Source: an uncultured Candidatus Saccharibacteria bacterium (GTDB lineage Bacteria; Patescibacteriota; Minisyncoccia; Ryanbacterales; HO2-45-13). Taken from it: a stretch of DNA of 41,374 nucleotides. Made by a program: the position numbers and the translations under genes. This document shows, piece by piece, positions 1-41,374 of this stretch. The first letter of the stretch is position 1. Every line of letters starts with the position of its first letter. The DNA lies in assembly GCA_964360995.1 (NCBI GenBank), contig CAYHYZ010000005.1, positions 1 through 41,374 on the forward strand. The letters are read 5' to 3'. The notes beneath the pieces were generated by a model. The model made no database searches and was not told the origin of the DNA. It worked only from the letters and a program-made list of their open reading frames with translations.

Positions 1-124
1 GTGGTGGCAATGGCGCACTTGAAACTGATACGAGGGACGGAGAAATTGCTTCTCCCCCAGAGATACCAAGCGCGCGCTCTATGCGAGAGAGTCTCTGATT
101 AATTTCTTGAAGTTCGTTTGCCAT
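1..124 (-). CDS. hypothetical protein, 5' part only (runs off window start)
   Basis: ATG at 124-122 opens a stop-free frame to base 1 (MANELQEINQRLSRIERALGISGGEAISPSLVSVSSAPLPP...). It lies 27 nt downstream of the stop of the 152-562 gene on the same strand and is too short for the ORF track. Confidence 0.3.
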   Translation of the reverse strand, partial: MANELQEINQRLSRIERALGISGGEAISPSLVSVSSAPLPP

Positions 125-151
125 ATATAAATAGATAATAATTACTTTGCG

Positions 152-562
152 CTAAAAAATGTAGTCGAGCGCGGACAGCCCAGCAAATACTCCAATAATG
201 AGATGCACCGTTGTAAATCCTCGCATAAAGGAACCGCGGGGTGCGCTGCGAAATAGAGAAATGGCAAGTGCATCTGAACCGAGAAGAATACCGAACCCCA
301 TGAGCGTACTTAACATATTCCAATGACTCATGAGACCTTCAAAAATCCACACCGTAAATATACCGCTCGCAAATAGTCCTGCAATAGATCCCCACCCTAC
401 TCCAGTGCTCCCACTATGCGTGCGTTGGCGATCAACAATCGTAAAAGAATCATCAATATCTTCTTCTATGTACCCCGCAATAAGTAGTGCATTTCGAATA
501 TCAATGTCCGAATGCGTTCCGCGGTGACGCTCGATATATTGTGCGGCTTGCTCAACTATCAT
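152..562 (-). CDS. small integral membrane protein, function unknown
   Basis: ORF 152-865 trimmed to the ATG at 562 (MIVEQAAQYIERH...) because the longer form overlaps tsaD. A soluble ~45-aa head is followed by three hydrophobic helices (WGSIAGLFASGIFTVWIF, LSTLMGFGILLGSDALAISLF, VHLIIGVFAGLSAL). Confidence 0.55.
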   Translation of the reverse strand: MIVEQAAQYIERHRGTHSDIDIRNALLIAGYIEEDIDDSFTIVDRQRTHSGSTGVGWGSIAGLFASGIFTVWIFEGLMSHWNMLSTLMGFGILLGSDALAISLFRSAPRGSFMRGFTTVHLIIGVFAGLSALDYIF

Positions 563-635
563 TTTCTCTATAGTACCATTCGGAATTTGATCATGCTTGC
601 GCGCTGTGCAGAAAATCGACACAATTGCATCACGT

Positions 636-1787
636 ATGAATCCTGAGCACACTCGCATACTATCTATAGAAACCTCCTGTGATGAAACAGCGATTGCGGT
701 ACTTGAAGGCACTGGCGGACTTTCTGCGCCGCAATTTCGAGTTCTTGCGAGCGAGGTTTTTTCGCAAATTGATTTACATGCCGCCTGGGGTGGCGTGGTG
801 CCAAACCTTGCCCGTCGCGAACACGAACAAAAATTAATTCCCGTGTTATCTGCGGCACTCAACACTGCGGATCTCCTTAAGAAAAAATCTGCTGCATCTC
901 CGGTAGATCTTTCTTCAATACTTAACAGAGAAACAACGCTTCGCCCTCTTGCTGAAACATTTCTGGCGAGTCACGAACGCCCCGACGTTGAAATGATTGC
1001 GGTCACGGTGGGTCCAGGCCTTGAGCCTGCACTTTGGACTGGGATAAATTTGGCGCGAGCACTCGCGAGTACTTGGAACTTACCTATTATTCCGGTTAAT
1101 CACATGGCGGGGCACATCGTAGCCTCACTACTCCCAACAAAGGAGGGAGTGACAAAAGATAAAATTTTATTCCCCGCGCTCGCGCTTCTCGTCTCTGGTG
1201 GGCACACTGAACTTGTACTTGCGTCCGCGTGGGGAAAATATGAAGTCATTGGATCTACGCGCGATGACGCTGCGGGAGAGGCGTTTGATAAAACGGCGCG
1301 ACTACTTGATCTTCCGTATCCCGGAGGTCCTGCGCTTTCCGCGCTCGCGCGTTCCGGCAAAAGGGACGCTGTTCCGCTCCCCCGTCCCATGATGAATGAA
1401 AAGAATTTGGACTTTAGTTTTTCGGGACTCAAAACTGCAGTGCGCTATCATCTCCGCGACAATCCAGATGCAAACCGCGCGGATCTTGCAGCAAGTATTG
1501 AAGAGGCAATCTGCGAAGTACTTATCAAAAAAACATTTCGGGGAGTTGAGAAAACTGAAGCGCGCACGCTTATTCTTGGTGGAGGTGTTGCCGCAAACAC
1601 GCGTCTCCGATTTTTAATGGAGCAAAAAAATGTTGCCGAAGGTCGCCCTGTCACACTTCTCCTCCCGCACCCATCACTCACCACCGATAACGCCGCCATG
1701 ATTGGTGCGGCAGGATACATTAATTCACTTCGCAACGGCGCGGCAGATCCAGACTCCCTCCGAGCAGATGGATCGTTGTTGTTATAA
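636..1787 (+). CDS. tsaD: tRNA N6-adenosine threonylcarbamoyltransferase TsaD (Kae1/Gcp family)
   Basis: Family motifs SIETSCDETAIAV, HMAGHI, LLVSGGHTEL, DAAGEAFDKTARLL. Start placed at ATG 636 (MNPEHTRILSIETSCDET); the longest ORF starts at 597. Confidence 0.93.
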   Translation: MNPEHTRILSIETSCDETAIAVLEGTGGLSAPQFRVLASEVFSQIDLHAAWGGVVPNLARREHEQKLIPVLSAALNTADLLKKKSAASPVDLSSILNRETTLRPLAETFLASHERPDVEMIAVTVGPGLEPALWTGINLARALASTWNLPIIPVNHMAGHIVASLLPTKEGVTKDKILFPALALLVSGGHTELVLASAWGKYEVIGSTRDDAAGEAFDKTARLLDLPYPGGPALSALARSGKRDAVPLPRPMMNEKNLDFSFSGLKTAVRYHLRDNPDANRADLAASIEEAICEVLIKKTFRGVEKTEARTLILGGGVAANTRLRFLMEQKNVAEGRPVTLLLPHPSLTTDNAAMIGAAGYINSLRNGAADPDSLRADGSLLL

Positions 1788-1793
1788 AAGAAA

Positions 1794-1832
1794 AGAGCCG
1801 CCAACTTCTTCAAAAAAGAAGTTGGCGGCTCT
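1794..1832 (-). terminator. intrinsic terminator hairpin between convergent tsaD and the 1843-2469 gene
   Basis: Perfect 17-bp stem agagccgccaacttctt / aagaagttggcggctct (1794-1810 / 1816-1832) with a 5-nt loop. On the minus strand it is followed by TTTTCTTTTAT. Confidence 0.75.
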
Positions 1833-1842
1833 GGTTACGACC

Positions 1843-2469
1843 CTACGATTTGGAGGCAACGAACGCGAACGCGGAGTTACGATCCCACTCACGGCCAGGC
1901 CTGTCGTAACGCGAACTGAGCACTGGTGTGGTGTCGCTGCGACTGGTGCATAGTAAGAACGGCTTACCATCGATGGCGTGGATGGGCTCATGCATGGTTA
2001 TGATCGAGACAAACCCCATCACCTCAATACTGTCATCCGGCAACTTCTCACGAATGAGACACGCTTCTTCGATGCTTGGTTCAAAAAAAGCACGCTTTCT
2101 AGCCTCAAAGCGCACCTCTCGGGTAGTCCGATACTGATTCGGCCAACACGTGCCCCTGAGAACAGCGACTTCGGTCGTAACACCGTTAGTCGGCTTGAAT
2201 TCCGACGACAAGAGTATCTGTTTGGCATCATCCATGACGCAGCAGCCCTTGCGCTCCAGACGATTGATCCAATCCTCTCCTGCTGTGCCGTCGCTCGTGA
2301 CTGAAAAATAGATGACGCCGTCTATCTCGTACCACTGATGGGGAATAGTAAGCCGGGACAGTACGACCTTGAGCGCCAGCGGCATCTCGATCCAGTACTG
2401 CATGGCTTCTCTATCCAACTCGGGAAGGTTTTCGATGATCCGAGAAATGAGTTTCGCAAATTGCTTCAT
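1843..2469 (-). CDS. hypothetical protein (208 aa), no recognisable family
   Basis: Intact ORF with a strong SD (AAGGAGGG, 10 nt before ATG 2469) and its own terminator. Visibly more G+C-rich than its neighbours. Confidence 0.7.
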   Translation of the reverse strand: MKQFAKLISRIIENLPELDREAMQYWIEMPLALKVVLSRLTIPHQWYEIDGVIYFSVTSDGTAGEDWINRLERKGCCVMDDAKQILLSSEFKPTNGVTTEVAVLRGTCWPNQYRTTREVRFEARKRAFFEPSIEEACLIREKLPDDSIEVMGFVSIITMHEPIHAIDGKPFLLCTSRSDTTPVLSSRYDRPGREWDRNSAFAFVASKS

Positions 2470-2603
2470 GGCGGTTTTTCCCTCCTTGGGTTTTCGCCGT
2501 AGTAAAAGTACTGAAATACTTATACATGAGATTCATCACTATGTCAATGGTGCGCACTCATTCTGACTGGTCATTTCGTGCCAAATGCTTACTATAGGTA
2601 CAC

Positions 2604-4685
2604 ATGACTGAAATTCCAAAGGCATACGACCCAAAAGCAACAGAAAAGGATATTTATACGCGCTGGCTGGAAAGCGGATTCTTCAATCCGGATAATCTAC
2701 CCGAGCGCAATCAGTCGGGTGAACCATTTACCATCATGCTCCCTCCACCAAATATCACCGGGAGCCTGCATATGGGCCATGCGCTTAATGCGGCCATTCA
2801 AGACATTCTTATCCGTAAGCGCCGTATGGAAGGATACAAAACATTATGGCTTCCGGGTACGGACCACGCGGGAATCGCCACACAAAACGTGGTTGAGAAA
2901 AAACTTCGCAAAGATGGAACATCACGGCACGAATTGGGGCGCGAAAAATTTGAGGAGGAAATTTGGAAATGGAAAGAAGAATACGGAAATATTATTCTCT
3001 CGCAACTCAAAGAACTAGGCGCGTCTTGCGATTGGTCACGCGCGAGGTTCACCATGGATCCGGACTACCAGAAAGAAGTTGCGGAGGCGTTTATGCATTA
3101 CTACAACAAAGGCCTTATCTATCAGGGTGAGCGCGTGGTGAATTGGTGCCCGAGATGTGCTACGAGTATTTCAGACTTGGAAGTTGCTCGCAAAGAAGAA
3201 CAAGCGACACTCTATTATATTTCCTACCCTATTAAAGATTCCGAGGAATCAATCACTGTTGCCACTGTGCGTCCCGAAACAATGCTCGGAGATTCCGCGG
3301 TTGCGGTGCATCCATCAGATGAGCGGTATAAGGCGCTTGTCGGAAAGACCGTCTTGCTTCCTATTATGAATAGGGAGATTCCGGTTGTTGCTGACCGTGT
3401 GATTGAAAAAGAATTTGGAACAGGTGCGGTGAAAGTCACGCCCGCACATGACATGGCAGACTGGGATATTGGCGAGCGCAACAAACTCCCTATTCACAAA
3501 ATTATTGATGAGCGTGGGCGCATGACCGCTGAAGCCGGCGCGGATTTTGAGGGACTCAAAGTTGCAGAGGCGCGTGCGAAAGCAATTGAACAATTAACGT
3601 CGCTTGGACGATTGGTTAAAACGGAGTTATATACACACCAACTCGCGCTCTGTGATCGCTGTGGAACCGTGGTGGAGCCGCTCGTTTCAAAACAATGGTT
3701 TCTTAAAATGAAAGATCTTGCCGCGCAGGCAAAAGAAGCGGTGAAGTCGGGGCGCGTAAAGTTTTATCCGGAACGTTGGCAAAAAACGTATATTGATTGG
3801 TTAGATAATATTCGCGACTGGTGTATTTCGAGACAACTCTGGTGGGGACATAAAATCCCACTCGATGGCGTAGATGAAGTACTTGATACGTGGTTTTCGT
3901 CTGCGCTCTGGCCATTTGCAACACTGAAAGGTAAAGATCGTGATGTATTTTATCCGGGAAATGTGCTTTCAACGGCACGCGACATCATTAACTTGTGGGT
4001 TGCACGTATGATTTATTCGGGGCAAGAGTATATGGGACGCGAGCCATTTACGGACGTCATCATTCACGCCACAATCCTCGCAAAGTCTGGGGAACGCATG
4101 TCGAAATCAAAAGGGACTGGCATTGATCCGCTCACGCTCGTGAGTGAATTTGGTGCGGACGCAACGCGCTTTGGGCTTATCTGGCAAGCGATGGGCGGGC
4201 AAGATATTCGTTGGGCCGATGAGTCGGTACGCGCAGGAAGAAAGTTGCTCAATAAAATATGGAATGCCTCGCGCCTCATTCTGATGTGTCGCGGAGACAA
4301 AGAAATTGTACTCTCCGACACTGCACCGTCACCAACACGCGCCGTAAATATAGCAATCGTAAAACGCATAAATGAGATTACTGCGGAAGTAAGCAATATG
4401 ATTGATGCGTATGATTTTGGACAAGCACTCCACACGCTCTATGATTTCTTTTGGCATGAATTTTGCGATAAATATTTGGAGGACATTAAATCCGATGAAC
4501 TCTCAACACTTGATGAAACAACGGAAACAGCACTCTGGGCACTTGGTGTACAGCTGAAACTCTTTCATCCATTTATCCCATTTGTGACTGAACATATTTG
4601 GGGGCAACTCCCAAAGCGTCATGATACACTACTCATAGTAGCTTCATGGCCGAATTCGCAGCAGCAGCATACGCAAGCATCATAA
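2604..4685 (+). CDS. valS: valine--tRNA ligase, short form (693 aa)
   Basis: PPPNITGSLHMGHA (HIGH), RMSKSKG (KMSKS), editing-domain TVRPETMLGDSAVAVHP, WCISRQLWWGH. The C-terminus ends soon after the anticodon-binding region, with no coiled-coil tail. Confidence 0.93.
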   Translation: MTEIPKAYDPKATEKDIYTRWLESGFFNPDNLPERNQSGEPFTIMLPPPNITGSLHMGHALNAAIQDILIRKRRMEGYKTLWLPGTDHAGIATQNVVEKKLRKDGTSRHELGREKFEEEIWKWKEEYGNIILSQLKELGASCDWSRARFTMDPDYQKEVAEAFMHYYNKGLIYQGERVVNWCPRCATSISDLEVARKEEQATLYYISYPIKDSEESITVATVRPETMLGDSAVAVHPSDERYKALVGKTVLLPIMNREIPVVADRVIEKEFGTGAVKVTPAHDMADWDIGERNKLPIHKIIDERGRMTAEAGADFEGLKVAEARAKAIEQLTSLGRLVKTELYTHQLALCDRCGTVVEPLVSKQWFLKMKDLAAQAKEAVKSGRVKFYPERWQKTYIDWLDNIRDWCISRQLWWGHKIPLDGVDEVLDTWFSSALWPFATLKGKDRDVFYPGNVLSTARDIINLWVARMIYSGQEYMGREPFTDVIIHATILAKSGERMSKSKGTGIDPLTLVSEFGADATRFGLIWQAMGGQDIRWADESVRAGRKLLNKIWNASRLILMCRGDKEIVLSDTAPSPTRAVNIAIVKRINEITAEVSNMIDAYDFGQALHTLYDFFWHEFCDKYLEDIKSDELSTLDETTETALWALGVQLKLFHPFIPFVTEHIWGQLPKRHDTLLIVASWPNSQQQHTQAS

Positions 4686-5416
4686 CCACCGGAGGGTTTG
4701 CCTTTCTGGGAGGGTACATCCCCACGTTCGTATGGGTGTATTTTTGGGCGCACGAAGATTGTCACCCTGAACCGAAACGGCTACTCGTATACGCATTCCT
4801 TGCGGGAATGGCGGCAATTCCTGCGGCAGTGCTTTTGGAACTCTGGTGGAGTGAAATTCTTGAAACATACATGAAATTGCAGGCTACACCCGAGATGCTT
4901 GCAACGTGGCAATACACCGGATGGGCATTTATTGAAGAAATTATGAAATACGCACTTATCAGCTGGGTCATTTTCTGGAGACGCGACTTTGATGAGCCGG
5001 TGGACGCGATGATTTATATGATGACGGGCGCACTGGGATTTGCCGCGCTCGAAAATATGCTCTATTTAATCCCGAGCTTTCAAGAAACACTTGCATCCGG
5101 CGTCGCGCTCACCGGCGTTCGCTTTGCGGGAGCCTCACTACTGCACGCGCTCGCAAGCGGGATTGTCGGATTTTACCTCGCACATAATTTTTGCCGCAGT
5201 CGCGGGGCTTGGATATTCGGCGCAGTGCTCGGTATTACGCTCGCCTCTCTGCTTCACGCGGTGTTTAATTTGTTATTACTTTCCAATGCCGGAGAAACAA
5301 TCGCCCCGGTGATTGTACTACTAAGCATATCGGGCGTGTTCCTTATTTTTGCGTTTGATCACATTAAATTAATCCATCAAACCTGCGCCATACACGCGGT
5401 AGATAGCGATATTTGA
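4646..5416 (+). CDS. PrsW-family intramembrane metalloprotease
   Basis: Polytopic membrane protein with PrsW signatures FIEEIMKYAL (EExxK), GALGFAALENMLY, LLHALASG and LLHAVFNLL (HxxxN). Overlaps the valS end by 40 nt. Confidence 0.8.
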   Translation: MAEFAAAAYASIITTGGFAFLGGYIPTFVWVYFWAHEDCHPEPKRLLVYAFLAGMAAIPAAVLLELWWSEILETYMKLQATPEMLATWQYTGWAFIEEIMKYALISWVIFWRRDFDEPVDAMIYMMTGALGFAALENMLYLIPSFQETLASGVALTGVRFAGASLLHALASGIVGFYLAHNFCRSRGAWIFGAVLGITLASLLHAVFNLLLLSNAGETIAPVIVLLSISGVFLIFAFDHIKLIHQTCAIHAVDSDI

Positions 5417-5479
5417 TAATTGTGCACATTTTTCACATATCGACGTGGTGCAAAGCAATATATCGAGTATAATATTTCC

Positions 5480-5959
5480 ATGGCTCGTCACAAACCTACG
5501 TTTTTCGAACGATTGACCGGAAGTGTAAGCGTCACCAATTTTGACGACGAAGCGCCGGTAACCCGTCCAACTCGATCGAATGCTAATGTTATCATCACTT
5601 CTGCTGAAGAAGTTGAGGAAACCGAAGAAGAGGGGCAGCTCACGATCGATATGTATCAAAATGAAGATGAAATTGTGGTGCAAGCATTTGTTGCTGGGGT
5701 GCGCCTCGATGAACTTGATGTCACTGTGACGCAAGAAATGCTCACGCTCAAGGGCCGCCGCGAGGCCCCTACCGATCGTGACCCGGACAGCTTTTACTAT
5801 CAAGAACTCTATTGGGGAGCATTCTCCCGCTCTGTGATGCTTCCACAGGAGGTAGATGTAGATGAGGCGCAGGCCTCACTCAAGAATGGGCTACTCACCA
5901 TTCGTCTCCGTCGCTTAGATCGTGCCCGCACCCAACGGCTCAAGGTCAAACACGAATAG
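5480..5959 (+). CDS. Hsp20/alpha-crystallin small heat-shock protein
   Basis: Alpha-crystallin domain LTIDMYQNEDEIVVQAFVAGVRLDELDVTV...LKNGLLTIRLRR. Start moved to ATG 5480 (MARHKPTFFERL); TATAAT at 5468-5473 lies 6 nt upstream. Confidence 0.88.
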   Translation: MARHKPTFFERLTGSVSVTNFDDEAPVTRPTRSNANVIITSAEEVEETEEEGQLTIDMYQNEDEIVVQAFVAGVRLDELDVTVTQEMLTLKGRREAPTDRDPDSFYYQELYWGAFSRSVMLPQEVDVDEAQASLKNGLLTIRLRRLDRARTQRLKVKHE

Positions 5960-5965
5960 AGACGT

Positions 5966-6013
5966 AAAAAAATCACCCCATCCCGATGTATACCGGGACG
6001 GGGTGATTTTGTT
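5966..6013. terminator. bidirectional intrinsic terminator (hsp20 / pilin, convergent)
   Basis: Stem atcacccca-tcccg / cgggacggggtgat (5972-5985 / 5994-6007, one mismatch), flanked by an A7 run on the left and TTTTGTT on the right. Confidence 0.75.
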
Positions 6014-6014
6014 G

Positions 6015-6713
6015 CTAGTCCTGGCAGGTACCTGGAATTTCTGCTGTACTGTTTTCATCTGAAAATTGACAGGTGTTTCTGCATAGAATTCTCACGACAT
6101 TGTCCGATTGGGAATCGTTTGGAGACCCTGTGGTAAACGGTCCGCGTGAATATAACACACGATACGCGTTTCCTGCTTGCGTAGCATTTTCACAACCTTT
6201 TGTAGTGGTAACATCTCCATTTGGGAAGCACCGATAATCGGGATCAAACCAATACGGCCTTCCCCATGGATCAATAAGATTTGTTGTCAGGTATGGTCCT
6301 TTCCAATTATTGTATTCGCCATCGTTCACCACGATGCCCGCAAATCCATCGTGATTTCCATCATCAAACTCTCCAGTTACTGGAAACTCAACGCCATCAT
6401 TCCAGTTGTTGTAGATAGTTCGCGTTGGCTGAATTGCGGCGTTTTCGTTGTCATCCTCCCCACACTGTCCTGCGATATTTTTTCCAATACTCAAGCCGGC
6501 GTCCATCTCAAGATTAAACACGGCGATCGAAATATCGTATAAATCTGATTGTGCCTTAGCGTGTAGCGCACGAATGCGCGCTTCACTGAGCTGTGTGAAA
6601 ACAATGGAGGCAAGAAGCCCAATAATGGATATGACAACCAGCAGTTCAATTAACGTAAAAGCTTGGGTGTTTTTTAAGGTCACAACATTAGTCTTCCGCT
6701 GCATGTGTGTCAA
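6015..6713 (-). CDS. type IV pilin / pseudopilin with class III (prepilin) signal
   Basis: N-terminus ...KNTQA|FTLIELLVVISIIGLLASIVF is the canonical prepilin peptidase site plus hydrophobic helix. A variable globular C-terminal domain with Cys pairs follows. Confidence 0.88.
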   Translation of the reverse strand: MTHMQRKTNVVTLKNTQAFTLIELLVVISIIGLLASIVFTQLSEARIRALHAKAQSDLYDISIAVFNLEMDAGLSIGKNIAGQCGEDDNENAAIQPTRTIYNNWNDGVEFPVTGEFDDGNHDGFAGIVVNDGEYNNWKGPYLTTNLIDPWGRPYWFDPDYRCFPNGDVTTTKGCENATQAGNAYRVLYSRGPFTTGSPNDSQSDNVVRILCRNTCQFSDENSTAEIPGTCQD

Positions 6714-6960
6714 TTTGTGCGCGAGAGTAGTTTGAGGTTGTGCCGGAATTAATAATAATCAGCATAGAAAGTGAAGTGAACACAATAATGCAGACGATGA
6801 GTGTCATATTCGCCTGTGATTCTGTACGAATAATATCTGGGAAACTAGACATTAAGATCCCAACCATGCCACGTTTTGGGCGAGGTAAAATTTCAAAAGA
6901 TGTTGGCTCTATAAATCGGATGTCTTTCCCGACGGGCATAAAAATATCATACCACGCGGC

Positions 6961-7677
6961 CTACATAATCTGCCCCCCAAGGCCTTCTATCCACCCCATA
7001 ATACGGTGAAATAACTGTGTATTGTTCACCCGGATTTGGATTGTTCCATAAGGAAGCCTCGCGTGTGGCCGTTTGTGGCGACTAGAAAGACTAACCCCAT
7101 AATAAAACTTTCCAAAATTTTGAGCGGGTAGTTGGATTATTTTTTGCCAATATTGTAATACTAAGCTTTCATTCATGTGCTCATATATTCGTACGTCGGC
7201 ACGGATATGCTCATTTTCTACTTCACATATTTCGCGTAAAAATCTCATAAACATTGCAACTAGAAGTGGATCGCTGTTGGTAAGCGCGACAGAATGATAT
7301 GTCCGCTCTTTGCCCAGTCGGACGTGTGGTCGTTTGTATCCTTCAGCCCAGTACAGCGCCGTGCCAATATATTTCAATTCTGCCGCAGACAACCGCTTAA
7401 TCTCCTTAGCTGCTCTGGCCCTTCCAGTCCGCATGCGTAAAAGCGCATCGTGAGTCTGCTTTTTATTCCTCTTTACTATTCCGTTGAGAGTGCCCGTGTA
7501 GGCTTTTTTGCGGAGAATATTCTGTGCTTTTTCAGATAAGATGGCGCCAGAAAACCATGTAGAAAGTGTGCTTTTAGATATACCAAGCTGCTTACCTATT
7601 TCTGAATACGAATACCCTTTTAATCTTAGCGCTAAAGCTTTGTGTTTGTCTGGTCGCATTACTTTAAAGTATAGCAC
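6961..7677 (-). CDS. HTH + LAGLIDADG-like homing-endonuclease-family protein (free-standing)
   Basis: N-terminal HTH (GYSYSEIGKQLGISKSTLSTW) followed by IGTALYWAEGYK...VALTNSDPLLVAMFMRFLREI, which resembles a single LAGLIDADG motif block with an acidic residue before Gly. Assignment is by motif only. Confidence 0.5.
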   Translation of the reverse strand: MLYFKVMRPDKHKALALRLKGYSYSEIGKQLGISKSTLSTWFSGAILSEKAQNILRKKAYTGTLNGIVKRNKKQTHDALLRMRTGRARAAKEIKRLSAAELKYIGTALYWAEGYKRPHVRLGKERTYHSVALTNSDPLLVAMFMRFLREICEVENEHIRADVRIYEHMNESLVLQYWQKIIQLPAQNFGKFYYGVSLSSRHKRPHARLPYGTIQIRVNNTQLFHRIMGWIEGLGGQIM

Positions 7678-7732
7678 GCCTGTTCAATATAACTGAGAAT
7701 ATGGTTGTGTCTATTCTCTTTTTTTATTTCTT

Positions 7733-7741
7733 TGATATACT
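7733..7741 (+). promoter_or_regulatory. extended -10 promoter element for tRNA-Phe
   Basis: TGATATACT (TGnTAtAcT) ends 10 nt before the first base of the mature tRNA at 7752. Confidence 0.4.
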
Positions 7742-7751
7742 GCACTCCATT

Positions 7752-8036
7752 GCCGAGGTAGCTCAGTGGTAGAGCGCATGCCTAAATCTTTGGGCCACGG
7801 CGTAGTAATACGCAGTGCAAATCGGGTGAATTCGGGGAAAACTCAATATTTTGAACAACCCCGAGCCAAGCCAGGCACTTTCATAAAGTGCTCGGAAGGT
7901 GTAGAGACTATCCTGTAAAGGAGTACTCTCCGAACGGAGGGGAAGCGCCCGACACCCTACTCGCAAGAGGGGTGATGATATAGTCCGACTCTTTTGGAAG
8001 AGCATGGCGTCGCGAGTTCAATTCTCGCCCTCGGCA
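7752..8036 (+). tRNA. tRNA-Phe(GAA), split by a group I intron (exons 7752-7783 and 7997-8036)
   Basis: Joined exons give a 72-nt cloverleaf: GCCGAGG/CCTCGGC acceptor, GCTC-AGTGGTA-GAGC D arm, CATGC/GCATG anticodon stem, loop CU-GAA-GA, GCGAG-TTCAATT-CTCGC T arm, discriminator A. CCA is not encoded. Confidence 0.85.
7784..7996 (+). ncRNA. group I self-splicing intron (IC3-like), no internal ORF
   Basis: The 5' exon ends in U33, which can pair as GCCU/GGGC (P1, U.G at the splice site). The last intron base is G (omega-G, 7996). The core strings CCGAGCCAAGC and GAAGGUGUAGAGACUA...UAGUC (P7 pairing) match my recollection of the Azoarcus/cyanobacterial tRNA introns. Confidence 0.85.
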
Positions 8037-8230
8037 CACGACAACCCTATAATCCCGGTAAGCCGAGATTATAGGGTTTCGTTTGTGGCGAGGAGAGCGA
8101 GCAACCTGCATTGCTCGCGACGAGAGTTGAAGGCCGGAGTATCCCCGCGAAGCGGGGCGCGAGGCGGGGTCGCAACCGAGCGCGATCACAAGCGAGAGTT
8201 GTGACCAATTGAGCCCTCGACACACGATAA
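8037..8230 (+). other. GC-rich structured element ending in a decayed copy of the tRNA-Phe 3' end
   Basis: Contains a perfect 12-bp hairpin (8043-8054/8068-8079), an 8-bp hairpin gcgagcaa/ttgctcgc, CCCCGC-GAA-GCGGGG, and GGTCGCAAC/GTTGTGACC, which needs a G.U pair only on the plus strand. The end gccctcgacacacgataa (8212-8230) repeats gccctcggcacacgacaa (8026-8044) at 16/18. Confidence 0.5.
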
Positions 8231-8231
8231 T

Positions 8232-8269
8232 AAAAAAAGGGGGTCAGCAGTTGCTGTGCCCCCTTTGTT
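8232..8269 (-). terminator. intrinsic terminator for the 8294-8614 gene
   Basis: GGGGG...CCCCC-closed hairpin (8239-8263). On the minus strand it is followed by T7 (plus-strand A-run 8232-8238). Confidence 0.8.
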
Positions 8270-8293
8270 AGCCACTCATGGTTCCCTCCTCCG

Positions 8294-8614
8294 CTAGCCG
8301 AGTTGTGCGTGTGTCACTGCTACGCGACATCGATCACAGGCATCGATGTCGATGAACAATATATTTCCAACCTCGCGAAATGCGTGCGGCTGTCCGTGCG
8401 GACAACGGAATCGTCCGTAGACGAGACCGGTGCCTCGCATACCATTATGCGCAATCGCAACGTCAGAAACACGAGTTCTGCAGTGTCCACATGCGAGTTG
8501 TACGATCACACCCATCTGCGTGCTACACGGTGTAAATGTTACTCCGTTCGGCACGCCTGTGTGACCACACTTCCACGAAAGAATGAGTTTCGTGGGCTCA
8601 CTCGTCACTAGCAT
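8294..8614 (-). CDS. Cys/His-rich small protein (putative zinc-binding), unknown family
   Basis: 106 aa with WKCGH, CGHC, CPHG and CDRC motifs. G+C-rich. Has no SD of its own; its ATG is embedded in the stop region of an SD-led 15-codon upstream ORF. Confidence 0.55.
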   Translation of the reverse strand: MLVTSEPTKLILSWKCGHTGVPNGVTFTPCSTQMGVIVQLACGHCRTRVSDVAIAHNGMRGTGLVYGRFRCPHGQPHAFREVGNILFIDIDACDRCRVAVTHAQLG

Positions 8615-8655
8615 GAGTCAAAAGTACATGAGCGGCAGCTGTACTGCTCTGCCAT
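8608..8655 (-). CDS. 15-codon Cys-rich leader ORF (MAEQYSCRSCTFDSC)
   Basis: AAAGGAGGT lies 6 nt upstream of ATG 8655. The stop TAG (8610-8608) overlaps the ATG (8614-8612) of the downstream ORF in another frame. Confidence 0.3.
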   Translation of the reverse strand: MAEQYSCRSCTFDSC

Positions 8656-8772
8656 AGAGCACCTCCTTTTTGGAAGATTGTCGAAAGAACGGTACTTAGG
8701 TAGCTAGCCAGATTTGCAACCTATTGTCAACCGAGCGCCCCATGCGGCCTGACCGGCATATATCATGCTCGG

Positions 8773-9042
8773 TCAATCGGGAAAGAACCCCCACGTCACC
8801 GCCTCATAAAAACACTTTCGCTCGCGCACCTGAAGCACAATGACTTCCCCAACACGAGGGACTCTACGCTCCTTCTCCACATTAAAGACGAGAGAACCAT
8901 CGTGGTTATTACACGACCGCCCCACAACGATCGGAACTCGAACCTTCCTGCCATTGAGAACAGCAAGAAAATACCCAGCACGGCGACATTCCTTGCGATC
9001 AACAACCTCTGCGAGTCCCACAAGGCACCCTTCATGTTGCAT
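8773..9042 (-). CDS. hypothetical small protein (89 aa)
   Basis: ORF 8773-9060 trimmed to ATG 9042 (MQHEGCLVGL...), which is preceded by AAGGAGGGCGTT. G+C-rich; no recognisable family. Confidence 0.55.
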   Translation of the reverse strand: MQHEGCLVGLAEVVDRKECRRAGYFLAVLNGRKVRVPIVVGRSCNNHDGSLVFNVEKERRVPRVGEVIVLQVRERKCFYEAVTWGFFPD

Positions 9043-9067
9043 AACGCCCTCCTTTGGCATTCAGTTT

Positions 9068-9107
9068 TCAAAGAACGAAACAGCCCTGCACAGGTGGTGC
9101 AGGGCTG
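9068..9107 (-). terminator. intrinsic terminator downstream of the minus-strand tRNA cluster
   Basis: Perfect 11-bp stem cagccctgcac/gtgcagggctg (9081-9091/9097-9107). On the minus strand it is followed by TTTCGTTCTTT. Confidence 0.65.
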
Positions 9108-9243
9108 GCTGGTATCCGAGAATTATTTCCTAGACACGAGTAAAACCTCCACCACGGGACGTGGTGAGAAGGCAGAGGAAATTCATTGCTTGCGCGCGAA
9201 ACAGCATATGTATATATAATAATTCCTCCGCACAAATATATTT

Positions 9244-9378
9244 GTGGGCGATGTAGGACTCGAACCTACGACCTTCGCTGTGTATAATATTGAACCGTCG
9301 CGATGCTGATGTTACTTCGTAACACCGCTCCGGCGTAATGTTGCACATTACGTACCCTACCAACTTCGCTAATCACTA
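9244..9378 (-). pseudogene. decayed tandem copy of tRNA-Val (intact 3' half, degenerate 5' half with inserted hairpins)
   Basis: 9244-9284 is identical over 41 nt to 9396-9436 (anticodon TAC through the acceptor 3' strand). The upstream part GTGATTAGCGAAGTTGGTAGGGT only resembles the acceptor/D arm, the acceptor pairs at 5/7, and about 70 nt of hairpins (CGTAATGT-GCA-ACATTACG; TGTTAC-GAA-GTAACA) are inserted. Confidence 0.6.
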
Positions 9379-9393
9379 AAATAAAATGCACCC

Positions 9394-9469
9394 TGGTGGG
9401 CGATGTAGGACTCGAACCTACGACCTTCGCTGTGTAAAAGCGCTGCTCTACCAGCTGAGCTAATCGCCC
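9394..9469 (-). tRNA. tRNA-Val(UAC), CCA encoded
   Basis: The reverse complement reads GGGCGAT TA GCTC AGCTGGTA GAGC A GCGCT TT-TAC-AC AGCGA AGGTC GTAGG TTCGAGT CCTAC ATCGCCC A CCA. Confidence 0.92.
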
Positions 9470-9475
9470 GAAACG

Positions 9476-9529
9476 TGTCCACCCTACCATCCGCCAACTG
9501 GCGGAGAGCTAATCGCCCACCAGGGTGCA
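9476..9529 (-). repeat. tRNA-Val 5'-end fragment plus the arm of an 18-nt inverted repeat
   Basis: On the minus strand TGCACCCTGGT-GGGCGATTAGCTC lies 39 nt upstream of the real tRNA. The 13-nt GGGCGATTAGCTC duplicates the tRNA 5' end. 9512-9529 is the exact reverse complement of 9387-9404 (tRNA 3' strand + CCA + trailer). Confidence 0.7.
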
Positions 9530-9670
9530 CTCGATCACTGATTTATACCAGAAACCAAAAAAAAATTCTATATAAGGTATTGTGGTCACGCGTATTGCAT
9601 GCGCCGCCACGCTCGCAATCGCGCGACCCCGGCTCGTGGTTTTGGTTGTTACCAAAACATCACTCCGCCT

Positions 9671-9720
9671 GACACAGTACACAAAAAAATATCGCAGGAT
9701 GTTTTTTTGTGTACTGTGTC
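9671..9720 (-). terminator. 19-bp perfect hairpin abutting the tRNA-Arg 3' end
   Basis: gacacagtacacaaaaaaa (9671-9689) pairs with tttttttgtgtactgtgtc (9702-9720) across a 12-nt loop. It overlaps the last 4 nt of tRNA-Arg. Confidence 0.5.
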
Positions 9721-9788
9721 CCCGGCAGGAATCGAACCTGCACCACCTCCTTCGGAGGGAGATATTGTATCCATTCAACTACAGGGAC
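9717..9788 (-). tRNA. tRNA-Arg(CCG)
   Basis: The reverse complement reads GTCCCTG TA GTTG AATGGATA CAAT A TCTCC CT-CCG-AA GGAGG TGGT GCAGG TTCGATT CCTGC CGGGGAC A. CCA is not encoded. Confidence 0.9.
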
Positions 9789-9833
9789 GTCTGTGATTTT
9801 CTACAAGCTAAAAGCTGTCAGCTCCAAGCTGTT

Positions 9834-10352
9834 CTATGTATGGAGATCTGCAACGACAAACGCGCCGTACGCATCGGGCTTGATGACTGGCTCAAACCCA
9901 TATCCTTTTACCATTCCGCTGACACCATCCACGAGCTCCCGCGTGGGACCTTGCGTGCCGATATCTAAGTGAATGTGCTGAAATGTAATACGCTTGTCCC
10001 ATACAATCTCATCTCCAAACTGCTCGCGCAACACCGAGCGTAACTCCTGAGCGAGCGTGATAGACCGCATAGCTTCCTTCCAAATACGATCGCGCATGGT
10101 CATAACGGAGCGCTCCTCCGTGCGTGTATAAAAATATATTCCACCATTTCCTACTCTGCGAAACACCACCGATGTAACGAATTGAACGTCGCGCTCTCCG
10201 GCGCGTGAATCAGTGCCTATCACAATCTCATAGTCACGTTCGGGATCACGCTCCATGTACGCACGCATCGCATCCAACATTGACGTAACCGAAAAACGCT
10301 CACCATATGAGTTTATAAAATTCAGATCATTAGATAAGTGTTTGTTGGACAT
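9834..10352 (-). CDS. YkuK-like (DUF458) RNase H-fold protein
   Basis: 172 aa. The YEIVIGTDSRAGERDVQFVTSVVFRRVGNGGIYFY and FQHIHLDIG blocks resemble the YkuK family pattern, recalled from memory. Confidence 0.55.
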   Translation of the reverse strand: MSNKHLSNDLNFINSYGERFSVTSMLDAMRAYMERDPERDYEIVIGTDSRAGERDVQFVTSVVFRRVGNGGIYFYTRTEERSVMTMRDRIWKEAMRSITLAQELRSVLREQFGDEIVWDKRITFQHIHLDIGTQGPTRELVDGVSGMVKGYGFEPVIKPDAYGAFVVADLHT

Positions 10353-11157
10353 CTTCTTCTAGTAAATACGTGTGGTCGGTCAGCGTTATTGCCGCAACTG
10401 CATCGAACGGAAATGTCCGCTTACCCTTCCGCTCGTGACAATACCCCTCGAATGATTTCCGGTCAATGTGTGTAACATCCACTCGAGTTTCGGGGCTGTC
10501 CTTTGACGCACTCGACATGAGTAATTTTACGACAATAGTTTTACGCTCATCAAGCGCACGACGCACCAAGTGTGGTACATCATTTTGCGAAATCTCTCTC
10601 CAGCGCACGGGCACTGCTATTTTTCCCCCTCCATATTTCGAAATGAAATACACTTCCCCGTGCTGACTTCCATACTCATAAAGATCTTTCGTAAGACGCA
10701 CATCCTGCAAGCAATATGATTTCACTTTTTCTTTCTCGCCCGCGCGCCACCATGTAATTGCATCAAGTCCGTGTCCTGATTTTTCAGCACCGAGCGTTGC
10801 TTTCGATAAACTATCAAGCGAGATACGAAACCCCGCGCCTCGCGCAACATCATCCATTAAATCCAACATTTGCAACGTAAAGACGTTCACTCCAACATGC
10901 GGAGCAAGCACCGGAATATCAAAATCGCGAATGTTAAACCCAATCACTCGGCGAGCGCCCTTGAGCACTTCGGTGAGTTTGGAAAATTCGTGCGCTTCGT
11001 ATGCGTAGTACGAATTATCTGCATATGAATATACGCCCACAACCGTCACCCCAAGATCGATGAGATGATCTCGTCCTCCCACTTCATCAAACGATTTTTC
11101 TGTTTCTATATCAAAAACAATGTCGTGTTCCATAATTATGCGTGAGCACTCATCCAA
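10330..11157 (-). CDS. DEDD-type 3'-5' exonuclease (RNase H-like fold) with a C-terminal WYL-like beta-barrel tail
   Basis: Exo motifs IVFDIETE, GFNIRDFDIPVL, SYCLQDVRLTKDLY. The C-terminal ~90 aa (VDVTHIDRKSFEGYCHERKGKRTFPFDAVAAITL) resembles a WYL/SH3-like module. The likely start is ATG 11133 (MEHDIVFDIET), 2 nt after the upstream stop. Confidence 0.7.
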   Translation of the reverse strand: MDECSRIIMEHDIVFDIETEKSFDEVGGRDHLIDLGVTVVGVYSYADNSYYAYEAHEFSKLTEVLKGARRVIGFNIRDFDIPVLAPHVGVNVFTLQMLDLMDDVARGAGFRISLDSLSKATLGAEKSGHGLDAITWWRAGEKEKVKSYCLQDVRLTKDLYEYGSQHGEVYFISKYGGGKIAVPVRWREISQNDVPHLVRRALDERKTIVVKLLMSSASKDSPETRVDVTHIDRKSFEGYCHERKGKRTFPFDAVAAITLTDHTYLLEEDVQQTLI

Positions 11158-11810
11158 TCAATAATCGTGTCAATGTAATCCGGCCACTGCATTAATATGT
11201 CTGTCCCATGTCCCCCTTCATCAAAAATTTCTACTTGCGCTCGCCCGTGACTGGCGTCTGCGATATGTTTGAGGATGGTGTCTGGCTGCTCCTCTCCCAT
11301 GCGCGTATCGTCGCGTGCGGCAAGCAACATGATTGATTGTTCTTCTCGCACCTTCCCCGCCGCTGGAATAGCGCGCACGCCGTAATAATCAATCCCCGGC
11401 GAGATGCATACTGCGGTAGCAACATCAGCAGAATTCGCGACCATCTGGAGTGCAAGATTTGCTCCTATCGAAGCGCCCATCACATGGAGATACGTTGCCC
11501 CTTGTGCCTGTACATAGGCCGCTGCAGCTTCAGCATCATGAATGGCTGCTTGATGTTCTGTATTTGTGAAAGAGTGAAATCCATCTGGCCCACCCTCTGA
11601 TTCACCGTGCCCCCTGAGATCAATGGTGAGTACGTGAAAACCATGATCTTGCAATTTGAGCGCCACTTCGTCCCATGATTCGCGCGTAGCAGGCATCATA
11701 TGCAACAGCACGATTCCCGCGGTCGTGGACCCATGGTAATAATCCCCGACAATACGCTTACTATCAGACGTCGTAAGGGTAATGGAAGTAACTGAGTTTG
11801 CGTGTGCCAT
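11136..11810 (-). CDS. alpha/beta-fold serine hydrolase
   Basis: GIVLLHMMPATRESW, HVLTIDLRGHGESEG, nucleophile elbow VMGASIGANLAL (GxSxG), C-terminal GGHGTD. Confidence 0.85.
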   Translation of the reverse strand: MAHANSVTSITLTTSDSKRIVGDYYHGSTTAGIVLLHMMPATRESWDEVALKLQDHGFHVLTIDLRGHGESEGGPDGFHSFTNTEHQAAIHDAEAAAAYVQAQGATYLHVMGASIGANLALQMVANSADVATAVCISPGIDYYGVRAIPAAGKVREEQSIMLLAARDDTRMGEEQPDTILKHIADASHGRAQVEIFDEGGHGTDILMQWPDYIDTIIDWMSAHA

Positions 11811-11855
11811 ACAAAAAGATGAGGTATTTTAGCATAGGAAAAGGAATAGTAAGGC

Positions 11856-11884
11856 TTGACAGATACTGGGGTGTGTAGTATACT
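11856..11884 (+). promoter_or_regulatory. near-consensus sigma70-type promoter
   Basis: TTGACA (11856-11861), exact 17-nt spacer, TATACT (11879-11884). Lies about 55 nt upstream of the 11941 ORF. Confidence 0.65.
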
Positions 11885-11940
11885 CACCGACGAACGCAGA
11901 TCTTGCCCACCTTTGGCGGCGTTCCAATATTTCGAGGAGG

Positions 11941-12180
11941 ATGAGGGTGAGGGCAATCATTAAGGAGCTGACCGGAGACGGGTGCATGCGAATGCTCCCG
12001 ATAAAAAACGAGGATGATCGTGGTTGGGAAACGGAGGACGACATGTCCGACGCTTCTCCTGAGTTCTGCCTCGATGAGGAAACGGTCGACCGTGTACACG
12101 GACTGATGGAGTTCGGAATGCACGTGACGCCGGCACCGCGGCCGCGCTCGAGAGCAAAGCTCCACCTGGTCAAGCGATAA
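11941..12180 (+). CDS. small acidic hypothetical protein (79 aa)
   Basis: GAGGAGG sits immediately upstream; an alternative GTG start at 11947 gives better spacing. Has its own promoter and terminator, is G+C-rich, and matches no recognisable family. Competing antisense ORFs look like shadows. Confidence 0.5.
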   Translation: MRVRAIIKELTGDGCMRMLPIKNEDDRGWETEDDMSDASPEFCLDEETVDRVHGLMEFGMHVTPAPRPRSRAKLHLVKR

Positions 12181-12263
12181 TTCGCAGGGTCAGGTGGTCA
12201 GATAAAGTTTTTTGAGGAGGATACGCCGATTAGTAGATAGCCGGGAAAAACTGAATATCGCAA

Positions 12264-12303
12264 AGGCCCCCCGCCGCAAGGTGTATGGGGGCCTATTTTT
12301 TAT
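12264..12303 (+). terminator. intrinsic terminator after the small acidic ORF
   Basis: AGGCCCCC/GGGGGCCT stem (12264-12271/12287-12294) followed by ATTTTTTAT. Overlaps the stop codon of the convergent methyltransferase gene. Confidence 0.7.
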
Positions 12304-12871
12304 CCCGCACCAGTTGATACGCGGCAATCCCGAACGCAACAGATACATTGAGAGATTCTTTTTTGCCGCGCATAGGTATGAAAAGTATTGCATCGCACTT
12401 ACCAAGCACGCTTTTTGAAAGCCCCCGCACTTCATTCCCCATAATACATACTAACGGTTTTTTAACGGTATATGAAAAGATATCTTTTGCATTTCTCGTC
12501 CGCTCAATTGCATACACTGCATATCCTTGTTGTTTGAACGCACGAATACTCGCTCCAATATTTTTTGTATGACTCCATACCACATTTCGCTCCGCCCCTA
12601 GCGCGGTTTTTGCAAATTCTTTTCGCACTATCCCCAATAGGTCTGTGGGAGACGGAGTATACCCAGAAAGTATGAGCGTGTGAATTCCTGCCGCGTCTGC
12701 AGTACGAAACATCGCCCCGACGTTTTGAAGGGAGCGAATATTATGGAGAATTGCCGTTGCTTCCAAATTACTTTTTGGGAGTCTTTTTTGCTTTTGCTGC
12801 TTTCCGCTTCGGTTTTTTTTCAACCGCTGGAGCAACGGAAGCTGCTTTGAGGCGCGCATATTCACTGGCAA
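12293..12871 (-). CDS. SpoU/TrmH-family RNA 2'-O-methyltransferase
   Basis: SPOUT motifs LHNIRSLQNVGAMFRTADAAG, CIMGNEVRGLS, IPMRGKKESLNVSVAFGIAAY. The first ~35 codons overlap the upstream ORF. A TTG at 12766, 1 nt after that ORF's stop, would give a 158-aa core-only protein. Confidence 0.85.
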   Translation of the reverse strand: MPVNMRASKQLPLLQRLKKNRSGKQQKQKRLPKSNLEATAILHNIRSLQNVGAMFRTADAAGIHTLILSGYTPSPTDLLGIVRKEFAKTALGAERNVVWSHTKNIGASIRAFKQQGYAVYAIERTRNAKDIFSYTVKKPLVCIMGNEVRGLSKSVLGKCDAILFIPMRGKKESLNVSVAFGIAAYQLVRDKK

Positions 12872-13007
12872 TGATGGTCTTCACTTCGCTGTCGATCGTG
12901 CCGGCACGGCGAAGATCCGCTTTCTTTGTGCGAATAAATATTTTCCAGCTCTTTGGATTGCGCGAAGTCATTGGGGACACTGTAGCAGTAGAATGGCAGA
13001 CCTGCAA
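12768..13007 (-). CDS. small lysine-rich basic protein, unknown function
   Basis: Starts directly after the ruvA stop (TTG 13007, or ATG 12971 MTSRNPKSW...). Ends in KKPKRKAAKAKKTPKK. Confidence 0.4.
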   Translation of the reverse strand: MQVCHSTATVSPMTSRNPKSWKIFIRTKKADLRRAGTIDSEVKTIIASEYARLKAASVAPAVEKKPKRKAAKAKKTPKK

Positions 13008-13589
13008 CTATTCACTTCCTTTCTTCCCAAGACTACGAAGCGCCATTTGTACGCGTTTCTTTATTTCTATGACATCGCTTGGTATACCGCGAAGTGCGTC
13101 TCGTGCCTCTTCCCCGGAATACCCCAGCGATATTAATGCCTCAAGCGCATCTGCGTCGCCACTGGTATACATTACATGCTCCGCCCCACCACTCAATTTA
13201 TCTCGTAGTTCCAGAACTACTTTTTCAGCAGTCTTTTTTCCTATACCTGCAACTTTTGTGAGGTGCCGCATGTCCCCTGCGGCTATTGCGCGTTGCAACT
13301 GATCAACGGGACCAACACCAAGAATGCCGAGTGCAGAACGAGGGCCAATACCGGAAATAGAAATGAGTTGTAGAAAAAACGTGAGTTCGGCGCGTGAAAA
13401 AAATCCATACAAATCCATGACATCCTCACGCACATGCAAGTGCGTGTGCAGTGCAATGTGGGATCCCTCTATTCCTACGCGCCCCAAATCGGTATCGGAC
13501 ATGAACACTTGGTATCCCACACCTCCAACGTCCACGATGACATGCTTGAGTGACCGAAACGCAACCGTGCCACGAAGAAGCGCAATCAT
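13008..13589 (-). CDS. ruvA: Holliday junction branch migration complex subunit RuvA
   Basis: MIALLRGTV...VIVDVGGVGYQV OB domain; HhH motifs ISGIGPRSALGIL and VAGIGKKTAEKVVLEL; C-terminal domain III. Confidence 0.93.
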   Translation of the reverse strand: MIALLRGTVAFRSLKHVIVDVGGVGYQVFMSDTDLGRVGIEGSHIALHTHLHVREDVMDLYGFFSRAELTFFLQLISISGIGPRSALGILGVGPVDQLQRAIAAGDMRHLTKVAGIGKKTAEKVVLELRDKLSGGAEHVMYTSGDADALEALISLGYSGEEARDALRGIPSDVIEIKKRVQMALRSLGKKGSE

Positions 13590-13635
13590 ATCAAGAAAAA
13601 TAGTAAATTGTTGAAATACATCCCGACCTGCATAC

Positions 13636-13644
13636 TGGTACTAT
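13636..13644 (+). promoter_or_regulatory. extended -10 element upstream of uvrB
   Basis: TGGTACTAT ends 9 nt before ATG 13654. No SD lies between them. Confidence 0.35.
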
Positions 13645-13653
13645 ACCCGACAC

Positions 13654-15672
13654 ATGCACAGCGAACCAACGCCATTTATACTGTCGTCCACTTACGTCCC
13701 CACCGGTGACCAGCCCCGCGCCATTGAAGGGTTGCTTCGTGGTGTACGCGAGGGGAATCAATATCAGACACTCCTTGGCGTTACGGGATCGGGGAAAACG
13801 TTCACGATGGCGAACATGATTCAAGCGCTGGGGCGTCCTACGCTCGTCCTTTCGCATAACAAGACGCTTGCGGCACAACTCTACCAAGAGTTTAAATCAT
13901 TTTTCCCCAGTAACGCCGTACATTATTTTGTATCGTACTACGATTATTATCAGCCGGAAGCCTACCTCCCCTCAACCGATACATATATAGAAAAAGATGC
14001 AAAGATCAATGAATTTTTGGATCAGCTCCGCCACGCAGCTACCGCGGCGGTACTGACGCGGCGTGATGTCATTGTGGTCGCGTCAGTGTCGGCAATATAT
14101 GGACTTGCGGATCCAAAGGAATATGGTCAGATGGCGGTGCACTTCCGTACCGGAGAAGCAATGCATCGTAGCGATCTCTTGCGATCGCTTGCGACACTTC
14201 AATACCATCGAAATGAGGTGGAGAAAACTCCAGGGACGTTTCGGGTAAAAGGAGAGCTTGTAGAAATTTACGCACCGGACGGAAGCGGCGTTACCCGCAT
14301 TGAACTTTTTGGATCCACCGTTGATCGCATTCGCGTAGGAAATGTGAGTATGACTGATCCTACGTGGACGCTTGTCCCAGAAATTACACTATTCCCTGCG
14401 AAGCATTTCGTCACTGCGAGCTACAAACTCACACGTGCAATTGGTATTATCGATGCCGAACGAGAAGCGCGTATTGCGGAACTGAAAAAAGTTGGAAAAA
14501 TATTGGAAGCAGAGCGGTTAAATCAACGCACGCTGTTTGATATTGCGATGCTTAAAGAAACGGGATATTGTGCGGGCGTTGAAAACTACTCTCGCCCCAT
14601 CGAGGGGCGTGCTCCGGGGACTCCCCCACACACGCTGATTGATTATTTCCCAGAAGGATTTATTACATTCGTCGATGAATCACACATGACGCTTCCACAA
14701 ATTCGCGGAATGCACAATGGAGACCGCGCACGCAAACAAACACTCGTCGATTTCGGATTTCGTTTGCCATCAGCGCTCGATAATCGGCCGCTCACGTTTG
14801 AAGAATTTGAATCTCGCACAAACACCACAATATATGTCTCTGCAACACCAACGGTGTTTGAGACACAACGTGGTCCAGTAGTCGAACAACTCATCCGCCC
14901 CACAGGACTCCTCGATCCTACTATTTCTCTTGAGCCTATTGAAGGGCAGGTGGAACACGCAAGCACACAAATTATTGAGCGCGCACGTCGTGGGGAGCGT
15001 TCGCTCGTCACATGTCTTACCAAACGGAATGCCGAAGACCTTTCGGAATATTTAGAAGGAAAAGGAATTCGTGTGACGTATCTGCACTCCGATATTAAAA
15101 CACTGGAACGCCCCGATATTTTACGAAAACTCCGCCTTGGAGAAATTGATGCTATTGTTGGTATTAACTTGCTCCGAGAAGGACTTGATCTCCCAGAGGT
15201 TGCGCTGATCTGTATACTCGACGCGGACAAAGAAGGATTTTTACGAAACGCGACCACATTGATTCAAACTATTGGACGCGCGGCCAGACACCAGAATGGG
15301 CATGTGATTTTTTATGGAGACCGCGTGACTGATTCTATGCGCAGAGCCCTGGATGAAACTGCTCGGAGAAGAACATTGCAAATAGAACACAATACTGCGC
15401 ACGGCATGGTCCCCACTTCGTTACATAAGCCCGTAGGAGAAGATCTGTTTGAGTCATTCCGCTCAACAAAACAACGTACTCCTGCGCAACTCGCGGCGCT
15501 TATCAAAAAAAGTCGCCACGAGCTCTCCGCGCGCGCGCTCACGCGCGAACTTGAGCAGGAAATGTTGGAGGCCGCAAACCGACTAGATTTTGAGAAAGCC
15601 GCCGAAATTCGCGACGTTCTCACGTCGTTATCCAGTGACTTGCCACCTCGCCCCCCACGTGATACCGTATGA
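13654..15672 (+). CDS. uvrB: excinuclease ABC subunit B
   Basis: GVTGSGKTFTMANMI Walker A, FVDESHMTLPQ, helicase motifs, and a C-terminal UVR domain LEQEMLEAANRLDFEKAAEIRD. Confidence 0.96.
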   Translation: MHSEPTPFILSSTYVPTGDQPRAIEGLLRGVREGNQYQTLLGVTGSGKTFTMANMIQALGRPTLVLSHNKTLAAQLYQEFKSFFPSNAVHYFVSYYDYYQPEAYLPSTDTYIEKDAKINEFLDQLRHAATAAVLTRRDVIVVASVSAIYGLADPKEYGQMAVHFRTGEAMHRSDLLRSLATLQYHRNEVEKTPGTFRVKGELVEIYAPDGSGVTRIELFGSTVDRIRVGNVSMTDPTWTLVPEITLFPAKHFVTASYKLTRAIGIIDAEREARIAELKKVGKILEAERLNQRTLFDIAMLKETGYCAGVENYSRPIEGRAPGTPPHTLIDYFPEGFITFVDESHMTLPQIRGMHNGDRARKQTLVDFGFRLPSALDNRPLTFEEFESRTNTTIYVSATPTVFETQRGPVVEQLIRPTGLLDPTISLEPIEGQVEHASTQIIERARRGERSLVTCLTKRNAEDLSEYLEGKGIRVTYLHSDIKTLERPDILRKLRLGEIDAIVGINLLREGLDLPEVALICILDADKEGFLRNATTLIQTIGRAARHQNGHVIFYGDRVTDSMRRALDETARRRTLQIEHNTAHGMVPTSLHKPVGEDLFESFRSTKQRTPAQLAALIKKSRHELSARALTRELEQEMLEAANRLDFEKAAEIRDVLTSLSSDLPPRPPRDTV

Positions 15673-15675
15673 GTC

Positions 15676-15939
15676 ATGCCAAATACTCGATCAGCAAAGA
15701 AGGCTCTCCGGCAATCTGCGTCACGCCGCGTCTTTAATTTGCGCCGCAGTCGTGCAATGAAAGACGTAATAAAAGACTTGCGTAACCTCGCACTCGCAAG
15801 TGAGTTAGAAAAAGCAAAAAAACTACTCCCCGAGGCATATCAAGCAATTGATAAGGCTGCGCATGGTGGAATTATCTCAAAAAATACGGCGAGTCGCAGA
15901 AAGGCACTCGTAGCAAAACTCGTCGCGAAACGCTCGTAA
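15676..15939 (+). CDS. rpsT: 30S ribosomal protein S20
   Basis: MPNTRSAKKALRQSASRRVFNLRRSRAMK... is the typical bS20 N-terminus; 87 aa. Confidence 0.9.
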   Translation: MPNTRSAKKALRQSASRRVFNLRRSRAMKDVIKDLRNLALASELEKAKKLLPEAYQAIDKAAHGGIISKNTASRRKALVAKLVAKRS

Positions 15940-16689
15940 CTACGTAGTGAGTAAAAAGTGCAGAAACACGTCATCGAATTTCGATGGCGTTGTTTTTATT
16001 TGTACGTCGATCGCGCGTAATCTGCTAAATGTTTTCGTAAGAAACCCCGGAGGAATCGTTTTCATGAGTCTCATACTTTTACTCACCACATACGGATGGA
16101 GTTTGGTCGATTTCGCTATTTCATCTTCTCTCGCGAGTGTGCGCGACGCTTCGGCAACATATCCAAGCGCTTGTACCTGCCAATGAATCGCCCAGAACAA
16201 TTCTTCCACGGTAATACCTGTCCGCGTGAGTAGTGCATACTCACTCAGTGCTCCGCGCACGTCTCCTCGTAGACAAGTATCCACAAAATGATAGACATCG
16301 TTTCGTGTTGCCTGCTTGATGGCCGCTGGCAGATCAGTCATCGCAACTTCACCGTGCTTCTTCATGTACGCAAACAGAGTATTTCCTGATGTTTTTGTGA
16401 GCGCGCCCCCTTCGAGCACGCAGAGCGTGTCTTCGCTTTTTTTCTGATCCTTACACCATGCCAGCACATGATCGGAAATTTCGATATGTGCGAGTATATT
16501 TTTTAGAAGAATAAATCGGCGCTCTGCAAACAGTGACTGCGCACTGAGCATGCTCACGATATTGCCACTCTCCTCGTCGGCATCACACTCGAGCACACTT
16601 GCTCCCGTGCGCATAGCGTCCGACTTCATTTTTTGCGCGCGTAAAAAAGTGCGCCGAATATCTGTTCCGGCAAGCAGAATGAGCTCCAT
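15940..16689 (-). CDS. holA: DNA polymerase III delta subunit (HolA)-like, short form
   Basis: SLFAERRFILLKN block and an alpha-helical C-terminal half with the spacing typical of HolA. At 249 aa it is shorter than usual. Confidence 0.55.
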   Translation of the reverse strand: MELILLAGTDIRRTFLRAQKMKSDAMRTGASVLECDADEESGNIVSMLSAQSLFAERRFILLKNILAHIEISDHVLAWCKDQKKSEDTLCVLEGGALTKTSGNTLFAYMKKHGEVAMTDLPAAIKQATRNDVYHFVDTCLRGDVRGALSEYALLTRTGITVEELFWAIHWQVQALGYVAEASRTLAREDEIAKSTKLHPYVVSKSMRLMKTIPPGFLTKTFSRLRAIDVQIKTTPSKFDDVFLHFLLTT

Positions 16690-16693
16690 ACAA

Positions 16694-17089
16694 TTAGTTG
16701 TACGCTTTTTGGATAATATCCTTTACGGTCTGCACAATTTCCGCAGGAGTGTAGTGCGCTTTTACAAGAAAGTCGTGTGCACCAAGTGCCATTGCTTTAT
16801 CGATATCTTCTTTTGCGCCCAAGTTTGAGAGCACAATAATCGGAATCGCGCTCACGGAAGTATCTCCTTTTGCTGTTTTCAAAAGCTCAAAACCGTCGAT
16901 TCCCGGGATTACAAGGTCAAGAAGCACAATGGATGGTTTTTTTTCTTTCAGCAATCGAAGTCCCTCATCTCCATCTACCCCCTCTACAACGGTATAGCCC
17001 TCCTGTCTCAATTTTCCAGAAATAAGATCCCGAAGGAACTTATCATCTTCAACGAGAAGTATAGTAATTTGATCTGTTGATATTGCCAT
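16694..17089 (-). CDS. response regulator, receiver (REC) domain only
   Basis: ILLVEDDKFLRDL, acceptor Asp in IVLLDLVIPGIDG, LSNLG, KAMALGAHDFLVK. No output domain. Confidence 0.9.
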   Translation of the reverse strand: MAISTDQITILLVEDDKFLRDLISGKLRQEGYTVVEGVDGDEGLRLLKEKKPSIVLLDLVIPGIDGFELLKTAKGDTSVSAIPIIVLSNLGAKEDIDKAMALGAHDFLVKAHYTPAEIVQTVKDIIQKAYN

Positions 17090-17128
17090 ATTTGTAGCTA
17101 TAGGTTACCACTCGCATACTCTGTTCGT

Positions 17129-18325
17129 CTATATCCCCGCTGTTTCTACTGGGGCTCGCTCGGAAGGGGGCACGAGACGCTTTGACAGCGGCAAGGTGAA
17201 ATAAAAAGTCGTTCCCTTGCCAAGCGCAGATTCAAACCAAATAGACCCCCCGTGTTGGGCAATAATATTTCGTGTAATAAATAGTCCAAGGCCACTCCCT
17301 GCTGTTTCTTGCTTTACCACATTCGCACCGCGGAAAAACTTTGAAAATATCCGTTCTTTGTCCTCGTCTGCAATCCCAAGACCTTGGTCGGACACCGAAA
17401 TCTGCACATAATCTTCCTTTAACTTCTTCATCGCCACCTCAATAGTAGTACCCTTAATGGAATAAGAAAGTGCATTGCGAATTAAATTTGTGAGCGCTAA
17501 ACCCAGGCGCTCACGATCAGCAAACGCAGTAAATATTTCCGTTGGAAGCGCACATGCGATTTTAAGATTCTTTTGGGTAGCAGTGAGTTCGTGATCTCGC
17601 ACTGTGGTTGCAACAAGATCATTAATGTTGAGTGGCGTAAAATTATATCCAAACCTTCCCTCTTCAATGCGCGCTACATTGAGCAGATCATTCACGAGCT
17701 GAATCATGCGTTCATTCTCTTCAAAGGTTCTTCGCACAATTTCCTCCTGTTTTTTATTAATTTTTCCAAGATCGCCCTCTTGTAGCAGGTGGAGCGCCCA
17801 CTTCATTGCTGAAAGTGGTGTGCGTAGTTGATGGGCGGTGATAGAAATAAATTCGGACTTTACTTTTGAAATAGATTGCTGACGCTCAGTCACCTCCTTG
17901 AGTTTGCGAATCATGTCATTAAAAAATTGTCCGAGAATTCCAATCTCGTCCTTGCGTGTAATCCGAAACGAGAGGTCAAGATCTCCTGTGGTAATTTGTT
18001 CCACCGCTCCGGTGAGCGTGCGCAAAGATTGTGTGATACTTCTTGACATGACGTAGGCAATAAATAACGCCATAATCATAATGTACAGAAAAATGTATAT
18101 TCCTTGCGCAATGAGATTAGTGGCAAGCACCGCGGGAACGGATACTCCTCCAACGGCATTGATCAGTGTTTGAAATGTGGTCCAAGCAAAAATACCAACG
18201 AGCGCCAATGGGATGAACGCAAGTGAGATGAGTGAGAGAAAAAGACGAATGAAAAGCGACTTCCCCATCCGCGGGAGAATGCGCCCTTCACGATCCATGC
18301 GTATATGACGCTCTGCAACGAACAT
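17129..18325 (-). CDS. sensor histidine kinase (2 TM, HAMP, HisKA, HATPase_c)
   Basis: TM helices, HAMP (LTGAVEQITTGDLD), H-box ITAHQLRTPLSA, N box LIRNALSYS, G boxes DQGLGI and GSGLGL. The start may be ATG 18268. Confidence 0.9.
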   Translation of the reverse strand: MFVAERHIRMDREGRILPRMGKSLFIRLFLSLISLAFIPLALVGIFAWTTFQTLINAVGGVSVPAVLATNLIAQGIYIFLYIMIMALFIAYVMSRSITQSLRTLTGAVEQITTGDLDLSFRITRKDEIGILGQFFNDMIRKLKEVTERQQSISKVKSEFISITAHQLRTPLSAMKWALHLLQEGDLGKINKKQEEIVRRTFEENERMIQLVNDLLNVARIEEGRFGYNFTPLNINDLVATTVRDHELTATQKNLKIACALPTEIFTAFADRERLGLALTNLIRNALSYSIKGTTIEVAMKKLKEDYVQISVSDQGLGIADEDKERIFSKFFRGANVVKQETAGSGLGLFITRNIIAQHGGSIWFESALGKGTTFYFTLPLSKRLVPPSERAPVETAGI

Positions 18326-18356
18326 GGATAAATTATATCACTATTTTATGTAAATG

Positions 18357-20966
18357 TTAGGAAATGGCGTGGAGCGCCCCCCAACTTTCCCCCTCACGCA
18401 CATCTACTTTCATGTGCACTGAAAGCGTTGAGGCGCCCTCCATGAGCTCGCGAATGCGCTGAGTTGCTGTCAGCACTTCAGATGTTCGTATTTCAAACAC
18501 AAGTTCGTCATGCACCTGTAGCAACATGCGCACAGAATCTTTTGGTCGTTCTATCAAATGAAATTCTCTTGCAATATCAATCATGGCTTGGTTGATAATA
18601 TCAGCAGCAGTTCCTTGAATCGGCATATTCACCGCCATACGCTCCGCTTCGCGAGATGCACGAAATTGATTCGAATTGATTGCTGGTAAATATCGGCGTC
18701 GCCCAAGCGCAGTGGCCACATAGCCATGTTTTCTTGCGAATACTTTTGTTTGTTCAATATATCTCTCTATGCCGGAGAACGCGTTGAAGTATTGTCTAAT
18801 ATATTCTTTTGCTTCTGCTCGTGTGGTGCCGGTAAGCTCTGAAAGTGCGGTCGATCCCATTCCGTAAAGAATGCCGAAGTTAATAACTTTTGCCTGACGA
18901 CGCATCTCTTTTGTCACGGCACTCGCTGCTACTCCATTCACTCGCGCTGCGGTGACTGTATGAATATCTTCCCCTGCCGCAAATGCCTCTAACATTATTT
19001 TATCCTCGGAAAGTGCGGCGGCGACACGTAAATCAATTTGAGAGTAATCAAATGACACGAGCGTATATCCATCAGACGGAATAAACGCCTTTCGAATTTC
19101 CATTCCAAGCTCTGTGCGGATTGGAATATTTTGTAGGTTGGGATTATGCGAAGAAACGCGCCCCGTCACTGTGCCTGTTTGCTGATACGTCGTATGAATT
19201 CTGCCGTCTTTCCCCACCAACTCCGGAAGAGATGAGATGTATGTATTTTGTAGCTTTGTGAGTTCGCGGTACTCCAATATCAAAGTAATGATGGGGTGCG
19301 CGTCTTTAATTTTTTCAAGTTCAGATTGCGCAGTGGAAAGCGCGCTGGTGCTTGTCTTTTTAATACCTTTTACGCCAATCCCCAGTTTTTCAAACAACAC
19401 TTCCCCTAATTGCTTTGGGGACTGGATGTTAAATGCCATTCCTGCCGCCTTAACAATGCGCTCTTCGAGATCTGCAATACGTGCGCCCGTCTCTTTCTGT
19501 AGCACTCCAAGTAACGAGCTATTTACGCGCACCCCCACAAACTCCATCGAAGCGAGTACAGGGGTTAATGGGAGCTCCATGTCCGTATATATTGCAGCAA
19601 GGGATTGGTCAGTAATTTTTTTGTATTGCGCTTCGTGCGCTTGGATGAGCGCTCGCGCGGAAACGCTGCCATGTGGCGCGTAGAGACGTGCAAGATCTTC
19701 AATATCCGAGGTGCGCCTTTGCGAATCAAGTAGCCATTCAATAATAACGGTGTCCCCCGCATATCGAGGAATAGTAAGCCCTTGCTCCATACATGCTTTG
19801 AGTAGAGGCTTTGCATCATGCAAAATAATACTCTCTGGATGCGTGGTGCTCGCGAGTGTCCGCGCGGCGCGTGCAAGGTCTACTCTCCATTCATGACTAT
19901 TCGTCACTACAATCGCGCCGTCTCCCAATACCGCAATCACTTGTACACCGCTCGCTACGTCTGATGCATACGCACGTTCGTTTTCTTTTGTGACCTCCAT
20001 CACTGTTGGTTCCGCAACAACAAGAAGCGCCGGTTGCGACTCCGCATCGGACGCACGCTCACCATTCAAATCACGCACACGTTGCACCAATGACCGAAAC
20101 CCGAAACGAGTAAAAAATTCAGACACTCGTTCGGTATTCACTTGCAGCTTCAGGTCGTCTATAGAAACGCTCACCGGCGCGTCAAAACGAATACGTGCAA
20201 GTTCCCTTGAAAATAGCGCTTCTTCTTCTCCATTTTTGAGCAACTCCGCAATGCGTGGCTTTAACCACTTCGGGTGCGGCAATTTTTTGAGTGCCTTATA
20301 AATATGTTCTAAATCTCCATATTCCCCGACCAGCAATGAGGCAGTTTTCTCCCCTATCCCTTTAATGCCAATGATATTGTCTGACGGATCTCCTTTTAAT
20401 CCCTTGAAATCTGGGAGTAATTCTGGAACAAATCCAAATCGTTCTTTCACTCCTTTTTCGTCGTAAAGTATGGTGTCCTGAATCCCCTTGCGAAGTGTGT
20501 AGACGCACACTTGCTCACCAACGACAAGTTGTAGTGTGTCGAGATCTCCCGATGCGATAATGATGCGGTCCCCTTTGCTTGCAAATTTTTTAGCAAGCGT
20601 GCCGATAATGTCATCTGCCTCAAACCCAGGAGCGTCCACGACAGGAATGTTAAACGCGGCAACGAGCTCACGGACGGATGCAAACTGACGCACCAGCGCT
20701 TCGTCAGTTTCTGGACGCTGCGCTTTATACGCCTCATATACTTGGTGTCGAAACGTTGGCTCCGCACGATCAAACGCAGCGGCAATGTGTGTTGGCTTTA
20801 ATTCTTTTATTAACTTCATGAGCACGGTTGCTACGCCATACACCGCACCAACAGGCTCTCCGGTGGGAGATGCAAGATCTGGAAGTGCGTGGTACGCGCG
20901 GTGAATGAGCGCATGTGTATCGAGAAGCACGATTGTATGTTTCGAAGATTGTTTTTTAGAGGCCAT
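18357..20966 (-). CDS. polA: DNA polymerase I
   Basis: 5' nuclease LLDTHALIHRAYHAL. Pol motifs A DYSQIDLRV, B RRQAKVINFGILYGM, C LQVHDELVFE. Start set at ATG 20966 (MASKKQSS), overlapping tsaE by 11 nt; the longest ORF reaches 21026. Confidence 0.95.
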   Translation of the reverse strand: MASKKQSSKHTIVLLDTHALIHRAYHALPDLASPTGEPVGAVYGVATVLMKLIKELKPTHIAAAFDRAEPTFRHQVYEAYKAQRPETDEALVRQFASVRELVAAFNIPVVDAPGFEADDIIGTLAKKFASKGDRIIIASGDLDTLQLVVGEQVCVYTLRKGIQDTILYDEKGVKERFGFVPELLPDFKGLKGDPSDNIIGIKGIGEKTASLLVGEYGDLEHIYKALKKLPHPKWLKPRIAELLKNGEEEALFSRELARIRFDAPVSVSIDDLKLQVNTERVSEFFTRFGFRSLVQRVRDLNGERASDAESQPALLVVAEPTVMEVTKENERAYASDVASGVQVIAVLGDGAIVVTNSHEWRVDLARAARTLASTTHPESIILHDAKPLLKACMEQGLTIPRYAGDTVIIEWLLDSQRRTSDIEDLARLYAPHGSVSARALIQAHEAQYKKITDQSLAAIYTDMELPLTPVLASMEFVGVRVNSSLLGVLQKETGARIADLEERIVKAAGMAFNIQSPKQLGEVLFEKLGIGVKGIKKTSTSALSTAQSELEKIKDAHPIITLILEYRELTKLQNTYISSLPELVGKDGRIHTTYQQTGTVTGRVSSHNPNLQNIPIRTELGMEIRKAFIPSDGYTLVSFDYSQIDLRVAAALSEDKIMLEAFAAGEDIHTVTAARVNGVAASAVTKEMRRQAKVINFGILYGMGSTALSELTGTTRAEAKEYIRQYFNAFSGIERYIEQTKVFARKHGYVATALGRRRYLPAINSNQFRASREAERMAVNMPIQGTAADIINQAMIDIAREFHLIERPKDSVRMLLQVHDELVFEIRTSEVLTATQRIRELMEGASTLSVHMKVDVREGESWGALHAIS

Positions 20967-21420
20967 GAAAATTGAATGAAAGTGTACGGTGGGTAGGATT
21001 TTTATTTCCCTCAATTTCAATATCAATTCGTTTTCTAGGAAGCGCCGATTTTACACGCTCCCCCCATTCCACACAAATAATCGCGCGGGGGTCTGCATAC
21101 ATTTCTTTCCATCCGACTGATCCCAGTTCGCTCGCGGTCTTTAATCGATAACAGTCCATGTGATGTAGTGTCGTCCATGGCTCTTTTGTGATTTCGTGAG
21201 ATCTCACCACAATAAATGTAGGGGAGAGAATACGTCCGTGCGCACCAAGGATGCGCCCAAGTTCCTGTACAAATGTTGTTTTTCCTGCGCCAAGCTCTCC
21301 ATTCAGCGTAACAACTAGAGCGGTTTTGAGGTGTAAATCTTTTTCAAGTAGTCCAGCGGCAAATGCGCGCACTGCTTTGATAAAATCTGATTTTTTTGTA
21401 GTCACTACTAGCACTTTCAT
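20956..21420 (-). CDS. tsaE: tRNA t6A biosynthesis ATPase TsaE (YjeE)
   Basis: LNGELGAGKTTFVQELGRILG P-loop, SPTFIVV, HHMDCYRL, VEWGERV. Confidence 0.88.
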   Translation of the reverse strand: MKVLVVTTKKSDFIKAVRAFAAGLLEKDLHLKTALVVTLNGELGAGKTTFVQELGRILGAHGRILSPTFIVVRSHEITKEPWTTLHHMDCYRLKTASELGSVGWKEMYADPRAIICVEWGERVKSALPRKRIDIEIEGNKNPTHRTLSFNFHGL

Positions 21421-21486
21421 ATCGGTAGCGTACCATGAACTCCATTCAACTCAACATTGTTTTTGTGTGGCTCGCACAAATAAATT

Positions 21487-21553
21487 CAGCACCACTTTTT
21501 ATTTAAAGTGGTGCTGAAATAAAAAAATGGACGACTCCTCCTGAATCGTCCAT
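21487..21553 (-). terminator. tandem intrinsic terminators after the 21590-22159 gene
   Basis: Minus strand: ATGGACGA...TCGTCCAT (21553-21527) followed by T7, then CAGCACCACTTT/AAAGTGGTGCTG (21516-21487). Confidence 0.75.
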
Positions 21554-21589
21554 TTTATGTTGTGGGTTCGCAGCACCATTGCCGCTACC

Positions 21590-22159
21590 CTAATCGCACT
21601 CATCGAGCGCCCGCCAGCACTCGCTGGCCGCTTCACCGGTAGTCCCCCGGCAAATACGCTCGAGCGTCGCACAGTCGACCGCTCCACCCGCGCTTTCCCC
21701 TAGAGAAGCGTGCGCAGTCGGTGTCGCTGATGGCTTCGAGTAGATCGGTGCCGCCAGGTTGCCGGGAATTGCATTACCGGGCGCTGGGTCATTGTGGCCA
21801 TCGTTGGCCACACACTGATCAATGCACTTGCTGTAAAGCAAGCCAAGAGCAACCTGTGTGCACTCCCTCCTGCATGCGCTATCTCCTCCATTGGAGCCAA
21901 GCGTGGGCATCGAGCTTCCACCGTAACCATTCCCGCCGCCGATGGAAAATCCACCGGAAAATCCGTACCTACCTGACCCACCGTATGAATCGTACCGAGT
22001 GGGTCTGCCGTACGAGTACGGCTGTGTGTTGTCGCGGTGCGTCGTCACAACGGGTGGAGCTTCATCATGGCACCCACGATGGTCGCAATAGAGCGCGAAC
22101 GCCGGTGCGGTCATCGCAATCATCACAACCGCGGTAACAAACGCTGTAAAGTACTTCAT
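21590..22159 (-). CDS. secreted Gly-rich / Cys-rich protein, unknown function
   Basis: Signal peptide MKYFTAFVTAVVMIAMTAPAFA, a GGSGRYGFSGGFSIGGGNGYGG tract, and a Cys-rich C-terminal region (11 Cys overall). AGGAG SD 8 nt upstream. Markedly G+C-rich. Confidence 0.7.
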   Translation of the reverse strand: MKYFTAFVTAVVMIAMTAPAFALYCDHRGCHDEAPPVVTTHRDNTQPYSYGRPTRYDSYGGSGRYGFSGGFSIGGGNGYGGSSMPTLGSNGGDSACRRECTQVALGLLYSKCIDQCVANDGHNDPAPGNAIPGNLAAPIYSKPSATPTAHASLGESAGGAVDCATLERICRGTTGEAASECWRALDECD

Positions 22160-22401
22160 TTCTTTTCTCCTACTTCCTGATGAAAATCAGGAAAATTGTC
22201 GTTATCAAAGTCCAACCCCATCCCATTTATTTTCCTCCTCACGCGCCCCCTGAATTGAAGGCGGACTTTTTTAATCTAAAACAATTATACCTTGAAATAT
22301 TCATATTGTCAACAGGTGCACAGCTCCGCTGTCAAGTGCTATGTGCGCCAAAAGACCTTACTCCGCTTGCGTTTTTTTGGCATTCATGGTATAAGCAGTC
22401 C

Positions 22402-23250
22402 ATGCATGATCTGAAATCAGACATCGAGCAAGCACGTCTGGTGGGTATTATTGTCCCCCCCTCACCAACTCATGAGGCGCTTCTTGCCGCATTTGCGGTC
22501 AAAAAAGCTGCCGGAGAAAAAGGATTTCTGCTTGGCAATCCCGGTGTCACCAATGATCACTGGAATATGCTATTTAACGAGAAACTCCCTCCTCGCGATT
22601 TTGCGCTTACCGTCAACACTGCAGACATTCCGATTGAAGAACTCCGATATGAGCGCAAGGGCGATGCACTCACGGTATATTTTACAAGCTACCGTGAACT
22701 CGACACGCAACATTTTACATTTGAAGAAGCGCTCCCCGAATGCGATCTCCTTATTACCGTTGGATTTCCAAACACCGAAACCGAGCAGGAAACACTGCAA
22801 CGCATGTATCAAAATAAAACATACAAACACATTTCGATCGCACGATCGGGAGCGGCAACTGCAAAAGCGGGGAATCTGAAACTACTGTCTCGTATGTTGT
22901 TCCGCTCACGAGAGGAATTGGAACTAAACACACTCTGGTCATTTATCTCGCCAGACGACTTTTTAAAGACAGAAGCGACCCCAACCGACGCGCTTGCACT
23001 CGTGCCGTCAATGGAATCACTTTCCGGTGGCCCTGAGTTTATTGTGGTGTTATGGCAGGAACTCGGGCGTGATGTCACTGGGCTTGTACATAGTAGAAAC
23101 GAGCACGCATTACAGCAAATTGCCGCAAACTTGGGCGTTGCGCGCAGTAGCACACATGTGATGCTCCCCTACATGGGATCGTTTACCGAGGCCGAGCGCA
23201 ACGTACGAAAATTGCTGCTCTCCATGGGACTCGGTACAATGAAGTCGTGA
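22402..23250 (+). CDS. hypothetical protein translationally coupled to pilB
   Basis: ORF 22180-23250 trimmed to ATG 22402 (MHDLKSDIEQARLVGIIV). TGGTATAAG extended -10 lies 6 nt upstream. Its stop overlaps the pilB GTG start (GTGA). There is a vague NrnA/DHH-like layout, but no DHH catalytic residues are visible. Confidence 0.55.
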   Translation: MHDLKSDIEQARLVGIIVPPSPTHEALLAAFAVKKAAGEKGFLLGNPGVTNDHWNMLFNEKLPPRDFALTVNTADIPIEELRYERKGDALTVYFTSYRELDTQHFTFEEALPECDLLITVGFPNTETEQETLQRMYQNKTYKHISIARSGAATAKAGNLKLLSRMLFRSREELELNTLWSFISPDDFLKTEATPTDALALVPSMESLSGGPEFIVVLWQELGRDVTGLVHSRNEHALQQIAANLGVARSSTHVMLPYMGSFTEAERNVRKLLLSMGLGTMKS

Positions 23251-24923
23251 CGAACTTTTCGAAGTCCGACGATACCGACGCAAGACTAAAACGTGCACAT
23301 CTCGAGGAAGCGGAGAAGCTTGCCTCTGTTATGGCGGAGCGCTTCGGACTTCCGTATATCAATTTTCGCGTACTTCCTATTGATCTTGATGCGCTCAAAC
23401 TTGTTTCTGAGTCTGAAGCACGTCGTACCGGTATTGCAATATTCGAACGCGTGTCGAGAAAATTGCGCATTGCCGTAAAAAATCCAGAACTCCCCGCAAC
23501 GCAAGAAATGATTCAATCGCTCACAAAACAGCGCTTTCTCTTTGATTTATATTTAGTGTCACTCCCGTCGCTTGAACATGCGTGGAATAGATACGCCGAA
23601 ATTGTTACGGGGAATGATGCGCCCCCCGGAATCGTTGATATTGCGGTAGATCGTCTAAAAACATTTCAAGAGAATGTAGGATCAATTACAGACCTTGGGG
23701 CACTCATCACCACGGCCGCAGAAAACAGTGAAAAGTTTCGCGCAACAGATTTACTGGAACTTATTCTCGCAGGATCTCTTGCACTTGATGCCTCCGACGT
23801 ACATTTGGAGCAAGAGGAAAAACATACAGTGCTTCGGTATCGTCTCGATGGCGTACTCCACCAAGCAACCACCATTTCGAACGAAATATATAAACTATTA
23901 CTTTCTCGTATTAAGCTTGTATCGGAATTAAAACTCAATATTCACGACCGCGCACAAGATGGGAGATTTACGATTCGCCAATCAACTGGCGACATTGAGG
24001 TGCGCGTCTCTTCACTCCCCGGCCCAAACGGAGAATCGCTCGTGATGCGCGTACTCAATCCAAAAACGATTGCGCTTTCTCTTGAGGATCTGGGAATGCA
24101 ACGCCCGGTATACGAGCTCATCATCAAGGAGCTCGAGCGCCCAAATGGCATGATTGTTACCACGGGTCCCACGGGTTCTGGAAAAACAACAACGCTCTAT
24201 GCGTTTATTAAAAAAGTGCAATCCCCCGATATTAAGATTATCACCATTGAAAACCCTATCGAGTATCATCTCTCTGGTATTACACAAACACAAATTGACG
24301 CCGCGGGACATTATACATTTGAGACTGGTCTTGCGGCCATTCTCCGACAAGATCCCGATGTTATTCTGATTGGAGAAATCCGAAGCTTAGAAACTGCACA
24401 AACCGCGCTACACGCCGCACTTACCGGGCACCTCGTATTTTCAACACTCCACACAAACAATGCTGCGGGCACCATCCCTCGTCTTATCGATATTGGAGTG
24501 AAGCCAAATATTATTGCGCCGGCAGTGAATCTCGCAATTGCGCAACGTTTAGTGCGTAAACTTTGCAGTCACTGTAAACAATCATTCGCCCCGAACGCAG
24601 AGGAGCGCGCACGCATTGAGACAGCGCTACAAAGTATTCCAAAGGTACACGCGAGCATTATCCCAAAAGAGATCCTGATATGGCGCGCGCCGGGATGTAA
24701 AGAATGTACAACTATTGGATATAAAGGACGAATCGGTGTCTACGAAGCACTTCGCATTGATGATACGGTCGAGCGACTCATGCTTGGCACCCCATCTGAA
24801 GCGGATTTTTTTGAAGCAGGGCGCGCGCAAGGGATGCTCACAATGTATCAAGACGCAATGTTAAAGGTGATTGCCGGTGCAACAAGCTTGGAAGAAGTGG
24901 TGCGCGTCGTGGGGAGTGAATAA
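23247..24923 (+). CDS. pilB: type IV pilus / type II secretion assembly ATPase (PilB/GspE family)
   Basis: N-terminal T2SSE_N-like LPYINF, Walker A GPTGSGKTTTLYA, Asp box, Walker B DPDVILIGEIR, His box TGHLVFSTLHTN, tetracysteine CSHC...CKEC. Confidence 0.93.
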   Translation: MTNFSKSDDTDARLKRAHLEEAEKLASVMAERFGLPYINFRVLPIDLDALKLVSESEARRTGIAIFERVSRKLRIAVKNPELPATQEMIQSLTKQRFLFDLYLVSLPSLEHAWNRYAEIVTGNDAPPGIVDIAVDRLKTFQENVGSITDLGALITTAAENSEKFRATDLLELILAGSLALDASDVHLEQEEKHTVLRYRLDGVLHQATTISNEIYKLLLSRIKLVSELKLNIHDRAQDGRFTIRQSTGDIEVRVSSLPGPNGESLVMRVLNPKTIALSLEDLGMQRPVYELIIKELERPNGMIVTTGPTGSGKTTTLYAFIKKVQSPDIKIITIENPIEYHLSGITQTQIDAAGHYTFETGLAAILRQDPDVILIGEIRSLETAQTALHAALTGHLVFSTLHTNNAAGTIPRLIDIGVKPNIIAPAVNLAIAQRLVRKLCSHCKQSFAPNAEERARIETALQSIPKVHASIIPKEILIWRAPGCKECTTIGYKGRIGVYEALRIDDTVERLMLGTPSEADFFEAGRAQGMLTMYQDAMLKVIAGATSLEEVVRVVGSE

Positions 24924-24950
24924 TATATTTCTAAACAATAATATTTATAG

Positions 24951-24986
24951 AAAAAAATATTCCAGGCATCCCTGGAATATTTTTTT
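24951..24986. terminator. bidirectional terminator after pilB
   Basis: Perfect 16-bp palindrome aaaaaaatattccagg / cctggaatattttttt with loop catc. Confidence 0.8.
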
Positions 24987-25011
24987 GTTGCGCGCACAGT
25001 ATCGCTGGTGA

Positions 25012-25195
25012 TATAAAAATAAAAAATTCCCTCCAGAAGTCCCTAGGTAATTTGTCCCACCGAAGCAGGACGGAGCGCCTCTTCGAGGAATGGCCCAGCA
25101 CTTCCCGACAAGTCGGGACGCCAGATCACCCATGTACTAAAAGCGGCGCAGATAAGGATAACCTTAATTACCTAGAGGCTCCCACAGGGAATCAG
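25012..25195 (-). ncRNA. candidate ~175-nt rod-shaped structured RNA (6S-like architecture; family unassigned)
   Basis: A ~27-bp closing helix pairs the region around 25166-25193 with 25026-25053. Internal helices GUCCUGC-UUCG-GUGGGAC and CUGGC/GCUGG need G.U pairs that exist only in the minus-strand transcript (they are C.A on plus). The closing helix is followed by UUUUUUAUUUUU on the minus strand. Confidence 0.55.
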
Positions 25196-25224
25196 TAAAT
25201 ATGCTAGGCTAATGTTAGCAGAAT

Positions 25225-26259
25225 TTGATGCGTATGTCAAGCTCCGAAAACGACATTTCGACCCCAGGATCTCACTCTACGCTCGACGTGACGCTCCGTC
25301 CGCAGACGTGGGATGAGTACATTGGGCAGGAACAGATTAAGAATACGCTCCGTATTCTCATTGAAGCTGCCACAAAGCGTAGCGAGCCGATCGAGCACGT
25401 ATTGTTCTACGGCCCCCCAGGGCTTGGCAAAACAACGCTCGCGCATTTAATCGCGCGCGAGATGCATGCGCAGATGAAAATTACATCTGGTCCCGCTATT
25501 GAGCGCGTGGGGGATCTTGCGTCGCTACTGACCAATCTCTCTCCGGGAGACGTGCTCTTTATCGATGAAATCCACCGTATGAATAAGCTCGTCGAAGAAG
25601 TTCTCTACCCTGCGATGGAGTCGCGCACGATTGATATTATTATTGGGAAGGGGCCGTCAGCGCGCACCATTCAATTAGATCTCCCTCCATTCACATTACT
25701 TGCCGCAACGACGCGTGCAGGGCTTCTTTCAAGCCCATTGCGCTCACGATTCTCTGGCGGCGCATATCGGCTTACATTCTACGACCCGAGTGAGATTGAG
25801 CGTATCGTGCGCAGATCCGCTCGTGTGCTCGGCATTCCAACCGATGATGATGCCATTCTTCTTATTGCCGAGCGCAGCAGGAGAACGCCACGTATTGCAA
25901 ACCAACTTTTAAAACGCTGCCGTGATGTCGCAACCGTATCGGGGAGTGATCATATTACCAAAGATGCGGCGGTGAAAGCATTAAAACTCCTTGAGATTGA
26001 CGAACAAGGATTGAATGCGGAGGATCGTAGACTCCTCGAGGCGCTGATCGTAAAGTTTCGTGGAGGCCCGGTCGGAGTGAGCACTCTTGCTGCAGCAATT
26101 TCCGAAGACACCAGCACCATTGAAGAGCTATATGAACCATACCTCTTGCAACTTGGCTTTATTGAGCGCACACCGCGCGGTCGCCTTGCGACATCTCACG
26201 CATATGCGCACATGGGGATCTCTCTTCCGGAAGGACAGCCGCCCCTCATCGCCTCGTAA
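25225..26259 (+). CDS. ruvB: Holliday junction branch migration DNA helicase RuvB
   Basis: [16 protein letters not shown], Walker [17 protein letters not shown], Walker B LFIDEIHR, sensor and winged-helix C-terminus. The first ATG is at 25228. Confidence 0.96.
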
Positions 26260-26261
26260 CT

Positions 26262-26477
26262 ATGCCGGTACTTCCTCTCATTGGATTTGGTGGATTTCTT
26301 CTCCTCTACTCCCTCTTTATTGCAATAAATTTGTGGCATCTCCACACGTATCGGGTACCCGGAGAGCCTCCTCATCGACTACTCTACGTGCTTATCCCAC
26401 TGATGATAGTCCTTCTCTTAATGTCTCTCGTTGCATTTACACAAGTGCCATGGAATTCATTTATGCTATTCAAATGA
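26262..26477 (+). CDS. small two-helix membrane protein
   Basis: Starts 2 nt after the ruvB stop. Has two hydrophobic helices, and its stop overlaps the next gene's start (ATGA at 26474-26477). Confidence 0.5.
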   Translation: MPVLPLIGFGGFLLLYSLFIAINLWHLHTYRVPGEPPHRLLYVLIPLMIVLLLMSLVAFTQVPWNSFMLFK

Positions 26478-27028
26478 TTCACCTTCGAGACACTGAGCAT
26501 ATTGTAGTGATAATGCATCGTCACTGGGCGGTGCTACTGCTTCCTATTATTTCAACTATATTCATTGCAATTATCCCCCCTGCAATACTCCTACTTGTGT
26601 CTCGCGTGGCGCCCATACCAACCATTGCCCTCTCCAGCACGCTTGGGCTTTTTGTGCTCGTGATTTTTTGGCTGATACTCACCGCAACGCTACTGATAGA
26701 GCTAGTATATTATTGGCTTGACGTGTGGGTACTTACCAATGAGCGTGTGATTGACATTGAGCAACGGGGACTCTTTCATCGAGAAATTTCGGAATTTGGT
26801 GTAGAAAATGTCCAGGACGTCACGGTAGAAACTTTCACCTTTCTTGCAACTCTTCTCCATTTTGGTACTATCACCATTCATACGGCGGGAGATAAGAGCT
26901 TTGTCATTAAAGACATCCCAAACGCAAATAGTGTGCGGGAAATTATTATCAACACACAACGACAAGTGAATCGATATGTCGGGACACTCAAAGTGGGCGC
27001 AAATCAAACACAAGAAAGCCACGACTGA
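26474..27028 (+). CDS. membrane protein with bacterial PH (bPH_2/YdbT-like) domain
   Basis: ORF 26087-27028 trimmed to the ATGA-coupled ATG at 26474 (MIHLRDTEH). Two TM helices are followed by WVLTNERVIDIEQRGLFHREISEFGVENVQDVTVE...GTITIHTAG. Confidence 0.6.
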   Translation: MIHLRDTEHIVVIMHRHWAVLLLPIISTIFIAIIPPAILLLVSRVAPIPTIALSSTLGLFVLVIFWLILTATLLIELVYYWLDVWVLTNERVIDIEQRGLFHREISEFGVENVQDVTVETFTFLATLLHFGTITIHTAGDKSFVIKDIPNANSVREIIINTQRQVNRYVGTLKVGANQTQESHD

Positions 27029-27521
27029 TGCGAAGCGTGGTAATTTATTTTCGAAACTTGCACGCGCAATCACGATAGCCGCGAGAGACAAGGGGTCTGA
27101 TCCTAGCGCCAACGCAACGCTCGCGTCCGCCATAGAGAAAGCGCGTTCGTTTAATATGCCGAGCGATAATATTGAGCGCGCAATTACCAAGGCAACGGGT
27201 GTGGGAGAAGATGTACTCGCCACCGTGATGTATGAGGCGTATGGGCCTGGTGGAGTCGCAATGCTGCTGCTGGGTATTTCGGACAATAATAACCGCACCT
27301 CAAATGAAATAAAACATCTCCTGAAAGAGCACCGCGGGAAATGGGCGGAGGCTGGGAGCGTGCTCTGGGCATTTGATAAAACAAGCGAGGGGTGGGTGCC
27401 AAAAACCTATTCCATGGTGGCGCTTTCGACAGAAGATCGATCCGCACTCGAGGCACTGGTAGAGGTCTTAGATGATCATGAGGATGTCCAGGATATTTAT
27501 ACGAATGAATCGGGTGAATGA
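26976..27521 (+). CDS. yebC: YebC/PmpR-family transcriptional regulator, short form (181 aa)
   Basis: MSGHSKWAQIKHKKATTDAKRGNLFSKLARAITIAA...MPSDNIERAI...YEAYGPGGVA. Confidence 0.88.
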   Translation: MSGHSKWAQIKHKKATTDAKRGNLFSKLARAITIAARDKGSDPSANATLASAIEKARSFNMPSDNIERAITKATGVGEDVLATVMYEAYGPGGVAMLLLGISDNNNRTSNEIKHLLKEHRGKWAEAGSVLWAFDKTSEGWVPKTYSMVALSTEDRSALEALVEVLDDHEDVQDIYTNESGE

Positions 27522-27994
27522 ACATCATTGGGATCGACCCGGGGTATGGAAGATTAGGGGTTGCGGTGGTCTCTCCGCATACGTCAGGGCGCATAGAACT
27601 CATACATGCGTCCCTCATTGAAACCCCTACAAACTTCTCACTTGCTGAGCGACTGTTCGAGGTACAGGCCGCACTCGCGCGCATTATTGCACTCTATACG
27701 CCGAGTGCCGCTGGGGTTGAAACACTCTACATGTCTAAAAACACCAAAACTGCTATTGGAGTTGCTGGGGCTCGTGGAGTCGTGCTCGCCTTACTTGCGG
27801 GAAATCACATCCCTGTACTCGACATTACCCCAAATCAAGTAAAACTTGCGCTCACAGGCCATGGGAGAGCAGAAAAAGAGCAAGTGGGACATATGGTAGA
27901 GCGAATTCTCACTGCCCCTTCAGGAGTTTTACAGGATGACGTGATGGACGCGATCGCCATTGCCATCACGGCTGAACGCTTGTATCGTCCATAG
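27518..27994 (+). CDS. ruvC: crossover junction endodeoxyribonuclease RuvC
   Basis: MNIIGIDPGYGRLGVAVV, YMSKNTKTAIGVAGARGV, DDVMDAIAIAI. ATGA overlap with yebC. Confidence 0.93.
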   Translation: MNIIGIDPGYGRLGVAVVSPHTSGRIELIHASLIETPTNFSLAERLFEVQAALARIIALYTPSAAGVETLYMSKNTKTAIGVAGARGVVLALLAGNHIPVLDITPNQVKLALTGHGRAEKEQVGHMVERILTAPSGVLQDDVMDAIAIAITAERLYRP

Positions 27995-27995
27995 G

Positions 27996-28004
27996 TTATC
28001 CACA
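27996..28004 (+). promoter_or_regulatory. isolated perfect DnaA box
   Basis: TTATCCACA matches the 9-mer consensus exactly, 2 nt after the ruvC stop. Confidence 0.4.
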
Positions 28005-28090
28005 TTCACTGCACACTCTTTACACATGAGCTGGTTCTTGATAAGAATAGAGCACTGATTACTAGGGGTCTCATTTGACACTAATGCATT

Positions 28091-28219
28091 ATGGATCAGT
28101 TTGAAGAATTCATGCCAGATGAAGTCGAGGAAGTAGAAACTGCAAAATTAGAGGAGGCACTCCTCGATGGGAAAAGTGAAGAGGCTGCGGACGCAATTGA
28201 AGAAGATGAATTGATATAG
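28091..28219 (+). CDS. possible 42-aa highly acidic peptide
   Basis: MDQFEEFMPDEVEEVETAKLEEALLDGKSEEAADAIEEDELI. No SD. Followed by a 7-bp hairpin (28232-28238/28249-28255) plus a T-run. Confidence 0.25.
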   Translation: MDQFEEFMPDEVEEVETAKLEEALLDGKSEEAADAIEEDELI

Positions 28220-28268
28220 CGCACAAAGAATATACCCTCCTGATCGGCAGGGTATTTTCTCATCACAC

Positions 28269-30761
28269 ATGAAACGAATATTTCGAATTGCTAAAAAACA
28301 TCCCGCATTGTCCGTCGCCGTTGCTACGGCGACTTTACTGCTCATCGGAATGATTGCATTTATGCTGTTGTTCTATTTTATTGCGATCCCGAATATTGAA
28401 AGCCTTGCGGAAAGAGAGGTGGTGGAATCCACAAAAATATATGATCGCACCGGGCAAATTTTACTTTGGGAGCTGCACGGCGAGGAGCGCCGCACAGTAG
28501 TACCTTTTGAGGAAATTGGGAGAAATATAAAAAATGCAACAGTCGCAATTGAGGACGCGGACTTTTACTCTCACCCCGGCGTAGATATCCGTGGGATTCT
28601 TCGCGCACTGATCGTTGATGTGCTCTCTGGAGAGATTAAACAAGGAGGGTCAACTATCACACAGCAATTGGTAAAATATGCACTACTCAACCCCAGACAG
28701 ACCATAACGAGAAAAATTAAAGAAGCAATCATCGCCCTGAAACTTGAGACGGTGTATGCAAAAGACGAGATTCTTAACTTATACCTTAATGAGATCCCGT
28801 ACGGATCAAATGCATATGGAGTTGAATCCGCCGCGGAAACTTTTTTTGGAAAGCATGCGTCGGAACTCTCACTTGCTCAGTCAGCATATATTGCCGCTAT
28901 CGCGAACGCCCCCACTCGGTACTCTCCGTATGGGAACAACCGTGATTTACTTGAGGATCGAAAAAATTTGGTGCTCTCACGCATGAAAGACCTTAACTAC
29001 ATCACGGAAGAAGAGTTTAATTTGGGTATGAACGAATCTGTGACGTTTCTTGCTCCTTCTTCTCGGGGTATCCGCGCCCCACACTTTGTGATGTATGTGC
29101 GCTCACTCCTTGAAGAACAATTCCCGGAACTCGATGTAGAGCGGCAAGGATATAAAATTATCACGTCACTCGATGTTGATATGCAGACGAAGGGAGAGGA
29201 GGTGGTGAAAAAATATGCCGAGTCAAATACGAAGAATTTTAATGCGACCAATGCGGGCCTTGTTGCGTTAGAACCAAAAACTGGACACATTCTCGCGATG
29301 ATTGGATCTCGGGATTACTTTGACATTGAGCATGATGGGAACTACAACGTCACGCTCGCTAAACGCCAACCTGGATCTTCATTTAAACCTATTGTGTATG
29401 CGGCCGCATTCGAGAAAGGATATACCCCGGAGACAGTCGTTTTTGACCTGCAGACGGAATTTTCTACCACCAACACATCCTCCTACATGCCATCAAATTA
29501 CGACCTGAAATTCCGTGGCCCCATGATGCTCCGTGACGCACTCGCACAATCTATTAACATCCCTGCAGTAAAGATGCTCTATCTCACGGGCATGAATACT
29601 ACGCTCACGCTCGCGCGAAAAATGGGAATCTCCACGCTGACCGACCCTAGTCGGTTTGGGCTCTCCCTCGTACTTGGTGGGGGTGAGGTGATGCCAATTG
29701 AACTCACCAACGCATACGCCACATTCGCAAATAATTGTTTTTACACACCACATTCCGCAATTTTGAAAATTGAAACGAATATTGGATCGGTTGTATATGA
29801 GTATGAGCCTATGAGTACTCCTGTGCTCCAACCCACGACCGTTGCCGCGATATCAAGTATTCTTTCAGATAACAAAGCGCGCACGCCAATGTTTGGTGCG
29901 CAATCTCCTCTCTACTTTTCCTCAGGAGAGGTTGCGGTAAAAACAGGAACATCAAATGATTTTCGAGACTCATGGGCCGTTGGATATAGTAGTGGTGTAG
30001 TAGTGGGCACGTGGGCGGGAAATAATGATAATTCTCCAGTGGTAAAACAGGTGGCAGGATTCATCGTCGCCCCTCTCTGGAGAGAATATATGGACTACGC
30101 GCTCACGAAATACCCACACGAACCATTCACTACGTACACTCCTGACGCCACTATTTCAAAACCAATCCTGAAAGGGGAGTGGAAGGGATCGCGTACCTAC
30201 ACCATCGATCGGATATCGGGGAAAATTGCGACTGAATTTACCCCTCAGGATGTTCGTGAAGAACGTATTATTCAGGAGATACATGATATTCTGCATTGGG
30301 TTGATAAAGATGACCCGAGAGGACCTATTCCAGATCGCCCCGACGGAGACGCTCAATATCAAAATTGGGAAGCGCCCGTGAGTATTTGGATGACAACACA
30401 GGGAATTACCAACAACACCACAATCCCCACAGAAACAGATACGGTGCATTTACCTGAGTATCAACCAAAGGGAGTTTTGCAAAATATCCCCACGGAACCT
30501 GTGGTGGGCGGATCCACACTTACTCTTACACTTCACACCACTTCAAAATATCCCATTAAACATATGGATATATTCTTTGATGGTAATTTTGTAAAATCAC
30601 AAACGAATAACTTCACTGCTATTTCATTGGAAATTCCCATAAGAAGTGTTGGTGAGAATCCTACGGAAACTCTCAAGAGTGACCTCTTAATTTACATCTA
30701 CGACACTATGGAAAATCGGGGGTTCGTTGCGGCACCTATCCTAGTCGCACCTCCACGATAA
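28269..30761 (+). CDS. class A penicillin-binding protein (glycosyltransferase + transpeptidase)
   Basis: N-terminal TM anchor. GT51 motifs ATVAIEDADFYSHPGVD, GGSTITQQLVK, RKIKEA. Transpeptidase motifs SSFKP (SxxK), SIN (SxN), KTGTSND (KTG). About 200-aa C-terminal extension. Confidence 0.93.
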   Translation: MKRIFRIAKKHPALSVAVATATLLLIGMIAFMLLFYFIAIPNIESLAEREVVESTKIYDRTGQILLWELHGEERRTVVPFEEIGRNIKNATVAIEDADFYSHPGVDIRGILRALIVDVLSGEIKQGGSTITQQLVKYALLNPRQTITRKIKEAIIALKLETVYAKDEILNLYLNEIPYGSNAYGVESAAETFFGKHASELSLAQSAYIAAIANAPTRYSPYGNNRDLLEDRKNLVLSRMKDLNYITEEEFNLGMNESVTFLAPSSRGIRAPHFVMYVRSLLEEQFPELDVERQGYKIITSLDVDMQTKGEEVVKKYAESNTKNFNATNAGLVALEPKTGHILAMIGSRDYFDIEHDGNYNVTLAKRQPGSSFKPIVYAAAFEKGYTPETVVFDLQTEFSTTNTSSYMPSNYDLKFRGPMMLRDALAQSINIPAVKMLYLTGMNTTLTLARKMGISTLTDPSRFGLSLVLGGGEVMPIELTNAYATFANNCFYTPHSAILKIETNIGSVVYEYEPMSTPVLQPTTVAAISSILSDNKARTPMFGAQSPLYFSSGEVAVKTGTSNDFRDSWAVGYSSGVVVGTWAGNNDNSPVVKQVAGFIVAPLWREYMDYALTKYPHEPFTTYTPDATISKPILKGEWKGSRTYTIDRISGKIATEFTPQDVREERIIQEIHDILHWVDKDDPRGPIPDRPDGDAQYQNWEAPVSIWMTTQGITNNTTIPTETDTVHLPEYQPKGVLQNIPTEPVVGGSTLTLTLHTTSKYPIKHMDIFFDGNFVKSQTNNFTAISLEIPIRSVGENPTETLKSDLLIYIYDTMENRGFVAAPILVAPPR

Positions 30762-31020
30762 CTCCTCCGGTGCGGCGCCGTATCTCTTGATCGATGTGTG
30801 TTTTTTGTTTTGTGAGTATGTGCCGCTCCCCTCCTGATAGTCCCCGTATTACCACGCAACCTTTCTGTAGTGTAATCACCCGAGACTCCATAGAAATGGA
30901 AATTTTTTTTTCTTGAAAGATATTTGTCAGTGCTTGGGAAATAAATACTGGATCAGACCCTTGTACGCGCGCAAGGGTGCTTTTATATTTTCTAAAATAC
31001 ATCTCAAACGACTGAAACAT
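30736..31020 (-). CDS. DUF721/DciA-like small protein downstream of dnaN
   Basis: 94 aa. Its ATG overlaps the dnaN stop (TAATG). The pattern VITLQKGCVVIRGLSGGERHILTKQKTHIDQEIRRRTGGVIVEV fits the DUF721 beta-alpha layout. Assignment is by position and pattern. Confidence 0.45.
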   Translation of the reverse strand: MFQSFEMYFRKYKSTLARVQGSDPVFISQALTNIFQEKKISISMESRVITLQKGCVVIRGLSGGERHILTKQKTHIDQEIRRRTGGVIVEVRLG

Positions 31021-32132
31021 TATTCTCGAATACCACGCATTGGCATAATAAGGTGTCGGTGTGTTCCGGTGCTATTTTTCATAAGCACCGCGTCTTTTCC
31101 TTTATTTGCCCCAATAAACACCTCCTGCTCAGTGAATGTTTGTAGAGCATCAGAAAGATATTTCCAATTCAATGTAATGTTCACCCCTTCACCAGTAATA
31201 TGCGCTGGGAGCACCGCGTGGTATTGGCCCACCTCCTGACTCTCTGATGTGAGAGTGATTCCTTCTCCAACTTTTAGTGATAAATACACATCATGTAGTT
31301 TTCCGGAAAATAGTTTTGCTTGTTTAATATGTTGAAATAATTTTTGCCTATCCACCACACACTCCGTGGTAAATTGTTTTGGGATTATCTCCTCATACGC
31401 GGGGAATGTCCCATCGATGAGTCGGGAATAAATTGTGGTATCTTTTGATCGTATAATCACGCCTTGTGGTGAGAAATGGAGATCAATCATTTCATCTGTG
31501 GTGTCTCTAAAAATTCTTACACACTCCTCTACCACCCCAACAGGGATCATAAATTGCTGTGTGCGCTCTGTGGTAGTGAATTCCCCTGGAGCAATACGCA
31601 CCTCTGAAAGGCGAAAACTGTCGGTAGATACACATGTTAAATCTTGTCGCACACGAAACAATACCGATCCCAACTCCTGTCGAATATTAAATGGGGAGGC
31701 AGATACAATCACACGGCCCATTGCATCAATAAATAATGATCGGTGCACGGAAATCACCGCTACATCTCGTTGTACAGGAAATGGTGGAAATTCGTCTGCT
31801 GATAGTGCTTGAAATTTTGTTTGTTGATTATTCACATCAATTGAGAGTTGGTGCGCACTCACACCAATAATCAACATCTCTGCATTTTCAATGTTTAGCA
31901 AAAAAGATGAAAATACTTTCGCTGGGATTGCCACTGATCCATTCTTTCCACTTGGACAGGAAAATTTTGTCTCTACACCAATTTCAAGATTTGTTGCCGC
32001 AACTGTTACTATCCCACCACTATAAGTTACTAAAATAGAATTTAAAATTGGGACTGCTGGATTTTTCCCAACAATACGCTCAACAGAGCTTACAGATTTT
32101 TTCAGAAGTTCGGCGGGGCATTCGAATTGCAT
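31020..32132 (-). CDS. dnaN: DNA polymerase III beta sliding clamp
   Basis: 370 aa, MQFECPAELLKKSVSSVERIVGKNPAVPILNSILV..., with three-domain length and position directly downstream of dnaA. Confidence 0.93.
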   Translation of the reverse strand: MQFECPAELLKKSVSSVERIVGKNPAVPILNSILVTYSGGIVTVAATNLEIGVETKFSCPSGKNGSVAIPAKVFSSFLLNIENAEMLIIGVSAHQLSIDVNNQQTKFQALSADEFPPFPVQRDVAVISVHRSLFIDAMGRVIVSASPFNIRQELGSVLFRVRQDLTCVSTDSFRLSEVRIAPGEFTTTERTQQFMIPVGVVEECVRIFRDTTDEMIDLHFSPQGVIIRSKDTTIYSRLIDGTFPAYEEIIPKQFTTECVVDRQKLFQHIKQAKLFSGKLHDVYLSLKVGEGITLTSESQEVGQYHAVLPAHITGEGVNITLNWKYLSDALQTFTEQEVFIGANKGKDAVLMKNSTGTHRHLIMPMRGIRE

Positions 32133-32317
32133 AGTAATAATATAATTATTCTTTATTAAATACTTATTACTATTATTAGCTGCGTGCGCATGTGGGGAAG
32201 TGTGTAATATTATTGCGCTGCAATGGAATTTTCATCTTTAAATAATAGGTATGGTACGGATAAGGTGTGGATGAATGTGGGAAGAATTTACTAGGAGTGT
32301 GTTGTTAGGTGATTTTT
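32133..32317. other. candidate oriC segment (AT-rich unwinding region + DnaA-box-like 9-mers)
   Basis: An almost pure A/T stretch spans 32134-32180. Boxes: TGTGGATGA (32266-32274, 1 mismatch), TGTGGGGAA (32191-32199, 2 mismatches), and TTATCCGTA on the minus strand (32254-32262, 2 mismatches). Classic dnaA-dnaN intergenic location. Confidence 0.6.
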
Positions 32318-33694
32318 CTAAGAAGTTTTATACAGTTTCTCCCGGATGAGTCGTATTTCTTCCACAAGTTTTCCATTCTTTTTTAAGTCAGTGGTGATCT
32401 TATCATGCGCATGTAATGCGGTAGTGTGGTCTCTTCCACCAAGCTTTTGTCCGATATACGGATATGATCCATGAAAATCTTCACGTAATAAATACATTGC
32501 GATTTGGCGTGGTTTTACCACTTCCCTCTTTCTACTTCGCGCAAATAAATCCTTTTCTTCAATACCAAAAAATTCAGCCACAGTCTTGAGAATTTGAGAG
32601 GTGGTCACTACCCGCTGGGCTTGCATATTTAATTGCTCCAGAGTCTGTTTTGCTTCATCTATTGTGAGAGGTTGAGAGCGGATGCGTGTTTTTGCAATGA
32701 GTATATTTAACGCTCCCTCTAATTCACGAATGTTTTGTTGAATTAACGAAGCGATAAATTCCAATACTTCATCTGGTGGTACGTAATGCTTCTCAATTGC
32801 CTTTGCTTTTAAGATTGCAAGTCGAGACTCATACTCTGGTTGCCCAATATCTACAATAAGCCCCGCCTCAAAACGAGAACGGAGGCGCGCCTCAAGATTT
32901 GGGATGATTTGTGGGGGCTTATCTGATGAAAATACAATTTGTTTCCCAGACTCATAGAGTACATTAAATGTATGAAAAAACTCCTCCTCCGTTTTATTTT
33001 TTCCTGCAATAAATTGAATATCATCAATAATAAGGAGGTCAACCGCGCGATATTTTTCTTTAAAAGCTCCGAGTGGTTCACGATTTTGAATGAGCGTGAT
33101 GAGCTCATTCATGAATTTTTCAGAGGTGAGATATAAAATTCGGTAATTCGGATGTATTTTCTTTACCTCATTTCCAATTGCTTGGAGGAGATGGGTTTTT
33201 CCAAGTCCTACCCCACCATACACAAAGAAAGGGTTGTAGAGAGTTCCCATGCTCTTCGTGATAGAGAGGGCTGCGGCGTGCGCCAATTCATTAAACGAGC
33301 CAACGATAAAACTATCGAAAGTATATTTGGGATTTAAATTTGTTTCCCGATCGACCGAAAACTCCTTAAATTCCAACTGTTCGTGCCGCTCCTCGATTGG
33401 TTGGTCGATTTTTTTCTGTAAACGCTGATTGTGTAGTAGCGAGCTAATAGTGTAGTGCACTGCACGCACCGCATCTGTTTGATCTCGGAGCGCCTTGACA
33501 ATTGATCGATGATATTTTCTTTCTAACCACTCTTTAGCGAATGCATTGGGTACTGCGATGAGCGCGGTGCCGTCTTGGATGCCTTGTAAAGTGGTGTTTT
33601 GAAACCACGTTGCGAAATTTGCTTTAGATGTTTCTAATTCCATCTGAGTCAGAACTTTCTGCCACAGTTCTTGATGATTGATGGGTTGCTGCAT
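32318..33694 (-). CDS. dnaA: chromosomal replication initiator DnaA
   Basis: Walker A GGVGLGKTHLLQAIG, Walker B LLIIDDIQF, and the domain IV DNA-binding helix-turn-helix VKPRQIAMYLLRE...GGRDHTTALHA. Confidence 0.97.
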   Translation of the reverse strand: MQQPINHQELWQKVLTQMELETSKANFATWFQNTTLQGIQDGTALIAVPNAFAKEWLERKYHRSIVKALRDQTDAVRAVHYTISSLLHNQRLQKKIDQPIEERHEQLEFKEFSVDRETNLNPKYTFDSFIVGSFNELAHAAALSITKSMGTLYNPFFVYGGVGLGKTHLLQAIGNEVKKIHPNYRILYLTSEKFMNELITLIQNREPLGAFKEKYRAVDLLIIDDIQFIAGKNKTEEEFFHTFNVLYESGKQIVFSSDKPPQIIPNLEARLRSRFEAGLIVDIGQPEYESRLAILKAKAIEKHYVPPDEVLEFIASLIQQNIRELEGALNILIAKTRIRSQPLTIDEAKQTLEQLNMQAQRVVTTSQILKTVAEFFGIEEKDLFARSRKREVVKPRQIAMYLLREDFHGSYPYIGQKLGGRDHTTALHAHDKITTDLKKNGKLVEEIRLIREKLYKTS

Positions 33695-33783
33695 AGGTGG
33701 GTGTAGTTATGTTTTACTCCAGTTCCTGTATAGTGTGCAACAACGCACGCCACAACGCAAAAAACCACTTTACCCGCTAAGTG

Positions 33784-33813
33784 TTTACAAGGTGTGTATG
33801 ACATGTGTATAAT
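33784..33813 (+). promoter_or_regulatory. sigma70-type promoter of the rpmH operon
   Basis: TTTACA (33784-33789), 18-nt spacer, TATAAT (33808-33813), 14 nt before the rpmH ATG. Confidence 0.6.
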
Positions 33814-33827
33814 GATTTTTACTAGTT

Positions 33828-33962
33828 ATGTCAGTCACCTACCAACCAAAAAAACGAAAACGAAGTCGTTCTCACGGCTTTTTAAAGCGCAGTCGGACCA
33901 CGAGCGGTATTAATGTGATCAAGCGCCGCAGACAGAAAGGACGAAAACGCCTTACCGTTTAA
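33828..33962 (+). CDS. rpmH: 50S ribosomal protein L34
   Basis: Translated by hand: [44 protein letters not shown]. This matches the bL34 consensus (TxQPxxxKRxRxHGF...RRRxKGRxxLT). Below the ORF-track length cut-off. Confidence 0.92.
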
Positions 33963-33972
33963 CAACTATTGA

Positions 33973-34311
33973 ATGCTGCCGCGTACGCAGCGACTTCGGA
34001 GAACTGAAGACATTCAAAGAGCCATGACATCCGGGGTGCGGAGTCACGGTAATTTTCTTATAGGCCACATCTTAAGGACAACGCGCCCCGATGCGCGATT
34101 TTGTGTGGTCGTGTCTGCGCAAATTTCAAAACGTGCGGTGGTGAGAAATAAAAATCGCAGAAGAATTTCTGAAGCACTGCGAACAAAAATTGTTCCAAAT
34201 GTTCAATCAGGGTATGATGTCGTTATTCGACTCAAAAAGGATGCTAGCGACATTTCCCACCCAGAACTTCTCGCTGACCTACGGCGCTGTCTTGTAAAAA
34301 TCATTCCATGA
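33973..34311 (+). CDS. rnpA: ribonuclease P protein component
   Basis: LPRTQRLRRTEDI..., RNR-like motif KRAVVRNKNRRRISEAL. Conserved rpmH-rnpA-yidC order. Confidence 0.9.
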   Translation: MLPRTQRLRRTEDIQRAMTSGVRSHGNFLIGHILRTTRPDARFCVVVSAQISKRAVVRNKNRRRISEALRTKIVPNVQSGYDVVIRLKKDASDISHPELLADLRRCLVKIIP

Positions 34312-35096
34312 AATATCTCTATTCCACGATCGTCTATCAACCCCTTCTCAACGCCATCATCGCGCTCACTACTATTGTCCCCGGGCATAGCCTAGGATGG
34401 GCGGTCATCATTATGACTATATGTGTGCGGATGGTACTTTTTCCACTACAGCACCGTGCAACCAAGGTGCAGGAAGTGTTAAAGCATTTAGAACCCCATC
34501 TGAGTGAGTTAAAGGAGAAACACAAGGATGATAGAGAGGAGCTTGCGCGAAAAACACTTGAGCTCTATCGAAAGCATGGCATTAATCCATTCGCGTCACT
34601 TTTGCTGTTTGTGGTACAACTCCCTATTCTTATTGCGCTATTTAAAATTTTTCAACACGGACTCATTGGTGATATTTCAGGACAACTCTATAGTTTTGTG
34701 CCTCATCCGGAGGTGCTGAATATGATATTTTTTGGTATTGATCTTTCCCGTCCATTTATTCCGCTCGCGATTATTGCGGCAGTGACACAATTTGTGCAGG
34801 TGAAGCTTATGCTCACCAAACAGAAGAAAAAAGAGGGGGCAACCCCACAAACTGGATTTGGCGCAGAGTTTCAACGTGCGATGCAAGTACAAATGCCATA
34901 TATTATTCCATTGATGGTTGGTTTTATTGGCGCAAAATTTGCCGCAGCACTCCCACTGTATTGGACAGTGATGAATGTGCTTGCTATAGTGCACGAAGGA
35001 ATCGTGCGTAAACGCGCAGCCTCCATGAGTTATGAACCAGGAAGCGAACAACACATCACTCACAGCGGCGGCGCGGCACCTCGCAATGCTGCTTAA
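34308..35096 (+). CDS. yidC: membrane protein insertase YidC (short Oxa1-like form)
   Basis: ATGA overlap with rnpA. Conserved Arg-containing TM1 (VRMVLFPLQHR), coiled-coil hairpin KEKHKDDREELARKTLELYRKHGINPF, five TM helices. Confidence 0.9.
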   Translation: MKYLYSTIVYQPLLNAIIALTTIVPGHSLGWAVIIMTICVRMVLFPLQHRATKVQEVLKHLEPHLSELKEKHKDDREELARKTLELYRKHGINPFASLLLFVVQLPILIALFKIFQHGLIGDISGQLYSFVPHPEVLNMIFFGIDLSRPFIPLAIIAAVTQFVQVKLMLTKQKKKEGATPQTGFGAEFQRAMQVQMPYIIPLMVGFIGAKFAAALPLYWTVMNVLAIVHEGIVRKRAASMSYEPGSEQHITHSGGAAPRNAA

Positions 35097-35502
35097 ATTA
35101 ATGGGCATTGCCGGAACTATTGAAGAAGGAGTAGTCGGAGACACTTTGACCATTACTATTCGCACCCCAGAACCGGGTGTGCTTATTGGTGAAGATGGCG
35201 CGCGCTTGCAGGCATTAAATCACGTCATTCGCCGCATGATCGAGCACGAATTGGGGCATGAGCGATCACAGATTCTGGTAGATGTGAATGATTACCGCCG
35301 GAAGCAATTTGAAGAGCTTCGCGATCAAGCGCGCATGGGAGCGCAGCGAGTGCGATATTTTAAAAAAGAAGTGACGCTCTCACCCATGACTGCGTTTGAG
35401 CGGCGCATCGTACACGTTGCGCTACAAGAGTATCCCGATATTACCACCGAGTCACACGGGGAAGGACCAACGAGATGTGTGGTGATTCGCCCCTACCCGT
35501 AA
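35086..35502 (+). CDS. jag: Jag/KhpB-family RNA-binding protein (KH + R3H)
   Basis: R3H block MTAFERRIVHVALQEYPDITTESHGEGPTRCVVIRP, with the KH-like GVLIGEDGARLQALNHVIR. Start set at ATG 35086; the longest ORF starts at 35032. Confidence 0.85.
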   Translation: MLLKLMGIAGTIEEGVVGDTLTITIRTPEPGVLIGEDGARLQALNHVIRRMIEHELGHERSQILVDVNDYRRKQFEELRDQARMGAQRVRYFKKEVTLSPMTAFERRIVHVALQEYPDITTESHGEGPTRCVVIRPYP

Positions 35503-35510
35503 GGTGCGCA

Positions 35511-36674
35511 CTATTTTTGTAGTACAAGACTCCACAACGAGGAGTCGTTTTTATTTACAAATAGGAGCGCGCTGTCATCTGGAGCGACGGCGAGTTCAAT
35601 TGCGTCATAATTTCCTTCGGAGACGATGCGTACTTCCCCCGTGCGGAAGTTCCAGCGCGTTATTCGATCCTCAAAGTGGTGTTCACCACGTAGCCACGCG
35701 TCATAGATTTGTTTTGTGATTGATGACGGAACGCCGCAATATATAATTGATGTGTCCGTGCGTGCCCAGACGCATTTTTCAGGGTACGTTGTAAATGGCG
35801 CGATAGTGATGCGGTCTTTTGTAGAGGTTGCCTTCGTGTCTAATAGGTAGAGCGTAGGCATGTCGGAGATAGTCTCTGCCGCACTGTAGAGCACATATCT
35901 CCCCGATGAGTGTTCGAGTATTGAAAGTTGATACGATGCGGGTGTAAGGGGGGTATATGAGCCACCTGAGAGCACCCACGCAAGACTTTCTACAAATGCT
36001 GATCCAGGATTTCGCACTATGGGGCGCGCCACAACATCCCATGATAAGAGTAGTTGCGACTGTGGGTGCGAAGCGAGTGTCGTTGGCTTAGTGCCATTAG
36101 GGAGGGCGGTCGCGATCACCGATCCATCGTCAGTTTGTTTTGCAAACGCGACTCGGAGCCCATCAGGAGAGACTGCAGCGAATGCCGTGGTTTCCGGGAG
36201 CCTTGTTACCTGTGAGCTCGATGAAGTAAAAGAAATATGTGCGAAGTCTGGAGTATTATTTTGTGTAGAAAATGTGACGAGCGCAGCAGAGCCGTTGTTC
36301 GCCCAATCAACAACATATGCATTATCTAGGCGTGTATCTGAAAGCGCGATCGCTACCCCTCCCGTGAGCGGTCTTTCATATACAAGACCGCTCGCGCGTT
36401 CAATGTATCTCACGGTATTACTATTTGGCGCGAACATCCCACTAATGACATTTTTAGCTATCTCCCGGGATGCCTCTTCTCCTTCTGTGATAATTGTTCC
36501 TTCAGGCGTAAGGTCGGTTCCGGGAGTTTCTTGGCGTGGGTCACTATTTGGCAATTCCCCGCCGATCAACTCACCACCACTACGCTGATTGAGATACCAC
36601 ACAAGCGCAATAATACCTATAAGTAATAGGACAAATGCGATCACGACATACAGTTTTTTTCGAGAAGAATCCAT
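35511..36674 (-). CDS. membrane-anchored PD40/TolB-like beta-propeller protein (last gene of the T4SS-like operon)
   Basis: N-terminal TM anchor LYVVIAFVLLLIGIIALVWYL. PD40-type repeats (AVSPDGLRVAFAKQTDDGS, VAPDDSALLFVNKNDSSLW). Confidence 0.6.
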   Translation of the reverse strand: MDSSRKKLYVVIAFVLLLIGIIALVWYLNQRSGGELIGGELPNSDPRQETPGTDLTPEGTIITEGEEASREIAKNVISGMFAPNSNTVRYIERASGLVYERPLTGGVAIALSDTRLDNAYVVDWANNGSAALVTFSTQNNTPDFAHISFTSSSSQVTRLPETTAFAAVSPDGLRVAFAKQTDDGSVIATALPNGTKPTTLASHPQSQLLLSWDVVARPIVRNPGSAFVESLAWVLSGGSYTPLTPASYQLSILEHSSGRYVLYSAAETISDMPTLYLLDTKATSTKDRITIAPFTTYPEKCVWARTDTSIIYCGVPSSITKQIYDAWLRGEHHFEDRITRWNFRTGEVRIVSEGNYDAIELAVAPDDSALLFVNKNDSSLWSLVLQK

Positions 36675-36683
36675 AGATATTTA

Positions 36684-37142
36684 TTATGGTGTTTGACCAG
36701 CCCCGCCATCGTTAGTTCCAGAAGATCCAGTCCCTGGGGTCTTTATAGGATCAATTTTTAAATTTAATTTTAAGAATGAATTTCCACCAAGTGTGGTTAA
36801 AATCAGCACCGCGCCAATAATGATCAGAAATCCATACGCAACCCTTGTCATACGACTCTTCGCGGCCCCAGCGGCGCTTTGATTTCCTCCAGCAGTAATG
36901 TACTGCACGCCGCTGTATACGAGCATCACAAGTCCAAATCCCAGCGCTGCTGATAGTAATGACACATATGCAATTGTGAGATATTGCTCGAGGCTACTAA
37001 TTTCCCTCGAGGTTGACCCAGGAAGTGGCTCCGCAAGCTGATATGGAGAGGGGAAGGTTTGTGCGTTTACAAAAGATGAAAGTAATACCATTGAGCAGGC
37101 GGTGGCGAGAATGAGTAGTGGCGCGAGGCGGAGGTGTTTCAT
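36684..37142 (-). CDS. VirB2/TrbC-type T4SS pilin-like protein
   Basis: Signal peptide (LLILATACSMVLLSSFVNA), then two TM helices joined by the loop YSGVQYITAGGNQSAAGAAKSRMTRVAYGF. This is the pattern of the T4SS_pilin family common in CPR and Gram-positive loci. Gly/Thr-rich tail. Confidence 0.65.
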   Translation of the reverse strand: MKHLRLAPLLILATACSMVLLSSFVNAQTFPSPYQLAEPLPGSTSREISSLEQYLTIAYVSLLSAALGFGLVMLVYSGVQYITAGGNQSAAGAAKSRMTRVAYGFLIIIGAVLILTTLGGNSFLKLNLKIDPIKTPGTGSSGTNDGGAGQTP

Positions 37143-37144
37143 AT

Positions 37145-38149
37145 TTATTCTACTATCAATTTTAATTGCGAGCTTGCGCGCTCAAACACATTGTGTGTAT
37201 TTAAGAAAGACGCAGTAATGTTATAGAAAGTTGGGGTTGTAGGCATGCTGAGTTGTATTGTATTTCCCGCCCCCCCGGTATTTGGGATCGCTTTGCCGCT
37301 ACTATCCCACGAATATTCAAGAACGCTTTCAGTGCTAACATTATATGGAATCGCAATGAGACCAATTTTTTCCCCAGCACGCATTGAAAGGGATGAGATA
37401 ACCGATTTTCGTGCAATAGAGTGTGATTGATTGCTGTAGACGGTAATACGAGATTTTTCTGACCCCACATTAATGCTACTCTGGGCGGAATATGTGCCTC
37501 GTGGGTCGCTAATTGAAACTTGCACGCGCACAGTTTCCGCAGGAGATTTTGGCAATCTAAATACATATGTGCTCGCGCCAATTCCTGAAAGCGCCACCGC
37601 GTCAGATCCATCAACTTTCCATGTATATAATAGACGTTTCGGGCTACTGTTTTGATATGTTCCGGTGAGCGTTGGGAATGCAGTAATGCGAACCACCCCT
37701 CGTGGAGCCGGCAACTTTCGTCCCATATACCAAAAAGGTGCCGTTGTATCAGCTTCCAGAATGATATGTATCTCCGACGGCCTAATCGTTGTTGTCCCTT
37801 CGATGACAACTACTCCAGCCATTTTTCCAACAACGCGAATTCGTGTAGAAGATCCAACTCCCCCAAGGGTAACCGTTGCAGTGCGCTTCCCATAGCCCGA
37901 AGTAATCATTTTGTCATTTGCATACCATGTAATATCCATAGCATTGAGATCAGCGCTATAGGATTTTGCTTGAAGAGAAACCTCCGTATTAGCAGCCGGC
38001 TGATCCGGCGTTGTAATTATTTGTATCTGTCCCACTAGTAGACCAGTAGGATTAGTAAATTGTGCGTAAGTAAGGCGCGCCCCAAATATCACCGTTGCGC
38101 AAAGAAAAACAATAATGAGCAAACGTAAGTTATTATTGATTATTTGCAT
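37145..38149 (-). CDS. secreted protein with three tandem ~95-aa beta-sandwich-like repeats
   Basis: ORF trimmed to ATG 38149 (MQIINNNLRLLIIVFLCATVIFGARLTYA signal). Repeat anchors DITWYANDK, LYTWKVDGS and LEYSWDSSGK occur at regular spacing. Confidence 0.6.
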   Translation of the reverse strand: MQIINNNLRLLIIVFLCATVIFGARLTYAQFTNPTGLLVGQIQIITTPDQPAANTEVSLQAKSYSADLNAMDITWYANDKMITSGYGKRTATVTLGGVGSSTRIRVVGKMAGVVVIEGTTTIRPSEIHIILEADTTAPFWYMGRKLPAPRGVVRITAFPTLTGTYQNSSPKRLLYTWKVDGSDAVALSGIGASTYVFRLPKSPAETVRVQVSISDPRGTYSAQSSINVGSEKSRITVYSNQSHSIARKSVISSLSMRAGEKIGLIAIPYNVSTESVLEYSWDSSGKAIPNTGGAGNTIQLSMPTTPTFYNITASFLNTHNVFERASSQLKLIVE

Positions 38150-39935
38150 ATTCTGCTTTAGCTTGTTTGACCGCAAGAATTTCAGAGGGATCCGAAGTGA
38201 TAATCTGATGTTCAGTATACGAGGAAATGATACGAATGGCGACATGCTTGAGTCCCGCAAAGAAAATTCCCGTCCCGACTTCCGCGCCAAGGAGTAAATA
38301 GCGCTCTTCATCCGTGAGATGAAATGTTTCTTTTACCAGGTCAATGGTACTTGGAGATTGCTTGAGGAGTAATTGTACAGATGAGTTTGTGACAATTGCC
38401 CTTCCATATGAAGATCCCATAAAGTCTGCCACATCTTGCGTGATGGTCATAAGCCCTAAATAATATTTTCGTGCACGCTTCGCAATACCAAAAAGAAATG
38501 AAGCGCCGTCCTCGTTTTTCATCATCCACCACGCCTCGTCCACCACGAGGATACGCTTTTTGAGCTCCTGTCGGATTGCATTCCAGATGTGTTGCACAAT
38601 CAAATACATAGCCACCGGGCGGAGATCATCTTGCATGTCGCGTACCGAAAACACCGTAAGTTTTTTTGTGATGTCTACGTTTGTGTGTTGGTTTAAAAAC
38701 CCCGCCCAACTTCCCGTAGTATATTTTCTCATCCGCATCGCAAGCGACTCCCCTCCCTCCATGTTAGAAAGTACAAGTTCAAGATCGGTCAGAAGCGGAG
38801 GAGTGCGCCCGGTAAAGTCACTTTCTTCAGTAATATCTTTTGTAGCGTAGGTTTCGGTGATTGCGCGGTCGAGCACCGCATCTTCTTCTGGCGTCAACCC
38901 ACCAAGCATAATACGAAACAATCCCACCAACCCTATCACATGGGAGCGCAGCACATCAGAGAGCGACTCGTCTTCACGAGGTGTCGGGAGATCAAACGGA
39001 TTAATATGATGTTTGGATGTGAGAGAAATATTAAATGCCCTCCCCCCAACTGATTCAGCGAGAAATTCATATTCTCGTTCTGGGTCGATAATAATAACCT
39101 CGGTACCCAGCATGAGTGAGCGAATAATTTCTAATTTCGCGGTGTATGACTTTCCTGCGCCGGAGGTCGCAAGAATCACAGAATTATAATTCTCCATACT
39201 ATAGCGATCAAAAATGACCAGTGATGCGTTGCTTCTATTTATTCCGTACAAAATACCTCGGTCGGACGTGAGTTCAAGCGAAGAGAATGGAAACACGCTC
39301 GAAATAGGAGCGGTATTCATATTATATGTGACGCCAAGTAGGTCGGTGCCCATAGGAAATGTTGAATGAAGACCCTCCTTTTGTCTGAACATTGCTGGGC
39401 GCGTTTCAATGAGTTTAGAGCTGAGAATTGAGCGCACCTCATGCTCCGCTTTATTTAATTGTTCCTGTGTATCGGCATATACAGTAATATATAGCCCAAA
39501 TGCAAAATACTTTTCCGTTGCTTGCTGAAGACGATCGCGAAGGGATTCGATGTCACGATATGCGGTATCCAACATTGGATCGCGCACCATACCCTTCTCC
39601 TCATTTTCTCGGATTTGTGAAAGTACGCGCGCCGATTGTTTTTGGAGATCGGAGAGCACCTTTGCGGTATCCGCAGGATGAATAAATACTGAAATATCAA
39701 AAACCTTATCAAGTCCTATAACGTCTCCAAACCAATTTGGCGCGAGTGTGCGTGGGTAGGAAAGCACAAAAATAGTTCGGGTAAACACATTACCAAGTTG
39801 TATGTGAGTTGAAGCAATTGAAAACGCGCTTGGGGCAATAATATCACGCATCTCAACTAACCCCTCGCGGTAGATGTCGTCGGGGCGTACCGGAGCGATG
39901 CCGCTTTGTTTTGGCCGTGTGTTAAATAGCGCCAT
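38133..39935 (-). CDS. virB4: VirB4/TrbE/PrgJ-family T4SS ATPase (middle and ATPase domains)
   Basis: Walker A ILATSGAGKSYTAK, Walker B RILVVDEAWWMM, IFVLSYPRTLAPNWF membrane-proximal block, DUF87/AAA_10-like C-terminal half. Confidence 0.85.
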   Translation of the reverse strand: MALFNTRPKQSGIAPVRPDDIYREGLVEMRDIIAPSAFSIASTHIQLGNVFTRTIFVLSYPRTLAPNWFGDVIGLDKVFDISVFIHPADTAKVLSDLQKQSARVLSQIRENEEKGMVRDPMLDTAYRDIESLRDRLQQATEKYFAFGLYITVYADTQEQLNKAEHEVRSILSSKLIETRPAMFRQKEGLHSTFPMGTDLLGVTYNMNTAPISSVFPFSSLELTSDRGILYGINRSNASLVIFDRYSMENYNSVILATSGAGKSYTAKLEIIRSLMLGTEVIIIDPEREYEFLAESVGGRAFNISLTSKHHINPFDLPTPREDESLSDVLRSHVIGLVGLFRIMLGGLTPEEDAVLDRAITETYATKDITEESDFTGRTPPLLTDLELVLSNMEGGESLAMRMRKYTTGSWAGFLNQHTNVDITKKLTVFSVRDMQDDLRPVAMYLIVQHIWNAIRQELKKRILVVDEAWWMMKNEDGASFLFGIAKRARKYYLGLMTITQDVADFMGSSYGRAIVTNSSVQLLLKQSPSTIDLVKETFHLTDEERYLLLGAEVGTGIFFAGLKHVAIRIISSYTEHQIITSDPSEILAVKQAKAEYANNQ

Positions 39936-39936
39936 A

Positions 39937-40578
39937 TTATTTAGTTTCTACTCCAATAGGGCCGGCAAGATCTGGATTATATAGCTGTCGAAAAAGTTCT
40001 ATCAGTTCCGGAGTGCCCAGCACTGCCGTGCGAATACCAATACCGGCAAGTCCTTGCTCTACCACTGCAACGCGCTGCATCAACTGCGTTTTCCATTCTT
40101 CAAATTTCTGTGTTATGTCAGCATGTGTTTGTTGTTTGCCAGTGACCATTCTTGCGATTCCTGTGATAAACGACGCTTCTTTTGTAGCTTCCGCGGGCTG
40201 ATAGGGCACTACCGTATAAAATGTTTTAGTGACGATACTATTTGAAGTAACTAGAGATTTCATGAACGCGATGTATTCGTTGGTTTGAATTTTTAGTAAG
40301 TCGTTTGGCTCATCGTTCGCGCGCGCGCGGAGATCATCAAGATATCCATCGATATTTAATCTGCGAGAGGACACAAAAAACTGGACTGGGAAATCCAGCG
40401 TATTAATAAATCGTTGGTACGAAATAATAATTGACTCCTGCTCGTCAGTAGACTTGAGATCAAAATTAATTGAGGTACAGAGCAGTATTGCGCGGATGCC
40501 CTTGTTCTTTATAATGAGGACATTATCTCGGACCTCCTCAATCTCTAGAATTTTTTGTGTTGCTGGGGTACTTGCCAT
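39937..40578 (-). CDS. VirB4 N-terminal-domain-like protein (separate ORF)
   Basis: LEIEEVRDNVLIIKNKGIRAILLCTSINFDLKSTDEQESIIISYQRFINTLDFPVQFFV matches the pattern of the first ~200 aa of VirB4/TraC proteins. Its stop lies 1 nt before the ATG of the ATPase ORF, in a different frame. Confidence 0.55.
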   Translation of the reverse strand: MASTPATQKILEIEEVRDNVLIIKNKGIRAILLCTSINFDLKSTDEQESIIISYQRFINTLDFPVQFFVSSRRLNIDGYLDDLRARANDEPNDLLKIQTNEYIAFMKSLVTSNSIVTKTFYTVVPYQPAEATKEASFITGIARMVTGKQQTHADITQKFEEWKTQLMQRVAVVEQGLAGIGIRTAVLGTPELIELFRQLYNPDLAGPIGVETK

Positions 40579-40579
40579 G

Positions 40580-40999
40580 TTATCGCTGTTCGTGAATATT
40601 GAGTTTCCAAGTGAGTTCTTTCAATTTATCCGCAGTGAGTTTTTGTTCCACAACGGGAGCTGGCGCAGCAGCCGCAGCCACATGTTTTGCTTGCTCAACG
40701 TCGCGAGCCGATTCTTTTGGTGTGGCCCACAAGTATAATTGAGGGCTGAAATAATATCGAAGAAACCCAAGTACGCGGTGATGAAATGGTCTTCCCTCCG
40801 CTTTCATGAAGGCAAGGATCCAGGCAAAACCCACAATGGCAATAGCGAATATTCCAAAAATAAATGTAGGAAATCGGAATTGTTTGATGATAAAAATCAG
40901 ACCTCCTGCAGCGAGAAAAATTCCAAATTGACGAAATGATAACTTCCATATCACCTTATCCTCAACGTCGACAAATTGTGGTACTTGAAATTGCAGCAT
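40580..40999 (-). CDS. PrgI/VirB3-like small membrane protein
   Basis: MLQFQVPQFVDVEDKVIWKLSFRQFGIFLAAGGLIFII... is the characteristic PrgI-family N-terminus plus two TM helices. Sits immediately upstream of VirB4, as in Gram-positive T4SS. Confidence 0.6.
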   Translation of the reverse strand: MLQFQVPQFVDVEDKVIWKLSFRQFGIFLAAGGLIFIIKQFRFPTFIFGIFAIAIVGFAWILAFMKAEGRPFHHRVLGFLRYYFSPQLYLWATPKESARDVEQAKHVAAAAAPAPVVEQKLTADKLKELTWKLNIHEQR

Positions 41000-41000
41000 A

Positions 41001-41374
41001 TTAGCTTACTGGTTCTCGATACGGGTCTTTTCCAGTGTAGAGTTGTTCGGTTTGTTTCTGGGGTTCGAGTCCGGCTTTTGCGGGGTACACCACCGCAGTG
41101 GACGCGCTTCCCGGTGGCGGTATTTTTGCGGGAGACGACGTTATCTGCTCGCCTCTGTTTGTGGCGGAGGGGATCGAGACTTTTGGCGTGGTGGGCAGTG
41201 ATGCTGGGGTAGGGGGTATCGCGGGCGGCGTCTTCATTTTTTCCTCTGTGTGAGCGGGCGTTGTACTTTTTTCGGTGAGTGGTGCCGTGTCTGGTTTTTT
41301 TTGTTTTTCAGAGGTGGTTATTGGAGTGGGGGCGGACTCCTGCGAGCTTTTTCGCACAATCGTAATTCTTGAAG
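41001..41374 (-). CDS. Pro/Thr/Lys-rich C-terminal tail of a protein whose 5' end lies beyond the window
   Basis: The frame stays open through base 41374 upstream of the GTG at 41357. Low-complexity sequence (TPPAIPPTPASLPTTPK). The stop lies 1 nt before the PrgI-like ATG. Confidence 0.5.
   Translation of the reverse strand, partial: SRITIVRKSSQESAPTPITTSEKQKKPDTAPLTEKSTTPAHTEEKMKTPPAIPPTPASLPTTPKVSIPSATNRGEQITSSPAKIPPPGSASTAVVYPAKAGLEPQKQTEQLYTGKDPYREPVS

What the first reader, a model, noticed from the sequence alone, without database searches (positions are those of the whole stretch)
7752..8036. Group I (IC3-like) intron inserted in tRNA-Phe(GAA) between U33 and G34
The exons 7752-7783 and 7997-8036 join into a canonical 72-nt tRNA with anticodon loop CU-GAA-GA. 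The 213 nt between them have three group I hallmarks:
- P1 pairing GCCU/GGGC with a U.G pair at the 5' splice site;
- a terminal omega-G;
- core segments (CCGAGCCAAGC, GAAGGUGUAGAGACUA ... UAGUC) that I recognise from the Azoarcus tRNA-Ile and cyanobacterial tRNA-Leu introns.

The bacterial tRNA group I introns I know of sit in Leu(UAA), fMet/Ile(CAU) and Arg(CCU), and splice after an anticodon U. Here the host is Phe and the insertion point is one position 5' of the anticodon. The intron has no ORF.
Basis: partly seen in the sequence, partly recalled or inferred. Interest (0 to 1): 0.75.

Follow-up and report, generated by a model that had tools for sequence, protein, structure and literature searches.

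The report
Self-splicing intron in tRNA-Phe gene
The window really does hold a tRNA-Phe gene split by a 213-base self-splicing group I intron, but this intron type was already catalogued in 2020 and is common in the tiny groundwater bacteria (Patescibacteria) the window comes from; the less expected thing is an uncharacterised DNA-binding gene that almost always sits next to it.

Summary
Window 7752-8036 (+) is a tRNA-Phe(GAA) gene interrupted between U33 and G34 by a 213-nt group I intron (7784-7996). Rfam RF00028 scores it 69.2 bits (E 1e-15). It has a U.G pair at the 5' splice site, a terminal omega-G and a P10 guide pairing.

The novelty claim is not supported. Williams (2020, bioRxiv 10.1101/2020.01.27.920355) lists this class as "Phe.2Ug". 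The classical tRNA-fMet intron occupies the same position.

A genome scan found 16 more copies, all in Patescibacteria. Their alignment supports the fold: 95.7% of cells pair and 36 of 65 pairs show compensatory changes.

The core sequence resembles IC3. The architecture does not: two hairpins (P7.1/P7.2) lie between P7 and P3', and there is no internal P9.

Three further results:
- A 232-aa HTH protein gene (6961-7659, -) lies next to an intron-bearing tRNA-Phe in 7 of 7 protein-first look-ups and in 8 of 17 intron-first loci. It is next to none of 51 intron-less loci.
- The interrupted gene is 285/285 identical in a syntenic relative whose flanks are about 76% identical.
- Intron-less alleles exist.

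Together these suggest a mobile intron-plus-gene module. No nuclease domain could be identified in the protein.

The parts
7733..7741 (+). Possible extended -10 promoter element TGaTATACT, 10 nt upstream of the tRNA 5' end
   Evidence: Read directly from the sequence. It is conserved in the relative L080. The consensus scan found no full -35/-10 pair on this strand. Inferred, not shown.
7752..7783 (+). 5' exon of tRNA-Phe(GAA): acceptor 5' strand, D arm, anticodon-stem 5' strand, C32 and U33
   Evidence: ARAGORN on the joined exons and on the native DNA with introns allowed.
7784..7996 (+). Group I intron, 213 nt, of the Phe.2Ug class; no ORF
   Evidence: RF00028 at 69.2 bits, E 1.2e-15. Best match to the Williams seed Mba55.Phe.2Ug. 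Covariation across 16 homologues.
7780..7795 (+). P1 hairpin: GCCUAA (7780-7785) pairs with UUGGGC (7790-7795); U7783.G7792 marks the 5' splice site
   Evidence: The U.G pair is invariant in 16/16. Pair 7780/7795 covaries (CG in 11, GC in 5).
7787..7795 (+). Internal guide sequence UCUUUGGGC. GGGC binds the 5' exon (P1). UCUUU can bind the 3' exon GAAGA 7997-8001 (P10).
   Evidence: Complementarity read from the sequence. Both partners are invariant in the family, so covariation cannot test P10.
7796..7817 (+). P2 hairpin with GUAA tetraloop
   Evidence: All 6 pairs have compensatory changes (helix 3). The loop is GNRA in almost all members.
7822..7828 (+). P3 5' strand UCGGGUG, pairing with CGCCCGA 7946-7952
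   Evidence: 7 pairs, 3 with compensatory changes, 100% paired (helix 4).
7832..7864 (+). P4 (7832-7837 / 7859-7864) enclosing P5 (7843-7846 / 7851-7854)
   Evidence: helices 5 and 6. All 5 pairs of P5 covary.
7865..7900 (+). P6 (7865-7867 / 7898-7900) and P6a (7871-7881 / 7885-7895)
   Evidence: helices 7 and 8. All 7 pairs of P6a covary.
7906..7910 (+). P7 5' strand GACUA, pairing with UAGUC 7981-7985 (guanosine-binding helix, a pseudoknot with P3)
   Evidence: Invariant in 16/16 (helix 10). The strings are identical to those of the Azoarcus seed.
7911..7941 (+). Peripheral insertion: P7.1 (7911-7914 / 7919-7922, loop GUAA) and P7.2 (7926-7931 / 7936-7941, loop GAAC)
   Evidence: Minimum-free-energy fold. 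An insertion is present at this place in every family member and absent from the classical IC3 seeds.
7953..7974 (+). P8 hairpin with GCAA loop
   Evidence: 4 of 5 pairs covary (helix 13).
7989..8002 (+). Hairpin spanning the 3' splice site: intron tail CUCUU (7989-7993) pairs with 3' exon AAGAG (7998-8002). Omega-G 7996 lies in the loop.
   Evidence: helix 14: CG in 11, GC in 3; 100% paired. It overlaps the P10 partner, so the two pairings are alternatives.
7997..8036 (+). 3' exon: G34 A35 A36, the rest of the anticodon arm, the T arm, the acceptor 3' strand and discriminator A. CCA is not encoded.
8043..8078 (+). 12-bp inverted repeat (AACCCUAUAAUC / GAUUAUAGGGUU) followed by a U-rich stretch; possible terminator
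   Evidence: Read from the sequence. The scan did not call it because the loop is 12 nt. It is not conserved in L080. Inferred.
6961..7659 (-). 232-aa protein (P0001): N-terminal HTH, a long helix, then a 145-aa uncharacterised alpha/beta domain. The gene is divergent from the tRNA, 92 nt away. It is a recurrent neighbour of intron-bearing tRNA-Phe genes.
   Evidence: Pfam HTH_23. At least 391 homologues. Adjacency found in 7/7 protein-first look-ups. Present at 8/17 intron-first loci against 0/51 intron-less loci, Fisher p = 3e-6.

Best explanation
Window 7752-8036 is the functional tRNA-Phe(GAA) gene of a groundwater Patescibacteria (CPR) bacterium. It is interrupted after the universal U33 by an ORF-less, self-splicing group I intron of the already described 'Phe.2Ug' class.

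Inferred mechanism, following the standard group I pathway:
1. The internal guide sequence 7787-7795 pairs with the end of the 5' exon (GCCU/GGGC) and places U33 in a U.G wobble pair.
2. A free guanosine bound at P7 (GACUA/UAGUC) attacks after U7783.
3. Omega-G 7996 then takes the guanosine site. The guide's UCUUU aligns the 3' exon GAAGA (P10).
4. The exons are ligated to restore the loop CU-GAA-GA.

The core (P3-P8) is IC3-like in sequence. The periphery differs: P7.1 and P7.2 are added, and instead of an internal P9 the 10-nt intron tail pairs with the 3' exon across the splice site.

What is shown: the identity of the element, the fold with its covariation, and the family distribution. What is inferred: the splicing chemistry and expression.
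For: - RF00028 full-length hit at 69.2 bits, E 1.2e-15.
- ARAGORN calls tRNA-Phe(gaa) i(33,213).
- Fifteen complete homologues from one scan of GTDB species representatives are all tRNA-Phe(GAA) with U-1, omega-G and the 3' exon GAAGAG. A sixteenth is cut by its contig end.
- On the 16-sequence alignment, 95.7% of cells pair, against 32-51% when partners are slid. 36 of 65 pairs have compensatory changes, and no shuffle out of 500 reaches the observed values.
- The single-sequence fold recovers the cloverleaf arms plus P1-P8, z = -4.55.
- The best-matching published seed is Mba55.Phe.2Ug (paper read).
- In relatives the gene sits inside tRNA clusters (Leu-Val-Phe-Gly), and no second tRNA-Phe lies within about 8 kb.
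- Complete CPR genomes are reported to need intron-bearing tRNAs to reach a full tRNA set (PMC8172020).
- The interrupted gene is 285/285 identical in a relative whose flanks are about 76% identical.
Against: - There is no experimental or RNA-level evidence of splicing for this or any Phe.2Ug intron in what I could read.
- The window holds 41 kb of one genome, so a second, uninterrupted tRNA-Phe elsewhere cannot be excluded.
- P7, P10 and the U.G pair are invariant, so covariation says nothing about them.
- The tail/3'-exon hairpin competes with P10 and could be an inactive conformer.
- The lack of an internal P9 leaves open that a protein cofactor is needed for efficient folding.
Confidence: 0.9

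Rival explanations
1. The intron and the neighbouring HTH-protein gene (6961-7659) form a mobile two-part module ('collaborative homing'). In this reading the protein is a free-standing, site-specific DNA endonuclease of an unrecognised family. It cuts intron-less tRNA-Phe genes at or near the anticodon region. Repair from an intron-bearing donor copies in the intron, and sometimes the gene. The intron protects the resident gene by splitting the target site. This adds to the self-splicing explanation rather than replacing it.
For: - Close homologues (53-79% identity) lie 8-134 nt from an intron-bearing tRNA-Phe in 7 of 7 protein-first look-ups.
- They are present at 8 of 17 intron-first loci and at 0 of 51 intron-less loci, p = 3e-6.
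- Three different arrangements occur: upstream divergent, upstream co-directional and downstream co-directional. This is typical of an inserted selfish gene, not of an operon partner.
- All the expected states exist: intron only (L003, L008, L009, L016), intron plus gene, and empty sites that differ from the spliced tRNA at only 4 of 72 nt.
- The tRNA plus intron is 100% identical between two genomes whose flanks are about 76% identical. A comparator pair with the same protein divergence shows 94%.
- The wider superfamily (3025 cluster representatives) also sits beside tRNA genes.
- Precedents: T4 SegB inside a tRNA gene cluster (PMC2330249), and collaborative homing as cited in the bacterial group I intron review (PMC3984707).
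Against: - No nuclease motif or fold was found. Pfam, NCBIfam, PHROGs and PDB sequence searches hit only the HTH.
- Foldseek on confident models (pLDDT 85) gives nothing significant. The best hit is an OmpA-like domain at E 0.015, TM 0.38.
- hhalign against I-CreI gives probability 0.1.
- Between the window and L080 the gene itself is only 79% identical, so the recent exchange did not carry the gene.
- A distant family member lies beside an uninterrupted tRNA-Phe (L084). The link may therefore be to tRNA loci rather than to the intron.
Confidence: 0.3
2. The neighbouring HTH protein is a splicing cofactor (maturase or RNA chaperone), or a regulator of the interrupted tRNA gene. It would compensate for the missing P9 and keep tRNA-Phe supply adequate.
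For: - The linkage to intron-bearing genes is tight.
- Protein identity and intron identity fall together across pairs.
- The window's intron lacks an internal P9.
- Proteins that aid group I splicing are well known (PMC3984707).
Against: - Several family introns, including P9-less ones (L003, L008, L009, L016), have no such gene within 1.3 kb or more. The protein cannot be generally required.
- The only recognisable domain is a DNA-type HTH.
- Superfamily members sit beside tRNAs that have no intron.
Confidence: 0.12
3. The interrupted gene is a dead copy. The intron no longer splices, and another tRNA-Phe gene serves translation.
For: Only 41 kb of the genome is visible. Default tRNA finders do not report the gene.
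Against: - All catalytic-core strings and both splice-site nucleotides are intact and invariant in 16/16 members.
- Helices are maintained by compensatory changes.
- The exons form a perfect cloverleaf.
- The gene keeps its place in conserved tRNA clusters.
- It is identical over 285/285 nt in a diverged relative.
- CPR genomes are small and usually carry one gene per tRNA; this last point is my own knowledge.
Confidence: 0.03

Closest known systems
Phe.2Ug group I introns (Williams 2020, bioRxiv 10.1101/2020.01.27.920355; seed Mba55.Phe.2Ug, identical to the intron on LBUA01000014.1, Parcubacteria GW2011_GWD2_38_12)
   Same: The host is tRNA-Phe(GAA) and the insertion point is after U33. U-1 and omega-G are the same, and P1 is almost identical (CCUAAAUCUUUGGG). 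The strings GGGUGAAUUCGGGGAAA, CCCGAGCC, GGUGUAGAGACUA, AGCGCCC and GAUGAKAUAGUCC are shared. Both have an insertion between P7 and P3'.
   Different: About 80% identity over aligned positions. The window has the two-hairpin form of the insertion (P7.1 and P7.2, as in L012, L013, L015, L016) where the seed has one long hairpin. P5, P6a and P8 differ. The window's 3' tail pairs with the 3' exon in a different register.
Classical IC3 tRNA introns (Azoarcus tRNA-Ile2 5Ug; cyanobacterial tRNA-Leu 3Ug, tRNA-fMet 2Ug; Agrobacterium-type tRNA-Arg 5Ug)
   Same: They sit in the anticodon loop, are small and have no ORF. J3/4-P4, P6 and J6/7-P7 are nearly identical (AAUUCGGGGAAA, CCGAGCCAAG, GGUGUAGAGACUA ... 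AUAGUCC). P2 carries a GNRA loop. The fMet intron is at the very same loop position.
   Different: These introns have 3 nt between P7 and P3', where the window has 35 nt forming P7.1 and P7.2. They have an internal P9 (and P9.0) hairpin, while the window has a 10-nt tail. The host tRNA differs, and so does the J8/7 string (GAUGAUAU against GAAGGSAU).
Subgroup IA introns (phage T4 td type; the tmRNA T-loop introns in Williams' alignment)
   Same: Extra hairpins P7.1 and P7.2 lie between P7 and P3'. That this is a hallmark of subgroup IA is my own knowledge of Michel and Westhof 1990. The tmRNA seeds show such inserts.
   Different: Core sequence similarity to the tmRNA seed is the second lowest of the 16 seeds compared. 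The P3-P8 strings are of the IC3 type.
Collaborative homing pairs and free-standing homing endonucleases at tRNA loci (cyanophage psbA intron with F-CphI; T4 SegB in the tRNA gene cluster, PMC2330249; intron-encoded I-Ssp6803I, which targets the tRNA-fMet anticodon region, cited in PMC3984707)
   Same: An ORF-less intron has a recurrent neighbouring gene that encodes a DNA-binding protein. The gene's position and orientation vary. Intron-only, intron-plus-gene and empty-site states coexist. There is a sign of recent exchange.
   Different: Those proteins belong to recognised nuclease families (GIY-YIG, Endo VII-like, PD-(D/E)XK) and their cleavage has been demonstrated. Here no nuclease domain is recognisable and nothing has been tested.

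Membership tests
Group I intron (Rfam RF00028) | Covariance-model score at or above the curated gathering score, over the full model | tested here: met
   69.2 bits against 50, model positions 1-253, E 1.2e-15. Homologues score 56-88 bits.
Group I intron (Rfam RF00028) | P1 with a U.G wobble pair at the 5' splice site, formed with an internal guide sequence | tested here: met
   U7783.G7792 lies within GCCUAA/UUGGGC. UG in 16/16. The neighbouring pair covaries, CG in 11 and GC in 5.
Group I intron (Rfam RF00028) | Terminal omega-G before the 3' splice site | tested here: met
   G7996. A G precedes GAAGAG in all 15 complete homologues plus the window.
Group I intron (Rfam RF00028) | Conserved core helices P3-P8, including the P3/P7 pseudoknot, supported by covariation | tested here: met
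   P2, P3, P4, P5, P6a and P8 have compensatory changes. 95.7% of cells pair, against at most 51% with slid partners. P6 and P7 are invariant, so they are consistent but uninformative.
Group I intron (Rfam RF00028) | Guanosine-dependent self-splicing | not testable with these tools
   Needs in vitro transcription and splicing, or RNA data.
Phe.2Ug class (Williams 2020) | Host tRNA-Phe, intron between loop nucleotides 2 and 3 (U33|G34), U-1 and omega-G | tested here: met
   ARAGORN i(33,213), anticodon gaa. The nomenclature is defined.
Phe.2Ug class (Williams 2020) | Sequence closer to the class seed than to seeds of other classes | tested here: met
   Alignment score 220 to Mba55.Phe.2Ug. The next is 178 (Lys.2Ug), and Azoarcus scores 138.
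Subgroup IC3 | IC3-type core strings in J3/4-P4, P6, J6/7-P7 and P7' | tested here: met
   Shared strings with the Aol6, Ncf2, Tpc1 and Rur1 seeds.
Subgroup IC3 | Compact architecture: P7 joined to P3' by a few nucleotides (no P7.1/P7.2) and an internal P9 hairpin | tested here: not met
   35 nt with two hairpins at 7911-7941. Only 10 nt follow P7'. The IC3 seeds have 3 nt and a P9.
Mobile group I intron with an internal homing endonuclease gene | ORF for an endonuclease inside a peripheral loop | tested here: not met
   The intron is 213 nt with no ORF. Family introns are 206-286 nt.
Collaborative homing pair (ORF-less intron plus free-standing homing endonuclease) | Recurrent physical linkage of the gene with intron-bearing alleles, and absence from intron-less alleles | tested here: met
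   7/7 protein-first look-ups. 8/17 against 0/51, p = 3e-6. Caveat: a distant paralogue lies beside an intron-less tRNA-Phe.
Collaborative homing pair (ORF-less intron plus free-standing homing endonuclease) | The protein carries a nuclease domain | tested here: inconclusive
   No match to any known family by sequence, profile or fold. Invariant E, D, H, H, K and R residues exist but no motif could be assigned.
Collaborative homing pair (ORF-less intron plus free-standing homing endonuclease) | Cleavage of the intron-less allele, with the intron-bearing allele immune | not testable with these tools
   Needs a biochemical assay.
LAGLIDADG homing endonucleases | LAGLIDADG alpha-beta-beta-alpha-beta-beta-alpha fold and profile similarity | tested here: not met
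   The motif LYWAEGYK prompted the idea. No LAGLIDADG structure appears among the listed Foldseek hits. 0 of 38 members hit a LAGLIDADG Pfam model. One distant member gives a faint hit at E 0.08.

The most novel reading that the evidence does not exclude
The 232-aa HTH protein encoded beside the intron founds an unrecognised family of free-standing homing endonucleases, or other mobility factors, that target tRNA genes in Patescibacteria. Together with the ORF-less Phe.2Ug intron it would form a natural 'collaborative homing' system. That system would be caught in all its evolutionary states: empty site, intron only, intron plus gene in three arrangements, and gene beside an intron-less tRNA. 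The 285/285-nt identity of the interrupted gene between two genomes that are about 24% diverged would be the footprint of recent homing.
Probability: 0.3. Interest if true: 0.65.

Novelty: new member of a known kind. Interest (0 to 1): 0.3.

Why it matters
The intron itself matters mainly for annotation. Standard tRNA finders skip the gene, so Patescibacteria genomes can look as if they lack tRNA-Phe. The class was published only in a preprint table, a figure and a seed alignment.

The Phe.2Ug family is widespread across Patescibacteria lineages (Saccharibacteria, Paceibacterota/Parcubacteria, Gracilibacteria, Doudnabacteria, Yanofskybacteria). It therefore offers a rich comparative set for a compact ribozyme that combines an IC3 core with IA-style P7.1/P7.2 and a splice-site-spanning terminal helix.

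The linked HTH gene is the part that could lead somewhere new. How ORF-less introns spread, and how endonuclease genes and introns first come together, is an open question. This system offers hundreds of natural intron/gene pairs in different arrangements, with intron-less alleles available as test substrates. If the protein is a nuclease, it would be a new homing endonuclease family with a tRNA-gene target.

Tried and rejected
1. LAGLIDADG identity for the neighbouring protein, prompted by 'LYWAEGYK'. Rejected: hhalign probability 0.1, no LAGLIDADG structure among the Foldseek hits, and no Pfam hit in 38 members.
2. Other known families for the C-terminal domain. Pfam, NCBIfam, PHROGs, PDB sequence and profile searches, and Foldseek against PDB and BFVD found nothing beyond the HTH.
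3. Phage carriage of the intron. The same pattern gave 0 hits in IMG/VR.
4. A second RNA element in 7000-10000. The permissive Rfam search found only the intron and tRNA-Val and tRNA-Arg.
5. The consensus promoter and terminator scan was uninformative. The promoter and terminator in the parts list are read by eye.
6. ARAGORN's calls of tRNA-Ser(aga) for L003 and tRNA-Phe(aaa) for L014 were mis-placed splice sites. Both are Phe(GAA) with U33|G34 junctions. Its 'intron' calls for tRNA-Tyr, tRNA-Asp, tRNA-Ile and tRNA-Gly in L071-L080 were treated as false positives.
7. The Azoarcus cryo-EM paper (PMC13168695) gave no hits for my search terms.
8. tblastn hits of P0145 and P0224 on intron or tRNA DNA are artefacts of gene calls that run across the RNA gene.
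9. My genome-scan pattern fixed the P1 loop length. It therefore missed members with a loop one nucleotide longer (CCU|AAACUCUUUGGG). Sixteen hits is a lower bound, not a census.
Full report
**1. The observation**

- The two exons, 7752-7783 and 7997-8036, join into a 72-nt cloverleaf with anticodon loop CU-GAA-GA.
- ARAGORN calls the joined sequence tRNA-Phe(gaa). With introns allowed, it calls the native DNA tRNA-Phe(gaa) with a 213-nt intron at position 33.
- With default settings ARAGORN finds only tRNA-Val and tRNA-Arg in the window.
- Rfam's group I intron model matches 7774-8004 over its whole length at 69.2 bits (gathering score 50, E 1.2e-15). Nothing else in the window matches except the two tRNAs.
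- U7783 pairs with G7792 inside the P1 hairpin GCCUAA/UUGGGC. G7996 is the terminal omega-G. The quoted core strings are present.

**2. Where the window comes from**

The window is bacterial chromosome around the replication origin. It encodes DnaA, DnaN, LeuRS, PolA, UvrB, PBP1, a PilB-like ATPase and a VirB4/TraG-like ATPase. The gene order on the matching contig L001 places the RNase P protein and YidC genes next to dnaA.

The DnaA protein matches exactly a contig from a 0.1-um-filtered groundwater sample of the Hainich well H52 (ENA ERZ1292617). Every relative of the intron found later is a Patescibacteria (CPR) genome.

**3. What is already known**

Williams (bioRxiv 10.1101/2020.01.27.920355) scanned 80,413 bacterial genomes and raised the number of tRNA group I intron types from 4 to 21. 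His nomenclature numbers the anticodon-loop positions.

- The classical fMet intron is 'fMet.2Ug', meaning after U33. That is the same position as here.
- His seed alignment contains 'Mba55.Phe.2Ug'. The intron of my locus L003 (LBUA01000014.1, Parcubacteria GW2011_GWD2_38_12) is contained exactly in that seed.
- That seed is the best match to the window's intron among 16 seeds: score 220, next 178, Azoarcus 138.
- Lui et al. (PMC8172020) also note that complete CPR genomes have tRNAs with group I introns.

Host and position are therefore not new.

**4. The family**

I ran one scan of GTDB species representatives. The pattern was anchored on CCU|A...GGG, GGTGAATTC and GTAGAGACTA.

- It gave 16 loci, all Patescibacteria MAGs: Saccharibacteria (6), Parcubacteria/Paceibacterota, Gracilibacteria, Doudnabacteria, Yanofskybacteria and three Hainich bins.
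- All 15 complete ones are tRNA-Phe(GAA) with U33|intron...G|GAAGAG. Intron lengths are 206-264 nt.
- Further members found later have a P1 loop one nucleotide longer, which this pattern missed. The family is therefore larger than 16.
- No copy was found in IMG/VR.
- In relatives the gene lies in tRNA clusters (Leu-Val-Phe-Gly), with no second tRNA-Phe nearby.

**5. The structure**

The 16-sequence alignment (A1) gives a consensus with P1, P2, P3, P4, P5, P6, P6a and P8. I added P7 as a pseudoknot.

- On that structure 95.7% of cells form standard pairs, against 32-51% when partners are slid by 1-3 columns.
- 36 of 65 pairs carry compensatory changes. No shuffle out of 500 reaches the observed values.
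- P7 (GACUA/UAGUC), P6 and the U.G pair never vary.
- The single-sequence fold of the precursor recovers the tRNA arms and the intron helices, z = -4.55.
- The guide sequence UCUUUGGGC (7787-7795) is complementary both to the 5' exon end (GCCU) and to the 3' exon start (GAAGA). These are the canonical P1 and P10. Both partners are invariant, so P10 is inferred.

Two features depart from classical IC3 introns.

- First, every member has a 25-45-nt insertion between the P7 5' strand and P3'. In the window it forms two hairpins, 7911-7922 (GUAA loop) and 7926-7941. The IC3 seeds have three nucleotides at that place. From my own knowledge, such P7.1/P7.2 elements are the hallmark of subgroup IA.
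- Second, only 10 nt follow P7' in the window, so there is no internal P9. Instead the intron tail pairs with 3'-exon nucleotides 35-39 across the splice site (7989-7993 with 7998-8002). In most relatives the pairing is with nucleotides 37-43. One position covaries, CG in 11 and GC in 3. This helix stacks on the outer anticodon stem and overlaps the P10 partner. It is either a P9 surrogate or a pre-catalytic alternative.

'IC3-like' is thus correct for the core sequence but not for the architecture.

**6. Intron-less alleles**

A metagenome scan used the 25-mer that spans the spliced junction. It found 51 uninterrupted tRNA-Phe genes with an identical anticodon arm. The closest (L037, L061, L064, L065) differ from the window's spliced tRNA at 4 of 72 positions, all in the T arm. 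The intron is therefore polymorphic among very similar tRNA-Phe genes.

**7. An unexpected neighbour**

The ORF immediately upstream and divergent (6961-7659, -) encodes a 232-aa protein, P0001.

*Linkage in intron-first loci.* Homologues at 40-60% identity lie next to the interrupted tRNA-Phe in seven of the sixteen GTDB loci, in three different arrangements.

*Linkage in protein-first look-ups.* The family has at least 391 members, all unnamed Patescibacteria proteins. I started from the protein rather than from the intron. All seven look-ups (P0034, P0103, P0059, P0110, P0073, P0062, P0002) returned a gene 8-134 nt from an intron-bearing tRNA-Phe. Rfam confirmed the introns at 56-88 bits.

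*Contrast with intron-less loci.*
- None of the 51 intron-less loci has a close homologue. This gives 8/17 against 0/51, Fisher p = 3e-6.
- One has a 32%-identical relative 1.4 kb away, between tRNA-Pro and tRNA-Gly.
- Four intron-bearing loci with adequate flanks lack the gene (L003, L008, L009, L016).

*The protein itself.* It has an N-terminal HTH (HTH_23-like), a long helix and a 145-aa alpha/beta domain. That domain carries invariant LYWAEGYK, H, NSDP and H residues.

*Identity of the C-terminal domain.*
- It matched nothing in Pfam, NCBIfam, PHROGs, PDB sequences, or Foldseek against PDB and BFVD. The best hit was an OmpA-like domain at E 0.015, TM 0.38.
- My LAGLIDADG guess was rejected.
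- A profile of the domain finds 3025 cluster representatives, some with two tandem copies.

*Context of distant members.* Four of the five distant members I looked up also lie beside tRNA genes that have no intron (the fifth, P0245 on L079, has no tRNA in its locus):
- tRNA-Gln in L078;
- tRNA-Val in L083;
- tRNA-Pro and tRNA-Gly in L031;
- in L084, an uninterrupted tRNA-Phe in the order Leu-Val-Phe-gene-Gly.

The superfamily is therefore tied to tRNA loci. Only the close subfamily is tied to the intron.

**8. A sign of recent exchange**

Locus L080 comes from the same well and is syntenic with the window (LeuRS, PrsW, HSP20, pilin, HTH gene, tRNA-Phe).

- Its interrupted tRNA-Phe is identical to the window's over all 285 nt.
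- The surrounding 4 kb is 75.7% identical, and the HTH protein is 79% identical.
- Identity per 50-nt bin is 62-90% upstream and drops to about 40% immediately downstream of the tRNA.
- A comparator pair with the same protein divergence (L071/L073, 78%) has 94% identity in tRNA plus intron.

With only one comparator this is suggestive rather than proven. It fits a recent gene conversion or homing event confined to the interrupted gene.

**9. Interpretation**

With about 0.9 confidence this is a working, self-splicing group I intron of the known Phe.2Ug class, in the tRNA-Phe gene of a groundwater Patescibacteria bacterium.

- The most interesting reading the data allow, at about 0.3, is that the neighbouring gene is a free-standing homing endonuclease or mobility factor of a new family. 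It would act with the ORF-less intron, as in collaborative homing and as T4 SegB acts at tRNA clusters (PMC3984707, PMC2330249).
- A splicing-cofactor or regulatory role is less likely, at about 0.12.
- A dead gene copy is very unlikely, at about 0.03.

**10. Verdict**

The intron is a new member of a known kind, of low intrinsic novelty. Interest rises modestly because of the conserved, uncharacterised partner gene and the evidence for recent exchange.

Noticed in passing
window 6961-7659 (-); loci L005-L007, L012, L013, L015, L017, L069-L077, L080-L082: An uncharacterised 232-aa HTH protein gene is a near-obligate neighbour of intron-bearing tRNA-Phe genes: 7/7 protein-first look-ups, and 8/17 against 0/51 loci. 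It occurs in three different arrangements. Its C-terminal 145-aa domain matches no known family or fold.
   Followed up: yes
window 7752-8036 against L080 2624-2908 (-): The interrupted tRNA-Phe gene is 285/285 nt identical in a syntenic relative from the same well. That relative's flanks are about 76% identical, and its sequence downstream of the tRNA cannot be aligned. This suggests recent gene conversion or homing.
   Followed up: partly
L078, L083, L084, L031: Distant members of the same protein superfamily (3025 cluster representatives, some with tandem domains) sit directly beside intron-less tRNA genes. One lies between an uninterrupted tRNA-Phe and tRNA-Gly in L084. L084 holds a second 232-aa ORF with no Pfam hit, between two other tRNAs (813-1511).
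   Followed up: partly
window 7989-8002; alignment A1 columns 309-320: A helix between the intron's 3' tail and the 3' exon spans the 3' splice site, with omega-G in the loop. It stacks on the outer anticodon stem and is mutually exclusive with P10. In most relatives the tail resembles the 3' end of the 5' exon (for example CAGCUUC against CAGCCCU).
   Followed up: partly
window 7752-8036: Default ARAGORN and the Rfam tRNA model at gathering score do not report this gene. Genomes of this group will appear to lack tRNA-Phe unless intron-aware tools are used.
   Followed up: yes
P0073 (L076), P0145, P0224 (L083), P0187 (L084): Public gene calls for this protein family are often extended at the N-terminus across the adjacent tRNA or intron (for example '...VVGSIPTLG...' is a translated T arm). 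This produces spurious protein-level matches to RNA genes.
   Followed up: partly
window 8080-8230: A G+C-rich stretch with several short hairpins (for example GAGCGAGCAA...UUGCUCGC and CCCCGCGAAGCGGGG) lies between the tRNA and the next ORF. It has no Rfam match and is not conserved in L080. A mechanical 105-aa minus-strand ORF there has no Pfam hit.
   Followed up: partly
window 31020-35100: A replication-origin neighbourhood. dnaN and dnaA are on the minus strand, and the lowest G+C of the window (0.41) falls at 32-34 kb. The order on contig L001 places the rnpA, yidC and R3H/KH genes beyond that. The cumulative GC skew has its minimum near there.
   Followed up: no
window 35511-41357 (-): A run of minus-strand genes includes a VirB4/TraG-like ATPase (38133-39935). 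It may be a type IV secretion or conjugation-like cluster at the window's end.
   Followed up: no
L071 1-653, L072 1-598, L073 1233-1877: Relatives carry other selfish elements close to the tRNA-Phe module: an intein with a faint LAGLIDADG_3 hit inside FtsH, and a free-standing 214-aa ORF with a faint LAGLIDADG_3 hit between rplS and a NUDIX gene.
   Followed up: no

Follow-up and report, generated by a model that had tools for sequence, protein, structure and literature searches.

A structured RNA encoded between pilB and ruvB in Paceibacteria-type Patescibacteria and its likeness to 6S RNA

The RNA described here is closest in its overall layout (a closing stem, a branched centre and an apical stem) to the 6S RNA of the B. 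subtilis or Firmicutes 6S-1 type. In 6S RNA, a largely unstructured central bubble, the 5' side of which is single-stranded and is the template, is combined with arms that are interrupted by small loops or bulges and with an irregular closing stem of variable sequence (PMC8876501). The 6S-1 RNA of Firmicutes has a hairpin in the 3' side of the bubble, and its 5' bubble is open (PMC8876501). The region that templates the product RNA (pRNA) is highly conserved across the 6S RNAs of Lactobacillales, known pRNAs carry GG at positions 4-6, and the 6S genes of Firmicutes adjoin rarA, which encodes a recombination-linked AAA+ ATPase and lies divergent in B. subtilis (PMC8414754). The 6S-like Ms1 RNA of Actinobacteria is reported to bind the RNA polymerase core and to have been identified in most Actinobacteria by a gene-synteny search (PMC9130861). 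In our search of the literature, neither a 6S RNA of CPR bacteria nor an RNA linked to ruvB turned up, nor any publication on the family described here.

Gene and fold of the RNA in the pilB-ruvB spacer

In the 41,374-nt stretch of DNA that was analysed (the window), the minus strand at 25013-25205 appears, judging from its sequence, to be a stand-alone gene for a structured RNA of ~180 nt (roughly 175-190 nt) that is separately transcribed, and we regard the identity of the gene and the fold of its RNA as close to certain. The minus-strand fold reached -80.9 kcal/mol, compared with -57.7 +/- 4.5 kcal/mol for 200 dinucleotide shuffles (z = -5.18), none of which (0/200) was as stable; the plus strand folded at -59.0 kcal/mol (z = -3.18). 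G.U pairs made up 14 of the 66 pairs of the minus-strand fold, and the family covariance model R1 scored 158.9 bits on the minus strand versus 29.7 bits on the plus strand. The initial annotation, which had proposed a free-standing minus-strand RNA of ~175 nt in this spacer and had oriented it by its G.U pairs and inner helices, was thus borne out in both respects; its fold withstood the comparison with shuffled sequence put forward there as a check, and every element that it named was found within 1-2 nt of the place given.

The RNA is closed by a long helix (P1), in which 25193-25167 pair with 25051-25025; its 25 pairs fall into three segments, with two 1x1 mismatches (Table 1). From its first to its last base, P1 encloses 169 nt at this locus and 146-202 nt across the family. 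Its top, CUCUAGGUAAU, is the local counterpart of the near-invariant family motif CUCUAAGCAAU. The U-run UUUUUUAUUUUU (25026-25015) follows P1 directly, in agreement with the earlier description of a long closing helix running into a terminator-like U-run, and the two together would make an intrinsic-terminator-like 3' end. A consensus terminator scan did not call P1 and the U-run because the stem exceeds the length limits of the scan. Many family members likewise have P1 with a U-run at its end.

The apical arm (P3) starts from a GCGCC/GGCGC base (25149-25145 with 25079-25075) and ends in a UCCCGA-CUUG-UCGGGA tip. Its conserved middle, GGGUG.UCUGGCG paired with UGCUGGG.CAUUC, corresponds in the family to AGGACG..UGGU / ACUG..CUAUCCU, a motif within which tandem U.G/G.U pairs lie; the CUGGC/GCUGG helix sits in UCUGGCG/UGCUGGG (25125-25119 with 25100-25094). 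The RNA had been described as a closing stem, a central bubble and a terminal stem. The closing and apical stems were indeed present, but the place of the bubble, for which 16-22 nt had been counted outside the main helix on each strand, was taken by two family-wide hairpins, P2 and P4. Linkers in the P1-P2-P3-P4 four-way junction have family medians of 0/2/2/0 nt, so that the RNA has a closed junction at its centre where an open bubble had been proposed.

The gene is preceded by a near-consensus sigma-70 promoter (TTGACA-17-TAACAT, 10/12 matches in the promoter scan) with a TG preceding the -10. Across the family, a perfect TTGACA occurred no more than 110 nt upstream in 82 of 155 loci and a TG-extended -10 in 126 of 155, with 6-82 nt (median 40) between the end of the -10 and P1. 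The -10 hexamers of the RNA gene (25217-25212, minus strand) and, as a candidate, of ruvB (25205-25210, plus strand) abut on opposite strands, and the two promoters therefore appear to interlock. Back-to-back TG-extended -10 elements of a similar kind were visible at other family loci.

Table 1 Features of the RNA gene and its neighbours in the window.
Feature	Position	Strand	Sequence	Basis or remark
pilB/gspE-type ATPase gene	23247..24923	+		convergent neighbour of the RNA gene
U-run	25013..25026	-	UUUUUUAUUUUU(AU)	read from sequence
P1, 3' strand	25025..25051	-	AUUACCUAGGG.CUUCUG.AGGGAAUU	fold and covariation
P4 hairpin	25054..25071	-	GUCCUGC-UUCG-GUGGGAC	family consensus CUUUUGG..CCAAAAG; covariation
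P3, long apical arm	25075..25149	-		fold, column make-up and pair counts
P2, short variable hairpin	25153..25166	-	UAAGG-UUAU-CCUUA	fold
P1, 5' strand	25167..25193	-	GAUUCCCU.UGGGAG.CUCUAGGUAAU	fold and covariation
5' leader	25194..25205	-		probable start ~25205, placed from the -10 position
Candidate extended -10 of ruvB	25202..25210	+	TGCTAGGCT	putative; read from sequence
Extended -10 of the RNA gene	25212..25220	-	TGCTAACAT	promoter scan and sequence
ruvB	25225..26259	+		divergent neighbour of the RNA gene
-35 hexamer of the RNA gene	25235..25240	-	TTGACA	promoter scan; within the first ruvB codons

Distribution and conservation of the family

The RNA in the pilB-ruvB gap appears to be a member of an uncatalogued family in Paceibacteria-type Patescibacteria, which nearly all of the Paceibacteria sampled, ultra-small bacteria of the CPR, carry at this position. 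The family is defined by the covariance model R1, which has five seed sequences, this locus being one of them, and it comprises more than 150 sequences that share one consensus fold and one locus. As a seed, this locus matched model positions 1-173 at 25025-25194 on the minus strand with an E-value of 1.8e-41, and non-seed members scored 30-120 bits. A search with the single sequence (nhmmer) gave only four homologues, so the others required the covariance model. An exact 30-mer of the window had no match among the genome contigs.

Among 80 loci ascertained through RuvB, the RNA was found in 74 with default filters and in five of the remaining six with the filters off; the last had only 138 nt upstream, which left 79 testable. 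By the R1 search, the RNA was thus present and divergent from ruvB in 79/79 testable RuvB loci of related Patescibacteria. We also assembled a set of 76 metagenome contigs, using only the RNA motif to find them. In this set, ruvB was divergent upstream in all 66 contigs with room for it, pilB was convergent downstream in 54 of 57, and each locus held one copy of the RNA. The only constant neighbours of the RNA were pilB and ruvB.

Comparative analyses strongly supported the fold, and related pilB-ruvB spacers, which had been suggested as a source of covariation, supplied it. In two model-based alignments, 87.9% and 87.1% of cells were paired, compared with 40-50% in slid controls, and double changes were seen in 54/60 and 46/60 pairs, values that none of 500 shuffles reached. 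The structure is more than chance because it is conserved, with compensatory changes, across more than 130 other sequences. Model-based alignments were used because RNAalifold, given 75 members as aligned by MAFFT without a model, recovered only P1; 62 of the 75 members folded individually to the same three-armed shape upon P1.

The elements of the fold are conserved in different ways. P1 was 96.5% paired, with double changes in 17 of the 18 pairs of its main segment, and its top 11-13 bp were almost invariant in sequence across the family. P4 (8-9 bp, 91-94% paired) had double changes at every pair. In P3, column make-up showed an invariant distorted helix with a C.A mismatch, a Y.Y mismatch and the tandem U.G/G.U pairs. 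The place of P2 was occupied in most members (62 of 75) by a hairpin of unrelated sequence, variable in both length and sequence; this hairpin was missing in about 5 of 75 members, with about 5 nt left in Giovannonibacteria-type members, and in one locus (L055) it was 48 nt long and perfectly paired.

Three other kinds of element were considered and rejected. A DNA-level palindrome or MITE would account neither for the strand asymmetry of the model scores and the G.U pairs nor for a single copy at a fixed locus. A gene for a small protein does not fit either: the longest sense-strand frames in members had 26-61 codons (median 43), and the substitution pattern was that of paired RNA. A viral occurrence was raised by four IMG/VR contigs that fit the inverted-repeat pattern, but R1 gave no match and neither ruvB nor pilB was present; the inverted repeat there lies at the start of an ORF beginning MQKLLFIAPHLSTGG, and we treated these pattern matches as chance, in related phage contigs.

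Close relatives of one family member (L078) occurred in assembled metatranscriptomes of sludge, soil, freshwater, marine sediment and wastewater, including contigs of 151-165 nt with little beyond the RNA itself. Among public RNA runs, none contained the RNA of this locus, and three metatranscriptomes of estuary samples in a related study gave no match to it, even at 80% likeness.

Comparison with 6S RNA and other described RNAs

The 6S models of Rfam were tested on 36 homologous loci in all. None matched at the gathering threshold in the window or at 20 homologous loci. With the cutoff relaxed to E<=10, 24900-25300 was still without a match, as were 14 further loci and short slices taken from L003 and L076. 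No Rfam family matched the RNA at E<=10 in short slices, SRP, riboswitches and ribozymes included. The low-scoring Rfam matches were spurious: those to BSnc120, Plastid-psbM, rli38 and others fell on the A/U-rich terminator hairpin of pilB (24937-25040), and that to Xist_exon1 had no structure. Judged by these searches, the family appears to match no catalogued RNA family.

The RNA resembles 6S RNA (RF00013) in its size class of ~150-200 nt and in having a closing stem (P1) that pairs its two ends and an apical stem-loop (P3). Like 6S, it would have a gene to itself, present lineage-wide in one copy per locus and driven by a strong sigma-70-type promoter. P4, which covaries in both alignments, corresponds to the 3'-side hairpin of Firmicutes 6S-1, and the best-conserved sequence, a helix strand next to the centre, recalls the pRNA template of 6S. 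A weaker parallel is the adjacent gene for a recombination-linked AAA+ ATPase, which is rarA in Firmicutes and ruvB here.

The RNA also differs from 6S. The centre is closed, not an open bubble, and no 6S covariance model matched. On its 5' side there is a stable, variable hairpin (P2), or nearly nothing, in place of a single-stranded template. P1 is a near-perfect A-form duplex of invariant sequence without the regular bulges of 6S arms, and P3 has internal loops and mismatches. The predicted product RNA, finally, does not have GG at positions 4-6. The initial annotation had given the RNA a 6S-like architecture; its membership in 6S is not supported, because no Rfam model matched and because the supposed bubble consists of the P2 and P4 hairpins at a closed four-way junction.

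Other lineage-restricted or orphan RNAs share single traits with the family. Ms1 is ~300 nt long and its fold differs from that of the RNA here. Both are lineage-specific structured RNAs standing where homology finds no 6S; contact with the polymerase is a feature of Ms1 and a conjecture for the present RNA. The raiA-motif RNA, OLE, ROOL and GOLLD are similar in their strong covariation, wide distribution within a lineage, noncoding nature and orphan biochemical role. However, all four are in Rfam and none matches the RNA here, which is locked to one genomic position, has its invariant parts in helices and is smaller than OLE, ROOL and GOLLD. Bacterial Y RNAs (YrlA/Yrn1) also join their two ends in a long closing stem and carry a branched, cloverleaf-like module distal to it, but the RNA here has no tRNA-like T-arm or D-arm sequence and no Rfam match to Y RNA. 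Y RNAs have a Ro-binding helix with a bulged C, and none is found in this RNA.

Possible roles of the RNA

Our best single guess, a tentative one, is that the RNA may be a 6S-like RNA-polymerase decoy. Acting in trans, it would be an abundant and stable protein-binding decoy, the most likely partner of which would be the RNA polymerase-sigma-A holoenzyme, as with 6S RNA of the Firmicutes 6S-1 type. P3 would serve as the upstream ("-35-like") duplex, P4 as the 3'-bubble hairpin and the conserved top of P1 as the downstream duplex, whose 5' strand would template a short product RNA. At this locus the predicted 8-20-nt product would begin AUUACCUAGAGGC..., compared with AUUACCUAGGGAC... for the RNA's own 3' strand, the two differing at the G.U positions. 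The P1-top motif recurs neither in the window nor, across 1.39 Mb of loci, anywhere beyond the RNA gene, and thus gives no hint of an antisense target or DNA operator nearby.

Nearly as likely is a dedicated novel ribonucleoprotein (RNP) of Paceibacteria unrelated to RNA polymerase, in which a specific protein would read the P1 top, the junction and the distorted P3 helix and would itself be scaffolded, sequestered or guided by the RNA. The invariance of sequence in helical, partly non-canonical segments (the P1 top and the P3 middle) is typical of protein-recognition sites, and the closed junction, the dispensable P2 and the want of any similar Rfam family point the same way. No candidate partner gene was found, however; the only constant neighbours are pilB and ruvB, and the recognising protein could also be RNA polymerase.

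The invariant non-canonical pairs of P3 and the strong structural conservation could also be read as those of a trans-acting ligand sensor or catalyst, an orphan riboswitch-like or ribozyme-like RNA whose tandem wobbles and mismatches in P3 would create a pocket for a metal or ligand. This is unlikely, as there is no downstream gene in the same orientation for it to regulate and the terminator faces the 3' end of pilB. The fold has no conserved single-stranded loops or pseudoknot candidates, its hairpin loops being of the UUCG/CUUG type or variable, and no ribozyme or riboswitch in Rfam matched.

The synteny with ruvB (66/66) and pilB (54/57), seen even with loci sampled by the RNA alone, and the closed junction with its 0-2-nt linkers raise a link to recombination or DNA uptake, in which the RNA, as an almost perfect four-way junction bearing a long duplex arm, would imitate a Holliday junction, titrating or regulating RuvA, RuvB or RuvC, or would couple pilB-based uptake to recombination. 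We consider this decidedly improbable, since it is pure inference and since RuvA and RuvC act on DNA junctions; as DNA-junction proteins, they have, to our knowledge, no RNA ligand. Junction-specific proteins would need no invariant P1 and P3 sequence, and the fixed synteny could follow from the interlocked promoters, with no functional tie. We give a similarly low probability to the RNA being a new class of housekeeping RNA, and not a 6S analogue, whose nearly linker-free four-way junction, with its long duplex arm, mimics a Holliday junction or branched DNA.

The abutting -10 hexamers, the position of the RNA's -35 within the first ruvB codons and the similar back-to-back TG-extended -10s at other loci would also suit a role in cis. 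A very strong divergent promoter interlocked with that of ruvB would set ruvB expression by promoter competition, a large hairpin terminator facing pilB would insulate pilB from ruvB, and the RNA would be a by-product. This is very doubtful, because a by-product would have no need of 60 pairs maintained across hundreds of compensatory changes or of the invariant non-canonical pairs of P3, and the distance from promoter to P1 ranges over 6-82 nt.

Least probable, and by our estimate highly so, is a very divergent SRP 4.5S RNA, RNase P RNA, tmRNA or 5S rRNA missed by the Rfam models. A universal, strongly promoted RNA in one copy per locus would be expected of such a class, and 4.5S RNA in particular is a small RNA of the universal type whose long hairpin arm has conserved internal irregularities. 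But no SRP (RF00169/RF01854), RNase P, tmRNA or 5S family matched at E<=10, as the earlier failure to see SRP, RNase P and tmRNA signatures had anticipated, and size and topology do not suit RNase P RNA, tmRNA or 5S rRNA. Domain IV of E. coli 4.5S RNA has a GNRA tetraloop, a symmetric loop (AGG / AGCA) and an asymmetric loop. All three are absent from the apical arm here, whose tip is a 6-bp stem with a CUUG/UUCG cap, a 2-nt bulge and a wobble-rich helix, without the domain IV signature. The lineage itself speaks against an SRP RNA, as neither ffh nor the 4.5S RNA gene (ffs) was detected in Parcubacteria genomes (PMC4508563).

Whichever role applies, the RNA is very likely important to Paceibacteria cells, because every testable locus keeps it in one copy at the same position, along with a strong promoter and helical motifs of invariant sequence. 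Paceibacteria (Parcubacteria) are among the largest uncultured bacterial radiations, with genomes of less than 1 Mb that have lost even the signal recognition particle (PMC4508563). If the RNA were the equivalent of 6S, a closed junction would also be able to trap RNA polymerase and the definition of 6S would be widened; if not, it would add a housekeeping RNP or regulator of a new kind to a lineage whose RNA biology has hardly been studied. Were it a Holliday-junction mimic, it would titrate or tune RuvAB/RuvC or couple pilus-based DNA uptake to recombination in bacteria thought to depend heavily on scavenged DNA. The family, with its model, more than 150 sequences, fold and locus, suffices for RNA biochemistry in vitro, bypassing the missing cultures.

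Fold and conservation of the RNA between pilB and ruvB

The spacer between pilB and ruvB carries a minus-strand gene for an RNA of about 180 nt. We read the sequence 24700-25500 and folded 25005-25200 on both strands, and the helices described for this spacer in the initial annotation were recovered (see table), with UUUUUUAUUUUU directly 3' of P1. The minus-strand fold reached -80.9 kcal/mol, compared with -57.7 +/- 4.5 for dinucleotide shuffles (z -5.18; 0/200 shuffled sequences folded as well), whereas the plus-strand fold reached -59.0 kcal/mol (z -3.18). G.U pairs made up 14 of the 66 pairs of the minus-strand fold, which fixes the strand and confirms the orientation first proposed.

Features of the RNA gene, its surroundings and the interrupted tRNA gene in the window
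Feature	Position	Strand	Description
P1	25193-25167 with 25051-25025	minus	closing helix; 25 pairs in three segments, two 1x1 mismatches between
P2	25166-25153	minus	UAAGG-UUAU-CCUUA
P3	25149-25075	minus	apical arm; closed by GCGCC/GGCGC
P3 middle	within 25149-25075	minus	G.U-rich; GGGUG.UCUGGCG with UGCUGGG.CAUUC
P3 tip	within 25149-25075	minus	UCCCGA-CUUG-UCGGGA
P4	25071-25054	minus	GUCCUGC-UUCG-GUGGGAC
Predicted RNA-gene promoter	25240-25212	minus	TTGACA-17-TGnTAACAT; -35 25240-25235, -10 25217-25212
Candidate ruvB extended -10	25202-25210	plus	TGCTAGGCT
First ruvB codons	25225; 25228 and 25234	plus	TTG; ATG
Hairpin between pilB stop and U-run of the RNA	24950-24988		AAAAAAATATTCCAGG-CATC-CCTGGAATATTTTTTT, A/T-flanked
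tRNA-Phe(GAA) gene	7742-8040	plus	interrupted
Group I intron	7774-8004	plus	Rfam Intron_gpI, 69.2 bits

With the window's RuvB as query, we retrieved 80 loci from species-representative genomes, all of them Patescibacteria of the Paceibacteria/Parcubacteria type, including one 90% identical (L016); the label "uncultured Candidatus Saccharibacteria" of many loci is the depositors' generic name. The RNA was detected by nhmmer in only four of the 80, and these homologues and the window seeded an alignment (A2) and its covariance model (R1). In 74/80 loci, R1 matched over its full length just upstream of ruvB and on the other strand; switching the filters off recovered the RNA in five more, and the last locus has just 138 nt upstream. 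Self-folding produced a closing helix bearing three arms in 62/75 members. In a model-based alignment of 67 sequences, 87.9% of cells were paired, against 41-50% when partners were slid by 1-3 columns; both-sided changes occurred in 54/60 pairs, the covariation score was 0.563 (slid controls, at most 0.138), and the observed pair-count values were reached by 0/500 shuffles. The covariation analysis thus supports the fold: the RNA element is conserved and its structure is real.

Because all these loci had come through RuvB, metagenome contigs were searched by the RNA signature only (CTCTAAGYAAT-N(100-130)-ATTRCTTAGAG). The pattern matched at least 120 contigs, 80 of which were retrieved, and each of the 76 loci confirmed by the model contained exactly one RNA, never two. 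By tblastn, ruvB lay divergently upstream of the RNA in 66/66 loci offering 600 nt or more on that side, and pilB convergently downstream in 54/57 offering 900 nt or more. This second set was 87.1% paired (40-47% in slid controls) with double changes in 46/60 pairs, the invariance of its P1 top being a consequence of the search pattern. Since loci found through the RNA keep these neighbours, the arrangement pilB -> <- RNA | ruvB -> belongs to the RNA and not to the choice of loci. One exception was seen, L077 (1591-3001), where a 308-codon ORF (1971-2897, RNA strand) separates the RNA from ruvB.

Comparison across the family showed that the junction linkers are very short (medians J1/2 = 0, J2/3 = 2, J3/4 = 2 and J4/1 = 0 nt), so the arms meet in a closed four-way junction, and the 6S-type "central bubble" of the initial annotation does not stand. 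The 11-13 bp of P1 adjoining the junction are almost invariant (UCUCUAAGCAAU / AUUGCUUAGAGA), with compensated variants in the window and L016 (CUCUAGGUAAU / AUUACCUAGGG); the bottom of P1 is free to vary in sequence while its pairing is kept. In P4, a hairpin of 8-9 bp with the consensus CUUUUGG..CCAAAAG, all pairs covary. P3 passes from a variable base through an internal loop to an invariant distorted helix (5' strand A-GGA-C-G-Y..UGGU, 3' strand ACUG..Y-U-A-UCC-U) with a conserved C.A mismatch, which is U-A in the window, a pyrimidine-pyrimidine mismatch and tandem U.G/G.U pairs. Though variable, P2 is a genuine arm: members have unrelated sequences in it, it measures 10 to 48 nt, and the segment folds better than shuffles (mean z -2.0). 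The locus L055 (2745-2946) carries it as a perfect 48-nt hairpin; in three Giovannonibacteria loci (L002-L004) and the Kaiserbacteria-labelled L078 it is missing, leaving a three-way junction. Hairpin loops are UUCG/CUUG-type or variable, and no conserved single-stranded stretch of at least 8 nt was seen across family members.

Promoters, ends and expression

A promoter scan identified the minus-strand promoter with 10/12 matches. Its -10 position predicts an RNA start near 25205, and the positions of the transcript ends are inferred ones; its -35 falls inside the first ruvB codons, and the candidate ruvB -10 adjoins its -10. Read from the sequence, the two promoters would interlock over 25202-25240, polymerase occupancy of the two should be mutually exclusive, and ruvB would have a predicted leader of only about 10 nt, devoid of a Shine-Dalgarno sequence. 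Such interlocking could alone account for the unbroken linkage, so synteny is weak evidence of a functional link. By sequence, the promoters of the family are strong: a perfect TTGACA occurs upstream of the RNA in 82/155 loci and a TG-extended -10 in 126/155, the -10 ending 6-82 nt short of P1. A U-run stands at the end of P1 in many members. The hairpin at the pilB side looks like a bidirectional terminator; it attracted spurious Rfam matches (BSnc120, Plastid-psbM).

The window's RNA sequence was in none of the RNA runs searched. Relatives of L078, at about 90% identity or more, were present in metatranscriptomic and RNA-seq assemblies from activated sludge, sludge, soil, freshwater, marine sediment, wastewater and a hypersaline lake, and also in RNA-seq runs labelled with a single organism. 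The matches coincide exactly with the RNA (L078 2735-2880), with full-length P1 kept, and some contigs are little more than the RNA (154, 151 and 165 nt). The pattern agrees with a discrete transcript of relatively high abundance. It falls short of proof: the contigs are not strand-resolved, DNA may have been carried over, and other contigs extend into flanking sequence.

Relation to known RNAs and candidate functions

At the gathering threshold, Rfam release 15 gave no match to the RNA in the window or in 20 homologous loci, and at E<=10 nothing relevant in 24900-25300, in 14 further loci or in L003 and L076 cut into short slices, for which Rfam filters are laxest. Membership of 6S, among these families, was therefore not supported. 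Elsewhere in the window, Rfam located a group I intron splitting the tRNA-Phe(GAA) gene, for which ARAGORN gave no call; judging by the exons (GCCGAGGTAGCTCAGTGGTAGAGCGCATGCCT | intron | GAAGAGCATGGCGTCGCGAGTTCAATTCTCGCCCTCGGCA), the intron apparently interrupts the anticodon loop after position 33 and before position 34.

Several other identities were rejected. The RNA lacks the domain IV signature of SRP RNA, and the reported absence of ffh and 4.5S RNA from Parcubacteria (PMC4508563) also counts against SRP RNA. A small-protein gene was rejected, as was a dispersed repeat, the RNA being single-copy per locus and its P1-top motif not found at other places in the window or, outside the RNA gene, in 1.39 Mb of loci. 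Four related viral contigs (L201-L204, e.g. L201:1048-1173) contain the 11-nt inverted repeat that forms the P1 top, CTCTAAGTAAT ... ATTACTTAGAG. It spans 126 nt from first to last base, and an ORF that opens with MQKLLFIAPHLSTGGLPQY starts there. The model rejects all four, the match was judged chance, and a phage element was dismissed.

Among known RNAs, the Firmicutes 6S-1 type of 6S RNA comes closest, and the most specific hypothesis, tentatively held, is that the RNA may be a 6S-like decoy of RNA polymerase. Its size, promoter strength and ubiquity are consistent with this, as is the arrangement of two stems around a centre that bears a hairpin on its 3' side, a layout shared with free B. 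subtilis 6S-1 (PMC8876501). Its best-conserved sequence is the helix strand next to the centre, the place of the conserved pRNA template in 6S RNAs, and there is a weak synteny parallel between ruvB here and rarA, a recombination-linked AAA+ ATPase gene adjoining Firmicutes 6S genes and divergent in B. subtilis (PMC8414754). However, the junction is closed, its 5' side is stable or missing whereas 6S requires an open template strand, P1 is regular A-form, the predicted pRNA has no GG at positions 4-6, and no Rfam covariance model matched. As the RNA fails two defining 6S features, model match and open bubble, it is not filed as 6S; our literature search found no 6S RNA or ruvB-linked RNA described for CPR bacteria.

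A dedicated RNP not involving polymerase is only slightly less probable than the 6S-like decoy. A ligand-sensing or catalytic RNA is improbable, a junction mimic tied to recombination or DNA uptake slightly more so, and a promoter and terminator module acting mainly in cis would be less probable again. A divergent known RNA is very improbable.

The RNA is a structured, separately promoted and terminated element, lineage-wide, single-copy per locus and fixed in position, with invariant helical motifs, and we infer that it would act in trans through protein binding.

Follow-up and report, generated by a model that had tools for sequence, protein, structure and literature searches.

A chromosomal, origin-adjacent type IV secretion operon of Patescibacteria and its conserved partner proteins

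Seven tightly packed minus-strand genes occupy positions 35511-41374, beside the dnaA block, of a 41,374-nt stretch of DNA from an uncultured Candidatus Saccharibacteria bacterium (GCA_964360995.1 CAYHYZ010000005.1:1-41374; hereafter the window). Several of them resemble components of type IV secretion systems (T4SSs), raising the question of whether they belong to a mobile element, to the remnant of one or to a resident chromosomal machine, and what such a machine would do. We found that the region is the downstream two-thirds of a chromosomal, origin-adjacent T4SS operon of Patescibacteria (CPR). Very probably, it represents the distal part of a vertically inherited T4SS of the Patescibacteria clade, derived from monoderm conjugation machinery of the MPF-FATA/CD1110 type with loss of the DNA-processing module. 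A preliminary description of the locus had proposed a chromosomal T4SS-derived machine in a Parcubacteria/Paceibacteria-type organism rather than an integrative and conjugative element (ICE), and both the host type and this reading were borne out.

All seven ORFs and the six junctions given in the preliminary description were reproduced by ORF calls. Three junctions are separated by 1 nt each (41001/40999, 40580/40578 and 39937/39935, the third reading TAA-T-ATG), followed by a 17-nt overlap between the genes for the VirB4 ATPase and a triple immunoglobulin-like (3xIg) protein (38133/38149), a 2-nt gap between the 3xIg and pilin genes (37145/37142) and a 9-nt gap between the pilin and propeller genes (36684/36674). 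The adjacent genes provide context and lie outside the T4SS machine: jag (35032-35502, plus strand), which converges on the propeller gene at a distance of 8 nt, yidC (34308-35096, plus), rnpA (33973-34311, plus), rpmH (33828-33962, plus), dnaA (32318-33694, minus) and dnaN (31020-32132, minus). The GC minimum (0.382) falls at 32-33 kb in the dnaA block and the cumulative GC-skew minimum at 31-32 kb.

The centre of the locus is a 600-aa VirB4 ATPase lacking its N-domain (38133..39935, minus strand). It scores 361.9 bits against the NCBIfam model NF045971 conju_CD1110 (cut-off 325), covering model positions 176-732, and matches the Pfam families P-loop_TraG, AAA_10, DUF87 and CagE_TrbE_VirB. 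Walker A (SGAGKS, residue 258) and Walker B (VVDEAW, residue 464) are both kept in 79/79 homologues. Directly upstream, a soluble 213-aa protein (39937..40578, minus) corresponds to a free-standing, TrsD-like VirB4 N-terminal domain, with NCBIfam matches to positions 17-151 of the CD1110 VirB4 model, 104-233 of VirB4_plasma and 21-182 of TrsD. Across its family the same three models were matched by 45/45, 43/45 and 36/45 members respectively; the family profile found no match among PDB sequences. The two parts lie in different frames, and VirB8, VirB1 and a coupling protein (T4CP) are not recognisable in the operon, as would be expected of a decaying, non-functional T4SS whose VirB4 had been frameshifted into two ORFs and whose canonical parts had gone missing. 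However, the N-domain is a separate ORF with its own start codon in 74 loci, and therefore the split is not a frameshift. Furthermore, it matches the known TrsD family, an identical VirB4 split occurs in a Bacillota cluster, the Walker motifs are intact throughout, and few proteins of the locus are better conserved than VirB4 (93% identity to its counterpart in a related locus, L001, compared to 96% for DnaA). Because of this conservation the remnant reading is refuted, and we assign it virtually no probability.

A 139-aa PrgI/VirB3-like protein (40580..40999, minus; TM helices 20-38 and 46-64) barely exceeds the Pfam PF12666 cut-off (27.9 bits against 27, E 3.6e-6), and in 71 loci a member of its family immediately precedes the two VirB4 genes. 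The 152-aa product of 36684..37142 (minus) matches the T4SS_pilin family PF18895 (28.5 bits against a cut-off of 26.6, E 1.6e-6) and has the features of a VirB2-type pilin, with a signal peptide, a pair of hydrophobic helices and a tail rich in Gly, Ser and Thr. The position of its gene between the 3xIg and propeller genes is conserved; the window protein carries TLGG in place of the near-invariant TINP motif of its relatives. Neither the PrgI nor the pilin family profile found a match among PDB sequences. At the window edge, the 3' end of a gene for a P/T-rich protein (41001..41374, minus; C-terminus ...GKDPYREPVS) runs off the sequence. The encoded C-terminus is 40% identical to that of a 483-aa L001 protein, with the terminal motif common to both, and DPYREP is kept in 49 homologues; neither a TM segment (by TM scan) nor a Pfam family was found for this P-rich protein.

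The window thus ends inside the operon, whose upstream continuation can be seen in L001. The preliminary description had called the operon minimal, and this proved to be an artefact of the window edge: upstream in L001 are the full P-rich gene, a gene for a 749-aa protein with about 8 TM helices, located two genes upstream of PrgI, and a gene for a secreted Cys-containing protein, with ksgA and pcrA preceding them. The family of the 749-aa protein shows Pfam TrbL/VirB6 matches in 11/41 members (best E 8.6e-8), and its profile matches TrwI at E 0.04. A VirB6-like gene, of which the preliminary description saw none in the window, thus lies upstream in L001, and we infer its counterpart, outside the window, in the window's own genome. 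From L001 and some 60 syntenic loci, the complete operon probably reads secreted Cys-containing protein, extended VirB6-like polytopic protein, P-rich protein, PrgI/VirB3, TrsD, VirB4, 3xIg protein, VirB2-like pilin and propeller.

A synteny comparison, as suggested in the preliminary description, covered 80 related loci, all from Patescibacteria, which share this gene order and the flanking housekeeping genes. The order is kept in approximately 60 independent genomes and is therefore conserved far beyond chance. The nine-gene order is the modal one, with 28 complete cases and agreement among most incomplete contigs. A small polytopic membrane gene follows virB4 in 53 relatives and is absent from the window lineage. 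In about 40 related loci the operon is flanked by pcrA-ksgA upstream and by jag-yidC-rnpA-dnaA-dnaN-PBP1 downstream. These observations bear on whether the locus is an ordinary ICE, or the remnant of one, with relaxase, coupling protein and integrase located beyond the window edge. The window does stop within the operon, and the VirB4 family (CD1110) is named for ICE and plasmid conjugation. Against an ICE, however, the 10 kb upstream in L001 contain four co-oriented unannotated genes followed by ksgA and pcrA, with no relaxase, T4CP or integrase, and dozens of different genomes have the same housekeeping genes on either side. Base composition is also unremarkable. The remaining 35 kb of the 41-kb window is likewise housekeeping, with none of these three genes, and a search for att-like flanking direct repeats returned only short imperfect chance repeats. 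The best 80 genomic VirB4 relatives are all from Patescibacteria (57-93% identity, used here as a proxy for clade membership in place of a tree), and the best match among more than 5,000 plasmid VirB4s reaches 37.5%, the top ones being CD1110-type proteins of Bacillota and Actinomycetota. Relaxases were reported in only 103 of ~3,000 genomes, rarely close to virB4 (PMC12102498). The constant gene order and housekeeping flanks, with neither att repeats nor genes for a relaxase, T4CP or integrase, mark the operon as a chromosomal machine passed on vertically, and the ICE reading is largely refuted, with only a very slight chance of being correct. The earlier report of missing relaxase, T4CP, integrase and boundary repeats thus stood. 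T4CP homologues lie far from virB4 in many genomes (PMC12102498), and a VirD4-type T4CP may be encoded elsewhere in this one.

The two remaining genes encode proteins that are predicted to be exported. The first product (334 aa; 37145..38149, minus; start at 38149 backed by database gene call P0001 and by homologues) has a signal peptide and three Ig/FN3-like beta-sandwich repeats of ~100 aa, which align with one another in hhalign at 98%, 95% and 97% probability and each contain an invariant Trp (W75, W177 and W281). Its AF2 model is all-beta (pLDDT 61.6) and confident for domain 1 only; the top Foldseek match is to the three Ig-like domains of Hoc, which the family profile also matches (E 5e-4). 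The family is large, with 1,962 clusters at 50% identity (E<=1e-10). The second product (387 aa; 35511..36674, minus) is a predicted extracytoplasmic protein anchored by an N-terminal TM helix (8-26), with invariant Cys301 and Cys313. The profile searches proposed in the preliminary description supported VirB4, PrgI and the pilin above cut-offs, but the window propeller protein alone did not reach Pfam PD40, which was matched by 8/58 family members. The family profile nevertheless matches TolB in the PDB (E~1e-12), and the AF2 model (pLDDT 68, pTM 0.67) resembles 7-bladed WD40-type propellers in Foldseek (E 2e-10, TM-score ~0.65), placing the predicted product of the last gene in the TolB/PD40 beta-propeller fold family. 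Family models, hhalign and fold matches thus agree with all of the original gene assignments.

In comparison with VirB4, these proteins diverge quickly. Identity to L001 is 67% for the propeller, 64% for the pilin and 51% for the 3xIg protein, and median pairwise identity is 24-27% for these three versus 65% for VirB4. Rapid change is not confined to exported parts, since RnpA is only 55% identical to its L001 counterpart. The main text of the published analyses of this system does not describe the 3xIg, propeller, Cys-rich or P-rich partners. The 3xIg, propeller, secreted Cys-containing and P-rich (DPYREP) proteins keep strict synteny in ~60 genomes, are predicted to be exported, diverge fast and go unmentioned in those analyses. 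On these grounds they may form an undescribed extracytoplasmic module specific to the Paceibacteria-type T4SS, with the VirB2-type pilin gene sitting between the genes of two of the four (3xIg and propeller). Such a module might stand in for VirB8, VirB5, VirB1 or an adhesin, which are missing here, assemble or anchor a pilus-like tube through the monoderm wall, and set host specificity. We advance this tentatively, at somewhat less than even chances.

The system itself is already known, contrary to the novelty implied at first: the lack of relaxase and nearby T4CP, the TrsD/PrgI/VirB2 content, the position at dnaA/dnaN/rnpA/ksgA/rpmH and the essentiality in a cultured relative have all been published (PMC10633639, PMC12102498, PMC12857230). 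The composition, absence of relaxase and dnaA proximity of the Patescibacteria-clade T4SS were reported by Quinonero-Coronel et al. (2025, Microb Genom, PMC12102498), and a homologous cluster, pilins included, was found by Tn-seq to be essential for epibiotic growth of Ca. Southlakia epibionticum (SEML1_0006-0019; Wang et al. 2023, Cell, PMC10633639). Our locus shares with these systems a Patescibacteria-confined VirB4 of MPF-FATA ancestry, a separate TrsD, PrgI/VirB3 and VirB2-like pilin beside virB4 (joined, to judge by L001, probably by VirB6), the lack of relaxase and nearby T4CP, and the chromosomal site (reported for Paceibacteria and Microgenomatia). Nothing essential differs, although there is a single pilin gene here compared to an array of six in Southlakia, and no peptidase or lysozyme gene downstream of virB4. 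Conjugative MPF-FATA systems (pGO1 Trs with TrsD, CTn2 CD1110, pCF10 Prg) are alike in their CD1110-type VirB4 above the NCBIfam cut-off, their TrsD-like and PrgI-like VirB3 proteins, probably their VirB6-like protein, and the lack of an outer-membrane core complex. In contrast to them, the present locus is not on a mobile element, lacks relaxase, T4CP, oriT and a PrgB-type adhesin, adds the VirB2-type pilin, 3xIg and propeller genes, and has a VirB4 only 30-37% identical.

The Bacillota cluster with the same VirB4 split is found on a megaplasmid of Pontibacillus sp. ALD_SL1 (L081; NZ_CP062975.1, ~351.8-361.4 kb). Its VirB4 is 35% identical, and the core order is shared, with Mbov_0395-family pilin-like, 779-aa VirB6-like, PrgI-like and TrsD-like genes and then VirB4; hhalign probabilities against the Patescibacteria families were 99.8% for TrsD, 97.5% for the pilin, 95% for PrgI and 93.5% for VirB6. 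Within 8 kb of it, the annotation lists no relaxase. On the other hand, this cluster lies among chemotaxis and flagellar genes, its pilin gene is upstream rather than downstream, and a large peptidoglycan endopeptidase follows virB4 in place of the 3xIg, pilin and propeller genes. Helicobacter pylori ComB, archaeal Ced, Bordetella Ptl and Brucella VirB, which are T4CP-less or uptake T4SSs, are likewise chromosomal systems without relaxase, repurposed from conjugation, but have diderm or archaeal architectures and other subunit sets.

How the machine would work can be proposed by analogy with characterised T4SSs. PrgI/VirB3, TrsD with VirB4, and VirB6 would form a membrane translocon, in which ATP hydrolysis by VirB4 would draw the VirB2-type pilin out of the membrane and polymerise it to give a tube at the surface. 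Outside the membrane, the 3xIg and propeller proteins, which evolve fast, might serve as a cell-wall-spanning scaffold or as host-contact parts, roles suggested by the conserved gene order, the predicted export and the class of fold (models of modest confidence, pLDDT 62 and 68). The tube would touch the host cell and move macromolecules, either inwards (nucleic acid of the host, or others) or outwards (effectors). One version of this proposal fixes both direction and substrate: a dedicated nucleic-acid importer comparable to the DNA-importing ComB and Ced, which would supply a cell unable to make nucleotides with DNA or RNA from its host and would not secrete. Consistent with it, neither a relaxase nor a T4CP is nearby, as in ComB, uptake of DNA or other macromolecules has been proposed (PMC12102498), and tubular structures connecting a cultured Microgenomatia cell with its host, together with uptake of host RNA, have been described (bioRxiv 10.64898/2026.06.21.733656). 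The P-loop region of the ATPase also weakly matches CedB (E 6.4e-13) and CedD (NCBIfam), but the scores are far under the cut-offs (48 versus 700 bits for CedB) and reflect only the generic P-loop, so that membership in Ced is not claimed. Moreover, Wang et al. (PMC10633639) prefer protein export or an "alternative capacity", and no nuclease, DNA-binding or ComEC-like gene was found in the window operon or upstream in L001. We consider import alone plausible at roughly one chance in three.

Overall, the T4SS operon described here is real and biologically important, and one of its kind is carried by nearly all ultrasmall Patescibacteria, as set out in the literature of 2023-2025 (Wang 2023; Quinonero-Coronel 2025; 2025 FEMS review), leaving a modest residual interest in the locus.

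Between position 35511 and the end of the window, our ORF list contained seven co-directional minus-strand reading frames and reproduced all coordinates of the preliminary description. Neighboring genes are separated by a single nucleotide at three junctions (41001/40999, 40580/40578 and 39937/39935, the last reading TAA-T-ATG), by 2 nt at 37145/37142 and by 9 nt at 36684/36674, while the 3' end of virB4 overlaps by 17 nt (38133/38149) the start of the gene for a secreted triple Ig/FN3-like repeat protein (hereafter 3xIg). The last operon gene is convergent with jag, with 8 nt between their ends, and beyond jag lie yidC, rnpA, rpmH (33828-33962), dnaA and dnaN. At 31-33 kb, G+C content is lowest (0.382) and cumulative GC skew reaches its minimum, as would fit an origin close to dnaA. 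A search with the E. coli DnaA-box consensus showed no enrichment (12 found vs 9.6 expected), so origin proximity rests on dnaA-dnaN synteny and a weak GC-skew minimum.

Profile searches bore out the VirB4, PrgI and pilin assignments made earlier, with scores above the cut-offs. The 600-aa protein reaches 361.9 bits against NF045971 (curated cut-off 325), covering model positions 176-732, and also matches Pfam P-loop_TraG, AAA_10, DUF87 and CagE_TrbE_VirB; these profiles place it in the monoderm CD1110 family of VirB4 ATPases. The 213-aa protein encoded directly upstream matches positions 17-151 of NF045971 as well as the TrsD family, and within its own family the VirB4 N-terminus is matched by all 45 homologues and TrsD by 36. 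By homology, the two ORFs jointly correspond to one full-length VirB4. The 139-aa protein has two TM helices and narrowly passes Pfam PrgI (27.9 vs 27 bits), and the 152-aa protein (36684-37142) carries a signal peptide and two hydrophobic helices and passes Pfam T4SS_pilin (28.5 vs 26.6 bits). Directly after the second hydrophobic helix, pilin residues 117-120 read TLGG in the window and in a close relative, L001, and a near-invariant TINP in 37-38 of 41 homologues.

Since the window ends inside the operon, L001 (VirB4 93% identical) was used as a stand-in for the sequence beyond the edge. There, ksgA and pcrA precede a lineage-specific 274-aa gene and genes for a 467-aa secreted Cys-containing protein, a 749-aa protein and a full-length P-rich protein of 483 aa (L001:7478-8926). 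The ORF that the window edge cuts short (41001-41374) encodes the C-terminus of this conserved P-rich protein, with its DPYREP ending. In the 749-aa protein, about 8 TM segments lead into a long hydrophilic tail; Pfam TrbL/VirB6 is matched by 11 of 41 family members (best E 8.6e-8), and the family profile weakly matches TrwI, the VirB6 of R388. This combination of TM layout and matches points to an "extended VirB6". The view of the operon as minimal and devoid of VirB6 therefore arose from the position of the window edge.

We scanned a genome collection with VirB4. The 80 best loci were all from Patescibacteria MAGs or SAGs (57-93% identical), with specific names including Giovannoni-, Ryan-, Nomura-, Wolfe-, Kaiser- and Sungiibacteria, and gene families were built from iterated HMMs over every ORF of these loci. 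The modal order is Cys-protein, VirB6-like, P-rich, PrgI, TrsD, VirB4, 3xIg, pilin and propeller, with 28 complete instances of all nine genes and agreement from most truncated contigs. Around 40 loci are flanked by pcrA-ksgA upstream and jag-yidC-rnpA-dnaA-dnaN-PBP1 downstream, so that both order and flanks, for which a synteny check had been proposed, are kept among related Patescibacteria. These comparisons identify the operon as a vertically inherited core chromosomal locus. The possibility that it is a decaying remnant, with VirB4 a frameshifted pseudogene, is practically negligible: the VirB4 N-domain and ATPase occupy separate ORFs in 74 loci, which makes the arrangement ancestral and not a frameshift, and every one of 79 VirB4s retains intact Walker A and B motifs. 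Similarly, we consider it highly improbable that the operon is an ICE. No relaxase, coupling protein or integrase was found in the window's other 35 kb, which encodes TsaD, LeuRS, UvrB, PolA, RuvABC, a two-component pair, a PilB-like ATPase and similar genes, nor upstream of the operon in L001; no att-like repeats flank it, and synteny, conservation and the constant housekeeping flanks likewise argue against an ICE.

Conservation differed among the components. Pairwise identities had medians of 65% (VirB4), 46% (TrsD) and 37% (PrgI), compared with 27% (pilin) and 24% (both 3xIg and the propeller). Between the window and L001, identity falls from 96% (DnaA) and 93% (VirB4) to 67% (propeller), 64% (pilin) and 51% (3xIg). 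Exported parts thus appear to diverge most and cytoplasmic parts least, a contrast that is suggestive and not specific, as RnpA is likewise low (55%). Gene content also varies. In 53 relatives (among L002-L080), an extra gene between virB4 and 3xIg encodes a small polytopic membrane protein of 100-330 aa, for example at L040:11772-12209, directly after virB4. This protein could be PrgF-like; its gene is missing from the window and L001, the lineage with the TLGG pilin, where virB4 instead runs 17 nt into the 3xIg gene. At L028:13342-17262, the pilin-propeller pair is tandemly duplicated, and a 62-aa piece of 3xIg separates the two copies. These match at 100% and 99.7% identity, which indicates either that the duplication is recent or that it is an artefact of assembly, and are uninformative as a sign of diversifying paralogues. 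Separately, a second pilin paralogue follows the propeller gene in L050, L052 and L058-L060 (73-87% identical over a ~150-aa core).

The two exported partners yielded further detail, with family profiles and models agreeing with the PD40 propeller and beta-sandwich triple repeat proposed from the sequence. In the 334-aa 3xIg protein, a signal peptide precedes three ~100-aa segments that are homologous to one another (hhalign probabilities 98%, 95% and 97%), each with an invariant Trp. Its AlphaFold model is all-beta with a modest pLDDT of 61.6; the best structural match is to the three Ig-like domains of phage Hoc, which the family profile also picks up (E 5e-4). This family is both large and uniform: at E<=1e-10 it falls into 1,962 50%-identity clusters, with lengths of 315-350 aa in almost every case. 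The 387-aa propeller protein has a single N-terminal TM helix; its family profile matches TolB propellers (E~1e-12), Pfam PD40 is matched by 8 of 58 family members, and its model (pLDDT 68, pTM 0.67) resembles 7-bladed propellers. Both models were built on small alignments (4 and 6 sequences) and have modest confidence. The P-rich family combines a conserved ~110-aa N-terminal domain and the conserved C-terminal DPYREP motif with a long, highly variable Pro/Thr/Ser-rich linker (whole protein 137-483 aa). No TM segment or signal peptide was found in this family, Pfam scans gave nothing consistent, and there was no family or structure match. Family profiles of the TrsD-like, pilin, PrgI and Cys-rich proteins gave no significant match to PDB sequences.

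Apart from this operon, the window encodes parts of the type IV pilus / T2SS type: at 23247-24923 (+) a PilB-like T2SSE ATPase that includes an MshEN domain, and at 6015-6713 (-) a protein whose N-terminus bears a methylation (pseudopilin) motif. At 7751-8040 (+), a tRNA gene is broken in the anticodon-loop region by a group I intron (RF00028, 69 bits; core 7774-8004). Joined in silico, the flanking sequences GCCGAGGTAGCTCAGTGGTAGAGCGCATG... and ...GGCGTCGCGAGTTCAATTCTCGCCCTCGGCA adopt a tRNA fold, with an anticodon that hinges on the exact splice site; ARAGORN missed the gene on the intact sequence.

The system itself is already known. In an analysis of 3,035 Patescibacteria genomes, VirB4 formed a monophyletic clade inside MPF-FATA, and TrsD, a remote homologue of the VirB4 N-terminus, was the commonest associated component (Quinonero-Coronel et al. 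2025, PMC12102498). PrgI/VirB3, VirB6 and VirB2-like pilins were found near virB4, relaxases were nearly absent and homologues of the VirD4-type coupling protein were mostly far from virB4; systems of Paceibacteria and Microgenomatia lay close to dnaA, dnaN, rnpA, ksgA and rpmH. A 2025 FEMS review (PMC12857230) already counts them as a new subgroup of T4SSs. Each defining feature that we tested was present here, except VirB6, which falls outside the window and is inferred from relatives. The preliminary description of a chromosomal, origin-adjacent, pilin-bearing T4SS without conjugation genes in an episymbiont coincides with this published picture. It was largely right, but its implied novelty and its minimal composition without VirB6 did not hold. 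Neither PMC12102498 nor its available supplements mention "propeller", "TolB", "PD40" or "Ig-like", so the 3xIg, propeller, Cys-rich and P-rich partners are apparently uncharacterised. The residual interest lies in these conserved partner proteins without annotation.

A comparable core was detected outside Patescibacteria. The second-ranked plasmid VirB4 match (35% identical over 97% of the query) is on a megaplasmid of Pontibacillus sp. ALD_SL1, a member of Bacillota (NZ_CP062975.1 348304-366109). Its core follows the Patescibacteria order, with a pilin-like protein (Mbov_0395 family), a 779-aa VirB6-like, a PrgI-like and a TrsD-like protein and a CD1110 VirB4, and hhalign aligned these core proteins with the Patescibacteria families at 93.5-99.8% probability. 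In contrast, a large peptidoglycan endopeptidase follows VirB4, and the neighborhood holds chemotaxis and flagellar genes; no relaxase is annotated within 8 kb. Judging from this shared core, monoderm systems outside the CPR also have VirB2-like pilins and a split VirB4, so that neither is unique to Patescibacteria among monoderm systems. This is relevant to the question of whether the pilin came down with the monoderm system or was co-opted from diderm systems.

Overall, the locus combines a VirB4 ATPase that is intact and under strong constraint with its membrane partners and a pilin. All of them belong to a chromosomal operon that is fixed in arrangement and has no DNA-processing genes. By analogy with characterised T4SSs, VirB3, VirB4 and VirB6 would form a membrane platform at which VirB4 would pull pilin subunits out of the membrane and polymerise a tube, and the exported 3xIg and propeller proteins may work at the wall zone or the host interface. 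According to Tn-seq, Ca. Southlakia epibionticum requires the homologous cluster, pilins included, for its epibiotic growth (Wang et al. 2023, PMC10633639), and a cultured Microgenomatia member showed tube-like connections and host-RNA uptake (2026 preprint, 10.64898/2026.06.21.733656). Import of host nucleic acids or other macromolecules is a tentative sub-hypothesis, to which we give somewhat less than even weight, the alternative being effector export. The practical value of our finding is modest. It adds one further Paceibacteria-type locus, and a conserved operon of nine to ten genes is now clearly defined, with five conserved partner genes still without annotation. The system is among the few machines that nearly all CPR/Patescibacteria retain in genomes of ~0.5-1 Mb, is essential in the single genetically tractable species, and is the leading candidate for how CPR episymbionts tap their hosts.
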